From a virus, in the IMG/VR virus record IMGVR_UViG_3300027733_002357: a stretch of 64,000 nt of DNA; one strand, 5' to 3'. The position numbers were made by a program, and so were the translations under genes. Of this stretch, positions 1-64,000 are shown piece by piece (positions within the stretch are counted from its first letter, which is position 1; the number at the start of each line of letters is the position of its first letter). The notes beneath the pieces were generated by a model, which saw nothing but the letters and a program-made list of their open reading frames with translations, searched no databases and was not told the origin of the DNA.

Positions 1-62
1 CGACTCTAATGTATAAGAAAAATTTTAGTGTTAGACCTGTTAGATCTATTAATATATAGGAT

Positions 63-578
63 ATGGATATTTTTATTAATGTATATGAGAGATCAACAAG
101 GTTCCGAGGGGAATACTTTGTATATAGGTTATATTCTGGGAAATCCGAGGAGGATATGAAGATCAGTATTATCAATGACATAATTAATGGTATGGATCCG
201 GGTGACTATGATGACAACGATAAATATGGTTATGTTGAGGAAATGATTAGGGAATTACCTAGAGATTTAAGTTTTAATGAGATTGCAAACGGTATAGCAG
301 AGATTATTAAAGAGGAGCTTATTGATAATGATAGCTTGCATGATTACAGTCTAATAATAGGTGATCCCACTACTGATGTCTCAGATGCCTTGGATTTTTA
401 TGGGGAGTATAAGATGGCTAAAGAGAATGAGGAGTATAATGCTATTGAATTTTCTTTCCTAGGTAACAATCCTTTTAATATCCAATCTCTTTTCCCTTAT
501 CTCTATACGATTATCAAAGATTATGGTGTTATTGTAGATGAGAATGATTTTCATAGGCTATCTAAGAATTTGATTTAA
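63..578 (+). CDS. hypothetical acidic protein
   Basis: 171-aa ORF, co-directional with neighbours, no recognisable motif. Confidence 0.4.
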   Translation: MDIFINVYERSTRFRGEYFVYRLYSGKSEEDMKISIINDIINGMDPGDYDDNDKYGYVEEMIRELPRDLSFNEIANGIAEIIKEELIDNDSLHDYSLIIGDPTTDVSDALDFYGEYKMAKENEEYNAIEFSFLGNNPFNIQSLFPYLYTIIKDYGVIVDENDFHRLSKNLI

Positions 579-589
579 TATATAGGGAT

Positions 590-1033
590 ATGAGATTCGC
601 AGATAGTAAAGATATTAAAAGAGCACAGGATCTGGGTAAGCATGCTACAGCTGTGTATTTGTCTACTAAGGAGATTGCTAAGGGTAAAGCTAATGCAATG
701 GCTAATGCTATCACTGATAGAAGAAAGATTCTTGGAAGATTAGAAGCTGTTGCTAGTGTGTGGGATGATTACCCTGTGATTATTCCTTTCATACAGAGAT
801 GTGTTGCTCTTTGGCCTGGCTCACAATATTCAAAAGCTTATTATGAGGCTATTAGTCAGAGAGCTTATTTCAAGAGTTTAATCGCTATGGGATTTTCTAA
901 GGATTACCTTCTTGACAAGTATTTAATACGTGAAGGATCGGGTGTTTTTATTAGTGGTCAGCCTTATGAGTTTGATGAGGTTGGAGTTCTTATCTTTAAC
1001 ACTATGTTGAAGAATTTATATTATTTGATCTAG
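590..1033 (+). CDS. hypothetical protein
   Basis: 147-aa ORF, 3-nt gap to the downstream DUF1566 gene. Confidence 0.4.
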   Translation: MRFADSKDIKRAQDLGKHATAVYLSTKEIAKGKANAMANAITDRRKILGRLEAVASVWDDYPVIIPFIQRCVALWPGSQYSKAYYEAISQRAYFKSLIAMGFSKDYLLDKYLIREGSGVFISGQPYEFDEVGVLIFNTMLKNLYYLI

Positions 1034-1035
1034 GT

Positions 1036-1362
1036 ATGTATAAGACAAAGCTATACAATCTTGGTGTCATTGAGGTCATGGATTTATCTAATTTAGGAAC
1101 CATGAGTTACAATAGGGCCAAGAAGATTAGAAATGAAGAGTATGGTGGACGTCCATGGAGATTACCTACTATGAAGGAGATGGATTATATTAGGAGTTTG
1201 CGTGTGAATCTTGGATTGGGAATATTTGATCAAAGATATTATTGGACTTCTGTTGGTCTCAGTATTGCTTCCTCTGTTGGGTATCATATGAAGACCGGTA
1301 CCGGTCGTATGATAAAGGATTCCGTGAAGGCTTGTGGCACCATATTGATCCGAGATTTATAA
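1036..1362 (+). CDS. DUF1566 (Lcl C-terminal domain)-like small protein, paralog 1 of 4
   Basis: Motif 'WRLPTmkEmdyI' and C-terminal 'YWTS...IRDL', matching the DUF1566 consensus WRLPT..EL..L ... Y.VR.VR. Confidence 0.6.
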   Translation: MYKTKLYNLGVIEVMDLSNLGTMSYNRAKKIRNEEYGGRPWRLPTMKEMDYIRSLRVNLGLGIFDQRYYWTSVGLSIASSVGYHMKTGTGRMIKDSVKACGTILIRDL

Positions 1363-1371
1363 TTGGAGTGT

Positions 1372-1423
1372 GCCCTCCGGGCCTTAGATTTTTCTACAGA
1401 TCTTAGAGATGGCCCTGGGGGCC
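1372..1423 (+). other. pair of GC-rich mini-hairpins (GCCC-TCC-GGGC and GGCCC-TGG-GGGCC), each followed by CTTAGAT
   Basis: Seen directly; a GC island in an AT-rich intergenic gap. Confidence 0.4.
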
Positions 1424-1476
1424 TTGATCTTAGATAGCTTTGCATAATCTTTGATTTATTTGTGATATATAGGAGT

Positions 1477-2055
1477 ATGAAATACATTAAGCTTTTTGAA
1501 TCAATGATGTGGGATCGGCTTTACCACGGAAATAGGAAAGGAGATTTCCCTCCTAAAAGGAAAAGATTTGGGGCTATATTTTTAACATCCAATCTGAATT
1601 TTGCAAAGAACTTTGCTGGGTACGATGAAAGGGATATATTTCCTAATGGTGCAGTGTTTGAGGTTGAGCTTAAGCCTGGTATTAGAATAATAGATATGAT
1701 GGATACAAAATCTTGGGAAGAGATTGGTATAGAGAAGATATTATTCGATATGATAGATGATAGGTACGTCGATCCGGTTAATGGTTCTAAATTTCTTCCT
1801 GTTAGTGGATCTGGTTTATTAGGCTATGATCCTAAGACTGGAAATGAATTTCAGATTCAGAAACCAGAGGATAGTCTTTATCACTACTTATGGAGGGTTA
1901 AGCACGGAGCTTGGAGAATAATCGAATGTGCTCCTATATCTGATAAAATAGAAGATTTAGGATACGATGGATATTATGTTGTTGAGAGCTCTTCTAAAAA
2001 TGTAGCAATCTTTAGTGAAGATTCCATTATGAACTTCAAGAAATTAGAAATATGA
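1477..2055 (+). CDS. hypothetical protein with the shared N-terminal leader (MKYIKLFESM)
   Basis: Internal ATG preceded by AGGAGT; N-terminus matches the leader family; ORF-track start 1462 is probably too far upstream. Confidence 0.5.
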   Translation: MKYIKLFESMMWDRLYHGNRKGDFPPKRKRFGAIFLTSNLNFAKNFAGYDERDIFPNGAVFEVELKPGIRIIDMMDTKSWEEIGIEKILFDMIDDRYVDPVNGSKFLPVSGSGLLGYDPKTGNEFQIQKPEDSLYHYLWRVKHGAWRIIECAPISDKIEDLGYDGYYVVESSSKNVAIFSEDSIMNFKKLEI

Positions 2056-2074
2056 AGCAGGAATAACTGATTAT

Positions 2075-2320
2075 ATGCTAGGAAATGAAAAAGGGCTAGT
2101 TCAGAAGTACCCTGGTATAACTATAAACATGGCCCAATTCTGGACTTATATAAAAGGATCTATAGCACATTTTAATCGTGTTGAAGCCAGCGGAGGTCAA
2201 TTACCTTGTACACAATTCATACTATATAAGGGTAATTATTACACAATAGGGGGAAGAAGAAGAATGTTCTGGCACTTCTATAATGGAGTGGATCCTACAG
2301 TATGGGTAATGCAGCTTTAA
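2075..2320 (+). CDS. hypothetical small protein
   Basis: 81-aa ORF in the gap between convergent genes; weak. Confidence 0.25.
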   Translation: MLGNEKGLVQKYPGITINMAQFWTYIKGSIAHFNRVEASGGQLPCTQFILYKGNYYTIGGRRRMFWHFYNGVDPTVWVMQL

Positions 2321-2796
2321 AATCCTAGAAGTCTTTCGGGATCTAGATCCTTACAGTGTTCTGGTTTATTACTTCCGATGTATTTATTTAATACACAGTC
2401 ATCGTATTTCTCGTCACTATCTATTAGTCTCATTCTTGACGAAGAAATTGAAGATCTTGTTACAAACCATCCTCCAAATTCAGTGTGATTAGGATCGTAG
2501 AATAATTCTAAGTTTAAACCATCTTGATCTATCTCCCAAACATCAAAACCAAATAATGCTTTCTCTAGCATACTTGGTTCGTGGTCTAGAACATAAACGA
2601 AATTCTCAAGTCCTTCTGTTTTGCTGTCTTTCTGCCAGTTTGATGTTTTAGTACCAATTGCGGGTTTCAGCCCATTTCTTAAAATACTTTCTCTGCTAGT
2701 ATAATTGGATAGGTGATAAAGTTTACCCGAGTGTTCAGCTTTCTCAAGCTCTAATCCTTCATTAATGAATTGCGAGTATCTAAGTAGGTTTTTCAT
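2317..2796 (-). CDS. hypothetical protein with the N-terminal leader (MKNLLRYSQF)
   Basis: 159-aa ORF; leader-family N-terminus. Confidence 0.5.
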   Translation of the reverse strand: MKNLLRYSQFINEGLELEKAEHSGKLYHLSNYTSRESILRNGLKPAIGTKTSNWQKDSKTEGLENFVYVLDHEPSMLEKALFGFDVWEIDQDGLNLELFYDPNHTEFGGWFVTRSSISSSRMRLIDSDEKYDDCVLNKYIGSNKPEHCKDLDPERLLGF

Positions 2797-2827
2797 CCTA
2801 TTATATATCTTTCTTGATATATAGCAT

Positions 2828-3268
2828 ATGATACTAGATTACGCCAAATTTATACTCGAAAAAAAAGGACCTTGCTGGTCTGGTTACAAGCAGTTTGGAA
2901 CCAAAGATAAAGATGGTAAAACCGTACCTAACTGTGTAAAAGAAAATTCCGAAGTAAGCGAGAAAAAAGAAACTCATCAGGAATTTGCAGAAAATAGATT
3001 AGCGGGTGCAGCTAAAATATCTAAGGCAGCAAAAGAGAAAGGTGGCGATGCTTTATTGACATATCACCATTTCCACGTTAAGCTTCCATACTATCAAAAG
3101 AGTGCAGATGGGGAATTGGATATGGATAATCTTAAAGGAGAGTATGATGATCTATTAACTGATCTTTATGAAGCAACTAGAAACTCTATGAATATCACTC
3201 AAGTGGAATTCCAGGAGCTTGTTGGTAAAATAGAAGTTCTAGGTGAGCTTTTAATTGAAAACAAGTGA
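2828..3268 (+). CDS. hypothetical protein
   Basis: 146-aa ORF. Confidence 0.4.
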   Translation: MILDYAKFILEKKGPCWSGYKQFGTKDKDGKTVPNCVKENSEVSEKKETHQEFAENRLAGAAKISKAAKEKGGDALLTYHHFHVKLPYYQKSADGELDMDNLKGEYDDLLTDLYEATRNSMNITQVEFQELVGKIEVLGELLIENK

Positions 3269-3291
3269 TATATAACATAACAAAATTAAAT

Positions 3292-4047
3292 ATGAAAAAT
3301 ATAAAGCCTTTTGACAATTTCTTTTCTTCATCTATTTTTGAAGGAAGAAGACCAAGTACACCTCAAGTATCTCACGGAGATCTTCTTGCAGAATCTGATG
3401 CTGAGCAATTTGAATTAATGGAAGCTATGTTTGCTGAAGCTCTTTTTGAAGAGGATGCTCCAGCTGCTGCTCCAGCTGCTGCTCCAGCCCCAGGTAAAGC
3501 AGAGGGCGCTGCTCCTGCTAAGACTGATCCTGCTAAGACTGGTACTTCTAAGAAAGGACCTTCTAAAAAAGAAGCTAGCAAGAATATAGATCAGAGAATC
3601 AAAGAGACTGATTCTAAAGCTAAGCAAGCTGCTTCATCTATGGGTATTCAACCATCTGCTGAGTTCAATAAATTAATTGAGCTTCATAAGAAAGGAATGG
3701 AAAAATTAAGAGCTATTAGCAGTGGACCTCAACTAGAGAAAGAAGCTAGAATGAAAAAGATTGCTGAGATTTCGGAGTTTAAGGAGATAGGTAAATCAAT
3801 CAATGTGGTATTAGGAAACATGGCAAAAAGAGCTGCTCAATATCCTTTGTACTACCAAACACCTGCTTTCAAGGATACACTTAAAAAACTTGTTGCTATT
3901 TCTATGGCAGTTCAATCTGCTCCTGGGCAATCTCCTAATCCTCAAGTACCTACCAAAAAAGGTGGTGGTGGATTTATGGGCTTTATCTCTCATATGTTCA
4001 GTGATGGTGCAGATGCTGCTAAAAAGCTAGCAGGAGTTAAGAAATAA
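3292..4047 (+). CDS. Ala/Pro-rich hypothetical protein with the N-terminal leader (MKNIKPFDNF)
   Basis: Internal ATG gives a leader-like N-terminus; low-complexity APAAAPAAAPAPGKAEGAAPAK segment; followed by a terminator. Confidence 0.45.
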   Translation: MKNIKPFDNFFSSSIFEGRRPSTPQVSHGDLLAESDAEQFELMEAMFAEALFEEDAPAAAPAAAPAPGKAEGAAPAKTDPAKTGTSKKGPSKKEASKNIDQRIKETDSKAKQAASSMGIQPSAEFNKLIELHKKGMEKLRAISSGPQLEKEARMKKIAEISEFKEIGKSINVVLGNMAKRAAQYPLYYQTPAFKDTLKKLVAISMAVQSAPGQSPNPQVPTKKGGGGFMGFISHMFSDGADAAKKLAGVKK

Positions 4048-4066
4048 CACTTATTGAATAAAACTA

Positions 4067-4088
4067 AGAGGCTTCGGCCTCTTTTTTT
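4067..4088 (+). terminator. rho-independent terminator (AGAGGC-TTCG-GCCTCT plus T7)
   Basis: 6-bp GC stem, TTCG tetraloop, then a T-run, directly after the stop at 4047. Confidence 0.7.
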
Positions 4089-4115
4089 GTGAACCAGGGT
4101 TTAGATATATACAAC

Positions 4116-4769
4116 ATGAGACATATTAAATCAAGAGATCAATTCGTAAACGAGCAACTATTCCAAGATGCTAATAGATATGCTAAGCTTATAATCGGAG
4201 GTGACTCTAAGAGTAAAGGTGGAGAAGGCGAAACGGAAACTCCTACGGGTCCTGTTGTTAATTCAAGAGATGATGAGAGCAGTTGTCCTAATAACAACTG
4301 TTGGGCTCACTTTGGTAAAGAGGCTTTCTGGAATGGATCTAGCAAGATCAATGGTAAGACTGTACCTAAGATAACTATAAATAAAACTGCTAATTCATTT
4401 AATATAACATACGAAGGAGCTCCTTCCGGATTTCTTCTTAAACACGGAAAGGGCGGTAAGGATGATACTATTCACCAATTATTAAATGTACTCACGTCTG
4501 AGATCAATCCTTATCTTAAAGAGAATAGTTCAAAGCCTGATATTAAGGCTATTAAAATGGATATGTCTGGCAAGAAGCTTTCTATATCAGTTCCTTTACT
4601 TAAGTTAAATGACGATAACACACATTATACTTTGGATAGAAGAGGTGGATTAGGACATGCTGGAGACTATAGCGATCTTGAAAAATATAGAAGTAAAAAA
4701 GGATATGAAGAGGTTGTACATAAGTCGGGTAACCTTACAGAGAAATTCGTAACATTTATTGATGCGTAA
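4116..4769 (+). CDS. hypothetical protein with the N-terminal leader (MRHIKSRDQFVNEQLF)
   Basis: Internal Met gives a leader-family N-terminus nearly identical to those at 33431 and 34178 (..F.NEQLF). Confidence 0.5.
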   Translation: MRHIKSRDQFVNEQLFQDANRYAKLIIGGDSKSKGGEGETETPTGPVVNSRDDESSCPNNNCWAHFGKEAFWNGSSKINGKTVPKITINKTANSFNITYEGAPSGFLLKHGKGGKDDTIHQLLNVLTSEINPYLKENSSKPDIKAIKMDMSGKKLSISVPLLKLNDDNTHYTLDRRGGLGHAGDYSDLEKYRSKKGYEEVVHKSGNLTEKFVTFIDA

Positions 4770-4771
4770 TA

Positions 4772-5053
4772 ATGGAAGAGCATAGCATCAATCTTGGGGT
4801 AATCGAAATTAAGTTCTTAGAAGGATTTACTAGACAAGATGAGCTTCGAAGTATACAAGGATTTGGGTGGAGATTACCAACAGAATCTGAGATTGAATAC
4901 ATTTCTAACCTTTATATTGATTATGGAGTCGTAGGAAAAGATGGATGGTATTGGACAGATACAAGAGCTCTTTATGAGCTAAATACACAAACAAATTTTA
5001 GACCTCACTCTGATAGCGAATTTGGTGGTGTTATATTAGTGAGGGAGGATTAA
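4772..5053 (+). CDS. DUF1566-like small protein, paralog 2
   Basis: 'GWRLPTESEIEYI' and 'YWTDT...ILVRED'. Confidence 0.6.
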   Translation: MEEHSINLGVIEIKFLEGFTRQDELRSIQGFGWRLPTESEIEYISNLYIDYGVVGKDGWYWTDTRALYELNTQTNFRPHSDSEFGGVILVRED

Positions 5054-5076
5054 AAGTTGTAAATAATTAAAATAGA

Positions 5077-5796
5077 ATGATCAGATTATCAGAGCAACTA
5101 ACTATAGTTATTCCGTGTAAAAATGAAAAGAATACCATTCTAAAAACATTGGATCTTTTAAACTATCAAGCAGATATTCACAATGTTAAAGTTATTGTTT
5201 GTGACGCATCTAATGATGGTGTAACCAAACCTGATTTAATCCACCGATTGGAATATAATGCAGATGCTTTTCATTTATATTTAATGGAAGGCGGGCTTCC
5301 TGCTAAAGCTAGAAATAATGGTTTTAAACTTGTAACAACTCCTTATGTATTATTTATGGATGCTGATGTATTTCTTTTGGATCCTAAGGTGCTAATAAGA
5401 TCGGTTATAAAGATGTACAAATATGATCTGGATCTAGTTACTACAAAATTTAGATCAGACAACGGCGAATACAATTACGTATATAAGACCTTTGATATAA
5501 TACAAATATTATCTAAGTGGACCACCCCTTTTTGTTTAGGTGGATATATGTTGGTCAGTGGTGATGTATTTAAATCAATAGGTGGATTTGATGAGGATAT
5601 AAAAGTAGCAGAGGATTATATTTTTTCCAAGCAGATTAAGCCAAAGAAATTTGGAAGAATAAACAATATAGTTTATACACCTCCTAGAAGATTTGAGTCT
5701 AAGGGATTATGGTACATGCTAAAGTTGATGGTGGGATCATTCTTTAATAGCAACAACAAAAAGTTTTTTGAAAACGACAAAGATTACTGGAAATGA
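5077..5796 (+). CDS. family 2 glycosyltransferase
   Basis: N-terminal 'IVIPCKNE' GT-A signature and a DAD (DxD) motif 'FMDADVF'. Confidence 0.6.
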   Translation: MIRLSEQLTIVIPCKNEKNTILKTLDLLNYQADIHNVKVIVCDASNDGVTKPDLIHRLEYNADAFHLYLMEGGLPAKARNNGFKLVTTPYVLFMDADVFLLDPKVLIRSVIKMYKYDLDLVTTKFRSDNGEYNYVYKTFDIIQILSKWTTPFCLGGYMLVSGDVFKSIGGFDEDIKVAEDYIFSKQIKPKKFGRINNIVYTPPRRFESKGLWYMLKLMVGSFFNSNNKKFFENDKDYWK

Positions 5797-6506
5797 AAAA
5801 ATGGAGAACAATAATAATGAGTGATTTGCATTTAGGTGCAAGACAATCACAGACCGATAAGGTATTAAAATTCTTGGAAGAAAATGAATCCGAGACACTA
5901 ATACTTAATGGGGATATCATAGATGGCTGGGCTTTAAAAAGCGGAGGTAAATGGAAATCCGAATGTACTAAGATATTCAGGAAGTTTATGAAGAGATCAG
6001 AGAAAGGAACTAAGGTGGTTTATATCAGAGGAAATCATGATGATTTTTTAAAACCATTTGTTCCTTTTACCCTAAGTAATATTGAGATAGTTAGAAAGTA
6101 CACTCATATAGGAGCTGATGGTAGAAAATACTATTGTTTTCATGGAGATGTTTTGGATTTTGTTGTAATGAAAGTCAAATGGCTGGCAGTTCTCGGCGGA
6201 TGGTCTTATGATTTTGTAATTAAATTGAACACCATATACAACAAGATAAGAAAAACTTTTAATCTTCCATATCATTCATTAGCAAATGATATTAAGCAGA
6301 GCGTTAAAGGAGCAATTAATTTCGTTTCAGATTTCGAAGAAAATGCTAAAGGATTGACTAAGGAGAAAGAATGTGACGTTGCAGTTTGTGGTCACATACA
6401 CCAGCCCAAATTAGAAATAGATTACATGAATAGTGGAGATTTCTGTGAGAACTCTACGTGTCTAGTAGAGGACTTTAATGGTAACTGGTATATAATTAAG
6501 AATTAA
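5793..6506 (+). CDS. calcineurin-like metallophosphoesterase (LpxH-like arrangement)
   Basis: Motifs SDLHLG, NGDIIDGW, GNHD, CGHIHQP. Confidence 0.55.
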   Translation: MKKWRTIIMSDLHLGARQSQTDKVLKFLEENESETLILNGDIIDGWALKSGGKWKSECTKIFRKFMKRSEKGTKVVYIRGNHDDFLKPFVPFTLSNIEIVRKYTHIGADGRKYYCFHGDVLDFVVMKVKWLAVLGGWSYDFVIKLNTIYNKIRKTFNLPYHSLANDIKQSVKGAINFVSDFEENAKGLTKEKECDVAVCGHIHQPKLEIDYMNSGDFCENSTCLVEDFNGNWYIIKN

Positions 6507-6522
6507 TAACATAAATATAGAT

Positions 6523-8097
6523 ATGTCATCAACATCAACACCATTTGCATATAACCCTACAGGAGGAAATATCCCAGGAACTGAGCAGGTTGGAGATTTA
6601 GCAATAGGCTGGCCTATTTCTGGTTTCGATTCTACCGGATTAGAATGGTGGAATGGCCCTAATGAGGATACTGGTTACGTTATAGCAAAATCTAAATCCG
6701 GAGACGATCAACAAACACCTTTGTTTAATACTGAACCTTTAACATTAAGTTCAACATATAAAGGTAATGATATACAATTACACAATAGTGATCAAGAAGC
6801 AAACCAACTTTTTGGATATCAACAATCTGTATTAGGAAATACACGAATAGGTGTACATGCTAAAATAATGTTTAGCGTTCAGGTTAGTTTGGCGCAGCCC
6901 GGAACATTATCTGATAGTCACTTTATTGGTATTGGTTATACGAGTATGAATTATCAAGGAAATCCTTATGGTGGTTATCCTGGTAATGACGCTAATAGTA
7001 TGGGATATTGCTCAAGCGGAGATGTATATTACAATGGAAGCGTTTCGCAAGCTGGGGTTGGACCTTGGTCAGACGGGGATATTATTGACATTTGTATTAA
7101 CAACAACGTCAATGGAATGTGGGTTAGAGTAAATGGTGGACTTTGGATGAATAACCCCGGAGCTGACCCCGCGACAGATTCTTTAAGCATTGAAATCATA
7201 AACGGTCCTTTTTATCCAGTACTATGTCCTGGGTATGAAGGAACAATGACTATACAAAACACACCAACATTCAGTGTTCCTGATGGATATACATTATTAG
7301 GAACTAATGTAACTGCATCTGTAGGATTTTCAAGAACTGATGGATTTGACGATACTAAATTTATACAGGATGCAAATACAATTTTATCTAGCAATTATAC
7401 AAATGCAATAGAAGCTTCTACAGCATTAACAAATAATGGATATTGGAATTCTTATCCTGTGCCTGTATTATCTTTAGACGCTGGAAATCCATCGAGTTAT
7501 CCAGGATCAGGAACAGTTTGGACTGATTTAATTGGAGGTAAGACATTTAACTTAATTAATGGACCAGGATATGAATCAGCAAATGGAGGTAGAATTAAAT
7601 TTAATTCTGGACTTGGACAGTACGCGGAATGTTCAACAAGTTTAACTGATTTAAACACTTGGACAGTTGGTGTGTGGCATAATTATGATTCAAATACTGG
7701 GGGTAATCCTTGTATTTTAACTGAGATTTATCCGGGTAGTACAGGTCAAATAAATTATTCTTTAGGTGATAATAATGGAGGTTTTAGTGCAGGATTCTTT
7801 AATGGAGGATGGCAAGTTACTGATGGATATTCATTAACCCCAAATAATTGGTATTTCATTGTCGGTACTTATGATGGTACAACTGTTAAATTATATGTTA
7901 ATAACACATTAGTAGATAGTACATCTTACACAGGAACACCAATCTCTTCTCAAGGCGGTATTCGATTAATGAGAAGATGGGATTTGCCTGACTATTGGGG
8001 AGGATACATTTCAATCGTTGGAATTTATGATAAAGCTTTAAATACAAGTCAAATAGAATCTATTTGGAACCTAAACAAAGCTAGATTCGGACTATAA
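6523..8097 (+). CDS. LamG/ConA-like lectin-domain protein with conserved 'PFAYNP' N-terminal domain; receptor-binding/fibre-like
   Basis: N-terminal ~70 aa shared with 8885..11572 and 11584..12636 (PFAYNP, WW.GP.ED.GY.IA); C-terminal Laminin_G_3-like pattern (NWYFIVGTYDGTTVKLYVNN). Confidence 0.55.
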   Translation: MSSTSTPFAYNPTGGNIPGTEQVGDLAIGWPISGFDSTGLEWWNGPNEDTGYVIAKSKSGDDQQTPLFNTEPLTLSSTYKGNDIQLHNSDQEANQLFGYQQSVLGNTRIGVHAKIMFSVQVSLAQPGTLSDSHFIGIGYTSMNYQGNPYGGYPGNDANSMGYCSSGDVYYNGSVSQAGVGPWSDGDIIDICINNNVNGMWVRVNGGLWMNNPGADPATDSLSIEIINGPFYPVLCPGYEGTMTIQNTPTFSVPDGYTLLGTNVTASVGFSRTDGFDDTKFIQDANTILSSNYTNAIEASTALTNNGYWNSYPVPVLSLDAGNPSSYPGSGTVWTDLIGGKTFNLINGPGYESANGGRIKFNSGLGQYAECSTSLTDLNTWTVGVWHNYDSNTGGNPCILTEIYPGSTGQINYSLGDNNGGFSAGFFNGGWQVTDGYSLTPNNWYFIVGTYDGTTVKLYVNNTLVDSTSYTGTPISSQGGIRLMRRWDLPDYWGGYISIVGIYDKALNTSQIESIWNLNKARFGL

Positions 8098-8193
8098 ATA
8101 ATACAAATTCATGAAAGAGAAAAAAGAAATCCCCACACTTATTTATGTATTAGTATGGTTTTTGTTTATAGGATTGGTTGCTTACTTTTTTGG

Positions 8194-8637
8194 TTAACCA
8201 ATTTTAGATATTTCTAATATCATTTTTTGATATTCAGGAGATAACCGGGATGCTCCGTCTATTAAAAATCCAAGGTATTCATCAGTAGGGAAAAGACCCT
8301 CGACTATATGCTGATCCTGAGCTATATATGTTATACATTCAATCAGTTCTCCTTTAGAAAGCACATTAACTTTTTCCCTTCTATAATGCTTGGGTGCTCC
8401 CTCGAATTTATCTAGTAGATTTAATTCATCCTCTGTTATTCCAAAAACTATACCCTCTACTGATGACTCCTTTTTTTCCATGATGTTTGCAAAAGCCCAA
8501 TCACCTGCTGATGCTTTCTTGTTGAATTTTAATTCCCATCCTTTTAGTATTCCAGTATTTCCTGAGTATGGGGTTATACCTCTTTTAATTATCCGTGAGA
8601 CGCTCATATTAGAGCCGTAGGTGAAGTAATTTATCAT
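8194..8637 (-). CDS. gamma-glutamyl cyclotransferase (GGCT/AIG2)-like protein
   Basis: 'YFTYGSNM' N-terminal signature and typical length. Confidence 0.55.
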   Translation of the reverse strand: MINYFTYGSNMSVSRIIKRGITPYSGNTGILKGWELKFNKKASAGDWAFANIMEKKESSVEGIVFGITEDELNLLDKFEGAPKHYRREKVNVLSKGELIECITYIAQDQHIVEGLFPTDEYLGFLIDGASRLSPEYQKMILEISKIG

Positions 8638-8873
8638 TACTGCGGATTATTAGTAGGAAATTGTATAGTACTCGGCTTAGGCACATATTCACCTTGGGGT
8701 AGTTCCAAGATGTACGCCCATTCTCCATTCTTTATCGTATTCACATCGTCATCAGATAGAAACAAAAACCAATCATCGTTAATATCCTGTACACAGTTAA
8801 AAAATTGGAAGCTAGTGTAATTAGAATTGTGTATCGTTTCTTTTTGGCGCGTTGTTAGTTTGTAACTTTTCAT
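8637..8873 (-). CDS. hypothetical small protein
   Basis: 78-aa ORF co-directional with the GGCT-like gene. Confidence 0.3.
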   Translation of the reverse strand: MKSYKLTTRQKETIHNSNYTSFQFFNCVQDINDDWFLFLSDDDVNTIKNGEWAYILELPQGEYVPKPSTIQFPTNNPQ

Positions 8874-8884
8874 TTTATTATATT

Positions 8885-11572
8885 TTATATTAAAAGACCG
8901 AAATTATATAAAGCTGTATTAAGGTCTTTTGCTTGTTGGTCAGTTAGATCTAATCCAAGAAACCCCCATCTCTGTCTACTTTTAACGTAATTCCCTGAAG
9001 CAGCTCCGTTAAGATTATATCTTCCAAAAAAGAATGAACTGTTAGGTAAGGATGAACCTATATCTGTCGTTATAGTACCATATGAAGTTAATGTTCCTGT
9101 ATTTGGTCCATCTACATAAGCTTGAGCAAATGTAGATGATGTTCTTCTAAAAATATAAGATCCGTATGTTCCGTATACGGGGTAAAAAAAGAGTTGTGCA
9201 GAACCCCCCATTGTGAGAACTTTATTAAATCCACCAGCACTAGTATTGAGTAATAGAGTTGTGGAATTACTAACAAAATTAACACCAATTGTTTGTGTTT
9301 GTGTGGGGTCATATTGATAATCTACCCATCTAGCACCAAAGGAAAACCCATTAACAGAAGATTGTGTACCAGGAACGAATCCCGTGTTAAAATGTCCACC
9401 AGTAGAAGTTACGCCACTACCATAATTCCAAGATCCCACAAAGGTACCTGTATAGGAAGATGAAATAAGATTTTGTGAAGCTGATGCAGAACTAGATCCA
9501 ATAAAAGGATATAGTGCCTTCATTTTAGTCCAGAGGCCTTTATTTTTAAGTTCTAAAACTAATAAGTTTACAGCTGCGGCTTCTATTGCTGTAACAGTTC
9601 CTCCTGCTGCATAAACTCTATCTATAAATGATTGAGAATCTGGATCAGAGAAAGAAGGTTTTCCTGCTACTCTTGCCAATGTTGAATTAAAAGCCTGTAG
9701 CCCCGTATACATATTAGTTAATTCAGTAGATGTTAATCCATATTTAGTAACATAAGCTGCTGCTATTCTTGTATTATCAAACACATCGGCATTTCCGTTA
9801 ATATTAATCGCACCTAAATATAAGTTTACGTTGTTTCTAGAAGCAGCGTTCACATTGAATGTAGTTCCTATTTCGTTCTTATAAAGAACTTCTTGTGTAC
9901 TACTTGATCTTGAAGTTTGAAACATACCTAAAGAATCAGTGGATGTAGCTTGACTACTTAGCCATGTGGAATTTATTCCACCGACCATATAACCACTGGT
10001 AAATGGATATATGTAGGAAGAAGGAGAAAATACTGCAATTTGTCCATGAGCTCCATTATTGGAAGCTCTACTTGTATTTAAGTATACACCAAAAGCTCCA
10101 TTATTGTTATCAATTCCATGATTCAGAAAATTGAACCCTGTGTTCATATAAGCGCTAGTTCCATTTGGCGTTACTCCTTGATAATTAAAGGTCCATCCAG
10201 AAGAGAATGCTCCGGTAAAAGAAGAACTTGTTAGGTTTTGTGCACATGAAGCAGAAGTTCCTCCTACCATAGGATAAACTGCAGATAGTCTAGTCCAAAG
10301 CCCATTATTTTTCAAATAAGATACTAAAGAAGCCAATGCTATTAATTCATTTCTACTTACAGTTCCTCCTGCCGCATATATTCTTAAGAGGAAGTTAGTT
10401 AAATCCGGGTCGTACGCAAGTACGGGGGCTTTTCCCCTAGAAAGGGCATTTTGAAATTTCTCTATAGTGGTAGATAGATTGAGTGCATCAGTATCTGTTA
10501 ATGAAGATCCTGCAGTAGCAAATGAAATTATCCCAGTGTAATTAGTATTTGTAACCCCTCCGAGGTAATATGTATTACCTATTAGTAACGAAAGTGAAGT
10601 TGCTGTTCCCACAGTACCCGTAGCAGTATTATTCAAGCTCCCATTTACATAAGCTTTAAGGGATGTTTTACTTCCTGTTGTTGTATTTATGAAATGTCCA
10701 AATGATGTATTGAAAAACGGGGTAATAGGTAGATCCGGACCACTATTATACCAATAATCGTAAGTATTAACATATCCGTTAGTTCCTGTTAATGATATAT
10801 TAATTTGGTAAGTCGTAACAGCTCCGTCACTATCATAACCATCCCATACGCCCATTAATATACTGCCACTATTAACTCTTGAATCAGTAGCACAATAAAC
10901 AGAGATATGATTATCTTCCGTCGCACTGGCACCGATAGGTATTCCAGTATCAGCATAAGCTGCTGAAATAGGAGTTACCGCTTGCATTCCTTCTGATGTG
11001 TGTGTCCACCCGCTAGAGAATGATATAGGATACGTACTTGGATTTTTTAGATTTTTACTATGTGCAGTAGCATTACCTCCTATGATAGGATAAACAGCTG
11101 TCATCTTAGTCCAAAGATTCTGTAATTTCAGATTTGTAACTAAATTATTGATTGCCATTTTTTGTGCGGCATCGGTTATTGCTGCAGAAGTTATAAATGT
11201 TTGGGCATCAGCATCTAGATAGTTAGTCCAGTACCCATTAGATACAAGGTAAGTTCTAGCAGCAGCTGCATCGGCAAAAGTTTGCCCTGTTACTATCTTA
11301 GATAAAGTTATAAATTCACTATCATTTTTAGCGGTAGTTACGAAAAATTTAACAGTAGCTGTATTACCTATAGGAGATGGCATATTCCCTGCGGGGACTG
11401 GAATAGCTATAATATATCCGGTATCTTCATCTGGACCCATCCACCATGTTAATCCTCCTGGTTTAGATGAAAAATCAGTAGAGAATGCACCAACAGATAG
11501 AGTTGAAAAGTTATCTGCACAGTATATTGTTCCCTGTGATGAATTATATGCGAAAGGTCTACTAGTTGCCAT
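8885..11572 (-). CDS. large fibre-like protein, 'RPFAYNS' N-terminal domain plus three internal ~160-aa repeats
   Basis: N-terminus MATSRPFAYN..GGLTWWMGPDEDTGY shared with neighbours; three repeats of 'AAGGTV...LK..GLWTK..A.YP.GG...A.QNL'; T/S/G/N-rich. Confidence 0.55.
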   Translation of the reverse strand: MATSRPFAYNSSQGTIYCADNFSTLSVGAFSTDFSSKPGGLTWWMGPDEDTGYIIAIPVPAGNMPSPIGNTATVKFFVTTAKNDSEFITLSKIVTGQTFADAAAARTYLVSNGYWTNYLDADAQTFITSAAITDAAQKMAINNLVTNLKLQNLWTKMTAVYPIIGGNATAHSKNLKNPSTYPISFSSGWTHTSEGMQAVTPISAAYADTGIPIGASATEDNHISVYCATDSRVNSGSILMGVWDGYDSDGAVTTYQINISLTGTNGYVNTYDYWYNSGPDLPITPFFNTSFGHFINTTTGSKTSLKAYVNGSLNNTATGTVGTATSLSLLIGNTYYLGGVTNTNYTGIISFATAGSSLTDTDALNLSTTIEKFQNALSRGKAPVLAYDPDLTNFLLRIYAAGGTVSRNELIALASLVSYLKNNGLWTRLSAVYPMVGGTSASCAQNLTSSSFTGAFSSGWTFNYQGVTPNGTSAYMNTGFNFLNHGIDNNNGAFGVYLNTSRASNNGAHGQIAVFSPSSYIYPFTSGYMVGGINSTWLSSQATSTDSLGMFQTSRSSSTQEVLYKNEIGTTFNVNAASRNNVNLYLGAININGNADVFDNTRIAAAYVTKYGLTSTELTNMYTGLQAFNSTLARVAGKPSFSDPDSQSFIDRVYAAGGTVTAIEAAAVNLLVLELKNKGLWTKMKALYPFIGSSSASASQNLISSSYTGTFVGSWNYGSGVTSTGGHFNTGFVPGTQSSVNGFSFGARWVDYQYDPTQTQTIGVNFVSNSTTLLLNTSAGGFNKVLTMGGSAQLFFYPVYGTYGSYIFRRTSSTFAQAYVDGPNTGTLTSYGTITTDIGSSLPNSSFFFGRYNLNGAASGNYVKSRQRWGFLGLDLTDQQAKDLNTALYNFGLLI

Positions 11573-11583
11573 ATATTATTATT

Positions 11584-12636
11584 TTATAAACCAAATCTTG
11601 ATTTTTGTGCATTGTAATTCGTTAAGACGTTAGGTCCAGATAATGCAGTATTATATATTTGCATTCCTCCAAATCTCATGTTAGCATACGTTCCATCACC
11701 AAGACTTGTACCATCAATCGAAGCTACTGCGTAATGTAATCCTACGCCTCCTCCGTTATTATAAGGTGTCTGTCTGGTTATTGTACCAGAAGTCACTGCC
11801 AATGAACCATTAACATATCCTCTTAAATTTGTTCCGTCATAAGTGAATCCAACATAGTACCAGTTATTTAAGGGTGTTGAAATAGACGATGATAAGTTTT
11901 GTACGGCACCAGTCCAAACTGAAAATTTAATTGTTCCCGCAACCATCTCTATTTGAGAATCGTGCCACGATGTGTTTGGTGTGGTCTGACCTAATTCTGC
12001 TACTATAACGCCATTATCCATTGGATATACCCAAACAAATATCGATAATACTGTTGACGTATTTACTGGTGACAATTTAGAATTTAGCGAGGTGTTAGTA
12101 ACGAAGTATTGATTGCTCCCATTAAATGTTAAGTAACCCCCTCCAGAAGAGGTATACGTTGGGCTATTTGCTGTTGTAGCATTGCTGTTCCCTTGTAAGT
12201 CTGTTATTGTTGTACCAGTCCCTGGATATGATACCGAATCACTAATATTATAGTTTAATATAAGTCCGGATGATACTATTGAAGGATAGGAAGTCCAGTA
12301 ACCATTAGTTGATAGCCAAGTTAGTGCATCATTTACTGTTGCTTGTGACGTACCACTTATATAATTTACTGTATTTACAAAAGCAGTATCGTTTTTTGCG
12401 CATCTTCTAAAAAATACTGTTCCTACGTTTCCTAGCTGTGTGGGATAGTTACCAGCTGGAAAATCTTTTGCTATAACATAACCAAGATCTTCGTCTGGAC
12501 CCATCCACCATGTTAGCCCTCCAGGTTTACTACTATAATCTAACGAAGAGACACCAATAGATAATGTTCCAGTGTTAGTAGTGCCACTGATCGATGACTG
12601 AGTCGGATTATATGCAAATGGTCTGGTAGTTGCCAT
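11584..12636 (-). CDS. LamG-domain protein with 'RPFAYNP' N-terminal domain
   Basis: MATTRPFAYNP...GGLTWWMGPDEDLGYVIA; C-terminal LamG pattern (NNWYYVGFTYDGTNLRGYVNGS); ends RFGL like 6523..8097. Confidence 0.55.
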   Translation of the reverse strand: MATTRPFAYNPTQSSISGTTNTGTLSIGVSSLDYSSKPGGLTWWMGPDEDLGYVIAKDFPAGNYPTQLGNVGTVFFRRCAKNDTAFVNTVNYISGTSQATVNDALTWLSTNGYWTSYPSIVSSGLILNYNISDSVSYPGTGTTITDLQGNSNATTANSPTYTSSGGGYLTFNGSNQYFVTNTSLNSKLSPVNTSTVLSIFVWVYPMDNGVIVAELGQTTPNTSWHDSQIEMVAGTIKFSVWTGAVQNLSSSISTPLNNWYYVGFTYDGTNLRGYVNGSLAVTSGTITRQTPYNNGGGVGLHYAVASIDGTSLGDGTYANMRFGGMQIYNTALSGPNVLTNYNAQKSRFGL

Positions 12637-12723
12637 ATATTATATATCCCCTTATATTAACCATAGGTGTTAGAATAGACATTATTGTTGCAGGTATAAG
12701 AATATATAATATAAAAGATTCCA

Positions 12724-13065
12724 ATGAAGGAGTTGGTGATGATTAATGTTACTAAAGATGACTATTTTAAATTTATAGTTAACTTTGGTATTATCCCAAC
12801 TCTTATATTATTGGATAAATTTGAGAAGCTTGAACTATATGAAGAGTGCTCTAAAATAGTTAAAGCTATAGATGCTATAAACAAGAAAGTTAAGGTATAC
12901 AAAGAAACACGCCTTACTGAAAGCATTCTTAATGAGGTCGTTGAAGATTATAGAAAACTTGGAATAGAAGATATGAATAGGGAGAAGTTAATAGAAAGAT
13001 GCGAAAGATATGCTTCTATGTTTATTCTAGAGAATTCATACATTAAATATAGACAATTAGCATGA
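12724..13065 (+). CDS. hypothetical protein
   Basis: 113-aa ORF overlapping the downstream DUF1566 gene by ATGA. Confidence 0.4.
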   Translation: MKELVMINVTKDDYFKFIVNFGIIPTLILLDKFEKLELYEECSKIVKAIDAINKKVKVYKETRLTESILNEVVEDYRKLGIEDMNREKLIERCERYASMFILENSYIKYRQLA

Positions 13066-13376
13066 GAATTGGCAATATAGAAATTTCTGATAAAAGGTTT
13101 AAAGATATCACTTTTAAGAGTGCTAAAAAAGCATGTGAAATTCTTGGCGATGACTGGCGTTTACCTACTGAGATAGAAATGGTAGGAATATTTAATCTTC
13201 TAGATTATTTAGGAGTGGATAAGAGAATTGGAAATTTTGGGAAACCAGATAAAGCAATTATTTATTGGACAGCAGAGAGAACTGTTGTAGATCTGGACAG
13301 AGGTGGTATTTACGGAATTGATACTATAGATTCTTCTGCTTCTATCTTCTGTTCTTTGATGGTTAGAGATATTTAA
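13062..13376 (+). CDS. DUF1566-like small protein, paralog 3
   Basis: 'DDWRLPTEIEMVGIF' and 'YWTAE...MVRDI'. Confidence 0.6.
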   Translation: MRIGNIEISDKRFKDITFKSAKKACEILGDDWRLPTEIEMVGIFNLLDYLGVDKRIGNFGKPDKAIIYWTAERTVVDLDRGGIYGIDTIDSSASIFCSLMVRDI

Positions 13377-13389
13377 TAGATAATTCCAG

Positions 13390-13427
13390 AAATCATTTTT
13401 TTATTCATATAGTTATTTCTATATTTG
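13390..13427 (+). promoter_or_regulatory. conserved promoter: AAATCATTTTTTT, 17 nt ending TTTC, TATATTTG (-7 box)
   Basis: Read directly in sequence; same architecture upstream of 7 other genes. Confidence 0.6.
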
Positions 13428-13446
13428 AATTATAAATTTAAACGTC

Positions 13447-13782
13447 ATGGAAAAAAACACAGCACAAGTTCTTAACAACATTCCAGTAGGAATGGGATTA
13501 AAAGAATATTTTAACTCTTTGGATGCTTTCCAAAAGAGAGATCTAATCGACGAAATTAAAGAAATCGCTGCTTACTGGGTTTCTAAGTCTAAAAAAATGC
13601 TACCTTTGGCAATTCTTTCTTACTTATGTTCTTTTGTGTGTTATTTTGGAACTGATCAATCTTGGGCTGGATGGTATCTTTTTGCTATCAATATCCCTTT
13701 GACTTTTATCCTATTCTTACATTACAGAAAAGCATACAAATATTCTATTGCTGCTAATATTCTGGAAAAAGAGTTAGTATAG
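13447..13782 (+). CDS. small membrane protein (2 TM)
   Basis: Hydrophobic segments; preceded by the conserved promoter. Confidence 0.45.
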   Translation: MEKNTAQVLNNIPVGMGLKEYFNSLDAFQKRDLIDEIKEIAAYWVSKSKKMLPLAILSYLCSFVCYFGTDQSWAGWYLFAINIPLTFILFLHYRKAYKYSIAANILEKELV

Positions 13783-13809
13783 TAATAAGATATCACTGAT
13801 ATATAAAGA

Positions 13810-14409
13810 ATGAAGCACTTATCTTTATACGAGAATCATAAATCAGATCAGTTTAGTTCAGAGAATGATCTTGTAAATTTTCTAATAGCTAATGATATTC
13901 CTGTAGAACAATGGGGGAAGGGAGCAGCAAAAACTGTTAAACACCTTTACAACGAAATATTGGAAAAAGAAAGTGTTTTATCGTATATTGATGGTAAGTT
14001 AATAAGAAGTATAGAATTCGTTAGTGCACAGATATTCTACGATAGCCCTGGTGGTGTTTTAAAGCTGGTAGAGGAAAAACAGATATTCAAAGATGGTAGA
14101 GTTAGATCCAGATATTTAGAAAGCTCGGTTTCGGAGAAAATGAAAGCTGACGAGGGTCCAAGGAATAGTATTATTAGGGGAATAGAAGAGGAGCTTAAAA
14201 TATCTATATCAATGGATCAGATAGAGGCGAATGGAAATATAGATGAGACTGAAGAGTCTAATTCTTATCCTGGACTTCTTACACGTTATAATGGATATAA
14301 ATATAAAATAGAGCTCAGATCTCATCAATATAGGCCTGAAGGATATATTGAACATCAAAGAGATAAGTCTACATATTTCAAATGGGAAATATACGACTGG
14401 GAGAGGTAA
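13810..14409 (+). CDS. hypothetical protein with the N-terminal leader (MKHLSLYENH)
   Basis: Leader-family N-terminus. Confidence 0.5.
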   Translation: MKHLSLYENHKSDQFSSENDLVNFLIANDIPVEQWGKGAAKTVKHLYNEILEKESVLSYIDGKLIRSIEFVSAQIFYDSPGGVLKLVEEKQIFKDGRVRSRYLESSVSEKMKADEGPRNSIIRGIEEELKISISMDQIEANGNIDETEESNSYPGLLTRYNGYKYKIELRSHQYRPEGYIEHQRDKSTYFKWEIYDWER

Positions 14410-14717
14410 AAGAAACTTTTAATGTAATTTGGTATAGGATATTATACACAATCTAAAACGCCTCATTATGGGAATTTTTAAAAATGTATTTCTAACCCTC
14501 GGTTTTAACATCAATGTAAATTTCAAAAATCTTGTCCAAGTTAGGAGAGCTAAAATGATCGAGGAAGGTTACGATGTCTCTTCTATTAATTGGGATTTGT
14601 ATGCTAGAGTATTAGAGGCTAAGAGAGAAATGCTATCTAAAGAGTAAAAAAGCGTAAGAATTAAGGAAAGTAATAAAATCTTTTTTGGTATTTGGATATA
14701 TAATAAAAAAGAAATTG

Positions 14718-16238
14718 ATGAAATCAAATATATTAGACTTTCGAAGCTATAATAGATTATACGAACAAGAAGCTGGAATAAACGATCCAAAGCCTGCAGC
14801 AGGAACAACCGGAGCAGCAGGAACAACTGGAGCAGCAGGAACAACTGGAGCAGCAGGAACAACTGGAACAACAGGAGCTGCTAAACCTGAAGAGAAAGGA
14901 GCAACATCAGGGGCAGTAAAAACTGTTAGTGAGATCGTATCATTATTCTTTAAATGCTACATGTTCGTAGCAACTAAGGCTTCTAATTATCCCGACGTAC
15001 TTGCAGATCTATTATCTGTATCTGAAGAAAAAGACCCAACTAAAAGAGCAGAAACTATGGAGTCTGTAATTAAAAAGGTTACAGATAAAGTTGATGCTAA
15101 ATATGCAACAGTAAAAGATGATGCTAACAAAGCAGCTTCAGCGATTAAGGATTTATATAATGAAGTTGCTTCGACAGAGGAGGCTAAGAAATATAACAAT
15201 GTGATTAATAAAATGGTTACTAGCAAGATCATAAGCTACCAAGACATTCTTAAAAATCAGCCATTAAAAGAGAATAGAAATGTATCACCTTATAAGAATC
15301 TATTAGGATTTGATAATTACAATTATCCTTCCCTTTACGAGAAAAATACATTTGATGACCAAAGAGATGCTCTTAGTGATAAGATGAAATCACTCTATTC
15401 TGAAATGGTATCACAACAGAAAAATCCTAGTAGTGATGGTTTAAAAGCTAAAGCTGTTGAGGTTATCGGTAAGTTTGATGAATATCAAAAATTACTTTCA
15501 GACAAAGGTGCATGGGAGAAAATGAATAGAAGGGAGAGAAAGGATAAGCTCGAATCTATGAATGCAGAGATTGATGATATTATCCAAAAAACTAACGAGG
15601 TTCAAAAATCAGAATTAACTAAGATAGGTGTAGATAAGAAAGTAGCAGATACAATGTCTACTATTATTACAAGTATAAATGCTATGTCTGATAAAGCTAA
15701 AGCAATTGACGATAAAGCAATTGCTGATGCTAAAGCATCTGAAGGAGCTAAAGTAGAATACAAAGTTGGCGACGTAGTTAAATATAAAAGGGAAAACGGA
15801 GAGGAAGCTCAAAGTGAAATAGTTAAAATTGAAGGTGATAAAATATTCTTTAAAGATAAAGAAGGAAAAGAATTCACTAAAGATAAAAAAGAAATTACTG
15901 GAAAAGTTGAAGGTGCAAAAAAAGCGGAAGAAGGAGGAAAGGATATTAAGAGCGGTAATGTAGAAAAAGAAAATGTTAAAAAAGATGGACCTAATGCAGG
16001 AGTGATTAAGAAATTCCAAGAGGATTATAATAATTTAGGAATAGGCGTAAAATTAACAACTGATGGAGCATATGGTAGAAATACAGAGAAAGCCATAGTT
16101 AAAGTTGCTAACATGATTAAGAGCTTATCCGGAAAAGAGGTTAAGGTTGATGGAGGTAAAATACTTACTGGAGAACTTCAAGGATTACTTAAAAAACTAA
16201 TAGAGAATAAGGATAAGATCAGTGGTCTTTTAGGATAA
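14718..16238 (+). CDS. protein with (AAGTTG)n repeat and C-terminal PG_binding_1-like domain; N-terminal leader variant (MKSNILDFRSY)
   Basis: Internal ATG; C-terminal 'LTTDGAYGRNTEKAIVKVANMIK' peptidoglycan-binding-like motif; K/E-rich. Confidence 0.5.
   Translation: MKSNILDFRSYNRLYEQEAGINDPKPAAGTTGAAGTTGAAGTTGAAGTTGTTGAAKPEEKGATSGAVKTVSEIVSLFFKCYMFVATKASNYPDVLADLLSVSEEKDPTKRAETMESVIKKVTDKVDAKYATVKDDANKAASAIKDLYNEVASTEEAKKYNNVINKMVTSKIISYQDILKNQPLKENRNVSPYKNLLGFDNYNYPSLYEKNTFDDQRDALSDKMKSLYSEMVSQQKNPSSDGLKAKAVEVIGKFDEYQKLLSDKGAWEKMNRRERKDKLESMNAEIDDIIQKTNEVQKSELTKIGVDKKVADTMSTIITSINAMSDKAKAIDDKAIADAKASEGAKVEYKVGDVVKYKRENGEEAQSEIVKIEGDKIFFKDKEGKEFTKDKKEITGKVEGAKKAEEGGKDIKSGNVEKENVKKDGPNAGVIKKFQEDYNNLGIGVKLTTDGAYGRNTEKAIVKVANMIKSLSGKEVKVDGGKILTGELQGLLKKLIENKDKISGLLG
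14796..14882 (+). repeat. 18-nt tandem repeat (GCAGCAGGAACAACTGGA, about 4.8 copies) encoding AAGTTG repeats
   Basis: Perfect tandem copies visible in sequence. Confidence 0.8.
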
Positions 16239-16246
16239 ATTTTACA

Positions 16247-16278
16247 AACCCTAGAATTTTAAAGTTCTAGGGTTTTTT
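16247..16278 (+). terminator. rho-independent terminator (AACCCTAGAA...TTCTAGGGTT plus T6)
   Basis: 10-bp stem then T-run, right after the stop at 16238. Confidence 0.7.
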
Positions 16279-16341
16279 GTGAGCATTGGCAGAAACTTAA
16301 GATTCATTTTGTGGTATAAATTAATATTAGTAAAAAGATCT

Positions 16342-17052
16342 ATGACCAATTTTAATTTCGAAGAATTTATTGCTCCTTATAAGGATGATCTATTCAATTC
16401 TGGCAAATCCAGATATCACAACTATGAGTATGTTATAAAAAAGCTCGTAGCAAAGAACAAGCCACTTGTTATTATAGAGACCGGTACTATGTGGAGCGGT
16501 ATAGAAGATAATATGGGTGCTTTCACATTAGTTTTTGCAGATTTAATTAAAAATTGGACTGGTGGTAAACTAATCACTATAGACATATCTGAAAAATCTA
16601 TTAACAATTGTAAGGAGACAACTAAAGATTACGCGGATGTTATCGATTACGTTCTTTCTGACTCAGTTGCTTATTTAAAGTCTATGACTGACGAAGAGGT
16701 TAAGAATGTTGATTACATCTATTTTGATTCTTATGATTTATTTGTTCCTGACCCTACACCGTCGCAGTTACATCACTATAGAGAATTGGATGCGGTTTAT
16801 TCTAGGCTATCCGATGATATTATTTTGTCAGTGGATGATAACTTCCTACCTAACACATGGGTTGAATGGCACACATACGATAAAAACACAGGAGATATTA
16901 CAGATCGTACAAGATACGATGTTGGAAATAGAATATTAGGAAAAGGAACTCTTATTGATCTGTTTCTATTACAGGAGGGTTGGAAAAGATATGATGATTT
17001 TTTACATATTGATACTGTTCATTTGCTTACATATGAAAAATCGGCTATCTAA
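16342..17052 (+). CDS. class I SAM-dependent methyltransferase (sugar O-methyltransferase-like)
   Basis: 'VIIETGTMWSG' motif I; start chosen at MTNFNF (internal ATG), start uncertain. Confidence 0.45.
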   Translation: MTNFNFEEFIAPYKDDLFNSGKSRYHNYEYVIKKLVAKNKPLVIIETGTMWSGIEDNMGAFTLVFADLIKNWTGGKLITIDISEKSINNCKETTKDYADVIDYVLSDSVAYLKSMTDEEVKNVDYIYFDSYDLFVPDPTPSQLHHYRELDAVYSRLSDDIILSVDDNFLPNTWVEWHTYDKNTGDITDRTRYDVGNRILGKGTLIDLFLLQEGWKRYDDFLHIDTVHLLTYEKSAI

Positions 17053-17938
17053 AGAAGATGTTTCTTCTATATTAATAAATTATTATAGCGAATTAAATTC
17101 TAATAAGTCATTCAGAGAAACTTTTAGTGCTAATTCGATTTTCAATTATAACAGTACTATGATCCTATCAGGGGATCGTAGAGGTGCTTTAGGAGATTCA
17201 GTAATACTATCATCAGTTATTGAAAATAAAAAAATTAATAATAAATTGCTATATGATTTAAATTTGGATTTAGATATATTTTCCACAGATAAATTTACAG
17301 AAGATGAGGAATTAGATATAGCTGAAATTGCAAAATATAACTGGGGAGGTGGACATTGCACACAACGCATTCAAAGGGCATTAGGATTACCTATAAGTGT
17401 TCGCCCATGTCCTATATTAAAAAAAGATAAAAAGCCTTTTAAAGGCTACGTATTTGTACATCTAACTACTGATACAGACTGGAAAAGAAACACGCCGAAT
17501 AGTTTAGATTTAGACGTACATAATACTGTATTTGAATTTTTTAAAATCAATAAACATCTAACACCTTATTATTTTAAAAACGATCTTCCTTTGTCTCTTC
17601 TTTTTACAATCATGTCCAAATGTGAATACTTCTTGGGTATAGATAGTGGGCCGATGCACTTAGCTTCTGGATTAGGTTTGAAGTCTATTATAGTCATAAA
17701 TAATGTCGGAAATAACATATACTTGCCAAGAATCAAAGAGTGTGACATTCCTAATTCCGAGTGGCTTTATCCACAGAATGTACATCTTAATACGAAGGGC
17801 GAAAATCAGCTAGTTCCTTCTTTTTCTTTAGAGAATCTTTCTAAGGCTTTTGAAGGAGAAATTTATCCTTATTTTTCTGATGAATATTTGCCTCTATATT
17901 TAGAACAAAATCTCGATTACAACAAAACCACAGTTTAA
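17033..17938 (+). CDS. GT9-like (heptosyltransferase-family) glycosyltransferase
   Basis: 'GIDSGPMHLASGLGL' matches the GT9 D(S/T)GPMHLAAA motif; start uncertain (ORF opens at 16955). Confidence 0.5.
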   Translation: MKNRLSKEDVSSILINYYSELNSNKSFRETFSANSIFNYNSTMILSGDRRGALGDSVILSSVIENKKINNKLLYDLNLDLDIFSTDKFTEDEELDIAEIAKYNWGGGHCTQRIQRALGLPISVRPCPILKKDKKPFKGYVFVHLTTDTDWKRNTPNSLDLDVHNTVFEFFKINKHLTPYYFKNDLPLSLLFTIMSKCEYFLGIDSGPMHLASGLGLKSIIVINNVGNNIYLPRIKECDIPNSEWLYPQNVHLNTKGENQLVPSFSLENLSKAFEGEIYPYFSDEYLPLYLEQNLDYNKTTV

Positions 17939-18483
17939 TGGAAAATATACATTTATGGCATGCTGATAGAGGAACTTATTTTGACAGAAATGCAAATATA
18001 ATTTCTTGGAGTGATGAATATAAGATTGTTCTTGGTAAATATAATTCTGTGGGTAGAGATTGTAATTTTTTTCTGCACGCAAACCACAGACCAGATTGGG
18101 TAACCACTAGCTCTCAGCTTTTAGGTCCAGTCAATCAGGAAATAGCAGAAATGCACATGAGTATGGGACATCCGTCGTGTAAGGGAGATATCATTATTGA
18201 AAATGATGTGTGGATCGGCGCTAAATCTACTATTATGTCAGGAGTAAGGATATGCAACGGGGCAGTTATTGGAGGAGGATCTGTTGTCACTAAGGATGTT
18301 CCACCTTATGCTATCGTTGCTGGTAATCCTGCTAAGGTTGTAAAAATGAGATTTAGCGAAATTCAGATAAAAGAACTACTTAACATTTCTTGGTGGAATT
18401 GGGAGGAGGATAAAATAAAAGAAAACGCTATGCTAATGTGGTGTGATAACATAGATGAATTTATTAATAAATTTAGAGTATAA
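17938..18483 (+). CDS. hexapeptide-repeat acetyltransferase (xenobiotic/Vat-like)
   Basis: Left-handed beta-helix repeats 'VWIGAKSTIMSGVRICNGAVIGGGSVV...AGNPAKVV'. Confidence 0.6.
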   Translation: MENIHLWHADRGTYFDRNANIISWSDEYKIVLGKYNSVGRDCNFFLHANHRPDWVTTSSQLLGPVNQEIAEMHMSMGHPSCKGDIIIENDVWIGAKSTIMSGVRICNGAVIGGGSVVTKDVPPYAIVAGNPAKVVKMRFSEIQIKELLNISWWNWEEDKIKENAMLMWCDNIDEFINKFRV

Positions 18484-18488
18484 TTTAC

Positions 18489-19145
18489 ATGGAGCATTTA
18501 AATACTTTAGTAATACTTGGATCATATTCTTTAGCAAGAGAATTCTATTTTCATACAATAGAATCTACATCACAATACCAAGATTTTATATTTGTTAATG
18601 ATCTAGATGATGGTCAATTTGAAGTGTTTTTAAACAATAAAAATTATAATGTTGTAAAGGATTGGAAATTTGATGAATCTTATCCATTTATAGTTGCAAT
18701 AGGAAATCCTCAGATAAAAATGAGGATGGTAGAAATGGCATTAGAATCTGGTCTTTATCCAGCTGAAACGGTAATACATCCAACAGCGAGAGTACAAGAT
18801 AAAGAAACATGTAAAATCGGGAAAGGTGGATTAATATCCCCAAACTGTATATTAACAACTAATATCTCCGTTGGTGATTACGTAACACTGAATCTTGCCA
18901 CGACTGTTGGACATGATACAAAGATAGGTAATTTTTCAACAACTAATCCAGGAGTCCATATATCTGGATTTGTTAATATAGGAGAAAGAGTAGAAATAGG
19001 TACAGGAGCATGTATAAAAAATAACACTAATATCGCATCTGATAATATGATAGGAGCTCAATGTGTTGTAGTTAAACATATAGAGGATAGTGATGGTGTT
19101 TATATTGGGGTTCCTTCTAAAAAATTAAGATCATTAAAAAAATGA
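18489..19145 (+). CDS. PglD/NeuD-like sugar N-acetyltransferase (hexapeptide)
   Basis: N-terminal Rossmann-like segment plus C-terminal hexapeptide repeats (IGNFSTTNPGVHISGFVNIGERVEIGTGACI). Confidence 0.5.
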   Translation: MEHLNTLVILGSYSLAREFYFHTIESTSQYQDFIFVNDLDDGQFEVFLNNKNYNVVKDWKFDESYPFIVAIGNPQIKMRMVEMALESGLYPAETVIHPTARVQDKETCKIGKGGLISPNCILTTNISVGDYVTLNLATTVGHDTKIGNFSTTNPGVHISGFVNIGERVEIGTGACIKNNTNIASDNMIGAQCVVVKHIEDSDGVYIGVPSKKLRSLKK

Positions 19146-20065
19146 ATAAATCTGTAGCTTTATTCAGTACTTTTTGTAACAGTGAGGAAAAAGTAAATGT
19201 CCTCGTCGAAAATATAAAAAAAGTTAAAGAATTAGGATTAGATGCTATAGTTATAACTCCATTCTTGTTGGATAGAAAAATTTACGATCTTTCTGATACT
19301 GTAATAACAACCAAAGAAAATCCATTAGATCTACACGATAAATCAATTGTAATTTGGAAGAAAGGATTTACTAAAGATTATAAAAATCTTTCAGGCGAGA
19401 TTTTCAATATTGTGTTACCTGATTACGGGTATGCTAGTGGGGTTCAGATGAAAAGATTAATAGATTATTCTCTTTCTTTTAATTATGAAAATTATCATAT
19501 AATTATATATGACCTATTAATTGATGGGGAGGTAGAAAAAATATTAACAGAGGGAAGAGAATGTTCTTTTTTCAGAAATGATAGAATAGTAGAGAATCCA
19601 GTCGGGGGAACTTTTATATCACTTAATAAAGAGAATGCAAAAATATATTCTTCGCTGATAAGACAACAGTCCTATTATTATGATATGGAAGACACTGGTG
19701 AAAAATGGCTAGGGAAAATACAATTAGCGATGGGAGGAAAAATAGAAGATCTTGTTGTAAGTGACACCATAAAAAATGGAGATGATGAAGCATTTTCTAT
19801 TGATCACACTCCGGATTTTAGTTTTAGTACATTTATAGTTAAGGACAAATTATTAGAATTATATTTCTATAATGTCAAGGTGGATACTAAGATTGAAATA
19901 GAGATTAATGGCGATATTATGATTAAAAATATTAGAGATAAAGAATCAATTAGAATTCTTGACGATATAAAAGATTGCAGGAGCTGCTCAATTTCATTCA
20001 ACGAATCAAAAGAGGATCTAACAGGTAAGATTATCAGATTATTTAAAACAGAAATAGAAAAATAG
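19142..20065 (+). CDS. hypothetical protein, paralog of 22327..23244
   Basis: Shares ALFSTFC..EEK, LPDYGY, KRLIDYS, LTEGRECSFF blocks with the paralog. Confidence 0.5.
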   Translation: MNKSVALFSTFCNSEEKVNVLVENIKKVKELGLDAIVITPFLLDRKIYDLSDTVITTKENPLDLHDKSIVIWKKGFTKDYKNLSGEIFNIVLPDYGYASGVQMKRLIDYSLSFNYENYHIIIYDLLIDGEVEKILTEGRECSFFRNDRIVENPVGGTFISLNKENAKIYSSLIRQQSYYYDMEDTGEKWLGKIQLAMGGKIEDLVVSDTIKNGDDEAFSIDHTPDFSFSTFIVKDKLLELYFYNVKVDTKIEIEINGDIMIKNIRDKESIRILDDIKDCRSCSISFNESKEDLTGKIIRLFKTEIEK

Positions 20066-20068
20066 AAT

Positions 20069-21223
20069 ATGAGAAATATCAATTTATTTGTTCCAACTTT
20101 CAGAAACGAAGAAATAATGGAACACATCACCGAATGCTTAGATAAGGGATGGACAGGCCTTGGGTTTAAAACCCAAGAAATGGAAGATGCATGGAAGAAG
20201 TATACTGGATTGCCTAATGCACATTTTATTAATTCTAATACATCGGGACTGCATTTGGCAGTGAAGATATTAAAAGATGCAAATAAATGGAAAGAAGGCG
20301 ATGAAATTATAACCACTCCTTTAACATTCGTATCAACCAATCATGCTATAGTTTACGAGAAAATGAAACCAGTATTTGCTGATGTTGACGAATCACTTTG
20401 TTTGGATCCAGAATCAGTTGAGAGCAGAATAACAAAGAAAACTAGAGCAGTTATATTTGTTGGCATCGGAGGTAATTCTGGAAAAATCGGTGAGATTATA
20501 AAAATTTGCAAAAAACATAAGCTTAAATTGATTCTGGATGCTGCACATATGGCAGGTACATTCATTGACTTAGACGGAAAGATTAAACATGCAGGAAACG
20601 AATCTGATGTTTCTATATTTAGTTTTCAGGCTGTTAAAAACCTTCCGACAGCAGATTCTGGAATGATATGTTTTAAGAATGATGACTATGATTCATTAGC
20701 AAGAAAGCTATCTTGGTTAGGAATTGATAAAGACACATATCAAAGAACAAATGATAAGGGAAGTTATAAATGGGAATATGATGTCGTAGATGCTGGATAC
20801 AAATACCACGGTAATTCGATAATGGCTTCAATGGGATTGGTAGGGTTAAAATACCTGGAGGAAGATAATTCTTATAGAAGAAAAATTTCAGAAATGTATG
20901 AATCAGCATTTTCTTCTGCTGGCATAAAAAGTATAAAGACTTCTAAATCTACATCAGTATCATCAAGACATCTTTATCAGATAAGGGTTAAAAACAGAAA
21001 TAAGATAATGGAGTATTTAAACTCCCAAGGAATATATCCTGGAGTTCATTATAGAGATAATACAAATTACACAATCTATAGCGAGCAGAAAGGAAATTGT
21101 CCTATGTCTTATAAGTTATCAGAAGAGATTATGTCACTTCCTTTACATATGCGATTAACAATTGATGATGTTGAATATGTAATAGAAAAAGTAATACAAG
21201 CAAATATTGAAATTAATGGATAA
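20069..21223 (+). CDS. DegT/DnrJ/EryC1-type PLP-dependent sugar aminotransferase
   Basis: 'TTPLTFVSTNHAI', 'FSFQAVKNL' (PLP-lysine), C-terminal HY..N motifs. Confidence 0.65.
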   Translation: MRNINLFVPTFRNEEIMEHITECLDKGWTGLGFKTQEMEDAWKKYTGLPNAHFINSNTSGLHLAVKILKDANKWKEGDEIITTPLTFVSTNHAIVYEKMKPVFADVDESLCLDPESVESRITKKTRAVIFVGIGGNSGKIGEIIKICKKHKLKLILDAAHMAGTFIDLDGKIKHAGNESDVSIFSFQAVKNLPTADSGMICFKNDDYDSLARKLSWLGIDKDTYQRTNDKGSYKWEYDVVDAGYKYHGNSIMASMGLVGLKYLEEDNSYRRKISEMYESAFSSAGIKSIKTSKSTSVSSRHLYQIRVKNRNKIMEYLNSQGIYPGVHYRDNTNYTIYSEQKGNCPMSYKLSEEIMSLPLHMRLTIDDVEYVIEKVIQANIEING

Positions 21224-21929
21224 CTACAACGATATACTAAATAAGTATTCATCTGACAAAGGCACCAGCCCTAATGAGCAGGAGAATCTAGCCAATGGAT
21301 ATGGAGATTTATACGAGAGATATTTTAGAGATTATAGGGAGAGCGCTGTAAATATCTGTGATATAGGAATAGACCAGGGAAGATCTCTTTTAGCTAACCA
21401 AGAGTATTTTACTAATGCTACAATCCATGGCGTTGATATAAGCGATAAATCTATTTATAGGACGGAAAGAATTAGAACCTATATGGTAGATCAAGGTAAC
21501 GTAAAACAGCTTGGAGATTTCTTTAGCGAGATGAGATTTAAAGGTATCGATTTTGATATAATAATTGATGATGGATCACATGATGTTGCTCATCAACAAA
21601 TGACATTTGGTAAATTATTCGATCTACTTAAGCCTGGTGGAATTTATATCATAGAGGATATGTGTACTAGTTTTTTTAAGGAGGGTGTAAATCTGTACGG
21701 ATACACACAAACTAGAGAAAAAATGGATAACAATACGGTTAATTTTTTAACTAATAGACCTTTAAGAAGCCCTTGGATAGATTCTGAAAAATTAGACAGG
21801 ATGGATTTTGAAATAGATTATGCAATAGTTTTCGATAAGCTTAATAGGAATATCCCATATTTAGATGTTTTCCCATGTATTAATGATTATCCACCAAGAT
21901 CTATAACATCGATAATTAAAAAGAAATGA
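21207..21929 (+). CDS. class I SAM-dependent methyltransferase
   Basis: 'ICDIGIDQGRS' motif I, 'IIIDDGSHD', 'LKPGGIYIIED'. Confidence 0.5.
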   Translation: MKLMDNYNDILNKYSSDKGTSPNEQENLANGYGDLYERYFRDYRESAVNICDIGIDQGRSLLANQEYFTNATIHGVDISDKSIYRTERIRTYMVDQGNVKQLGDFFSEMRFKGIDFDIIIDDGSHDVAHQQMTFGKLFDLLKPGGIYIIEDMCTSFFKEGVNLYGYTQTREKMDNNTVNFLTNRPLRSPWIDSEKLDRMDFEIDYAIVFDKLNRNIPYLDVFPCINDYPPRSITSIIKKK

Positions 21930-22330
21930 TCAGAGAATTTCGCAGTGATGATAAGGATGGAGTTTTAGGATGCTTAAAAGAAGTTTGGAGCATCACATCA
22001 ATAGATGATGACGTACTCGACAACTATCTTAGAAATAGCAATCTCCTTTATGTTATAGATATCGATGGTGAAATTGCTGGATGCGCCACTTTACATTTAC
22101 AAAAAAAGCTAATAAGAAATGGATCTACTGCAGGATTCATAGAGGATGTTGTTGTAAAAGGAAAGTACAGAAATAATAAATTAGGAGAATCCCTAATTGG
22201 TCATTTAGTAGATAAAGCAAAAGAAAAAGAATGCTATAAAGTTATTCTTTCGTGCTATCCTGAAAGAATTGCTTTTTATGAAAGATGCGGATTTTTCCAA
22301 GAAACAATAACAATGAGAAAACACCTATGA
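21926..22330 (+). CDS. GNAT family N-acetyltransferase
   Basis: GNAT motif A region 'VVVKGKYRNNKLGESLIGHL' and typical length. Confidence 0.55.
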   Translation: MIREFRSDDKDGVLGCLKEVWSITSIDDDVLDNYLRNSNLLYVIDIDGEIAGCATLHLQKKLIRNGSTAGFIEDVVVKGKYRNNKLGESLIGHLVDKAKEKECYKVILSCYPERIAFYERCGFFQETITMRKHL

Positions 22331-23244
22331 GAAGAGTAGCTTTATTTAGCACGTATTGTGATACCGAGGAAAAAGAAAAAGCTTTACTGGATAACTTAAC
22401 TAAAGTTAAGAGCCTAGGATTGGATTCATTTGTTTTGACTATACTTCCATTGTCTAAAAAAATACACGATGCTGCAGACTATGTGATTTATTCTAAAGAA
22501 AATCCAATACCTGACATTAATACTAAGTCTATTGTATCTTGGAGAATATGCGAGAATAACGTGAAGCTTATATCATTTCTCCCAGATTATGGATATCCAA
22601 GTTTGCTACAGTTAAAAAGATTAATAGATTTCTCTTCCACTTTGGATTATGATTACTATTTTACAATGATCTATGATATCATAATTACTCCGGAGATAGA
22701 GAAAGTTCTTACAGAGGGAAGAGAATGTAGCTTTTTTAAAAATAGTAAAGTTGATGAAGTTTTAGGAGGGATATTAACTGCATTCAACGGGGAGAATGCT
22801 AAAAAATTCTCATCTTTATTAACTGAAAAATCTTATTATAAGGATTCACATATAGCGGAGGCTTGGATGGCAAAAGTTAACGATTTAATAGGTGGTACAA
22901 TCGAAGACATATATGCTTCAGATTCTATTAATTTAAACGAGGCACTTCTATCGACAAACCATTCGCCTTTTCCAGATTTTCATTTGTTTATAGTGAAGCA
23001 TAAAAGCCTAAAGCTGTTTTTCTATTCTATTCCCTTCGAAATAAATTTAACTATTAAAACAAATCTTTTCGAGAAAGATATCATGATAGACAAACAGACT
23101 CTAGTTCATCTTCACGATAACGAAAAAGAGATAGAGTACATTAAAATAGTATATAAGAAAGCAGAAATAGATCTTGGATATTATTTTAATATATTAAAGA
23201 AAAGTGAAATAGAAAATTGCTCTGACCACATAGCTTTAACATGA
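22327..23244 (+). CDS. hypothetical protein, paralog of 19142..20065
   Basis: ATGA overlap with the GNAT gene; ~40% identity blocks with the paralog. Confidence 0.5.
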   Translation: MRRVALFSTYCDTEEKEKALLDNLTKVKSLGLDSFVLTILPLSKKIHDAADYVIYSKENPIPDINTKSIVSWRICENNVKLISFLPDYGYPSLLQLKRLIDFSSTLDYDYYFTMIYDIIITPEIEKVLTEGRECSFFKNSKVDEVLGGILTAFNGENAKKFSSLLTEKSYYKDSHIAEAWMAKVNDLIGGTIEDIYASDSINLNEALLSTNHSPFPDFHLFIVKHKSLKLFFYSIPFEINLTIKTNLFEKDIMIDKQTLVHLHDNEKEIEYIKIVYKKAEIDLGYYFNILKKSEIENCSDHIALT

Positions 23245-23254
23245 TTTATATTTT

Positions 23255-23470
23255 TTGATATATAATCACACAATATCACTTCATATGGGACAGTACGAAG
23301 ATACATTTTATGAGATTTATGACCAGGTAGAAGAAAAAGGGCTTAGGGATAAATTTTATGAGCAGCTGGAAAAAATGAAACATCAAGAAAAACATAAGTA
23401 TAAAAGTGTAAAGGATCTTTGGGAATATGCCTATAAAAGAATTATGGGGGATAATCCAAACCTTGTTTAA
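23255..23470 (+). CDS. hypothetical small protein
   Basis: 71-aa ORF. Confidence 0.3.
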   Translation: MIYNHTISLHMGQYEDTFYEIYDQVEEKGLRDKFYEQLEKMKHQEKHKYKSVKDLWEYAYKRIMGDNPNLV

Positions 23471-23485
23471 TTTACATTTATTATC

Positions 23486-23902
23486 ATGACAACATTTTTT
23501 TATCTATTGGCTATTTTCTACTTCTTTAGCCGTTTTTCGAAAGCTTTAAATCCCTCTGAAGACGTGGAACAAATTTCTAGATTTTCAGAAAAGGATTTTT
23601 TTAATAATTCTGATTCAAAAGGTAAATCTGAAGGATGTATTTGGGCTATCAAAAATTTCACATTTTTCATCTGGTGTGTTATTGGTATAGCTTTCTCAAA
23701 TGTATGGGAAGCATTTGTGTTATTAATGGTAGTAGGAATCATTTCTGGCTTGTTTAAGAAGATATTAGGCAAAGAACGGGAGAAAACATTAGAAATTGTT
23801 TTAAAGTCAGTACAACACTCTATTTCAGCAGTTATCCTTCTTTACATTTTCTTTTCATACTTCCATCCAGAAGCAACACAATATATTGAATCGCTTATAT
23901 AA
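23486..23902 (+). CDS. membrane protein (about 4 TM)
   Basis: Four hydrophobic helices. Confidence 0.45.
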   Translation: MTTFFYLLAIFYFFSRFSKALNPSEDVEQISRFSEKDFFNNSDSKGKSEGCIWAIKNFTFFIWCVIGIAFSNVWEAFVLLMVVGIISGLFKKILGKEREKTLEIVLKSVQHSISAVILLYIFFSYFHPEATQYIESLI

Positions 23903-23959
23903 GGATCAACAAAAAAGCCCAAGTAAACCTGAGCTTTTTTGTTAGTTGTTTAATTGGTT

Positions 23960-24556
23960 TCAAAAGTAAGTGTTCTCAAAATAGAGAACTTCGAATTTAC
24001 TGTTAACGTCTACTAATTGAAGTGCATTTAAGAGATCTGAATATTCTCCTACTGCCTCGTTTTGGATGTCGACATATTTTTGAATAAAATTAAAAGTTGC
24101 AGGATCCATTGAATCTAATTCTTTCTGATTCTCTGAATATTTCGCAAATAAATCGTATTCAAGTTCGTAAGCTTTATTGATAATATCAACAAGATTTGAA
24201 ATTTTCTGTGATGTTGGAACTTGCGGTATTGCAGGCATTAAGTTCCATTGTGTTAGATAGTCTTGTAGTCCTTGCGCATGTCCTAATTCACTTTCAGCTT
24301 CAGCATTAAAGAATACTGCTGCTTTTTTGTAGTTTGTGTTCTTACACCAGTTAGCTGCATTTCTGTAGAAATAATAAGCTGTGTATTCGTCTGCTAGTCT
24401 TTCGTTAAGTATAGACTCAACATCAGAAGAAAGAGTTTTAGGTTTTACCATCGGCGATTTTAGATCCATTACTGGTTCAGTTTCGGCAGGTAGGTTTGGT
24501 GTCATCTCGTTTTGTTCTTTTAAAGATTTGCCCCTGAACTTATCAAATGTTTCCAT
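23960..24556 (-). CDS. ferritin-like diiron protein
   Basis: 'YTAYYFYRNAANWC' and 'AEAESELGHAQGLQDYL' resemble ferritin E..ExxH ligand motifs. Confidence 0.55.
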   Translation of the reverse strand: METFDKFRGKSLKEQNEMTPNLPAETEPVMDLKSPMVKPKTLSSDVESILNERLADEYTAYYFYRNAANWCKNTNYKKAAVFFNAEAESELGHAQGLQDYLTQWNLMPAIPQVPTSQKISNLVDIINKAYELEYDLFAKYSENQKELDSMDPATFNFIQKYVDIQNEAVGEYSDLLNALQLVDVNSKFEVLYFENTYF

Positions 24557-24588
24557 GCAAATTGTTTTTATATCTTTTATATATCAGG

Positions 24589-24626
24589 AAATCATTTTTT
24601 TATTTTATTCGTTTTTTCTACCTTTA
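24589..24626 (+). promoter_or_regulatory. conserved promoter (AAATCATTTTTTT, 17 nt ending TTTC, TACCTTTA), 4 nt before the ATG
   Basis: Sequence pattern; the -7 box abuts the start codon, implying a leaderless transcript. Confidence 0.5.
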
Positions 24627-24630
24627 CACC

Positions 24631-25005
24631 ATGGCAAATATAAAAGTGAGATTTAATCTATCAAGGGGTAAGAACTACATGAAATGGAAGGTTGCTTATC
24701 CTGACGGCAATATCGAATATTTAGATCCCAATAAGGTCGATCTATTAATGAAGAAGTGTAAGCTTCGAAATAGCATGAAGACAGCTCAAAAAATATTCGA
24801 TGGGGAAAACAAAACTGTATGCGCTTGGATATTATGTGATGACATCGTTATTTCAGAGAATCAAAAAGAACCGCTAGAAGAGAATGGAAGACTCCGATAT
24901 AATCCAAGGGCTAAGCCTAATTGGGATTTTAGAGATGTTAATGTTGACGGAAAACAGTTTTGTGTTATAGAAAGTAGAGGTAGCAAACTCTATATTATTT
25001 ATTAA
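24631..25005 (+). CDS. hypothetical protein
   Basis: Internal ATG at 24631 right after the promoter; ORF-track start 24547 is probably too far upstream. Confidence 0.45.
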   Translation: MANIKVRFNLSRGKNYMKWKVAYPDGNIEYLDPNKVDLLMKKCKLRNSMKTAQKIFDGENKTVCAWILCDDIVISENQKEPLEENGRLRYNPRAKPNWDFRDVNVDGKQFCVIESRGSKLYIIY

Positions 25006-25042
25006 AATCATTTTTTTATTATTAGAGAAATTTCTAAATTTG
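25005..25042 (+). promoter_or_regulatory. conserved promoter (AAATCATTTTTTT, 17 nt ending TTTC, TAAATTTG)
   Basis: Sequence pattern; 4 nt before the ATG at 25047. Confidence 0.55.
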
Positions 25043-25046
25043 TATT

Positions 25047-25256
25047 ATGGAATTAAATAAGGAACAAAAAGAAGCAATTCAAGAGTATTACGATTCGATG
25101 GATCCAAGGAACATAGAATTTGAGGATGCGGTAGAATTGACAGTTGATCATTTAATAGATGAGAATATTGTTGATTTGTCTGAAGACGAGGATGGAAATA
25201 TGCACGAGGATCTATACAATACAGTCTGGGAACATTTAGAATCTTATATAGGATAA
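25047..25256 (+). CDS. small acidic protein
   Basis: 69-aa ORF right after the promoter. Confidence 0.4.
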   Translation: MELNKEQKEAIQEYYDSMDPRNIEFEDAVELTVDHLIDENIVDLSEDEDGNMHEDLYNTVWEHLESYIG

Positions 25257-25261
25257 TCAGT

Positions 25262-25570
25262 ATGGAAAAAGAAAGGTTGATAAAATATCTAAAATCAGAG
25301 GGATATTCTGAAATCAAAGAGATACCAGGAAGAGGTATTTGCGGACTGAGGGATTTCATTTTTACTACTGGATTAGTGATAGACATGGATGAAAATCAAT
25401 ATTATGGGAGATACTGCTACCCTTCCCACAAAGATGCACTTAAGGCTCTGGATGAATGGAACGGGGAAGGAGATCCTCCTGGACCATGGATTAAATATAA
25501 AGGAGCACCTTACGAAAGAAGTAATCCTTTAATGGAGAATGGATGCTTAAATTGTAAAGCAAATGGATAA
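25262..25570 (+). CDS. hypothetical protein
   Basis: 102-aa ORF. Confidence 0.4.
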   Translation: MEKERLIKYLKSEGYSEIKEIPGRGICGLRDFIFTTGLVIDMDENQYYGRYCYPSHKDALKALDEWNGEGDPPGPWIKYKGAPYERSNPLMENGCLNCKANG

Positions 25571-26165
25571 TATACTTATACCGGAAGAGCTAAAATCCAT
25601 AATTTCTAAGAATAGTGATATATTCGAGTATCTTAGACAACCCGAAAGAAATATTGTTGAATATTGGAACAAGAGAGAAGATTTCAGAAGCGGAACTTCG
25701 TGGCACATACCAACCAAAGAACTAGTTGATTCTCTTGTTGAATATTCACCTATAGTTTCTGTTGGATCTGGTTTTGGTTATACTGAGGATTTAGCTATTA
25801 AGGAAGGTGCAGACATTATAGCTACTGACCTATCGCCGGACAAAAAGAATACATGGTGTAGAGATGGCAAATTTTATTGTAGTGTTGAAAAAATAAAAGC
25901 TGACGAGGCGGTTAAAAAATACAAAGACCGTAACGTTTTTATGGCTTGGCCTCCTTACGATAATCCAATGGCAGCTGAGGTTGCTAATGCTATGGATACT
26001 GGAAAATATCTAATATTCGTTGGTGAGTCTTACGGAGGGTGTACAGGAGATGATAATTTCTTCGAGTTACTTTCTGAAAAATTTGAAGTTGTAAACGACG
26101 ATATACCCATCCCTAATTGGCCGGGTATTAGAGATGAATGTGTAATCTATAAAAAAATAAAATAA
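25563..26165 (+). CDS. Rossmann-fold methyltransferase-like protein (GxGxG plus a WPPY motif IV-like element)
   Basis: 'IVSVGSGFGY' (motif I), 'ADIIATDL' (motif II), 'MAWPPYDNP' (resembles the (D/N/S)PPY motif of amino-methyltransferases). Confidence 0.35.
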   Translation: MDNILIPEELKSIISKNSDIFEYLRQPERNIVEYWNKREDFRSGTSWHIPTKELVDSLVEYSPIVSVGSGFGYTEDLAIKEGADIIATDLSPDKKNTWCRDGKFYCSVEKIKADEAVKKYKDRNVFMAWPPYDNPMAAEVANAMDTGKYLIFVGESYGGCTGDDNFFELLSEKFEVVNDDIPIPNWPGIRDECVIYKKIK

Positions 26166-26524
26166 TGGCTTTAAATTACGATCTAACGGAAATCAAAGGG
26201 TATAAAAGAAAGATCTACTCGACGGTTAAATCAGCATCTGGTGAAACTCAATACAAGATGAAGGACATACCACAGACTATTGTATTTCTTACTATGTCAG
26301 TAGGGATGAGAACAATAACGGAAAAAAACTGGGGAAAATTCTATAATAGAACACATATCATAGAGACCATCCACGGAAGCTTCTTTTTCGAAGCAAAGAG
26401 AGGCAAACACGTTCCAAGGTACATCACTAAAGACGATATTCAATCAATGATAGGTCTACAAACTAATGCTTCAGAGTTATCCACTAAACAGTTTATTAAA
26501 AGGTTCGATGACCATCAGCTATAG
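26165..26524 (+). CDS. hypothetical protein
   Basis: 119-aa ORF. Confidence 0.4.
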   Translation: MALNYDLTEIKGYKRKIYSTVKSASGETQYKMKDIPQTIVFLTMSVGMRTITEKNWGKFYNRTHIIETIHGSFFFEAKRGKHVPRYITKDDIQSMIGLQTNASELSTKQFIKRFDDHQL

Positions 26525-26586
26525 CAAAATATCTTAAAAATATTAGAATATAAAAAAGGATATATAGTTACAGAAACATTATTATT

Positions 26587-28221
26587 ATGGGTAACTATTT
26601 ACAATCTTTTGACCAATTTGGATCACCAAATTTAGGCGATCTTTTTTCCTTACATGAACAAGGAATAATGCCAAAATATAATTCATTTGAATTTAAAAAA
26701 ATATTTTCCGGCTTTCTAAACGAATCTAATTCTTATATGGATGATGAATCTCTTAATGAGGTTCATTCATACTATGAACTATCTATGTTAGCTGAAGCTA
26801 GATCTTCATGGGGAGAAACTCAAGGAGAAATAAATTATATTGATATTGAATCACATGTTATTTTAATTAAAAATTCGGAAGCTTTCGTTCTCGAGAAAAA
26901 AACATTCGAAATGACTCAATTGATTAACGAAGGAGATTGGTCATGGCCTACTTGGGGTGATGTAACAAAAACATTTAACGATTTAAAAAATAAAGTAACA
27001 GGTACTGCGCAACAGCTTTATAATCAAGCTGGAAGCGCTATGGCTAAAACCTTTGATCTTCTATCAGATGGTGCACAAAAAGCATGGGAATGGCTTAAAA
27101 CTGCTGCTTCTGCCGCTGGAAAACTTGTAGGAGATAATATAGAAACCATAACACTTGTTCTTAGTATTCTGAGTGCAGTTTTTGGTATAGCTGGAGGAGT
27201 AACAACAGCAGTAGGTGTTGGCCCTATCCTTACAGCGGTAGGTGGTGGAATTATGGCTTTAAATGGGGGATTACACATATATGAGGGGTTCCATAAGATT
27301 GATCATGCAATGGAAATACTTAGAAATGTTCCGATAGATCCTGTTTCTAAGGCTGTTACTGGATTTGCAAAAGCAGCTCCTGATTTTTGTCTTGGAGGTT
27401 TATTTATTCCATTAGGATTTTATGATATAAGCCACGGATTAACAGAAGCTTTAGTAAATCCTGCTGCAGGATCAATAGGTGCGGCAGTAGAAGGAACAGC
27501 TAAAGCTGCTGGAAAAACATGGATAGGAAGTCTAGGTCACGAGATAGAAAAATTACTTGGCGGAGAAGCTGGAAAATATATTACAAAAAATCCAGAGCTC
27601 GCTAAAGCTGCAGGAAAAGCTATAGTTGGTTTTTCTTCAGTTCTTCTTTCTAAATTCTTTTCTGATGTTTGTGGATGGCTTTACGAATTTATGCTTAAAA
27701 GCTTGGATGCAATTCTTACAGGTATAAATTGGCTTTTAGATCTACCTAATAAATTAACAGAAGCAATAAACAAATTTTCTAAAGTTGCTACTGGAGCTAT
27801 ACCGATGGTAATAGCAAAAGGATTGGATACAATAGTTAAACCTATGACAGCTTTTTTAGCTAGAGTTTGCGAAAAATATTTCAAGCCTCTAGTTAAAAGA
27901 GCTCAGGAATTTATACAAAGACAAATTGTAGCTAAGAAAGTTCTAGATGAAGCATTGAAAAAAGCACACGTAGAGGGAGGTCATAAAGAAGAAGGTGTTA
28001 AAGCTAGTATACCGAAGACCAAAGGAAAGCCGCTAGTTAAACTAAAAACAGTAAAAACAGATAAAAAAGATCTTGAACGACTTAGCAAGCTCTCAAAGCT
28101 AGAGAAAAATAACAAGGGAAAAGATAAAAAAGATAAAAAAGACAAGAAAGGAAAAGTTAAAGAATCTCAGATCTGGGAAATGAAATACATAAAAGGATTT
28201 GATAACTTAAACTTTATCTAA
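26587..28221 (+). CDS. large Gly/Ala-rich membrane-associated protein with C-terminal K/D-rich tail
   Basis: Several G/A-rich hydrophobic segments (AVFGIAGGVTTAVGVGPILTAVGGGIMAL), KGKDKKDKKDKKGK tail. Confidence 0.45.
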   Translation: MGNYLQSFDQFGSPNLGDLFSLHEQGIMPKYNSFEFKKIFSGFLNESNSYMDDESLNEVHSYYELSMLAEARSSWGETQGEINYIDIESHVILIKNSEAFVLEKKTFEMTQLINEGDWSWPTWGDVTKTFNDLKNKVTGTAQQLYNQAGSAMAKTFDLLSDGAQKAWEWLKTAASAAGKLVGDNIETITLVLSILSAVFGIAGGVTTAVGVGPILTAVGGGIMALNGGLHIYEGFHKIDHAMEILRNVPIDPVSKAVTGFAKAAPDFCLGGLFIPLGFYDISHGLTEALVNPAAGSIGAAVEGTAKAAGKTWIGSLGHEIEKLLGGEAGKYITKNPELAKAAGKAIVGFSSVLLSKFFSDVCGWLYEFMLKSLDAILTGINWLLDLPNKLTEAINKFSKVATGAIPMVIAKGLDTIVKPMTAFLARVCEKYFKPLVKRAQEFIQRQIVAKKVLDEALKKAHVEGGHKEEGVKASIPKTKGKPLVKLKTVKTDKKDLERLSKLSKLEKNNKGKDKKDKKDKKGKVKESQIWEMKYIKGFDNLNFI

Positions 28222-28222
28222 T

Positions 28223-28447
28223 ATGATAATCTATACTCTAGCAGTAATTCTATCAACTTTAATGTTTTTTAGCGGAATTTGCTTCTATATAATATCTTTG
28301 TTCACTGATAAGGTCGAAAGACCTTTAATCTTCTTAATCGGATGTTTATTTTGGCCTTTTAGTCTAATCCTTATCTATACCTACATATTTATAAATAATA
28401 AGTTCTTTTCTAAAAAATCATTTTTTTCTCAAGAGAATATTCTATAG
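28223..28447 (+). CDS. small membrane protein
   Basis: Two hydrophobic helices. Confidence 0.35.
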   Translation: MIIYTLAVILSTLMFFSGICFYIISLFTDKVERPLIFLIGCLFWPFSLILIYTYIFINNKFFSKKSFFSQENIL

Positions 28448-28452
28448 ATTTG
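28415..28452 (+). promoter_or_regulatory. conserved promoter (AAATCATTTTTTT, 17 nt, TAGATTTG)
   Basis: Sequence pattern upstream of 28475. Confidence 0.5.
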
Positions 28453-28474
28453 TAAAAATCTAAAACTTAAAAAA

Positions 28475-37699: not shown

Positions 37700-38353
37700 A
37701 TGGGAAAGAACGTGACATCATTTAATCTTTTTGAACAGAACGGATCTTTTAGCTTCGATCAACTTTCAGAAGAGGCTAAGGAGAAAGCTATAGAGAATAT
37801 CAGAGAAGGTATGTACGAAGGAAAATATGGTGCATACGATATAGCAGAATGGGTAGTAGATGATGACTATCTTTTCGAGCCTACACATAAAGAACTAGAG
37901 GAAGTTTTTGGATCTAAATATAACAACGATCTTAAGGATAATCCAATGATAGGTAACACAAGAAAAGAAATATCTTATGTTGCTAAAGATGATAGGAACT
38001 ATTATTTACATTGTGCCAGTGCATTAGATGTAAATCATGAAGAAATGTTTTTTTCGTGGCTTGGATTCTCACTTTTATTTTGGTATGATACATCTTATGA
38101 ATTTTTAGACAAGGGCACATACACCACTATTGAATTCGAATTCCTATCGAACGAAGAAGATTTTACCCCACGTCAGATAGAGCTTTGGGAAAAAGAAGCT
38201 GATGATGCTACTCACAGGTGGGAAACTCATATGAGTCAGGTTCTAGATAGAATAACTGAAAGCATAGAATCTGAATACGAGGATGCAGGAATAGAACAAA
38301 GAATAGAGAGTATGGATATTCTTTTTGACGTGGTGGGAAACCCATTGCGATAA
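37700..38353 (+). CDS. acidic hypothetical protein
   Basis: 217-aa ORF, E/D-rich. Confidence 0.4.
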   Translation: MGKNVTSFNLFEQNGSFSFDQLSEEAKEKAIENIREGMYEGKYGAYDIAEWVVDDDYLFEPTHKELEEVFGSKYNNDLKDNPMIGNTRKEISYVAKDDRNYYLHCASALDVNHEEMFFSWLGFSLLFWYDTSYEFLDKGTYTTIEFEFLSNEEDFTPRQIELWEKEADDATHRWETHMSQVLDRITESIESEYEDAGIEQRIESMDILFDVVGNPLR

Positions 38354-38422
38354 TTTCTCTATAATAATCAATCAATTTATTTATTTTGTTTTAAATTTGG
38401 GAATATTCCACAGGATTGGGTT

Positions 38423-39853
38423 ATGACAAAAATTGCTATTAAAAAATACGAGCCAACTTTTGATCTTTCAGTTTTAAATGATGATCAGAAAAAAGCTTTC
38501 GACCAATTAAGGGATTTTATATACGATGCACAGGATGACAGCATCTATGTTTTAAAAGGATGGGCAGGTACAGGTAAGACTTTCTGTGTGAGCCTTCTAG
38601 TTAAATACGTTCTTGATGTGATTTATCCAACCAAGAATTGGTACAGAGTAGCAGTTACTGGACCAACTAACAAGTCCGTTAGAGTGATAAAAAAGACCAC
38701 GGGAATAAAAAATGTTAGGGTTACTTTCCAAACTATACACAAATTACTAGGTCTAACAGAAAGAATAACTTCTGATGGACAACAGGAGTTTGTAAACCAA
38801 GGAGATTTTGTACCACAGATACAAAAGACTAAACTGCTAATTATTGATGAAGTTTCAATGCTTAATGATGACCTATTCCACGAGATACTTAAATATAGGG
38901 ATAGAGTTAAAATTATATGTATGGGTGATCCTGCTCAGATACCTCCTGTTGGAAAGCCTGATTGTATTCCTTTTAGAGACGAGCTTTCTGAAATGTATGG
39001 TATTAAAACGATAGATCTTAAAACTATAATGAGGCAGAAGGAGGATAACCCTATTATAGAAAAATCTGTTAGAATCAGAACCGATCTAGAAAATCCTTAC
39101 GTTCAAACCGGAACGCAAACTATGGTAAATGATAATGATGAAGGAGTAGAATTTCTAAATCTTAATTCTTCTGATATAAGAAGTACATTCCCTGATATTT
39201 TATCAAAGTATTTTAATAGCGAGGAATTTAAAGATGATCCGGAGTATTCTAAGATCATTGCATGGAGGAATAAGACCGTAGAAAAAATGAATCATGTAGT
39301 GAGAAAAGTTATCTATGGTGAGGAAAACGTTGGTGAAAAAATTCTAATAGGTGAAAAGCTTATAGCAAACAATCCGATCATAGAGATGAATCAGATTCTA
39401 TTTAACACTAACGATGAGTTTACTGTTGATAGATTCGATATTAAATTTTGGAAAACTAGCATAGAGGGGGAAAAATACGAGCTTAAATTCTACGAAACTG
39501 GTGTTAGCTTTATAAACGATGAGGATAAAAGAGTAGTTTATTACATAGACATTCTCCACGAGGACTCAGAATCACTTTTCTATGTACTTGCAAATAGACT
39601 TAAAAAAATAGCAATAGAAAAGAGAGGCAAGGAAAAAACCTGGATTAAGTATTATGATTTTCTAAGAAGATTTGCTGATGTTAGCTATGCCTATGCTATC
39701 ACAGCACACAAATCACAGGGAAGTACATACACTACCGCTTTTGTACTTGAAGATGACATAGATGTTAATCAAAATATAGTGGAAAGAAATAGAATTAAGT
39801 ACACAGCTTACACGAGGTCTAGTAAGAAATTATACGTTCTTAAGAGGTTTTGA
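38423..39853 (+). CDS. SF1B DNA helicase (Dda/RecD/Pif1-like)
   Basis: Walker A 'GWAGTGKTF', Walker B 'LLIIDEVSML', C-terminal 'YAYAITAHKSQGSTY' motif VI. Confidence 0.7.
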   Translation: MTKIAIKKYEPTFDLSVLNDDQKKAFDQLRDFIYDAQDDSIYVLKGWAGTGKTFCVSLLVKYVLDVIYPTKNWYRVAVTGPTNKSVRVIKKTTGIKNVRVTFQTIHKLLGLTERITSDGQQEFVNQGDFVPQIQKTKLLIIDEVSMLNDDLFHEILKYRDRVKIICMGDPAQIPPVGKPDCIPFRDELSEMYGIKTIDLKTIMRQKEDNPIIEKSVRIRTDLENPYVQTGTQTMVNDNDEGVEFLNLNSSDIRSTFPDILSKYFNSEEFKDDPEYSKIIAWRNKTVEKMNHVVRKVIYGEENVGEKILIGEKLIANNPIIEMNQILFNTNDEFTVDRFDIKFWKTSIEGEKYELKFYETGVSFINDEDKRVVYYIDILHEDSESLFYVLANRLKKIAIEKRGKEKTWIKYYDFLRRFADVSYAYAITAHKSQGSTYTTAFVLEDDIDVNQNIVERNRIKYTAYTRSSKKLYVLKRF

Positions 39854-39893
39854 AATATTTCTATTATTTCGGCTATAATATAAAAAGATTAAA

Positions 39894-40175
39894 ATGAGAA
39901 AATATATTGTTTTATTTGTCGCTGCTGCACTTTTGATCCTTAGTGGATGTGCAGATAGTCAAAACGTAAATGAGTGCGTTAGCGGTCACTTATATGGATT
40001 CTGGGGAGGTCTATGGCACGGATTAATAGCTCCTTTTGATTTTATAGGAATGCTTATCTGGGATGATGTCTGTGTATATGCCCCTAACAATAACGGAGCA
40101 TGGTACGCATTTGGATTTGTATTAGGAGTCGGTGGATTTGGATTCGGAACATCTAAAGCTAGTTCAAAAAGATGA
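39894..40175 (+). CDS. small lipoprotein
   Basis: Signal peptide with LSGC lipobox; Gly-rich. Confidence 0.45.
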   Translation: MRKYIVLFVAAALLILSGCADSQNVNECVSGHLYGFWGGLWHGLIAPFDFIGMLIWDDVCVYAPNNNGAWYAFGFVLGVGGFGFGTSKASSKR

Positions 40176-40501
40176 GCAAAGGATTTTATCTGATATTTCT
40201 TTCAGTTGCAACAGCAAGGGAGGTAGGGGTTTTACTTGAATTAGACAGCTTTTTAATAGGGATAGTATATTTATTGTTATTGATATATGTTATATTCACT
40301 TATTTGTCTGGTAGAATTCCGGAATTTGTTTGGACTAAGGGATTAAGTATAATAGGTATAACATCATTGGTTTCATTAGTATTAATGGCAATTGGTGGTT
40401 ACACTATAATTTCTCAAAAAATAGAGGCTTGTATATTTTTATATGCGTGGTTTAAATCTTTGAGATATATGGCAGAATGGGAAAATAAAAATTTAGAATA
40501 A
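40172..40501 (+). CDS. membrane protein (3 TM)
   Basis: Hydrophobic helices; overlapping start. Confidence 0.4.
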   Translation: MSKGFYLIFLSVATAREVGVLLELDSFLIGIVYLLLLIYVIFTYLSGRIPEFVWTKGLSIIGITSLVSLVLMAIGGYTIISQKIEACIFLYAWFKSLRYMAEWENKNLE

Positions 40502-40935
40502 TGAAAACATCAGAAAAGTATAAACATATAGGATATTCATATCCAGGTGTTCCTAAAGGATGGCAGCATGTAGTTGAAAAAGCAATAGAGGATATCGAAA
40601 AAGCCATGTGGCCTAGTTGGATCCCTATGTTTATTAAGCGTAAAATACACTATTTAGCTACCGGAAATTCTGTTGTAGGGGTTAAGTATAGATTTTGGTA
40701 TAAAGTGCGTAAGAATCTAACTAAAGGACAGATAATAACCGATATTAAAGACAAATTTGCTGGACTTAGAATCTATGGATATTTTGGAAATGAGATAGAA
40801 GAAATAATAAAGAGAGCAGAGGATGAATGCTACAGAACCTGCGAAAGATGTGGAGGAAACCAAAACGTGAGAACTATAGGAAAGGGATGGCTTTATAATC
40901 TATGTAAGAATTGCAGATACAACAAAAATAAATAG
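40501..40935 (+). CDS. zinc-ribbon (CxxC...CxxC) protein
   Basis: 'CERCGGN...CKNC' near the C-terminus. Confidence 0.4.
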   Translation: MKTSEKYKHIGYSYPGVPKGWQHVVEKAIEDIEKAMWPSWIPMFIKRKIHYLATGNSVVGVKYRFWYKVRKNLTKGQIITDIKDKFAGLRIYGYFGNEIEEIIKRAEDECYRTCERCGGNQNVRTIGKGWLYNLCKNCRYNKNK

Positions 40936-40972
40936 AATCATTTTTTTTGTTGGCCTTTTAAAATTAAATTTA
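40936..40972 (+). promoter_or_regulatory. promoter variant (GAATCA-T8, 16 nt, TAAATTTA) before a GTG start
   Basis: Sequence pattern; -7 box 4 nt from the start codon. Confidence 0.4.
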
Positions 40973-40976
40973 TAGT

Positions 40977-41798
40977 GTGAAGAAGATATTAACCATAGGG
41001 GATGTACATGGTCGTGATAGATGGATGTTCCATACTCACGGAAGCCCGTACGAATTTAATCATTGGATGACAATGGTTGAAAGTGGAGTTCCTGCAGATG
41101 CACAAGATTTTTGGAATGAGATGCCTTATACCAAATACGATCAGATAGTATTCGTTGGTGATTATGTTGATAGTTTCGATATTAACAATGTGATAATCCT
41201 AGATAATCTTAAAAAAATACTTTTCTTTAAAAAAGCATTACCGGATAAAGTTGTACTTCTACTTGGAAATCACGATATACAATATTTTGTTCCTAACGAA
41301 GTGTGTAGCGGATATAGAGGGGAAATGAGACCCGATCTATATCAGATATTCACAGAGAATAAGGAATGCTTTAAAGTTGCTCATTTAATTAAGGATAATA
41401 CTGGGATTAAGTATCTGTGGACTCACGCAGGAGTTACTGACAGATGGCTAAAAGACACACGTAAAGACATTTATAATCCAAGATGTAGACACTACGAAAT
41501 AACTAAGGATTTTAATACTGACGATTTAGAAAAATTTCTAAATGATCTATTTGAGCTTAGAGTAGATAACATATTTAATGTCGATGCGCACAGCGGGGGA
41601 TTTAGCTTGTGGGCAGGACCTTTTTGGGTTAGGCCTATGATCTTAAATGAATTTCCTTTAGAAGGAGTTAATCAGATAGTTGGACACACTCCTCAGAAAA
41701 TGGTAAAAGATATCATCTGTGGTGATGTCACTCATTATTTAGTAGATTGTCTCTGGGGCGATTGCGACGATGTTTTAATATTAGATATTGAAGTATGA
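40977..41798 (+). CDS. PPP-family Ser/Thr protein phosphatase (lambda-phosphatase-like)
   Basis: 'GDVHGR', 'GDYVDSF', 'GNHD' metallophosphatase motifs; GTG start. Confidence 0.55.
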   Translation: MKKILTIGDVHGRDRWMFHTHGSPYEFNHWMTMVESGVPADAQDFWNEMPYTKYDQIVFVGDYVDSFDINNVIILDNLKKILFFKKALPDKVVLLLGNHDIQYFVPNEVCSGYRGEMRPDLYQIFTENKECFKVAHLIKDNTGIKYLWTHAGVTDRWLKDTRKDIYNPRCRHYEITKDFNTDDLEKFLNDLFELRVDNIFNVDAHSGGFSLWAGPFWVRPMILNEFPLEGVNQIVGHTPQKMVKDIICGDVTHYLVDCLWGDCDDVLILDIEV

Positions 41799-42118
41799 TA
41801 AAAAAATTTAGATTTAATAAAGAGGAAAATAATAGATGGTTTGTAGATCTTCCTGAATGGGAGGGAGAAAAAGACGATCTTGAAATGGTTCTAGGAGCGG
41901 ATTTACTTTTGGATATCTTATCCGGAAATTCCGATTATTGTTACGTTACATTGGGTGATGAACCATTTGAAGGATGTAACACATTAACTTATGATCATAA
42001 TGAATTTACCACGGGATATTATAACAATGATGCATGGCACGGGCCTTCTACTATTTGGCTTTGTTATGTTACTGAATTTGTCTTTGGAAGATATCCAGAG
42101 AAGATTTATTTCTCGTAG
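41795..42118 (+). CDS. hypothetical protein
   Basis: 107-aa ORF. Confidence 0.35.
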   Translation: MIKKFRFNKEENNRWFVDLPEWEGEKDDLEMVLGADLLLDILSGNSDYCYVTLGDEPFEGCNTLTYDHNEFTTGYYNNDAWHGPSTIWLCYVTEFVFGRYPEKIYFS

Positions 42119-42558
42119 TATTCTATCATCTTCACAGCATTTGATACTAGCCAAGGATCTACTCCAGGTATTTTCATTAGAAAATTAAGCTCGTATTTGT
42201 AGCAAAGAGCCTCTTCCTTATTGGGATCTAGTTTAGCATAAAGCTGCTTGATATAAAGGTGCATTGATTCATGCACCAGAATAGCTGCAATGTTGTAGAT
42301 GTTAGGATTCTTTATATCATTAACTGCTATGGTTATCATCGAATCACCTTCAGTTGTGGAAAATCCCCCGTTCCAATATCCTACGTTCTGACAAGTTTCT
42401 AATAGAACATCATATTTTTCCGGATCATATTTTTGAATGATTGATATTGCGCTATCTACTTTATTCTTCCACCCGTCACCAACATCTGCTATTTTAATCT
42501 GGCCAAATGAATAGGTTAATGAGAAATAGAATAATAGTGATAGCCCTATATTTTTCAT
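42106..42558 (-). CDS. secreted HExxH (zinc-metallopeptidase-like) protein
   Basis: Signal peptide; 'ILVHESMHLY' HExxH motif. Confidence 0.4.
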   Translation of the reverse strand: MKNIGLSLLFYFSLTYSFGQIKIADVGDGWKNKVDSAISIIQKYDPEKYDVLLETCQNVGYWNGGFSTTEGDSMITIAVNDIKNPNIYNIAAILVHESMHLYIKQLYAKLDPNKEEALCYKYELNFLMKIPGVDPWLVSNAVKMIEYYEK

Positions 42559-43007
42559 AGTTTTATTGCTGCTTCGTGAATTGCTTTTTTAAGAGCTGAA
42601 GATACAGTCATTTTTTCGAAAGGAATTGATCCTTCCTGGACCTCGATCATAATAGCTCTTATTTCAGTATCTGATTCACCTATTCCTTCGTACTTATTAC
42701 CTTTATAGTGCAACCTAACACCTACTTGGGTTATAGTGTTAGTCTTTTCTATACCAACAACTCTTATAGTTGTTTTAGGTAATCCGAAGTAATAAATCTC
42801 AACACCGACAGGAGATCCGTCATTGGAGAGACAGAATTTTTGTGATAGCTCCTCTTCTACTATTTGTTTTATACCGAATCTTATATCTCTAGATCCTAAT
42901 TCTCTAAGTTTTGCTGTAACGTAAACAGTGTCTACTTTTACACAATCCTGTGCTTGTGCTGTTATACCAAATAGTATAAGTCCAAAAAATATGATAAATC
43001 TTTTCAT
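42555..43007 (-). CDS. secreted hypothetical protein (candidate nuclease inhibitor)
   Basis: Signal peptide (..ITAQAQD); sits directly downstream of the secreted nuclease with an ATGA-type overlap. Confidence 0.35.
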   Translation of the reverse strand: MKRFIIFFGLILFGITAQAQDCVKVDTVYVTAKLRELGSRDIRFGIKQIVEEELSQKFCLSNDGSPVGVEIYYFGLPKTTIRVVGIEKTNTITQVGVRLHYKGNKYEGIGESDTEIRAIMIEVQEGSIPFEKMTVSSALKKAIHEAAIKL

Positions 43008-43597
43008 TATTTAATAATATATTTAGTGTAGTCAGTCGATGCTGGTTTTTCGTTTTTGAAATAATATTTTTCAACCTTATTTCCGTATTTTATAGTTTTA
43101 ATATATCCATCCGGTATAGTTGCACCTGTTGGTAATACCACAGATTTACCTGAGAAAATACATCTAATTTCAACAGTAACAACTTTATTTATTGATGCTA
43201 ATTCTCTTTCTCTAACCTCAAGTAATCTCCAAGTTGTTCTATTTAGATTTTCTTGTTGTAACGAACAGTTCAAATATGTGAATGTCTTATATAAAGATTC
43301 TTTAGTGCAATTAAAGTCTGCTGCTGGAGCTAAATGTCCTTTATCGTAAGGGTTATTTTCATAATCTTTATTGTCTGAAGTTAATATCGAATCACAAACA
43401 TAAAAATCCATTCCAGTCCTTGGAACAGTTCCATTTGGGCATTGTACCGTGTATCTAATAAATTTAGGCTGTTGTAATTTTTCAGAGTATACGATTTCAA
43501 ACATATTAGTTTTAACGTAGATTGAATCCCTTAGATTTTTTTGTGATAAACTAAGTAATGGTAGTGTTATTAATAGGGATAGTAATATATTTTTCAT
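43007..43597 (-). CDS. secreted DNA/RNA non-specific endonuclease (NucA/Serratia nuclease family)
   Basis: Signal peptide; 'DKGHLAPAADF' aligns with the DRGH catalytic motif; the downstream 'ESLYKTFTYLNCSLQQENLNRTTWRLLEVRERELA' segment aligns with the Serratia nuclease metal-ligand region. Confidence 0.65.
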   Translation of the reverse strand: MKNILLSLLITLPLLSLSQKNLRDSIYVKTNMFEIVYSEKLQQPKFIRYTVQCPNGTVPRTGMDFYVCDSILTSDNKDYENNPYDKGHLAPAADFNCTKESLYKTFTYLNCSLQQENLNRTTWRLLEVRERELASINKVVTVEIRCIFSGKSVVLPTGATIPDGYIKTIKYGNKVEKYYFKNEKPASTDYTKYIIK

Positions 43598-45306
43598 TAG
43601 TCTGATTTTCCTGTTTTTATTATATAAAATACCGAAGACCCACCGGCTGTCGGATTAGTTAATGCTATACTTTGTGATCCTGGATATGTAGGTACTAGAT
43701 TAGCAACTGCTGAATTTATTAATGTCCATTCCTGCTGTGTCAGAATCCTATAGTTAGGTACTCCAGATGGCCAAGAATTACCATTGATTTTTTTGTATAT
43801 CAAGTATATATCTGAAATTGTCATTGCTGAATTGACGTTTGCATCCATTCTATAGTAATCAATCGGAACGAAATTCTTATTTAGAACCTTATTTGTAAAG
43901 AATGTTATATCTTGACTATTTGGTTGATTGATAGTTAAATTGTCGATAACAACCTGAAAATCATAAACTGCAATATCTAATGAGGTTGTGATAGAAAAAA
44001 CACCAGATGAGTTAGTTGTATAAGTTTGAAATAAAGTATACGATCCTGAAGCTTTTGGTTTATAGAGCAATTTAACTGATATGCCTTGAACAGCGACAGC
44101 TTTAGAGTTGTATATAGTTCCTGAATAAGTAAATGGAATAGGATAATTTACAGTGGCAACTACAGCAGTTCTACTAGAACTAACACACCCACTAGTTGTG
44201 TTTCTCGCTTGAGCATAATAGGTTGTTGCGCTTGAAATACTAGGTGTAGTATAAGTAGTAACGCCTAATCCTCCCGATAAAACATTTCCTCCTATAGAAT
44301 TAGCATACCAATCAACAGTAGATCCTGAGGGTGGTGTTGCGGATAAAGATACCGTTCCTGCTAGCATTCTGCTTCCATTAACTCCGGTAGGAGCAGCTGG
44401 TGCATTTGCAGCAGTACACGATATTTGGTGTGTAACAAATCCTGTAAAGAAATCTGTAAAAGTTTGATTTGCAGGATCGGTCCATGTACCGTACTCGATA
44501 ACATAAGCGCAATTGTAATTGTTTGGTAAATCGTTCCATTGGGATCCGTTCCACTTTGTAACAGCATAATGTTCACCTCCAGAATTATTAGGTTCCCCAG
44601 CTGCCCAGTTATTATATTGCCCTGCTATGTTACCTGCCGTTTGACCGTTTGCAGTTTTAATTAATGTTCCGTTTTCCGGACCAGCGTCTATTCTCCAATA
44701 ACCTTCTTGAGCAACATCCGAGAGTGCAAACCATATGTTTGTTTGAGGTACGTTATTGTATATAAACAAATCCTCGTCCGAAGATGTTATAGTAACTAAG
44801 TAACCTGCTTGTCCTTTAAATGCTGTAGCTGCAGCGGCTGTTTTAGCAGCATTATAAAAAGCAGTAGTTGCTATTGGCCTATAAAAATGCCCATTTGACG
44901 GAAGATAAAAGTATCCAACAGGATTCTCTGTAGCAGTTACTGCAATATAGACATTACCTGGGGCTGATCCTGTATTTAATCTTAGCGAACCCAACACTGT
45001 ATTAACATTAGCTAATGTTCCTGTAAAACTTATTCTTGTAAAGTTTGATGCAAGTGCGTATCCCGTGCTAGCAGTTACCCCTGTAGTTGTATTTAGCCTT
45101 AATGTTGTTCCTGATGGGGGATTAACCAATCCTATTGTGATTAGTAGAGTTGAAGAGGTATTAAATCCAGTTACCGAGAATCCACTTACAATTTGGTTAG
45201 ATGTATTTTGCGGGTATGATGATGCACTTGGTGCCACAACACTCTGTGCACTTAAAGAAGTCCAGGTGAATAATATTATTGCCCAATTACAAATCTTGTA
45301 CCACAT
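43597..45306 (-). CDS. secreted C-type lectin domain protein (EPN/WND motifs) with beta-sandwich flanks
   Basis: Signal peptide after an internal Met; CTLD signature 'WFALSDVAQEGYWRIDAG...NNWAAGEPNNSGGEHYAVTKWNGSQWNDLPNNYNCAYVIEY'. Confidence 0.6.
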   Translation of the reverse strand: MWYKICNWAIILFTWTSLSAQSVVAPSASSYPQNTSNQIVSGFSVTGFNTSSTLLITIGLVNPPSGTTLRLNTTTGVTASTGYALASNFTRISFTGTLANVNTVLGSLRLNTGSAPGNVYIAVTATENPVGYFYLPSNGHFYRPIATTAFYNAAKTAAAATAFKGQAGYLVTITSSDEDLFIYNNVPQTNIWFALSDVAQEGYWRIDAGPENGTLIKTANGQTAGNIAGQYNNWAAGEPNNSGGEHYAVTKWNGSQWNDLPNNYNCAYVIEYGTWTDPANQTFTDFFTGFVTHQISCTAANAPAAPTGVNGSRMLAGTVSLSATPPSGSTVDWYANSIGGNVLSGGLGVTTYTTPSISSATTYYAQARNTTSGCVSSSRTAVVATVNYPIPFTYSGTIYNSKAVAVQGISVKLLYKPKASGSYTLFQTYTTNSSGVFSITTSLDIAVYDFQVVIDNLTINQPNSQDITFFTNKVLNKNFVPIDYYRMDANVNSAMTISDIYLIYKKINGNSWPSGVPNYRILTQQEWTLINSAVANLVPTYPGSQSIALTNPTAGGSSVFYIIKTGKSD

Positions 45307-47090
45307 GTTATAGTATAATTTAAAGCACTTGTTTTCAAATCCCAAGCTCCTCCGCCATTTATGTTAAATTTAAATTTCTTTGATATTTTAATATTTGTAC
45401 CTATGCTAGGAAGCATCACGTATGGTGATTTCAAAACAACATCATTATAATAACTCACATAAGGAGCATAAACAAATAGGTTCATTAATTTTATATCAAA
45501 TCTTTTACCAACTCTAAAATCGTACATAGCTCCTACAATTAATGCAGTACCTAAAAATGATTCTCTATATACGCTTCCGTAAGAAACAGTACCCATGTAT
45601 AACAATTTAAGATTTTTAGGCTTTTTTAAATTAAACATCTGCCCAGCTGCAAATGTTCCGTATAGAGATTTATTACCTTCAAAACCTATTGTTAAAGTAC
45701 CTGAGGCCAATATTATAGATTTAGGTCTAATCCAAGCATAAAATGCTGTTATGTTAGGTCCTTTTAATGCTGATGTGTAATCTACAAGAGCACCATAGCT
45801 TCTTTTTCCGTCCCATCTCATTGATGTATATCCTCCTGTTGCTTTAGCACCAGTTCTAACCTCGGAGTTCTTAAAATTAAATCCTATAAAATCAGCACTT
45901 CCAACAACAGTTGGTTTTCCACCTTCCTTGCTAGTTGGGGTTGATTTAATTGTAGTAGAAGCACCTCCTGTTATATTTGTTTTGCCTTGTCCTTGTTCAG
46001 ATTGCGTGTTTGTCTGTCCTTGTTCTGTTTGCCCGTTAGAATTATTATTCCCTGAACCATTCCCACTATTCCCAGTGTTACCATTATTCCCATTGGAACC
46101 ATTATTACCAGATTCTCCATTTCCTGTTGATTGATTATTTGTTTGTTCACCTGTCCCTTGACTTCCAGGCTGCGTACTTGATTGACCGTTAGATTGTGAT
46201 CCCTGTTGTGTAGTACTATTTCCTGTGGTTTGTGCTGTTCCGGAGGTACCCCCACCGTTAGTATTTCCTGTACCGTTTTGCGTATTATTTCCTGACGCTG
46301 TTCCGGTAGTTCCGTTGGATGATTCATTAGATGTTCCAGTAGTTCCCGTGGATGCTCCAGTAGTTCCTGCAGATGATCCATTAGATGTCACAGTAGTTCC
46401 ATTGGTTGTTCCAGTAGCTCCAGTGGATGCTCCAGTATTATTGTTTACCGGCGTGACCACCTGTGTATTTCCGTTCGTATTTGATACGCTAGGAGATGAA
46501 CTTTCTCCACCCCCTTGTGTAGATCCACCTGCATTTCCTTGATTAGACCCCGAGTTTTCTTGTCCCTGCGAGCTATTCTGATTTGATCCAGAATTGGTTG
46601 AATTTCCTTGGCTATTGTTATTAGATCCTTCCCCGTTGTTTTGACTGTTACCTTTATTCTTCTTAGATCCCTCACTGTTTCCCGAATTAGATACAGAGCT
46701 TACTGCTCCCCCTAATATATTTGTAGATCCTGCAATATCTGATATTGTCGATAATGAATTTAATATTCCTATTACATTTAATGCAGTACTTTGTGTTATG
46801 TTTACTGCTGTTCCTAATCCTACAATCTCTGAACATGGACTATTCGTACCATATTGCGAAAATATGTTACTTGCCCAAGACTCAAATACGCCATTATTAA
46901 AATCGTTATAGCTAAATGACCCAATTTCCCCATAATATCCCACAGTGACGTTTCCGTTGATTGGAACTATAATTGTTTTATCATTACCTGTACATGGATC
47001 TGTATAGGTATAGTTGTAAGTCTGAGCGCTTATTTTATAAGAACCAAACAGACAAACAAATAGGAGTAATATAATAGCATCAAGTCTCAA
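45276..47090 (-). CDS. secreted Q/N/G/S/T-rich protein with C-terminal predicted beta-barrel domain
   Basis: Signal peptide; ~300-aa low-complexity region (GNSQNNGEGSNNNSQGNSTNSGSNQNSSQG...); C-terminal ~200 aa with alternating hydrophobic pattern. Confidence 0.45.
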   Translation of the reverse strand: MRLDAIILLLFVCLFGSYKISAQTYNYTYTDPCTGNDKTIIVPINGNVTVGYYGEIGSFSYNDFNNGVFESWASNIFSQYGTNSPCSEIVGLGTAVNITQSTALNVIGILNSLSTISDIAGSTNILGGAVSSVSNSGNSEGSKKNKGNSQNNGEGSNNNSQGNSTNSGSNQNSSQGQENSGSNQGNAGGSTQGGGESSSPSVSNTNGNTQVVTPVNNNTGASTGATGTTNGTTVTSNGSSAGTTGASTGTTGTSNESSNGTTGTASGNNTQNGTGNTNGGGTSGTAQTTGNSTTQQGSQSNGQSSTQPGSQGTGEQTNNQSTGNGESGNNGSNGNNGNTGNSGNGSGNNNSNGQTEQGQTNTQSEQGQGKTNITGGASTTIKSTPTSKEGGKPTVVGSADFIGFNFKNSEVRTGAKATGGYTSMRWDGKRSYGALVDYTSALKGPNITAFYAWIRPKSIILASGTLTIGFEGNKSLYGTFAAGQMFNLKKPKNLKLLYMGTVSYGSVYRESFLGTALIVGAMYDFRVGKRFDIKLMNLFVYAPYVSYYNDVVLKSPYVMLPSIGTNIKISKKFKFNINGGGAWDLKTSALNYTITCGTRFVIGQ

Positions 47091-47833
47091 TTTTTAAATA
47101 CGCCTTTTGTAATTAGTCTGCTTACCACCCTTGACGATGCAGTTTCTAAAGCTTTTTTGGTAGATATACCAATAGTTGATTGGTTAAATTTGACATCATC
47201 TGAGATATCACCTAAAATATTTGATGTTTTTACTGTGCTTGCTTCCCCTAATCCAGATCCTACAATTACTTGACTTGTTTCAGCGTCTACAAATTTTATT
47301 TGTAATCCTAATCTTGTTGTTTGTGTGGTTGTTTGTTGCCCATTAATCTTAACAACCTCATCTTCAGAAACACTAAAGTCATATACTTCGATGTATACAA
47401 AATATTTGGCTAGTATTACATTCCCTTTAACGTCTATTTTATTAACTGATATACCTTTATCCGAAGCCTTATCCTGAGCAATCATTCTTTGTTTGATATC
47501 TTCTTTCTCCTCTGTAAATATGAATCTACCAGTATACTCTAGATATTCTATAACTATATTTGTTACACCTAAACCTACTCTTTTGTCTTTAAGCTCCGGA
47601 TATAATTCATATAATTCTTCATTTATACCGATTTTTAAAAGCTGTATAGGAACTTGTATTGTATCTGTATAATCAGCAACATCATTGATAGATTGTTTTT
47701 TCTCAAACTCCGCTTGATATTGTTCGGTTTTTACAGAGCCAATGCCCCCGCCATTATTCTGAGGGGGCTGGGCCTGTAAAGTTTTACAACCGAATAAGCT
47801 TAATATAGATATTATGATTATTAGATTTTTCAT
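47087..47833 (-). CDS. CsgG-like outer-membrane lipoprotein
   Basis: Lipobox 'SLFGC' after an internal Met; 'LGLQIKFVDAETSQVIVGSGLGEAS' resembles the CsgG 'LRVVNVSTGEILSS' region; length ~250 aa. Confidence 0.4.
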   Translation of the reverse strand: MKNLIIIISILSLFGCKTLQAQPPQNNGGGIGSVKTEQYQAEFEKKQSINDVADYTDTIQVPIQLLKIGINEELYELYPELKDKRVGLGVTNIVIEYLEYTGRFIFTEEKEDIKQRMIAQDKASDKGISVNKIDVKGNVILAKYFVYIEVYDFSVSEDEVVKINGQQTTTQTTRLGLQIKFVDAETSQVIVGSGLGEASTVKTSNILGDISDDVKFNQSTIGISTKKALETASSRVVSRLITKGVFKN

Positions 47834-47835
47834 TT

Positions 47836-48495
47836 TTATTCTTCTATTTGGCTTCTTAGTAATCCGCATTCTTGGCATTCTTCGAAACCATCTCCATCTG
47901 AGTCTCCCCAAACGTGATCACAGTTTCTGTGTTCGAAATATTCATCGATGTCTCCATCTCCGTCAGTATCGTAACCATCGTTTACACCGTCGCCATCTTC
48001 ATCGACTTCAGCTTTTTCAAATTCTTCTACGATAGGTTCTTCTACTATAGATTCCTCTACGATATGTTCTTCTACTATAGGTTCTTCTACTATAGGCTCC
48101 TCTTTGTAAACTTCGTCTACGACACTAGTTTTTTTTTCGGCGGAATAAGATTCATCAGCTACATTGGAAAGTGTTACACCATCTTCCTCGTCAACTTTTT
48201 GAATTAACATTTTATCTCTATCTTCTGAGTTGAACCAGTAATCTACAACTTTATTTAAGTTACCTACGAATGCTCCTAATAAGATTAATAGCATTTCTTT
48301 CCAATCTTCTCCGATTGTTTTACCTAAGAATACACCAGCATTAATACCTAAGATGATAAGTGTAAATAATCCTAATACAATTGCTGTGATTCTCCATCTA
48401 TTTGCTTGCATTTGCTGAAGCATATAGTAGAATCTATTTTTATCTTCTACTTTCACGTAATCTGTTTTACTGCTAAAGAATTTTTTCATTGACAT
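47836..48495 (-). CDS. membrane protein with acidic (EEPIV)n repeats and DxDxDG calcium-binding-like motifs
   Basis: Two TM helices; 'EEPIVEEPIVEEHIVEESIVEEPIVEE'; 'DEDGDGVNDGYDTDGDGDIDE...DSDGDG'. Confidence 0.5.
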   Translation of the reverse strand: MSMKKFFSSKTDYVKVEDKNRFYYMLQQMQANRWRITAIVLGLFTLIILGINAGVFLGKTIGEDWKEMLLILLGAFVGNLNKVVDYWFNSEDRDKMLIQKVDEEDGVTLSNVADESYSAEKKTSVVDEVYKEEPIVEEPIVEEHIVEESIVEEPIVEEFEKAEVDEDGDGVNDGYDTDGDGDIDEYFEHRNCDHVWGDSDGDGFEECQECGLLRSQIEE

Positions 48496-48518
48496 TTTTA
48501 TATCTTATTTTATTTTTT

Positions 48519-48857
48519 TTACCAAGATTCCTCTTCCTCTTTTTTAGGTTTAACAGGCTCTTGTGTTGCTGCAGGTTTTTCAATAACTCTTTCGTGTATA
48601 ATTGTATTACCTCCGCCATTTTCAGTCTTTTGTTTATTTTCCTGATTCTGCTCAACGTTAATTGTAATAGGTGCTTGTCCTCCAGTTTGTTCGGTTTTAG
48701 TCTCCTCTGAAGGTTCTTCACTACCACCACCAAACATAGTAGTACTTAACCATACTCCTCCCCCTGCAATTACTGTAGTTAGTGTTCCTATGATTGTCTT
48801 TTTTAATCCTGACCAAGATCCCTCGTTGGCCTCCGGTGCATTTGTTTCTTCGCTCAT
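48519..48857 (-). CDS. small single-pass membrane protein
   Basis: One TM (IIGTLTTVIAGGGVWL), E/K-rich tail. Confidence 0.4.
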   Translation of the reverse strand: MSEETNAPEANEGSWSGLKKTIIGTLTTVIAGGGVWLSTTMFGGGSEEPSEETKTEQTGGQAPITINVEQNQENKQKTENGGGNTIIHERVIEKPAATQEPVKPKKEEEESW

Positions 48858-48866
48858 ATTTTTATC

Positions 48867-50798
48867 TTATTTTATTTTAGCTAACTTTTCCACTATGGTT
48901 TTTCCGCCCTCTGTAGATAGAGTTACGAAATATAATCCTGATTGTAATTTACCAAGATCAGTATAGTAAGAAAATTGTCCGTTTGGTACTTGACCGGTTA
49001 ATATTGTAGCTACCTTTCTTCCTTGTAAATCTGATACGTATAATGTAGCATTTGACGTTTCAGATAGACTGAATGTTATTGTAACATCTTTCTCAAATGG
49101 GTTGGGATAAACTATCATAGAATTTGCGTCTATTAATTCCCCATTACTTATTTTTAATACCTGAAGTATTCCATTTGTCGGAGTTAATGTTAAGTCTTTA
49201 GAATTTGCTGCATTTCCTGCAAATTTTCTAGTAGTGTATAAAGGACTCTCCTCCCATTGGTTTTGCGGTTGTAGTGCTACGAATTGTAATGTTACTACGT
49301 CGTCTCCATTTTTTAAAGTATTTTGACTGTTAGTAACATCATATCCCCCCCAATCTATTTCTCCGTCATTTGCGTTAATATAAGTTAACCATTTCATTGC
49401 GGCAGATGATGAATAAACCCCCTTGAATGAAAGTAAATCCTCGTTATATTTTAATCCAAATTGTAGTGAGTTTAGTTCGATACCGTTAGTTAATACTTTA
49501 ACCGGTATATTTACTAAGTTACCCTCTTGAACTGATAAGTGAGGAACGTTAACTTCTATTGAAGAAGTAGGAAAATCATATTCTACTTTAGTATCAATTA
49601 CATTGTAGATCTGGTTTTCTAATCCTGGTGCAGGTCCAACCAATACTTCGATTGGAGTTACACGAGCCATATGATAACCTGTACCGTTAGCATCTCCTGG
49701 TACAACCACGTAGTAAACAACTGAATCAGGTTGCCCTGGTAAGATATCAAATGTAAAGTTAGTTGCTCCAGTAATTGTTGAAGTGTAGTTAGTTGAAGAA
49801 GCGTTGATTGTGTTGTATTCTGATTGTGTAAAGAATTTAACGTCTTTAGTGTTATTAGGCCATGCTGCGAATCTTCCTGAGATTCTACCAAATACACCGT
49901 ATGCGTCAGTGATTGTTACGTTATCTGATTCGTTAACATCTGCTGTATAATAATCAAATCCTGACATTGTACCGTTGCCTAATACCCATTGGTTGATTAA
50001 TTGAGCATCTGCAGTTGAAATAACGTTACCTACTGCCATTGAATCACCCTGTATTGCTAATCTTACGTCCCAATAAGTAGTATCTAATGGAACAGATATA
50101 GCAAAGTCCCCGTTTATATCTGTAACGTATGTTGAATGCTGTGACCATGTGTTACCGCCAGCTGGTCTTGTTTGTAAAGCTAATGTTAAATTCTTAGCTC
50201 CTGATCCAGTTACGTTGGCAAATGTTCCATGATAATCAAAGTTTTGAAATACGAAGTTACCACCGTAATTATGTAAACCTAGAGTTGTATCTGCTCCTTC
50301 CTGGGTAGCTGCATATTGTTGGAAGGTATTAGCTGCTGGTACAACTGACCAAGCTAATGGCGTAATAGATGCTAAGTTGTTAAATACTGACGAAGCAGCG
50401 TGAGTAAAAGTAATCTGAAATCTCTCACCGTCAGGTAATGTATACGTGGAGCTTGATCCAGTATAAACTAAGGTCATAGTAATGTAACCGTTTGCAGGAT
50501 TGGTTATGTACTGGAAATCTAAGTTAGTAGGAGATCCTAGAAGAGATACTGTAGCATTGGTAAATGCTATTTTATCGTAGAATACTCTAAATTGAACACC
50601 CGTATACTTTGTAAGCGTAGTGTTTTTAGAAGTAATCTTTGCAGTGGTAATTCCCTGTGCAGTTGTACCGACTGTGTAGTTAGTGTCGATTATGGCCCAG
50701 ATACCCGGTGAAGGTGCTGGTGGTCCAGATTGTGAAAATAAGTCAAGAGTTAGCGTCATAAAAAACGCTAAAACACCTAACATTCTTAGTGTCCTCAT
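48867..50798 (-). CDS. secreted protein with T9SS type-A C-terminal sorting domain
   Basis: Signal peptide; C-terminal 'VYPNPFEKDVTITFSLSETSNATLYVSDLQGRKVATIL...SGLYFVTLSTEGGKTIVEKLAKIK' matches the Por-secretion CTD pattern. Confidence 0.65.
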   Translation of the reverse strand: MRTLRMLGVLAFFMTLTLDLFSQSGPPAPSPGIWAIIDTNYTVGTTAQGITTAKITSKNTTLTKYTGVQFRVFYDKIAFTNATVSLLGSPTNLDFQYITNPANGYITMTLVYTGSSSTYTLPDGERFQITFTHAASSVFNNLASITPLAWSVVPAANTFQQYAATQEGADTTLGLHNYGGNFVFQNFDYHGTFANVTGSGAKNLTLALQTRPAGGNTWSQHSTYVTDINGDFAISVPLDTTYWDVRLAIQGDSMAVGNVISTADAQLINQWVLGNGTMSGFDYYTADVNESDNVTITDAYGVFGRISGRFAAWPNNTKDVKFFTQSEYNTINASSTNYTSTITGATNFTFDILPGQPDSVVYYVVVPGDANGTGYHMARVTPIEVLVGPAPGLENQIYNVIDTKVEYDFPTSSIEVNVPHLSVQEGNLVNIPVKVLTNGIELNSLQFGLKYNEDLLSFKGVYSSSAAMKWLTYINANDGEIDWGGYDVTNSQNTLKNGDDVVTLQFVALQPQNQWEESPLYTTRKFAGNAANSKDLTLTPTNGILQVLKISNGELIDANSMIVYPNPFEKDVTITFSLSETSNATLYVSDLQGRKVATILTGQVPNGQFSYYTDLGKLQSGLYFVTLSTEGGKTIVEKLAKIK

Positions 50799-50950
50799 TT
50801 TTTTAGTTATTTAATTGGTTGTCTATCTATATATTTTTTTATGCCAAAAAAATGTTGTGATATATGTAAAAATTTAAAAATATGTTTAAATAATTAAAAT
50901 GAGCTAAATGAATAAAATGAATAAAATACTTAAAATGAAAGAATTAAAAA

Positions 50951-50980
50951 GGGTCAAGGTGGTTGCGAATTCCTTGACCC
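50951..50980 (-). terminator. GC-rich stem-loop (GGGTCAAGG / CCTTGACCC) with T5 on the minus strand
   Basis: 9-bp perfect stem, 12-nt loop, A-run on plus = T-run on minus. Confidence 0.35.
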
Positions 50981-51078
50981 TTAGATGATACTTGCGTAAC
51001 ATCACGGTCCTAAGCCGTGTAAGATAGAAATTTTTTAGTTCTTAGATAGTATAAATCTTATATTATATATCACAAATC

Positions 51079-51255
51079 ATGGTGGAAAAAATAGAAATAC
51101 CTCAGGGAAGAAAATTAGAGAAAGATAGATTAGAATTATATGAACTATTTAGAAAAAAACATCCAGGGGGAAACAAAGAAATGCAGAAGAAGATGTGTTT
51201 ACAGATAGCAGACGAAAGAATTAAGGTATATAAGGAGATATTTCAAGAAAAATAG
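51079..51255 (+). CDS. hypothetical 58-aa protein (below the ORF-track cutoff)
   Basis: ATG ORF MVEKIEIPQGRK...EIFQEK in an otherwise empty 500-bp gap. Confidence 0.25.
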   Translation: MVEKIEIPQGRKLEKDRLELYELFRKKHPGGNKEMQKKMCLQIADERIKVYKEIFQEK

Positions 51256-51262
51256 AATTTTC

Positions 51263-51295
51263 TTTTTTTTGTTCAAATATAAATTTCTACATTTG
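51263..51295 (+). promoter_or_regulatory. promoter variant (T8, 17 nt ending TTTC, TACATTTG)
   Basis: Sequence pattern 5 nt upstream of the ATG at 51300. Confidence 0.5.
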
Positions 51296-51299
51296 TTAT

Positions 51300-51554
51300 A
51301 TGAAAAAATCTTTCCTAATATTATCTTTGATTTCTCTATCATTCTTACAATCTTGTTTAGAAGTTAAGAAAAAGGAAGAAATCATAAAATGCGTAGTTAC
51401 CTCCTGTGAGGAGATTCACCCCATATCTGTACATGACGATATAAATCGTCCCCTTGGATATAGATTACAAACATCTTGTGGAAGATCCTTTAGAAGTAAG
51501 ATTAAATATGAAGTTGGTGACACTATAGGCGTTACTAGGATTAGCTATCGATAG
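51300..51554 (+). CDS. small outer-membrane lipoprotein (o-spanin-like)
   Basis: Signal peptide with 'FLQSC' lipobox; 84 aa; adjacent to the endolysin. Confidence 0.45.
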   Translation: MKKSFLILSLISLSFLQSCLEVKKKEEIIKCVVTSCEEIHPISVHDDINRPLGYRLQTSCGRSFRSKIKYEVGDTIGVTRISYR

Positions 51555-51596
51555 TTTTATCTTAAAATGGGAATATATAATTAAAAATATATTCCT

Positions 51597-52439
51597 ATGT
51601 TACTTAAAAATGGATCTAAAGGAGAAGATGTAAAAAAACTCCAAGAAAAATTAGGACTGGCCGCAGATGGTTCTTTCGGTCCTGGTACAGAATCAAAAGT
51701 TAAAGAGTGGCAATCAGCTAACGGATTAACAGCAGATGGTATTGTTGGTGATGGTACTTGGTCTAAAATGTTCGCCTCAGCACCAGTTGCACCGACAGCA
51801 GCACCAGCCTCAGCAGCACCAGTTGCTATTCCTCCTTCTGCTTTCAAGTTGGAAAATTTAAAGGGGCATGTTCCTGATGCAGTTCTTGCACAGATTCCTG
51901 ATACAGCAGCTAAATTTAACATTACAAATACTTTAAGACTTGCTCACTTCTTAGCACAGTGTGGACACGAGTCTGGAGGTTTTAAAGCAGTTTCTGAAAA
52001 TCTTAACTACTCTGCTGACGGTCTTAAAAAGATCTTCCCTAAATATTTCCCAGGAAATCTTAACGAGTCTTATGCAAGACAACCAGAGAAAATTGCTTCT
52101 AGAGTTTATGGAAGTAGAATGGGTAACGGTGACGAAGCTTCTAAGGAAGGTTTCAAATTTAGAGGTAGAGGTTATATCCAATTAACTGGTAAATCTAACT
52201 ATGCTTCTTTTGATAAATTCGTAGATGATGATATTCTAGGAAATCCTGATTTAGTTGCTACTAAATACCCTTTAATGTCTGCAGCATTCTTCTTTAATAA
52301 CAATAGTCTTTGGTCTATTTGTGATAAAGGAGCAGATGATGCTACAGTTACAGCAGTAACAAAAAGAGTAAACGGTGGAACTATTGGATTGCCCGATAGA
52401 ATCAAGCACTTTAAGGAGTACTACAATTTGCTTAAGTAA
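51597..52439 (+). CDS. endolysin: PG_binding_1 domain plus GH19 (chitinase-like) catalytic domain
   Basis: N-terminal 'LAADGSFGPGTESKVKEWQSANGLTADGIVG'; catalytic 'LAHFLAQCGHESGGF' and 'FRGRGYIQLTGKSNY' GH19 motifs. Confidence 0.75.
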   Translation: MLLKNGSKGEDVKKLQEKLGLAADGSFGPGTESKVKEWQSANGLTADGIVGDGTWSKMFASAPVAPTAAPASAAPVAIPPSAFKLENLKGHVPDAVLAQIPDTAAKFNITNTLRLAHFLAQCGHESGGFKAVSENLNYSADGLKKIFPKYFPGNLNESYARQPEKIASRVYGSRMGNGDEASKEGFKFRGRGYIQLTGKSNYASFDKFVDDDILGNPDLVATKYPLMSAAFFFNNNSLWSICDKGADDATVTAVTKRVNGGTIGLPDRIKHFKEYYNLLK

Positions 52440-52441
52440 TC

Positions 52442-52729
52442 ATGGAGGCTAAGAACCAAAACCAGGTGAGTGGATTTTTCGACGTTTTTTTATCAAAGCT
52501 TAAGGAGCAATCGTTTGTGATTCTCCTTATGCTTGGTGTTATCTATTATCAGAATAGATTAATGGAGGAAAGAGTATCGTTTTGGCAAAAGCAATATGAA
52601 GAAAAAGAAGCTTATATTAAAAAAACTACAGAAAGCGATAAGCAAATTCTGTTGAATAGAATAAACTATCTTCAAGATCAAAGGGATAAATTCGTGGAGA
52701 GTACAATTGAAGAAGAAAAAGCAAAATAA
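52442..52729 (+). CDS. TM plus coiled-coil protein (i-spanin/holin-like)
   Basis: Single TM (SFVILLMLGVIYY) followed by a coiled-coil region; immediately after the endolysin. Confidence 0.4.
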   Translation: MEAKNQNQVSGFFDVFLSKLKEQSFVILLMLGVIYYQNRLMEERVSFWQKQYEEKEAYIKKTTESDKQILLNRINYLQDQRDKFVESTIEEEKAK

Positions 52730-52745
52730 AGAGAAAAAGAAAAAG

Positions 52746-53867
52746 ATGAACGAAGAAGTAGAAACAGGAGCAAGCGCATCTACAAACGGAAGTGCGGCTA
52801 CTCAAACAGGAAATGAAAATGTAGGAGCAAGTGCAGATGCAAGCTATGATGCTTCAGCAGAAGCACACGCAAGTGCAGAAGCAGGTATCGATGGTACTAT
52901 GGCTCACGCAAGTGCAGAAGCAGGTGTAAGTGCTGAAGTAAGTGCAGAAGCAAATGCAGAAGCTCACGCAAGCCAAGATTTAGGTGGTGGAGTAAGTGCT
53001 GAAGCAGAAGCTGATGTTCACGCAGAAGCACACGCAAGCGCAGAGGCAAGTGCGGAAGCACACGCAGAAGCAGGATGGGACGGATCTGATGCTAAGATTG
53101 AAGCAGGTGCAGAAGTTAGCGCTAGAGTTGAAGTTGAAGCAAGTGCAGAAGCTCACGCTGAAGCAGGACTTGATACTCCACTAGGTGAGGTTAAAGTTGA
53201 AGCTGATGCTGAAGGACATGCTGGAGCTTACGCTGAAGCTCACGCTGGAGTGGAAGGACATGCGAGCGTAGGCGAACATGGTGTTGATGTAGGAGGTGGT
53301 GCTATGGCTGGTGCTGGTGCTGGTGTAGAAGCTGGCGGTAAAGCTGGTGTAGATACTCCATTAGGAGGAGCGGAAGCAAGCGGAGAAGTAGGAGCTAGTG
53401 TAGGATTACAAGTTGGTGCAGAAGGCGAAGCACACGCTACATATAACGACGGAGAAGTAAGCGTTGGTATTAGCGGCGAAGCTGCTTTACTTGTTGGCTT
53501 AGATGCTGATGTTAATGTGGATCTTGATCTTAATCCAGCAATAGATCTAGCTGAAAATGGTGTAGATGAAGCTAAAAAATTAGCAGATCAAGCTGCTGAA
53601 CAAGCTGCTGAAGCAGATAGACTAGCAAAAGAAGCTGCTGCTGCTACACAAAAAGCTGCTGATGATGCTGCTAGAGAAACTGAAAGATTAGCTAACGAAG
53701 CTGCTGCTGCTACACAAAAAGCTGCAGATGATGCTGCTAGAGAAGCTGAGAGATTAGCTAACGAAGCTGCCAATACTGCTAAGGACGTAGGTAATGATAT
53801 AGATAAAGGCTTTAAAGATACCGGTAAATCAATAGACAAAGGATTTAAGAAAGCTTTTAAGTGGTAA
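52746..53867 (+). CDS. Ala/Glu/His-rich repeat protein (AEAHASAEA)n with C-terminal 23-aa tandem repeats
   Basis: Repeats 'AEAHASAEAG/SAEAHAEAG'; C-terminal 'AAAATQKAADDAARE.ERLANE' x2. Confidence 0.45.
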   Translation: MNEEVETGASASTNGSAATQTGNENVGASADASYDASAEAHASAEAGIDGTMAHASAEAGVSAEVSAEANAEAHASQDLGGGVSAEAEADVHAEAHASAEASAEAHAEAGWDGSDAKIEAGAEVSARVEVEASAEAHAEAGLDTPLGEVKVEADAEGHAGAYAEAHAGVEGHASVGEHGVDVGGGAMAGAGAGVEAGGKAGVDTPLGGAEASGEVGASVGLQVGAEGEAHATYNDGEVSVGISGEAALLVGLDADVNVDLDLNPAIDLAENGVDEAKKLADQAAEQAAEADRLAKEAAAATQKAADDAARETERLANEAAAATQKAADDAAREAERLANEAANTAKDVGNDIDKGFKDTGKSIDKGFKKAFKW

Positions 53868-53871
53868 TATT

Positions 53872-54447
53872 ATGGCTGAGATAGTTACTCTAACAAAAAC
53901 TGAGTATTTAATTGGTCAATTAGATGAAGATCCTAATCCGATAATAGACATGATCCTATCCAATTATAACGAGGGTAGGAACATGTCTAAGGATATTACC
54001 AATATAAGATACGAGGACATCCGAATAAATTTTACCCCACAGATACAAAGAATTGCAAAAAAACTTTGCGATGAATGGTATGAATCATTTGGTAAAGAAA
54101 TCGAATTATGCTGGCAAAATAAAGAAGGACAGGATCCTAATTCATCATTCTGGGCAGTGATACACAATCCAAACGAATCAACTAATCTGCATTCACACGA
54201 AACATCGGACAACTATGAAAGCGGTGCTCACGTTAGTGCAGCTATATGGGTACAAGTTCCTCCTAATAGTGGTAACCTAGTATTCCAATATAATGTTAAT
54301 CCGTATAAAGTTCGTCAAGAAGAGATTGAAGCTAAACCGTGTAAATTTGCAATGTTTGACAGCACATTACCACATTACGTATCTAAAAATTTAAGTAATG
54401 AACAGAGAATTGTTATAAGTATGAATTTCAGGTACAAGAATTATTGA
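53872..54447 (+). CDS. 2OG-Fe(II) oxygenase superfamily protein (PF13759-like)
   Basis: 'LHSHETSD...AAIWVQVP' and 'FDSTLPHYV...RIVISMNF' fit the H.D/E...H pattern of the phage-type 2OG-FeII family. Confidence 0.45.
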   Translation: MAEIVTLTKTEYLIGQLDEDPNPIIDMILSNYNEGRNMSKDITNIRYEDIRINFTPQIQRIAKKLCDEWYESFGKEIELCWQNKEGQDPNSSFWAVIHNPNESTNLHSHETSDNYESGAHVSAAIWVQVPPNSGNLVFQYNVNPYKVRQEEIEAKPCKFAMFDSTLPHYVSKNLSNEQRIVISMNFRYKNY

Positions 54448-54485
54448 AATAATTGGATAAATAGCATTAAATAAAACTAAAAAAA

Positions 54486-55085
54486 ATGTACACAAGAGAA
54501 CAAATTGAAGGTGCTATTAAAGCTAAAGGTTATGTCTATTTTGAAGACGCTAACAACAAAGGATTTGATGTTAACATTATTGGGATCCGAAATTCTTCTA
54601 CCGGACAGAATGTTACTAATGCTTTTGATGATCTATTAACTATATCATACAAGGATGAAACTGGAGCTTGGAAATATCACGAATGGCCAGCTACAACTGA
54701 TCCAGGAAAGAAAGGGGTTTTAGAATATCATAACGCAGCTGGTGTTGCTAGATTGGTAGAGGGACAATATAGAGGATCTCATACAATTAGATTACACCAA
54801 GGTAAATATGAAGCATTAGGTCAAGCTAAAAACGTTAAAGTTTATAGAGACGCTAACAAAGACCTAAATTATGACGAGAATAAAATTCAAGAGGGTGTTT
54901 TTGGTATCAATATTCATAAAGCTGGTGCAGATTCTACTTATGTTGAAAACTGGTCAGAAGGATGTCAGGTATTTAAAAAATCCGCTGATTTTGAAGAGTT
55001 TATGAAAATTTGTAGAAAATCAAAAGATTTACACGGTAATTCTTTTACTTATACTTTAATTGAATCTACGGATATTAAAGCTTAA
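54486..55085 (+). CDS. hypothetical protein, possibly L,D-transpeptidase (YkuD)-like
   Basis: 'GINIHKAG....SEGCQVF' loosely resembles the IHGT...SHGC(I/V)R catalytic motif. Confidence 0.3.
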   Translation: MYTREQIEGAIKAKGYVYFEDANNKGFDVNIIGIRNSSTGQNVTNAFDDLLTISYKDETGAWKYHEWPATTDPGKKGVLEYHNAAGVARLVEGQYRGSHTIRLHQGKYEALGQAKNVKVYRDANKDLNYDENKIQEGVFGINIHKAGADSTYVENWSEGCQVFKKSADFEEFMKICRKSKDLHGNSFTYTLIESTDIKA

Positions 55086-55348
55086 ATTCTAGTAATCTTA
55101 ACATTCAGGGGAGTGGAGCCTTTTATAATCCGGTGCCATTCCCCTTTTTTTATTTCTATAACACCTTCCATTTTAATTGGAAGTTTGTCGTCGAATTGAA
55201 ATTTCCAGTCGTTATCGTTTAGTATCTCTACTACTCGATCCTCCATATCTATATGCCACTTAAGTTCTTCGTCCATTAGATCAGGACTAAAAGATCTTAA
55301 AGATACTTTATCAGAAACCCAGGATTCTTCGAATGGTAATTCACTCAT
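55082..55348 (-). CDS. hypothetical small protein
   Basis: 88-aa ORF. Confidence 0.35.
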   Translation of the reverse strand: MSELPFEESWVSDKVSLRSFSPDLMDEELKWHIDMEDRVVEILNDNDWKFQFDDKLPIKMEGVIEIKKGEWHRIIKGSTPLNVKITRI

Positions 55349-55409
55349 GCTTTATATATTTTAAAAACTAAAACCGATAATTTGTGTAAAAATACTAAAT
55401 ACTAAATAG

Positions 55410-64000: not shown

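Follow-up and report, generated by a model that had tools for sequence, protein, structure and literature searches.

The locus analysed here raises the question of what a compact run of genes for exported and membrane proteins does in the genome of a virus. The window, i.e. the whole stretch of 64,000 nt that was analysed, contains nine co-directional ORFs on the minus strand (42106-50798), whose presence and coordinates were confirmed. An earlier sequence-only reading took them for one operon encoding a secretion or cell-surface remodelling system rather than virion structure. In order from the first gene they are:

48867..50798, minus strand: O9, predicted secreted protein of 643 aa with a signal peptide and a T9SS type-A C-terminal sorting domain; core gene
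48519..48857, minus strand: O8, 112 aa, one predicted membrane helix near the N-terminus; core gene
47836..48495, minus strand: O7, two predicted helices and a long acidic C-terminal tail; occupies a conserved slot
47087..47833, minus strand: O6, predicted exported protein of 248 aa, CsgG family, lipobox LFGC in this phage; core gene and the most conserved of the module
45276..47090, minus strand: O5, 604 aa with a signal peptide; core gene
43597..45306, minus strand: O4, predicted secreted multidomain protein; accessory gene
43007..43597, minus strand: O3, predicted secreted nuclease of the NucA/EndoG type (DNA/RNA non-specific endonuclease); accessory gene
42555..43007, minus strand: O2, predicted secreted protein of 150 aa, a short O6 paralog (CsgG fold without the middle insertion); core gene
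42106..42558, minus strand: O1, predicted secreted HExxH protein of 150 aa, gluzincin-like; frequent accessory gene

The genes are tightly packed. Gaps of 9 nt and 23 nt separate O9 from O8 and O8 from O7, the O7/O6 junction is TAAAAATG with a 2-nt spacer (47836/47833), and O6 and O5 overlap at a TTGA (47087-47090). Given an O4 start at ATG 45306, O5 and O4 overlap by 31 nt; O4/O3 and O3/O2 each overlap by 1 nt (43597 and 43007), and O2/O1 by 4 nt (42555-42558). In a correction to the first reading, translation of O6 probably begins at ATG 47833 and that of O4 at ATG 45306. As proposed there, the nine genes look like a single transcription unit and are probably co-transcribed. Sec signal peptides were predicted in 7/9 products, and the other two are membrane proteins.

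The module lies in a phage genome and not in host DNA. Its flanks carry genes for a Dda helicase, tail-fibre and virion proteins, an endolysin and a major-head-like protein, so that phage genes stand on both sides, and neither an integrase nor a tRNA gene was found in the window. Searches of the nine proteins returned no structural PHROG, no lysis PHROG and no defence-system matches. The O5 family was absent from 185,579 species genomes with the exception of three MAG contigs, two of them of ∼250 kb, while 80 IMG/VR contigs carry the module, as does a cultured virulent myovirus, Flavobacterium phage immuto. It is thus very improbable that these are virion structural proteins or host chromosome beside a prophage: the Ig-like and beta-sandwich domains of O9 and O4 are of kinds also present on phage particles, but the signal peptides, the sorting domain of O9 and the lack of structural matches point away from the virion, as the sequence-only reading had held.

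Conservation was assessed over 49 fully covered viral loci, with 81 loci used for the count of flanking endolysins. Five core genes were collinear in 43/49 of the former, in the order O9-O8-(two-helix membrane protein)-O6-O5-O2, and this arrangement is far beyond chance, since dozens of independent viral contigs show these genes in identical order and on one strand. The core gene order is kept across a large phage clade. The core also occurs in immuto, which has O8, O6 and O5 and is without the two-helix protein (O7 or its substitute). Among all ORFs common to the window and immuto, O6 ranked highest, with 70% identity to gp017 (a capsid-like protein reached 27%), and O6 and O8 were the most conserved proteins in common. 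Conservation of O6 at this level is unusual for adhesion or exclusion proteins engaged in an arms race, and counts against a remodelling role. The nine genes had been read as one set; what recurs as a set is O9, O8, O6, O5, O2 and the two-helix slot, whereas O4, O3 and O1 are accessory.

The most informative relationships are those of O6 and O2. The O6 family comprises 6283 clusters at 90% identity, and some copies are named CsgG by JGI. Among diverged relatives of O6, 15/35 matched Pfam CsgG (best 1.9e-17) and 8/35 matched LpoB, with some matches of O6 relatives spanning nearly the full CsgG profile above the cut-off. By profile comparison, O6 is a member of the CsgG family, distantly and only by transitive homology through bacterial intermediates; the kinship expected from the first reading was therefore found, but the lipid anchor is not conserved, with a lipobox kept in only 35/59 distinct homologs. 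The segment that aligns to the CsgG membrane hairpin is polar and carries an invariant DFSVSEDE motif. Because the lipobox is not conserved and the hairpin equivalent is polar, the outer-membrane location of O6 and the formation of a channel are uncertain. O2 was present in 46/49 loci and is 35% identical to immuto gp019; an hhalign comparison of its family with that of O6 (probability 96.6–97.7%, E 2.4e-12) identifies the two as paralogs.

Bacterial relatives of O6 (loci L086-L090; E values down to 5e-29) are always paired with a second paralog that matches the profiles of O2 and O6 alike; in 3/5 informative loci they adjoin an orphan outer-membrane protein. These operons resemble the phage module in combining an O6-like protein, a second paralog and an outer-membrane protein, with an HExxH (peptidase MA) gene nearby in L090. 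They differ in belonging to other, partly high-GC bacteria, in having caspase, TIR, nSTAND or transglutaminase neighbours, in lacking a T9SS cargo protein, and in an outer-membrane protein that is not detectably homologous to O5.

O5 itself, first read as a Q/N/G/S-rich protein with a C-terminal beta-barrel, is divided into three parts, among them a G/N/S/T/Q-rich stretch and a conserved beta-rich C-terminal domain:

47024-46686, minus strand: N-domain, conserved, ∼110 aa, two invariant Cys
46685-45966, minus strand: linker, hypervariable, G/N/S/T/Q making up 87% of residues
45965-45279, minus strand: C-domain, conserved, ∼230 aa, beta-rich, with an outer-membrane-protein-like C-terminal signal

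The C-domain shows alternating hydrophobicity, and most relatives terminate in RMLL, KLTL or KIMF. The linker varies roughly two-fold or more in length among close relatives and is G/E/K/D-rich instead in a distant lineage (L092); since its length and sequence vary so greatly, it is read as a spacer and not as an amyloid core. O5 had no Pfam or PDB sequence matches. Both AlphaFold models had low confidence (pLDDT 49.5 and 34.6) and no fold search gave a significant match, with LptE, CsgG, FlgT and PelB among the weak ones; for this reason the barrel, ring and complex considered below are inferred from sequence patterns.

Pelagiphages carry curli (type VIII) modules of CsgG, CsgF and CsgA/B, for which aggregation or superinfection exclusion has been proposed (PMC9599517). 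The present module is similar in being a conserved, collinear, multi-gene set with a CsgG-family protein on lytic marine or freshwater phages, abundant in metagenomes and possibly moving between phage lineages. An equivalent system, in which O6 would be a true CsgG channel and its substrate, the Q/N-rich O5 or some other, would form an amyloid-like matrix that aggregates cells, might explain the CsgG kinship and the prion-like composition of the O5 linker. We consider it quite improbable, however, as the linker behaves as a spacer, O5 has a terminal membrane-anchor-like domain of its own, and O6 has no conserved lipobox and carries an invariant acidic SEDE motif in the segment aligned to the CsgG hairpin. 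Furthermore, no CsgF, CsgA/B curlin repeats, FecR, kinase or cyclase partner is present, the hosts are Bacteroidota, and O6 is a distant relative whose partners are instead a second CsgG-fold paralog, a tethered barrel-like protein, small inner-membrane proteins and a T9SS cargo. The comparison with curli subunits and PorP/SprF suggested by the first reading showed no similarity to curlin, CsgE, CsgF or PorP/SprF, and both a curli system and the known set of T9SS components were rejected.

Another resemblance is to machines such as CsgG, PelB-PelC and LptD-LptE, in which an outer-membrane barrel works together with small alpha/beta lipoproteins that resemble one another in fold; the counterparts here are putative, as read from sequence. 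At ∼230 aa, the O5 barrel region is too small for a plug like that of LptD, and, unlike in those machines, no exported polymer was identified and the fold matches are non-significant. The complex of O5, O6 and O2 proposed below would be of this kind, and has a parallel in the bacterial operons with an O6-like protein, a paralog and an outer-membrane protein.

In LpoA and LpoB, a long disordered linker joins a globular domain to an anchor in the outer membrane. O5 has the same layout, and together with the LpoB matches among O6 relatives and the recurrence of peptidoglycan hydrolases as neighbours it suggests that O6 and O2 could be LpoB-like regulators tuning peptidoglycan synthesis or hydrolysis during a long infection. 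The O5 N-domain, tethered to the outer membrane by its linker, would then reach through the peptidoglycan to inner-membrane targets, so that the cell is, for example, kept intact, blocked in division or guarded against lysis from without. This seems improbable to us: the LpoB matches are weaker and span less of the profile than those to CsgG, there is no known interaction partner, and the T9SS cargo, lectin and nuclease are left unaccounted for.

Of the two small membrane proteins, O8 was correctly read as a small transmembrane protein; it has a single helix and is predicted to sit in the inner membrane with a periplasmic tail. The tail is low-complexity and charged, with a C-terminal Trp in all 56 distinct homologs, and the N-terminal half is 66% identical to immuto gp016. 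The O7 tail carries the acidic repeats noted earlier, namely five of PIVEE type (a 15-nt tandem repeat, 48022-48096), along with three DxDGDG motifs and a Cys/His cluster; by the positive-inside rule it is more likely to be cytoplasmic, a correction to the first reading. O7 occurs in 28 loci, and in 36 others its slot is taken by an unrelated protein of 94 aa, likewise with two helices and an acidic tail (both are present in only one locus).

The first reading overlooked the frequent adjacency of endolysin genes to the module. The endolysin in the window lies outside the module:

51597..52439, plus strand: endolysin (phrog_181, 7.5e-64), divergent from O9

An endolysin homolog was found in the flanking DNA of 39/81 loci, mostly directly upstream of the module; in L070 it directly precedes O8, and in L053 the whole block, being co-directional in both. 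A second endolysin-like gene (phrog_33083) stands directly 5' of O9 in 26 loci. These counts weigh against a remodelling role and point towards lysis.

Since an endolysin neighbours about half of the loci, the main rival explanation holds the module to be an accessory apparatus for lysis or egress across the Bacteroidota envelope, one that would breach the outer membrane, or time its breach, after the endolysin acts. O7 or its substitute, which match class II holins in size and topology and have a charged tail, would be a holin or antiholin; O8, with the topology of an i-spanin, would reach the outer-membrane or periplasmic partners O6, O2 and O5; and the secreted nuclease, lectin and protease would help virions get free. 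Module-bearing phages have no recognisable annotated spanins, in keeping with this. Yet immuto has an annotated endolysin and holin cassette 30 kb from its module (the window endolysin is the counterpart of its gp191), with a counterpart in the window at 51597-53867 on the other strand, and immuto manages without the two-helix protein. In addition, no lysis-family matches were found, O6 (248 aa, lipobox not conserved) and the other components far exceed spanins as usually found, both in size and in conservation, and the O8 tail has no evident coiled coil. The secreted binding proteins and enzymes belong to no known lysis system, and a T9SS cargo with cohesin-like domains has no obvious role in one. 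A lysis or egress function is therefore regarded as unlikely, although it deserves more weight than any other alternative considered here.

The T9SS cargo, O9, was found in 46/49 loci. It matched Por_Secre_tail (6.3e-12) and TIGR04183 (1.9e-11), and the sorting domain anticipated from the sequence was located as follows:

48876..49124, minus strand: T9SS type-A sorting domain of O9, residues 559-641

An HMM of the C-terminal region of the O9 family scored 109 bits on this domain and matched no other ORF in the window, and the PNP, G and Y motif positions were invariant in 23 diverse homologs. Ahead of it lie an N-terminal beta domain, a beta-sandwich with a dockerin-like unit (residues ∼187-371) and a cohesin-like domain (residues ∼414-543). 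The Cohesin (7.2e-5) and Dockerin_1 (0.0028) matches were both slightly under the Pfam cut-offs, while the family profile matched dockerin 4uyp_B (1.1e-3), T9SS sorting domain 8glj_D (0.02) and cohesin 6kg8_A (0.07).

T9SS cargo has been reported in other phages, including ‘Cryophage’ (PMC7468147) and the BACON/T9SS ORFs of crAss-like phages (PMC6949934). O9 is likewise a Bacteroidota phage protein with a type-A C-terminal sorting domain that is presumably exported by the host T9SS. Those genes, however, stand singly and are variable, coding for enzymes or binding proteins (endoglucanase, GH39, PA14), whereas the O9 gene, whose product has cohesin- and dockerin-like domains, is conserved and heads a fixed multi-gene module.

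The accessory products fit the domain assignments made at first sight. O4 has an Ig_7 domain (∼44146-44400, 7.3e-16) and a C-type lectin domain (∼44500-44817) with visible EPN and WND motifs (Lectin_C 4.3e-6, 27.9 bits against a cut-off of 22.6, sub-region scanned); its C-terminal unit is homologous to residues 187-371 of O9 (BLASTP 5e-16). A separate O4-like ORF was present in 24/49 loci, and immuto gp013, annotated as a C-type lectin, is a homolog. O4 is without a T9SS sorting domain, so that the remodelling reading does not account for its route to the surface. O3 (16/49 loci) matched Endonuclease_NS (1.9e-17) and the nuclease phrog_14168 (2.5e-15), with a visible DKGH motif, and is 56% identical to immuto gp012, which likewise has a signal peptide. 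O1 (35/49 loci) has the motif HESMH, conserved in the family as HESxH and followed ∼20 residues on by EE; its matches were weak (DA1-like 0.022, mod_HExxH 0.0043, phrog_1365 5e-4).

We do not think that the module serves virion assembly or a canonical lysis step. The reading we favour, with a probability of roughly 40%, is that of a cell-envelope module that is produced when a Flavobacterium-type (T9SS-bearing) host is infected and that may remodel the surface of the infected cell. The viral, exported and non-virion character of the original proposal is retained, but nothing demonstrates a secretion system. Under the remodelling reading, the O5 C-domain would insert in the outer membrane as a beta-barrel, and the CsgG-fold pair O6 and O2 would assemble with it at the periplasmic face, with O8, which has the invariant C-terminal Trp, and O7 possibly acting from the inner membrane to link or regulate the complex. 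The O5 N-domain would be presented or positioned by the long flexible linker. In parallel, O9 would reach the cell surface via the host T9SS as a cohesin-/dockerin-like scaffold, accompanied by lineage-specific secreted extras, i.e. a lectin sharing the dockerin-like unit of O9, a nuclease and an HExxH protease. The net effect could be adhesion or aggregation, or receptor masking and the exclusion of other phages. Whichever role applies, a large group of viruses infecting Flavobacterium-type bacteria carries this compact and highly conserved set of genes for membrane and surface proteins.

Nine successive ORFs were read from the minus strand of the window sequence between positions 42106 and 50798. 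They are numbered O9 to O1 in the order of transcription, and each neighbouring pair either overlaps or is separated by a gap of no more than 23 nt.

The nine genes in order of transcription, with presence among the 49 loci that span the whole region
48867..50798, minus strand: O9, predicted T9SS cargo protein; 46/49 loci
48519..48857, minus strand: O8, membrane protein with one helix; 46/49 loci
47836..48495, minus strand: O7, acidic-repeat membrane protein with two helices, in a variable slot
47087..47833, minus strand: O6, divergent CsgG-family protein; 49/49 loci
45276..47090, minus strand: O5, low-complexity protein with putative C-terminal barrel; 43/49 loci
43597..45306, minus strand: O4, C-type lectin; 24/49 loci as a separate O4-like gene
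43007..43597, minus strand: O3, NucA-type nuclease; 16/49 loci
42555..43007, minus strand: O2, shortened O6 paralog; 46/49 loci
42106..42558, minus strand: O1, HExxH protein; 35/49 loci

The O7/O6 junction reads TAAAAATG and the O6/O5 junction TTGA, with 1-nt overlaps at 43597 and 43007 and an ATGA-type overlap at 42555–42558. Seven of the nine ORFs carry a typical Sec signal peptide at the N-terminus, and membrane helices were found in O8 (one) and O7 (two). The tight co-directional packing and the exported or membrane nature of all nine products, both put forward in the sequence-only reading, were thus confirmed. A divergent intergenic region of 280 nt lies upstream of O9, containing AT-rich 9/18-nt tandem repeats (50860–50939) and a perfect 9-bp stem (GGGTCAAGG...CCTTGACCC) that precedes a T-run (window 50860–50985). 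No promoter consensus was recognisable in this region; the promoter scan found sigma-70-like sites at no higher frequency than in shuffled sequence and the Bacteroidota -33/-7 motif at chance level. Nor was there a clear shared motif in the O9 upstream regions of related loci.

The block is flanked on the left by virion and tail-fibre-like genes and a Dda-like helicase, and on the right by an endolysin, a tRNA nucleotidyltransferase and a major-head-like protein. Its closest cultured relative is Flavobacterium phage vB_FspM_immuto (NC_055915; hereafter immuto), a 160-kb T4-like myovirus from the Baltic whose host is a Flavobacterium, and in which gp012 to gp019 are homologous to O3, O4, O9 (as two ORFs), O8, O6, O5 and O2; in a DNA search no cultured phage matched the region. 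Scanning IMG/VR with O6 identified 80 viral loci, the longest contig among them measuring 373 kb. The O5 C-terminal domain was present in three of 185,579 species genomes, each time on a MAG contig (two of ~250 kb), and these three contigs are probably phage genomes binned with bacteria. Taken together, the phage flanks, immuto, the 80 loci and the near-absence of O5 from bacteria place the module in a viral genome, as the sequence-only reading had it, and argue against both virion parts and host chromosome. Virion structure is essentially excluded by the Sec signals, the T9SS sorting domain and the lack of structural PHROG matches, and host DNA flanking a prophage is essentially excluded by the phage genes on both sides and the rarity of O5 in bacterial genomes.

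Two contigs with O5 homologs are filed as Bacteroidetes or Flavobacteriaceae MAGs (CAIWBA010000291.1, 254 kb; CBFHJJ010000001.1, 248 kb) and are probably jumbo-phage genomes binned into bacterial MAGs. The tRNA nucleotidyltransferase (55445–56197, plus strand; phrog_24229, 3.8e-59) is present despite the absence of tRNA genes from the 64-kb window in an ARAGORN search, and no integrase was found among the ORFs scanned in the window.

All five core genes (O9, O8, O6, O5 and O2) occurred together, with order and strand kept, in 43 of the 49 loci spanning the whole region. The slot between O8 and O6 is filled by O7 in 28 of 81 loci or by a 94-aa protein in 36, both being present in one locus only and neither in immuto. 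The 94-aa protein shares the layout of O7 (two helices and an acidic tail), but no homology was found between the two. Distant phages (L070, L073 and L075) retain O8, a two-helix protein, O6 and O5, with O2-like and O9-like genes relocated upstream in L073 and L075. The locus counts and the slot pattern therefore describe a conserved core joined by lineage-specific secreted accessories, namely the lectin, the nuclease and the HExxH protein. In a whole-genome comparison with immuto (NC_055915), only 16 window ORFs were similar to any immuto protein; identity was highest for O6 (70%), followed by O8 (66%), the endolysin (63%) and O3 (56%), and stood at 27% for a capsid-like protein. That the module ranks at the top of this comparison suggests that it moves as a cassette between divergent phages or is under unusually strong constraint.

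By sequence criteria O9 is a type-A T9SS cargo protein, as had been proposed: it combines an N-terminal Sec signal peptide (MRTLRMLGVLAFFMTLTLDLFSQ) with a C-terminal sorting domain matching PF18962 (6.3e-12; 46.1 bits against a cut-off of 27) and TIGR04183 (1.9e-11; 43.8 bits against 23), and the motifs of this domain are conserved across the O9 family. The genus Flavobacterium possesses a T9SS. The sorting domain is preceded by a dockerin-like unit and a cohesin-like domain, which scored just below the Pfam cut-offs (Dockerin_1, 18.3 bits against 22.9; Cohesin, 23.4 bits against 24.1); searched against solved structures, the O9 family profile matched a dockerin (4uyp_B, 1.1e-3) and a cohesin (6kg8_A, 0.07). 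Homology to O9 residues 187–371 extends over the last 180 residues of O4 (E 5e-16), so that the lectin and the T9SS cargo protein share one module, which could mediate docking. In distant relatives, an O9-like protein without a C-terminal sorting domain is followed by lipoproteins of 113–130 aa whose own C-termini resemble T9SS sorting domains (L073, 8989–9381; L075, 8938–9306; L070, 7436–8155); in these phages the sorting domain may have become a gene of its own.

The enzymatic and binding assignments made for the accessory proteins also held. O4 exceeded the Lectin_C cut-off in a sub-region scan (27.9 bits against 22.6), carries GEPNN and WND in its sequence together with an Ig_7 domain, and shares its EPN and WND motifs with immuto gp013, in line with an EPN C-type lectin. 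O3 matched Pfam Endonuclease_NS (1.9e-17; 64.1 bits against 23) and contains DKGHLAP, an instance of the D(R/K)GH motif of NucA-type nucleases. The HExxH motif of O1 forms part of a HESxH...EE pattern conserved in its family.

O6 is abundant in public metagenomes (6283 clusters at 90% identity, the best 120 being 76–100% identical), and its profile retrieved only 252 clusters from 1.8 billion representative proteins. Although O6 itself had no direct Pfam match, 15 of 35 diverged full-length relatives matched Pfam CsgG (PF03783; best 1.9e-17) and 8 of 35 matched LpoB, and some bacterial relatives scored above the CsgG cut-off with nearly the full profile covered. Because its profile relatives match CsgG, O6 is classed by way of them as a divergent member of the CsgG superfamily, with a pore only a candidate role. 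Profile comparison by hhalign (probability 96.6–97.7%, E 2.4e-12) identifies O2 as a shortened O6 paralog. Of 59 distinct O6 homologs, 35 carry a lipobox-like Cys and the rest a signal-peptidase-I-type site, and the stretch aligned with the first CsgG membrane hairpin carries an invariant polar motif, DFSVSEDE; both features point against a canonical CsgG channel. The earlier description of O6 as a CsgG-like lipoprotein therefore stands for the family and falls for a conserved lipid anchor. Searches of PDB sequences with the O6, wide O6 and O5 C-domain profiles gave no match, and an E. coli CsgG sequence, taken as an approximate query, reached only 15 bits against the wide O6 profile, which is a lead only. 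An LpoB-like action of O6 and O2, controlling the cell wall, is less likely. So is a true curli-like secretion system, since CsgA/CsgB curlin repeats, CsgE and CsgF are absent from all nine proteins in Pfam and NCBIfam searches; for this reason, and given the non-conserved O6 lipobox, curli membership was rejected.

The middle region of O5 consists of 87% G/N/S/T/Q and is bordered on each side by a conserved domain, the N-terminal one with two invariant Cys. Among close relatives the length of this linker differs roughly two-fold or more, with no conserved repeats, and in one distant lineage (L092) it is G/E/K/D-rich rather than N/Q-rich, which together indicate a spacer rather than an amyloid core. 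The C-domain (~230 aa, pI 9.9) shows alternating hydrophobicity and in most relatives terminates in RMLL, KLTL or KIMF, resembling an outer-membrane-barrel assembly signal; it matched no Pfam family and no PDB sequence. Of the Q/N/G/S-rich protein with a C-terminal beta-barrel that had been described, the rich region was verified, and the barrel remains a prediction from sequence patterns. A type Va autotransporter was considered for its passenger–linker–beta-domain layout, yet rejected for want of a PF03797 match or a confident model. PorP/SprF and other T9SS machinery were likewise rejected, as O5, O6, O7, O8 and O2 had no such Pfam or NCBIfam match, including when diverged O5 C-domains were scanned singly. 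O7 contains PIVEE repeats (a 15-nt tandem repeat) and three DxDGDG motifs, consistent with its designation as a Ca-binding-type acidic-repeat membrane protein. O8 has a low-complexity tail, and its C-terminal residue is Trp in 56 of 56 distinct homologs. Two AlphaFold-type structure predictions were both of low confidence, and fold searches were uninformative.

The nearest bacterial relatives of O6 are lipoproteins of unrelated, partly high-GC organisms. In all five loci that were long enough (L086 to L090), the O6-like gene adjoins a second gene matching the O2 and O6 profiles; an orphan outer-membrane protein of ~400 aa lies beside the pair in L087 and L089, and L090 has a 314-aa outer-membrane-like protein nearby as well as a peptidase-MA HExxH gene. 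The occurrence in bacteria of paired CsgG-fold genes with an outer-membrane protein implies that this trio predates the phage module, although no homology was detected between the O5 C-domain and the bacterial outer-membrane partner. The neighbours of these pairs (L087, 1234–5671; L089, 375–7995; L090, 3813–10470) include caspase (Peptidase_C14), TIR, nSTAND/WD40, SIR2, transglutaminase-TPR and peptidase-MA genes, so that the bacterial loci look like an uncharacterised envelope system in conflict-system-like neighbourhoods. For the nine module proteins, PADLOC defence-system models gave no matches.

The module is real, widespread and not described before, and the overall description in the sequence-only reading was largely upheld; its secretion or surface-remodelling label is plausible. 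We put at roughly 40% the probability that the module remodels the infected-cell surface, either for adhesion or aggregation, or for receptor masking and exclusion. In such a scheme, the C-domain of O5 would serve as its outer-membrane anchor, O6 and O2 would assemble with O5 on the periplasmic side, and O8 and the two-helix protein would connect or regulate the O5–O6–O2 complex from the inner membrane. The host T9SS would take over O9 for display at the cell surface, and the accessory lectin, nuclease and protease would work extracellularly or in the periplasm. The barrel, ring and complex are inferred from sequence patterns and analogy. A more specific proposal, which we consider doubtful, is that O8, the two-helix protein, O6, O5 and O2 form a new envelope apparatus, comprising a CsgG-fold ring or pair and a small barrel with a tethered domain and an inner-membrane link. 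It would descend from the uncharacterised bacterial system of paired CsgG-like lipoproteins and outer-membrane protein, have been captured and passed around as a cassette among large Flavobacteriia phages, and be combined with hijacking of the host T9SS, rebuilding the infected-cell surface.

A role in lysis or egress is a serious alternative. In 39 of 81 loci the flanks encode an endolysin homolog, mostly close upstream of the module; in 26 loci a second endolysin-like gene immediately precedes O9, and in L053 and L070 the lysin or lysins are co-directional with the module. Immuto, however, keeps a separate endolysin cassette (gp191–gp188; window counterpart 51597–53867) 30 kb from its module. 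Furthermore, the module proteins had no lysis PHROG match, and the conservation of the module is far above that usual for spanins, while O6 (248 aa, non-conserved lipobox) and O8 (low-complexity tail) are unlike an o-spanin and a coiled-coil i-spanin.

The probable canonical lysis cassette of the window (51079–53867, plus strand) encodes a small lipoprotein (51300–51554), the endolysin (51597–52439; phrog_181), a one-membrane-helix protein with a coiled-coil-like region (52442–52729) and an Ala/Glu-rich repeat protein (52707–53867) that is 36% identical to immuto gp188, which adjoins an annotated holin there. In L011 and L012 the module itself contains homologs of the last two genes, placed between O3 and O2. 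At 54486–55085 (plus strand) is a 199-aa protein without a signal peptide that matches an endolysin PHROG (phrog_33083, 2.9e-12) and whose H...SxGC motif is reminiscent of L,D-transpeptidase-type enzymes. In 26 related loci a homolog of this protein is encoded on the O9 strand, immediately upstream of O9.

Envelope-directed phage genes were also noted outside the module, at 39894–40501 (plus strand) and 59278–61155 (minus strand). They encode a 93-aa lipoprotein (LSGC lipobox), a 109-aa multi-helix membrane protein and a 625-aa protein matching a PHROG annotated as lipoprotein (phrog_200, 3.9e-21). A sugar-modification gene cluster at 18489–23244 (plus strand), whose aminotransferase (phrog_3139) resembles the WecE-like gene of a large glycosyltransferase cluster in immuto, may be connected with surface remodelling.

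No paper on this module was found. Among described systems, the pelagiphage curli/T8SS modules (PMC9599517) and the T9SS cargo proteins encoded by 'Cryophage' (PMC7468147) come nearest. In each case, as here, the phage brings in genes for the envelope or for secretion and makes use of a secretion system of its host. The present module belongs to neither kind: it is devoid of CsgA, CsgB, CsgE and CsgF, and unlike the Cryophage cargo, O9 is the fixed first gene of an operon-like block whose partners O2, O5, O8 and O7 belong to no described family. The likeness to the PorP-K-L-M-N set extends to topology classes only (barrel, lipoprotein, two-helix, single-helix and periplasmic protein).

Algal organic matter is degraded in large part by Flavobacteriia, whose large phages are abundant. 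A gene block with conservation exceeding that of the capsid, and directed in its entirety at the host envelope, likely reflects a central and unstudied step of infection, for which surface remodelling, exclusion of other phages, aggregation and egress are candidates. Since the cultured pair of vB_FspM_immuto and Flavobacterium sp. LMO8 carries the module, these questions are directly testable. The module also draws attention to a bacterial system, uncharacterised so far, in which CsgG-like lipoproteins occur in pairs. The phage module would be a second, mechanistically different, phage envelope module based on the CsgG family after the pelagiphage curli modules, and the first CsgG-family module coupled to T9SS cargo.

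Follow-up and report, generated by a model that had tools for sequence, protein, structure and literature searches.

Why would a virus encode a secreted C-type lectin, and what might such a protein do for it? The question is raised by a 64,000-nucleotide stretch of viral DNA (IMG/VR record IMGVR_UViG_3300027733_002357; hereafter, the window), in which a sequence-only reading had picked out an exported protein bearing the EPN and WND motifs of calcium-dependent, sugar-binding C-type lectin domains (CTLDs). The window itself is phage DNA, from the genome of a large, uncultivated virus of Bacteroidota, and is not cellular. Genes near the lectin include those for a PIF1/Dda-like helicase, a Clp protease, a GH19 endolysin and a thymidylate synthase, the closest relatives of a Gp23-like protein are the capsid proteins of Flavobacterium phage immuto and Tenacibaculum phage PTm1, and relatives are carried by 60 IMG/VR contigs, the longest of 274 kb and one of them 100% identical. 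No tRNA genes were found in the window, nor any typical cellular housekeeping genes among its ORFs that were scanned. The fibre-like genes of this phage lie at 6.5-12.6 kb, away from the lectin block, and a sugar-modification cluster, whose products the sequence-only reading had named as possible ligands of the lectin, is found at ~16-23 kb.

The lectin gene (Table 1) starts with an ATG (MWYKICNW) and ends with a stop codon at 43597-43599; an alternative TTG start at 45345 would lengthen the ORF and is used neither in the homologues nor in the JGI gene call, which gives 569 aa on contigs that are 99-100% identical. More than 2,900 homologues have a length of ~567-570 aa, and homologues as a whole run into the thousands in metagenome and assembly collections, the closest of those examined being on JGI metagenome contigs. 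Inspected by eye, the N-terminus resembles a Sec signal peptide, with K4, a hydrophobic AIILFTW stretch and a predicted cleavage between SLSA and Q21, a residue that is invariant across 58 homologues. This pattern conforms to the Q-rule described for signal-peptide cleavage in Bacteroidetes (PMC5837995), in agreement with the earlier description of the protein as secreted. A search of the lectin for a T9SS sorting domain (Por_Secre_tail/TIGR04183 or CHU_C/TIGR04131) recognised none. Overall, the gene product is a modular protein exported by Sec and encoded by a large, uncultivated phage with a Bacteroidota host; it consists of a signal peptide, a beta-sandwich, the CTLD, an Ig_7 domain, a transthyretin-like beta-sandwich and a divergent dockerin-like EF-hand module, in that order.

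Table 1. Features of the lectin gene and of the exported block around it (window positions)
Feature	Position	Strand	Basis and remarks
Lectin gene (569 aa, C-type lectin protein)	43597..45306	-	ORF list, JGI gene call, homologues
Signal peptide, aa 1-20, predicted cleavage SLSA/Q	45247..45306	-	Read from sequence
N-terminal beta-sandwich domain, aa 21-135	44902..45246	-	Full-length model: strands, pLDDT ~80
C-type lectin domain (CTLD), long form, aa 136-274	44485..44901	-	Pfam Lectin_C, domain model, Foldseek
EPN triplet, E238, P239, N240	44587..44595	-	Translation; Ca2+ site 2; Man/GlcNAc-type specificity determinant
WND motif, W257, N258, D259	44530..44538	-	Translation; part of Ca2+ site 2
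Ig_7 (CHU_C-associated Ig-like) domain, aa 303-387	44146..44400	-	Pfam PF19081, model
Transthyretin / CarboxypepD_reg-like beta-sandwich, aa 388-455	43942..44145	-	Model strands, pLDDT >90
Divergent dockerin-like module, aa 456-569	43600..43941	-	Model helices, profile A6
EF-hand loop of lectin, D488-N490-N492-D499	43810-43845	-	Model, then helix 497-507
643-aa exported protein, first gene of block	48867..50798	-	Pfam, TIGR04183, profile A5
Cohesin domain of 643-aa protein, aa ~407-550	49149-49580	-	Pfam, profile A5
T9SS type A sorting domain of 643-aa protein, aa 563-641	48876-49112	-	Por_Secre_tail 46.1 bits, TIGR04183 43.8 bits
112-aa small membrane protein	48519..48857	-	47% identical to immuto gp16; in most related loci with CTLD gene
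219-aa membrane protein, acidic repeat region	47836..48495	-	ORF; in most related loci with CTLD gene
Lipoprotein ~249 aa, lipobox LFG/C	47087..47836	-	70% identical to immuto gp17; nearly all related loci
604-aa exported protein	45276..47090	-	ORF; homologous to immuto gp18 at both ends
196-aa exported non-specific DNA/RNA endonuclease	43007..43597	-	Endonuclease_NS 64.1 bits; PHROG nuclease; signal peptide LSLS/Q
Two 150-aa exported proteins, end of block	42106..43007	-	ORFs with signal peptides

Translation, Pfam, PDB matches and the fold model agree, far above what chance would give, that the lectin contains a CTLD with EPN and WND motifs, and the peptide quoted in the original observation lies within the ORF. 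Pfam Lectin_C (PF00059) matches aa 164-269 of the window protein with 25.1 bits (gathering score 22.6, E=3e-5) and variant lectins with 28.9-29.9 bits, while phmmer against PDB sequences retrieved CD23, MBP, SP-D and DC-SIGN at E-values of 7.5e-5 to 1e-2; the family profile (A2) reached CD23 at 9e-38 and mincle/DC-SIGN at ~1e-35. The structure prediction and comparison with mannose-binding-type CTLDs that the sequence-only reading had proposed point the same way. An AlphaFold model of aa 128-290 (pLDDT 88.5, pTM 0.84) gave a list of Foldseek matches whose top 50 were all CTLDs, with target-normalised TM scores of 0.74-0.87 for single-domain entries; animal CRDs, among them those of CD23, CEL-I, SRCL and mincle, match at 0.75-0.87 with E-values of ~1e-7. 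The fold is confident only as a domain model with a more diverse alignment, the CTLD region of the full-length model having a pLDDT below 50. The lectin domain is thus predicted to adopt the double-loop alpha/beta fold of CTLDs, long-loop region included, and the outcome that would have spoken against the sequence-only reading, a predicted fold other than a CTLD, did not occur.

The residues expected to hold calcium and sugar are largely in place. The EPN triplet aligns with the EPN of CD209-like and perlucin-like CTLDs and the WND motif with that of animal CTLDs, and the ligand set of Ca2+ site 2 is complete (E238 and N240 of EPN, E245, and N258 and D259 of WND), residues that we take to correspond to E347/N349/E354/N365/D366 of DC-SIGN. 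Together with P239, W257, D197 and E201, these positions are invariant in 58 homologues (69-85% identity), and EPN...WND is retained in nearly all lectin variants on the 60 viral loci. At Ca2+ site 1 (the equivalents of MBP-A D161, E165, D188 and D194) D197, E201 and N241 are kept, and the fourth position, H246 in the window subfamily, is occupied by Asp (NEDY) in the majority of relatives. The cysteines of the two canonical CTLD disulfides (C1-C4, C2-C3) are all four missing, the aligned positions being Ala, Y247, N262 and I270, and the single cysteine of the domain, C266, occupies a non-canonical position. The full CTLD layout initially claimed can therefore be upheld for the EPN, the bridging Glu, the WND and the fold, but the layout is incomplete because the canonical disulfides are absent. 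The alignment (A2) additionally revealed a conserved 17-residue insertion at ~aa 207-229, in the long-loop region ahead of the EPN loop. Animal CRDs are no guide to the Ca2+ and sugar affinities of a domain with His for a site-1 Asp and no disulfides; from the conserved ligand residues we nevertheless infer that the lectin would bind sugar in a Ca2+-dependent manner through its EPN/WND site.

Calcium-dependent CTLDs of this type had been described as rare outside eukaryotes, a view contradicted by the 3,784 relatives of the beta-sandwich + CTLD head found at E<=1e-3 (1,389 at E<=1e-10; representatives of 50%-identity clusters), bacterial surface proteins included. The motif EPN...W[NSD]D is kept in 125 of the best 150 cluster representatives, and among related prokaryotic units 166 matches to EPN..WND compare with 20 to QPD..WND. 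These relatives comprise Bacteroidota T9SS adhesins (with Por_Secre_tail or CHU_C/SprB repeats), RTX proteins and small PEP-CTERM lectins, share the head unit with the phage lectin at 31-51% identity and, like the phage members, mostly carry EPN...WND and 0 or 2 Cys per unit. Giant bacterial proteins contain the head unit as well: the prokaryotic surface proteins, which are cellular, often reach 1,000-5,000 aa and show from two to nine matched stretches. Their anchoring depends on their own T9SS, T1SS or PEP-CTERM signals, whereas the phage lectin has a dockerin-like module instead. Such proteins are the probable source of the phage lectin domain. One relative comes from a 3.4-kb contig that was assigned to a Schleiferiaceae MAG. 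Within the lectin family the beta-sandwich is always N-terminal to the CTLD, and the two are kept together at 62-66% identity across variants that differ in their C-terminal halves.

The animal CRDs (CD23, DC-SIGN/CD209, mannose-binding protein, mincle, CEL-I and SRCL) have the same long-form fold, and the WIGL-like motif, EPN, bridging Glu and WND align in register with those of the phage lectin, with most site-1 ligands kept. The phage domain differs from them in the replacement of the four cysteines, the His in place of a site-1 Asp and the 17-residue insertion, at an overall identity of 20-25%, and, unlike them, is phage-encoded and fused to bacterial-type modules. Phage domains with a C-type-lectin fold are usually found in tail proteins, and the variable proteins of diversity-generating retroelements (DGRs; Mtd/TvpA type) are likewise phage-encoded, ligand-binding members of the CTLD superfamily (PMC12636319, PMC9853417). 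The latter are Ca-independent, lack EPN/WND, are hypervariable and are tail proteins encoded beside a reverse transcriptase and a template repeat. We considered and rejected this identity for the lectin, whose domain is strongly conserved in 58 homologues; the window has no duplicate of the gene, whole or partial, that could be a template repeat, and the ORFs scanned gave no match to a reverse transcriptase (RVT).

The C-terminal half of the lectin is built from modules of a different kind. The Ig_7 domain is clearly recognised (PF19081, 58.7 bits, E=7e-16; model pLDDT 85-90), and in the transthyretin-like domain that follows, profile A3 matches TTR at 0.016 and CarboxypepD_reg matches 4 of 14 members. 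The last module is modelled as a helix (464-476), a short helix (481-487) and a further helix (497-507), at a pLDDT of ~90, followed by a small C-terminal sub-domain. Its second Ca loop is good and its first degenerate, with only D455 and D466 kept before helix 464-476. Pfam Dockerin_1 (PF00404) does not match the window lectin alone, and the paralogous module of the 643-aa protein and a variant lectin score 15.1 and 16.6 bits, respectively, against a gathering score of 22.9. A profile of 15 variants (A6) matches cellulosomal dockerins in the PDB at 5e-9 to 5e-4, a signal driven by variants with better loops than the window copy, and a single-sequence hhalign comparison of the window module with the CelS dockerin gave E=0.14. 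Some variant lectins have textbook dockerin loops, for example GDINNDGKITIVDAYLLASRISG, and the window module aligns in register with the textbook loop of one of them (L014). By profile and register, the lectin C-terminus is best described as a divergent dockerin-like module.

The lectin gene is one of a block of nine genes for exported proteins, in each of which a hydrophobic stretch at the N-terminus leads into Q or a lipobox Cys, in conformity with the Q-rule (PMC5837995), previously noted for P. gingivalis phages (PMC10367356). The packing is operon-like, since genes overlap by 1-4 nt: the start of the endonuclease gene overlaps the lectin stop codon by 1 nt, and the overlap between the 3' end of the 604-aa gene and the lectin start is larger, at 31 nt. 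In most related loci the CTLD gene adjoins homologues of the 112-, 219-, 274- and 604-aa proteins. The lipoprotein is the most conserved member of the block and has no match in Pfam, PDB, PHROG or PADLOC; in the 604-aa protein, a Cys-containing N-domain is followed by a low-complexity stretch of ~250 aa that is rich in G/S/T/N/Q, and then by a C-terminal domain rich in beta structure. The endonuclease is 56% identical to immuto gp12 ('endonuclease G') and the first 150-aa protein 33% identical to immuto gp19, while the second has an HExxH motif (weak mod_HExxH match at 0.0043).

Among 50,697 GenBank phage records, the only relative of the lectin from a cultured phage is gp13 (QQO91931.1) of Flavobacterium phage vB_FspM_immuto (MW353176), annotated 'lectin C-type domain-containing protein'. 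Like the window lectin, immuto gp13 has a signal peptide, an EPN/WND CTLD without disulfides and a C-terminal TTR-like + dockerin-like module (35-40% identity); unlike it, it is only 332 aa long, with neither the N-terminal beta-sandwich nor the Ig_7 domain nor the 17-residue insertion in the loop. Matches to immuto gp12-gp19 were obtained for eight window proteins (24-70% identity), and the two phages have in common a secreted endonuclease, a cohesin with a T9SS tail, a small membrane protein, a lipoprotein and a low-complexity, beta-rich protein. The gene order in the block differs, and gp14 and gp15, separate in immuto, are fused in the window as the single 643-aa protein. We found no functional study of immuto gp12-gp19 in the literature, the annotation being automatic only.

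This fused protein begins with an N-terminal domain; a further copy of the dockerin-like module (aa 187-371), a cohesin and the T9SS sorting domain follow. The Pfam match to Cohesin (PF00963) is borderline in the window (24.0 bits against a gathering score of 24.1), reaches 36.6 bits in immuto gp15, which also has a Por_Secre_tail, and extends to 11 of 14 family members; searched against the PDB, profile A5 returned solely cellulosomal cohesins (2e-7 to 5e-6). From these profile matches, the 643-aa protein can be assigned a cohesin domain. Cohesin-like domains were detected in 58 of 66 sources, and in almost every related locus, across four lectin architectures, the lectin is accompanied by a dockerin-like module and cohesin domains. 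The gp14/gp15 fusion ties the two kinds of module together in Rosetta-stone fashion. The arrangement recalls cellulosomes (C. thermocellum Xyn10B dockerin/CipA cohesin, A. cellulolyticus ScaB), whose PDB entries are the very ones matched by the family profiles. There, too, a cohesin stands beside a surface-anchoring signal and the partner proteins have EF-hand dockerin-type modules and a carbohydrate-binding domain, features that are predicted for the phage block. The phage block differs in belonging to a phage of a Gram-negative host, in having a T9SS tail rather than SLH or sortase signals, in its cargo (a lectin, and LCCL domains in relatives, as opposed to glycoside hydrolases) and in a window dockerin-like module with one good and one degenerate Ca loop.

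The lectin belongs to a conserved exported block with cohesin and dockerin-like modules and, for this reason, probably supplies the sugar-binding part of a complex assembled on the surface of the infected cell. The more specific proposal, to which we give about even chances, is that the phage encodes a cohesin scaffold for the surface of the infected Bacteroidota cell and that the lectin, dependent on Ca2+, docks onto it there. Exported during infection, the lectin would use Ca2+ to bind glycans whose 3- and 4-hydroxyls are equatorial (Man, GlcNAc, Glc, Fuc type), and its dockerin-like module would dock onto the cohesin of the 643-aa protein; as the latter has a type A T9SS sorting domain, the type IX system of the host should place it on, or release it from, the surface. 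The lectin would then constitute the carbohydrate-binding module of a small, cellulosome-like scaffold encoded by the phage, alongside which the co-encoded secreted nuclease may act. As speculation, by covering a polysaccharide or receptor on the host surface the complex might prevent superinfection or a wasted adsorption to debris; alternatively, it might hold the infected cell on polysaccharide particles. Counting against docking, the Sec signal of the lectin is not accompanied by a T9SS sorting domain, which leaves its passage across the outer membrane to a surface cohesin unaccounted for, and counting against a surface scaffold, the T9SS tail was undetected on the cohesin-bearing proteins of many related phages. 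It is with corresponding reserve, and only tentatively, that we extend the proposal to a widespread set of large freshwater phages of Bacteroidota (and, with immuto, brackish Baltic Sea ones), which might encode their own cohesin-dockerin scaffold, exported via host Sec and type IX, and so decorate the infected cell with a Ca2+-dependent lectin and, in relatives, LCCL-domain variants, next to a secreted nuclease. Our literature search found no paper describing this phage module or such a complex for phages.

The absence of a T9SS sorting domain would be readily understood if the lectin acted alone in the periplasm or after lysis, on peptidoglycan GlcNAc, capsule or LPS precursors or lysis debris, the dockerin-like segment being a structural Ca2+ EF-hand and the cohesin neighbour a coincidence. 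A dockerin-like loop below the Pfam threshold and, in one relative (L004), a block that directly follows the endolysin on the same strand are in line with this possibility, and EPN-type CTLDs accept GlcNAc. Coincidence, however, sits poorly with the near-universal co-occurrence of dockerin-like module, cohesin and lectin, with the duplication of the module in the cohesin protein and with the fusion of the gp14 and gp15 counterparts, and we regard a solitary lectin as unlikely, if a serious contender. Many CTLDs reportedly bind no sugars (Zelensky & Gready 2005), and the strictly conserved insertion beside the site and the missing disulfides might indicate that the fold serves a protein, mineral or other surface, with EPN/WND holding structural Ca2+ only. 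That all five site-2 ligands are invariant, the same set coordinating Ca2+ and sugar in MBP and DC-SIGN, and that prokaryotic relatives switch between EPN and QPD, as expected under selection for sugar specificity, makes a non-sugar ligand rather improbable.

Tailed-phage virions assemble in the cytoplasm, and the predicted cleavable signal peptide of the lectin is thus difficult to reconcile with a virion protein, be it a receptor-binding tail fibre tip or a capsid decoration (compare Hoc/BAM and DGR tail proteins). Although the Ig-like domains and the usual location of C-type-lectin folds in phage tails (PMC12636319, PMC9853417) would suit such a role, the lectin sits among exported proteins, a nuclease and T9SS cargo rather than structural genes, matches no PHROG structural family and is distant from the fibre-like genes; we consider a place in the virion to be quite improbable. 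The frequency of the head unit in bacterial adhesins and the relative assigned to the Schleiferiaceae MAG could, finally, suggest a bacterial host surface-protein gene on cellular DNA or a misassembled contig. Against this stand the identical IMG/VR contig and 59 other viral contigs, the synteny with a cultured phage and the phage replication, lysis and capsid-like genes across a window with no tRNA genes and, among the ORFs scanned, no typical housekeeping gene, so that a cellular origin of the window appears extremely improbable.

By itself, the CTLD adds little, being another member of a large, mostly unstudied, disulfide-poor prokaryotic and phage clade with an EPN/WND calcium-sugar site of the animal type, a clade that bears on whether the classical C-type mechanism works without a disulfide core and outside animals. 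The more valuable lead is the context, namely a nine-gene exported block whose conservation takes in a cultured Flavobacterium phage as well as dozens of contigs from uncultivated phages, and the pair of immuto and Flavobacterium sp. LMO8 makes the idea of a surface complex directly testable. Should the proteins of the block come together on the infected cell, phages would be exploiting host type IX secretion to remodel the cell surface, with implications for superinfection exclusion, for the attachment of infected lake cells to particles and for the use of cohesin-dockerin pairs beyond cellulose degradation. A cellulosome-like complex built by a virus would, in that case, alter the adhesion of the infected cell or what adsorbs to it.

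The lectin gene is a 569-codon ORF with an ATG start (MWYKICNW...); an alternative TTG start lies 39 nt upstream and is used neither by homologues nor by the JGI gene call. Translation of the exact coordinates located the peptide quoted in the sequence-only reading within this ORF and confirmed both motifs described there, EPN at residues 238–240 and WND at residues 257–259. Pfam assigned Lectin_C to residues 164–269 of the protein (25.1 bits against a gathering score of 22.6), and phmmer matched it to the PDB sequences of CD23, mannose-binding proteins, surfactant protein D and DC-SIGN. When the full-length protein was modelled with AlphaFold using 58 close homologues, the C-terminal half was confident, residues 173–260 had a pLDDT below 50, and Foldseek returned generic Ig arrays only. 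A confident model of the C-type lectin domain (CTLD) was obtained from a domain-only run (residues 128–290) with a more diverse alignment, to which we had added bacterial PEP-CTERM lectins, a few animal CTLDs and relatives of the lectin (gp13) of the cultured Flavobacterium phage vB_FspM_immuto (MW353176; hereafter immuto) (pLDDT 88.5, pTM 0.84). The closest PDB folds were all classical long-form CRDs (CD23, CEL-I, SRCL, mincle, MGL and ASGPR, with target-normalised TM scores of 0.75–0.87), so that the proposed CTLD fold withstood the structural check, and the profile of the wider alignment found CD23 in the PDB at 9e-38. A search of BFVD yielded CTLDs of eukaryotic viruses only, with weaker scores.

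In an alignment with shark and fish CD209-like proteins and one perlucin-like protein, GEPNNSGG-EHY of the window protein lines up with GEPNNAG(D/G)-EDC, and WNDLPN with WND(x)(x)C. Site 2 contains E238, N240, E245, N258 and D259, which correspond to the five Ca2+ site-2 and sugar-holding residues of DC-SIGN and MBP; at site 1, D197, E201 and N241 are kept and the fourth position is H246, an Asp in most relatives. The residues of both sites are invariant across the 58 homologues (69–85% identity), and nearly all lectin variants at 60 viral loci retain the EPN...WND pair. The full CTLD layout claimed earlier thus stands for EPN and WND but not for the cysteines, as the alignment shows none of the four disulfide-core cysteines of animal CTLDs in the window domain (Ala, Y247, N262 and I270 occupy their positions). 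A 17-residue insertion directly ahead of the EPN loop is strictly conserved in the lectin family. Judged by HMM, modelled fold and site 2, the window lectin is a CTLD, one that lacks the disulfides as its prokaryotic relatives do. It is an exported phage protein, and its residues indicate that the site for sugar and Ca2+ in the CTLD is complete.

The usual 'C-type lectin fold' of phages is that of diversity-generating retroelements, which differs in being hypervariable and accompanied by a template repeat and a reverse transcriptase (PMC12636319). We ruled out a variable protein of this kind, because the window lectin is conserved rather than hypervariable, no part of its gene is repeated in the window, and none of the ORFs scanned matched a reverse transcriptase. 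The sequence-only reading had also held that such CTLDs are rare outside eukaryotes, a view contradicted by the size of the family: among 50%-identity cluster representatives, the head unit (beta-sandwich plus CTLD, residues 20–293) is matched by 3,784 relatives at E<=1e-3, of which 1,389 reach E<=1e-10 and 129 reach E<=1e-30, and homologues of the full lectin protein number more than 2,900 in a metagenome protein collection. Among the best 150 head-unit representatives, 125 retain EPN...W[NSD]D, others have QPD, and most contain zero or two cysteines per head unit. Those with names derive from MAGs of Cyanobacteriota, Nanopelagicales, Nitrosopumilus and Phycisphaeraceae and from protists, and include a 'gliding motility-associated-like protein'. 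Six large relatives combine two to seven Lectin_C domains with Por_Secre_tail, CHU_C plus SprB repeats, bacterial TSP3 repeats or RTX repeats. The clade is large, and annotated yet unstudied. Across 50,697 GenBank phage records, relatives are confined to the three isolates of immuto, with their RefSeq copy; the rarity lies in a cultured phage having such a CTLD, not in the CTLD itself. Since the head unit is common to SprB/CHU_C-type gliding adhesins, these sequence relationships suggest that it was acquired from surface adhesins of the host.

The lectin gene is the sixth of nine consecutive minus-strand genes (42106–50798) that overlap by 1–4 nt, except at the lectin start, where the overlap is 31 nt. 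Every product of this block has a hydrophobic N-terminal leader, after which comes Gln or a lipobox Cys. A Gln after the leader of signal peptidase I substrates is the Bacteroidetes 'Q-rule' (PMC5837995), a pattern previously noted in proteins from phages of P. gingivalis (PMC10367356). BLASTP matched eight of the nine proteins to immuto gp12–gp19 (see the table), and in the fetched loci, with 10-kb flanks, homologues of the 112-, 219-, 274- and 604-aa proteins almost always adjoin a lectin gene. Neither PHROGs nor PADLOC contained a family matching the lectin or most of the other block members.

The first gene of the block encodes a 643-aa protein with a T9SS sorting domain of type A (46.1 bits in Pfam, 43.8 bits for TIGR04183), preceded by a cohesin region at 24.0 bits (gathering score 24.1). 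Its counterpart immuto gp15 matches Pfam Cohesin at 36.6 bits and Por_Secre_tail as well, Pfam Cohesin is matched by 11 of 14 related regions, and a profile of these regions (A5) retrieved only cellulosomal cohesins from the PDB (2e-7 to 5e-6). In lectin variants of 760–886 aa, the lectin protein itself ends in a cohesin-like domain. Because the C-terminal domain of the 862-aa variants matched the cohesin proteins weakly by BLASTP (E about 0.001–0.003), the assignment required an iterated HMM and a Pfam scan of A5; the locally iterated HMM found cohesin-like domains in 58 of 66 sources. These profile matches indicate that the conserved block encodes a cohesin with a T9SS tail.

The last 180 residues of the lectin are modelled as a transthyretin-like beta-sandwich followed by a helix, a short helix, a loop and a helix (pLDDT about 90). 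Residues of the loop (D488-A-N-V-N-S-A-M-T-I-S-D499) follow the 1-3-5-12 pattern typical of EF-hand/dockerin Ca2+ loops, with N490 and N492 nearly invariant and D499 invariant. Taken alone, the window copy had no Pfam match as a dockerin, the C-terminal profile of the lectin (A3) gave only a TTR-like match in the PDB, and hhalign against the CelS dockerin returned E=0.14. Dockerins were reached only by a profile across architectural variants (A6), built from 15 dockerin-like segments of lectin variants with the window segment as first row: it matched a double-dockerin serine protease at 5e-9 and the dockerins of Xyn10B, ScaB and ScaH at 1e-4 to 5e-4. Lectin variants of related phages contain textbook dockerin loops (e.g. 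GDINNDGKITIVDAYLLASRISG, ADVDGNGxFNExDTYKLLQxLTG) in register with the window loop. On the strength of this register and of the A6 matches, we call the C-terminal module a putative divergent dockerin, supported at the level of the family, not of the single sequence. The module recurs in the 643-aa protein (residues 187–371, E=4e-15) and in immuto gp13 and gp14, which places predicted dockerin-type modules on both the lectin and the cohesin protein. Lectin variants of 760–886 aa also carry an LCCL domain (residues 392–448 in IMG/VR contig 3300043775_002158 and 405–464 in 3300043446_003193; Pfam 43–52 bits), in addition to a textbook dockerin loop and the C-terminal cohesin-like domain. The LCCL domain is known mainly from animal extracellular proteins.

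Coordinates and matches of the features discussed
Feature	Position	Strand	Match or remark
643-aa protein	48867-50798	-	N-terminal 370 aa: immuto gp14, 33% identity; C-terminal 220 aa: immuto gp15 'cohesin domain-containing protein', 28% identity
Lipoprotein	47087-47836	-	immuto gp17, 70% identity
604-aa protein	45276-47090	-	immuto gp18, 24-37% identity
Lectin	43597-45306	-	immuto gp13, 35-40% identity
Ig_7 'CHU_C-associated' domain	aa 303-387 of lectin		Pfam E=7e-16
Secreted endonuclease			immuto gp12, 56% identity
112-aa protein			immuto gp16, 47% identity
First 150-aa protein			immuto gp19, 33% identity
Last block protein, 150 aa, signal peptide	42106-42558	-	HExxH motif LVHESMHLY
Lipoprotein, 84 aa	51300-51554	+	precedes endolysin gene
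PG_binding_1 + GH19 endolysin	51597-52439	+	directly upstream of block, opposite strand
Gp23-like protein, 289 aa	57928-58797	-	T4 Gp23 capsid model, middle only, 58.9 bits
SPFH/Band 7 membrane protein, 625 aa	59278-61155	-	adjoins Gp23-like gene
Fibre-like proteins, three paralogues	6523-8097; 8885-11572; 11584-12636	+; -; -	common N-terminus MA(T/S)xRPFAYNP...GGLxWW
Sugar-modification cluster	16279-23244	+	also 5077-5796 (+), 57136-57927 (-)
N-terminal motif ORFs	1477-2055; 3292-4047; 4089-4769; 13810-14409; 28924-29541; 29933-30364; 33431-34171; 34178-34951	+
N-terminal motif ORFs	2317-2796; 31818-33032	-

Among the remaining block members, the lipoprotein is far better conserved than its neighbours between the freshwater window phage and the Baltic phage immuto. 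It had no match in Pfam, NCBIfam, PHROGs, PADLOC or, as a 14-sequence profile, among PDB sequences; a CsgG-like identity was dropped as unsupported, as Pfam, NCBIfam and the profile search of the PDB were all empty. In the 604-aa protein, about 250 residues of low complexity, extremely rich in G/S/T/N/Q, separate a Cys-containing N-domain from a beta-rich C-terminal domain, and both ends are conserved in immuto gp18; one guess is an outer-membrane anchor with a long disordered stalk. The last protein of the block, with a weak match to a peptide-modifying family of HExxH type (E=0.0043), is possibly a small metalloenzyme that is exported. In a related locus (L004) the endolysin gene lies on the same strand, immediately ahead of the cohesin gene, and the 84-aa lipoprotein next to the window endolysin could be a spanin component.

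The window is of phage origin. Relatives of the lectin occur on 60 IMG/VR contigs of up to 274 kb, one of them 100% identical, and the neighbouring genes on identical or related contigs include those for a PIF1/Dda-like helicase, a Clp protease, a metallophosphatase, a GH19 endolysin, thymidylate synthase and Thg1. The nearest cultured relatives of the Gp23-like protein are the capsid proteins of immuto and of Tenacibaculum jumbo phages; it is 25% identical to the immuto major capsid protein and could be a vertex-type paralogue or a fragment. Of the three fibre-like proteins, two contain ConA-like (Laminin_G_3) domains and one is matched by a virion structural protein in PHROGs, and these three are probably the real receptor-binding proteins of the phage. 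The window contains no tRNA genes. Since the scan of species-representative genomes gave a single match, a short MAG contig, the host assignment leans on the T9SS tail, the Q-rule and the host of immuto. This contig (JBIPMA010000251.1, 3.4 kb, Schleiferiaceae, Lake Mendota) has the phage arrangement, a cohesin-ending gene and then a lectin homologue (64% identity), and is probably a phage fragment binned together with its host, in which case it would hint at the host family.

Elsewhere in the window, the sugar-modification cluster comprises a DegT/EryC1 aminotransferase (266 bits), two methyltransferases, a pair of hexapeptide acetyltransferases, one of which has a PglD N-domain, and three ORFs of ~310–330 aa that lack annotation; GT2 and GT17 glycosyltransferases sit apart from it. 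The cluster may act on the virion, on DNA or on the host envelope. Similar N-terminal motifs of the type MK(H/N)(I/L)K(L/S)F(E/D)(Q/N)F open at least ten ORFs that otherwise look unrelated (e.g. MNHIKLFEQFKQ, MVKHLKLFENFDN and MKHIKSIEQFKAINEQLF); a loose regular expression found it in nine of 82 ORFs and the rest were recognized by eye. The motif could mark paralogous N-terminal modules or a common targeting or packaging signal.

In the mechanism that we propose, the lectin would bind Man-, GlcNAc-, Glc- or Fuc-type sugars in a Ca2+-dependent manner and would dock on the cohesin, and the T9SS of the host would display the complex at, or release it from, the surface of the infected Bacteroidota cell. 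In this scheme the lectin would play the part that the carbohydrate-binding module has in a cellulosome. Possible routes past the outer membrane for a lectin with a Sec signal only are piggy-back export of a periplasmically assembled complex, release at lysis, or one of the uncharacterised proteins of the block. As to its role, we can speculate on masking of a receptor or polysaccharide, attachment of infected cells to particles, or joint action with the secreted nuclease. The GenBank record of immuto annotates the cohesin/dockerin/lectin/T9SS-tail block at the domain level, and our literature search turned up no publication about cohesin, dockerin and lectin modules of phages or about immuto gp13. 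Any real novelty lies with this phage-encoded block as a hypothetical module, not with the CTLD. The sequence-only reading is borne out in its observation and in part in its interpretation. Ordinary as it is in sequence space, the CTLD points to a phage module that is conserved and open to experiment, and that may alter the surface of infected cells.
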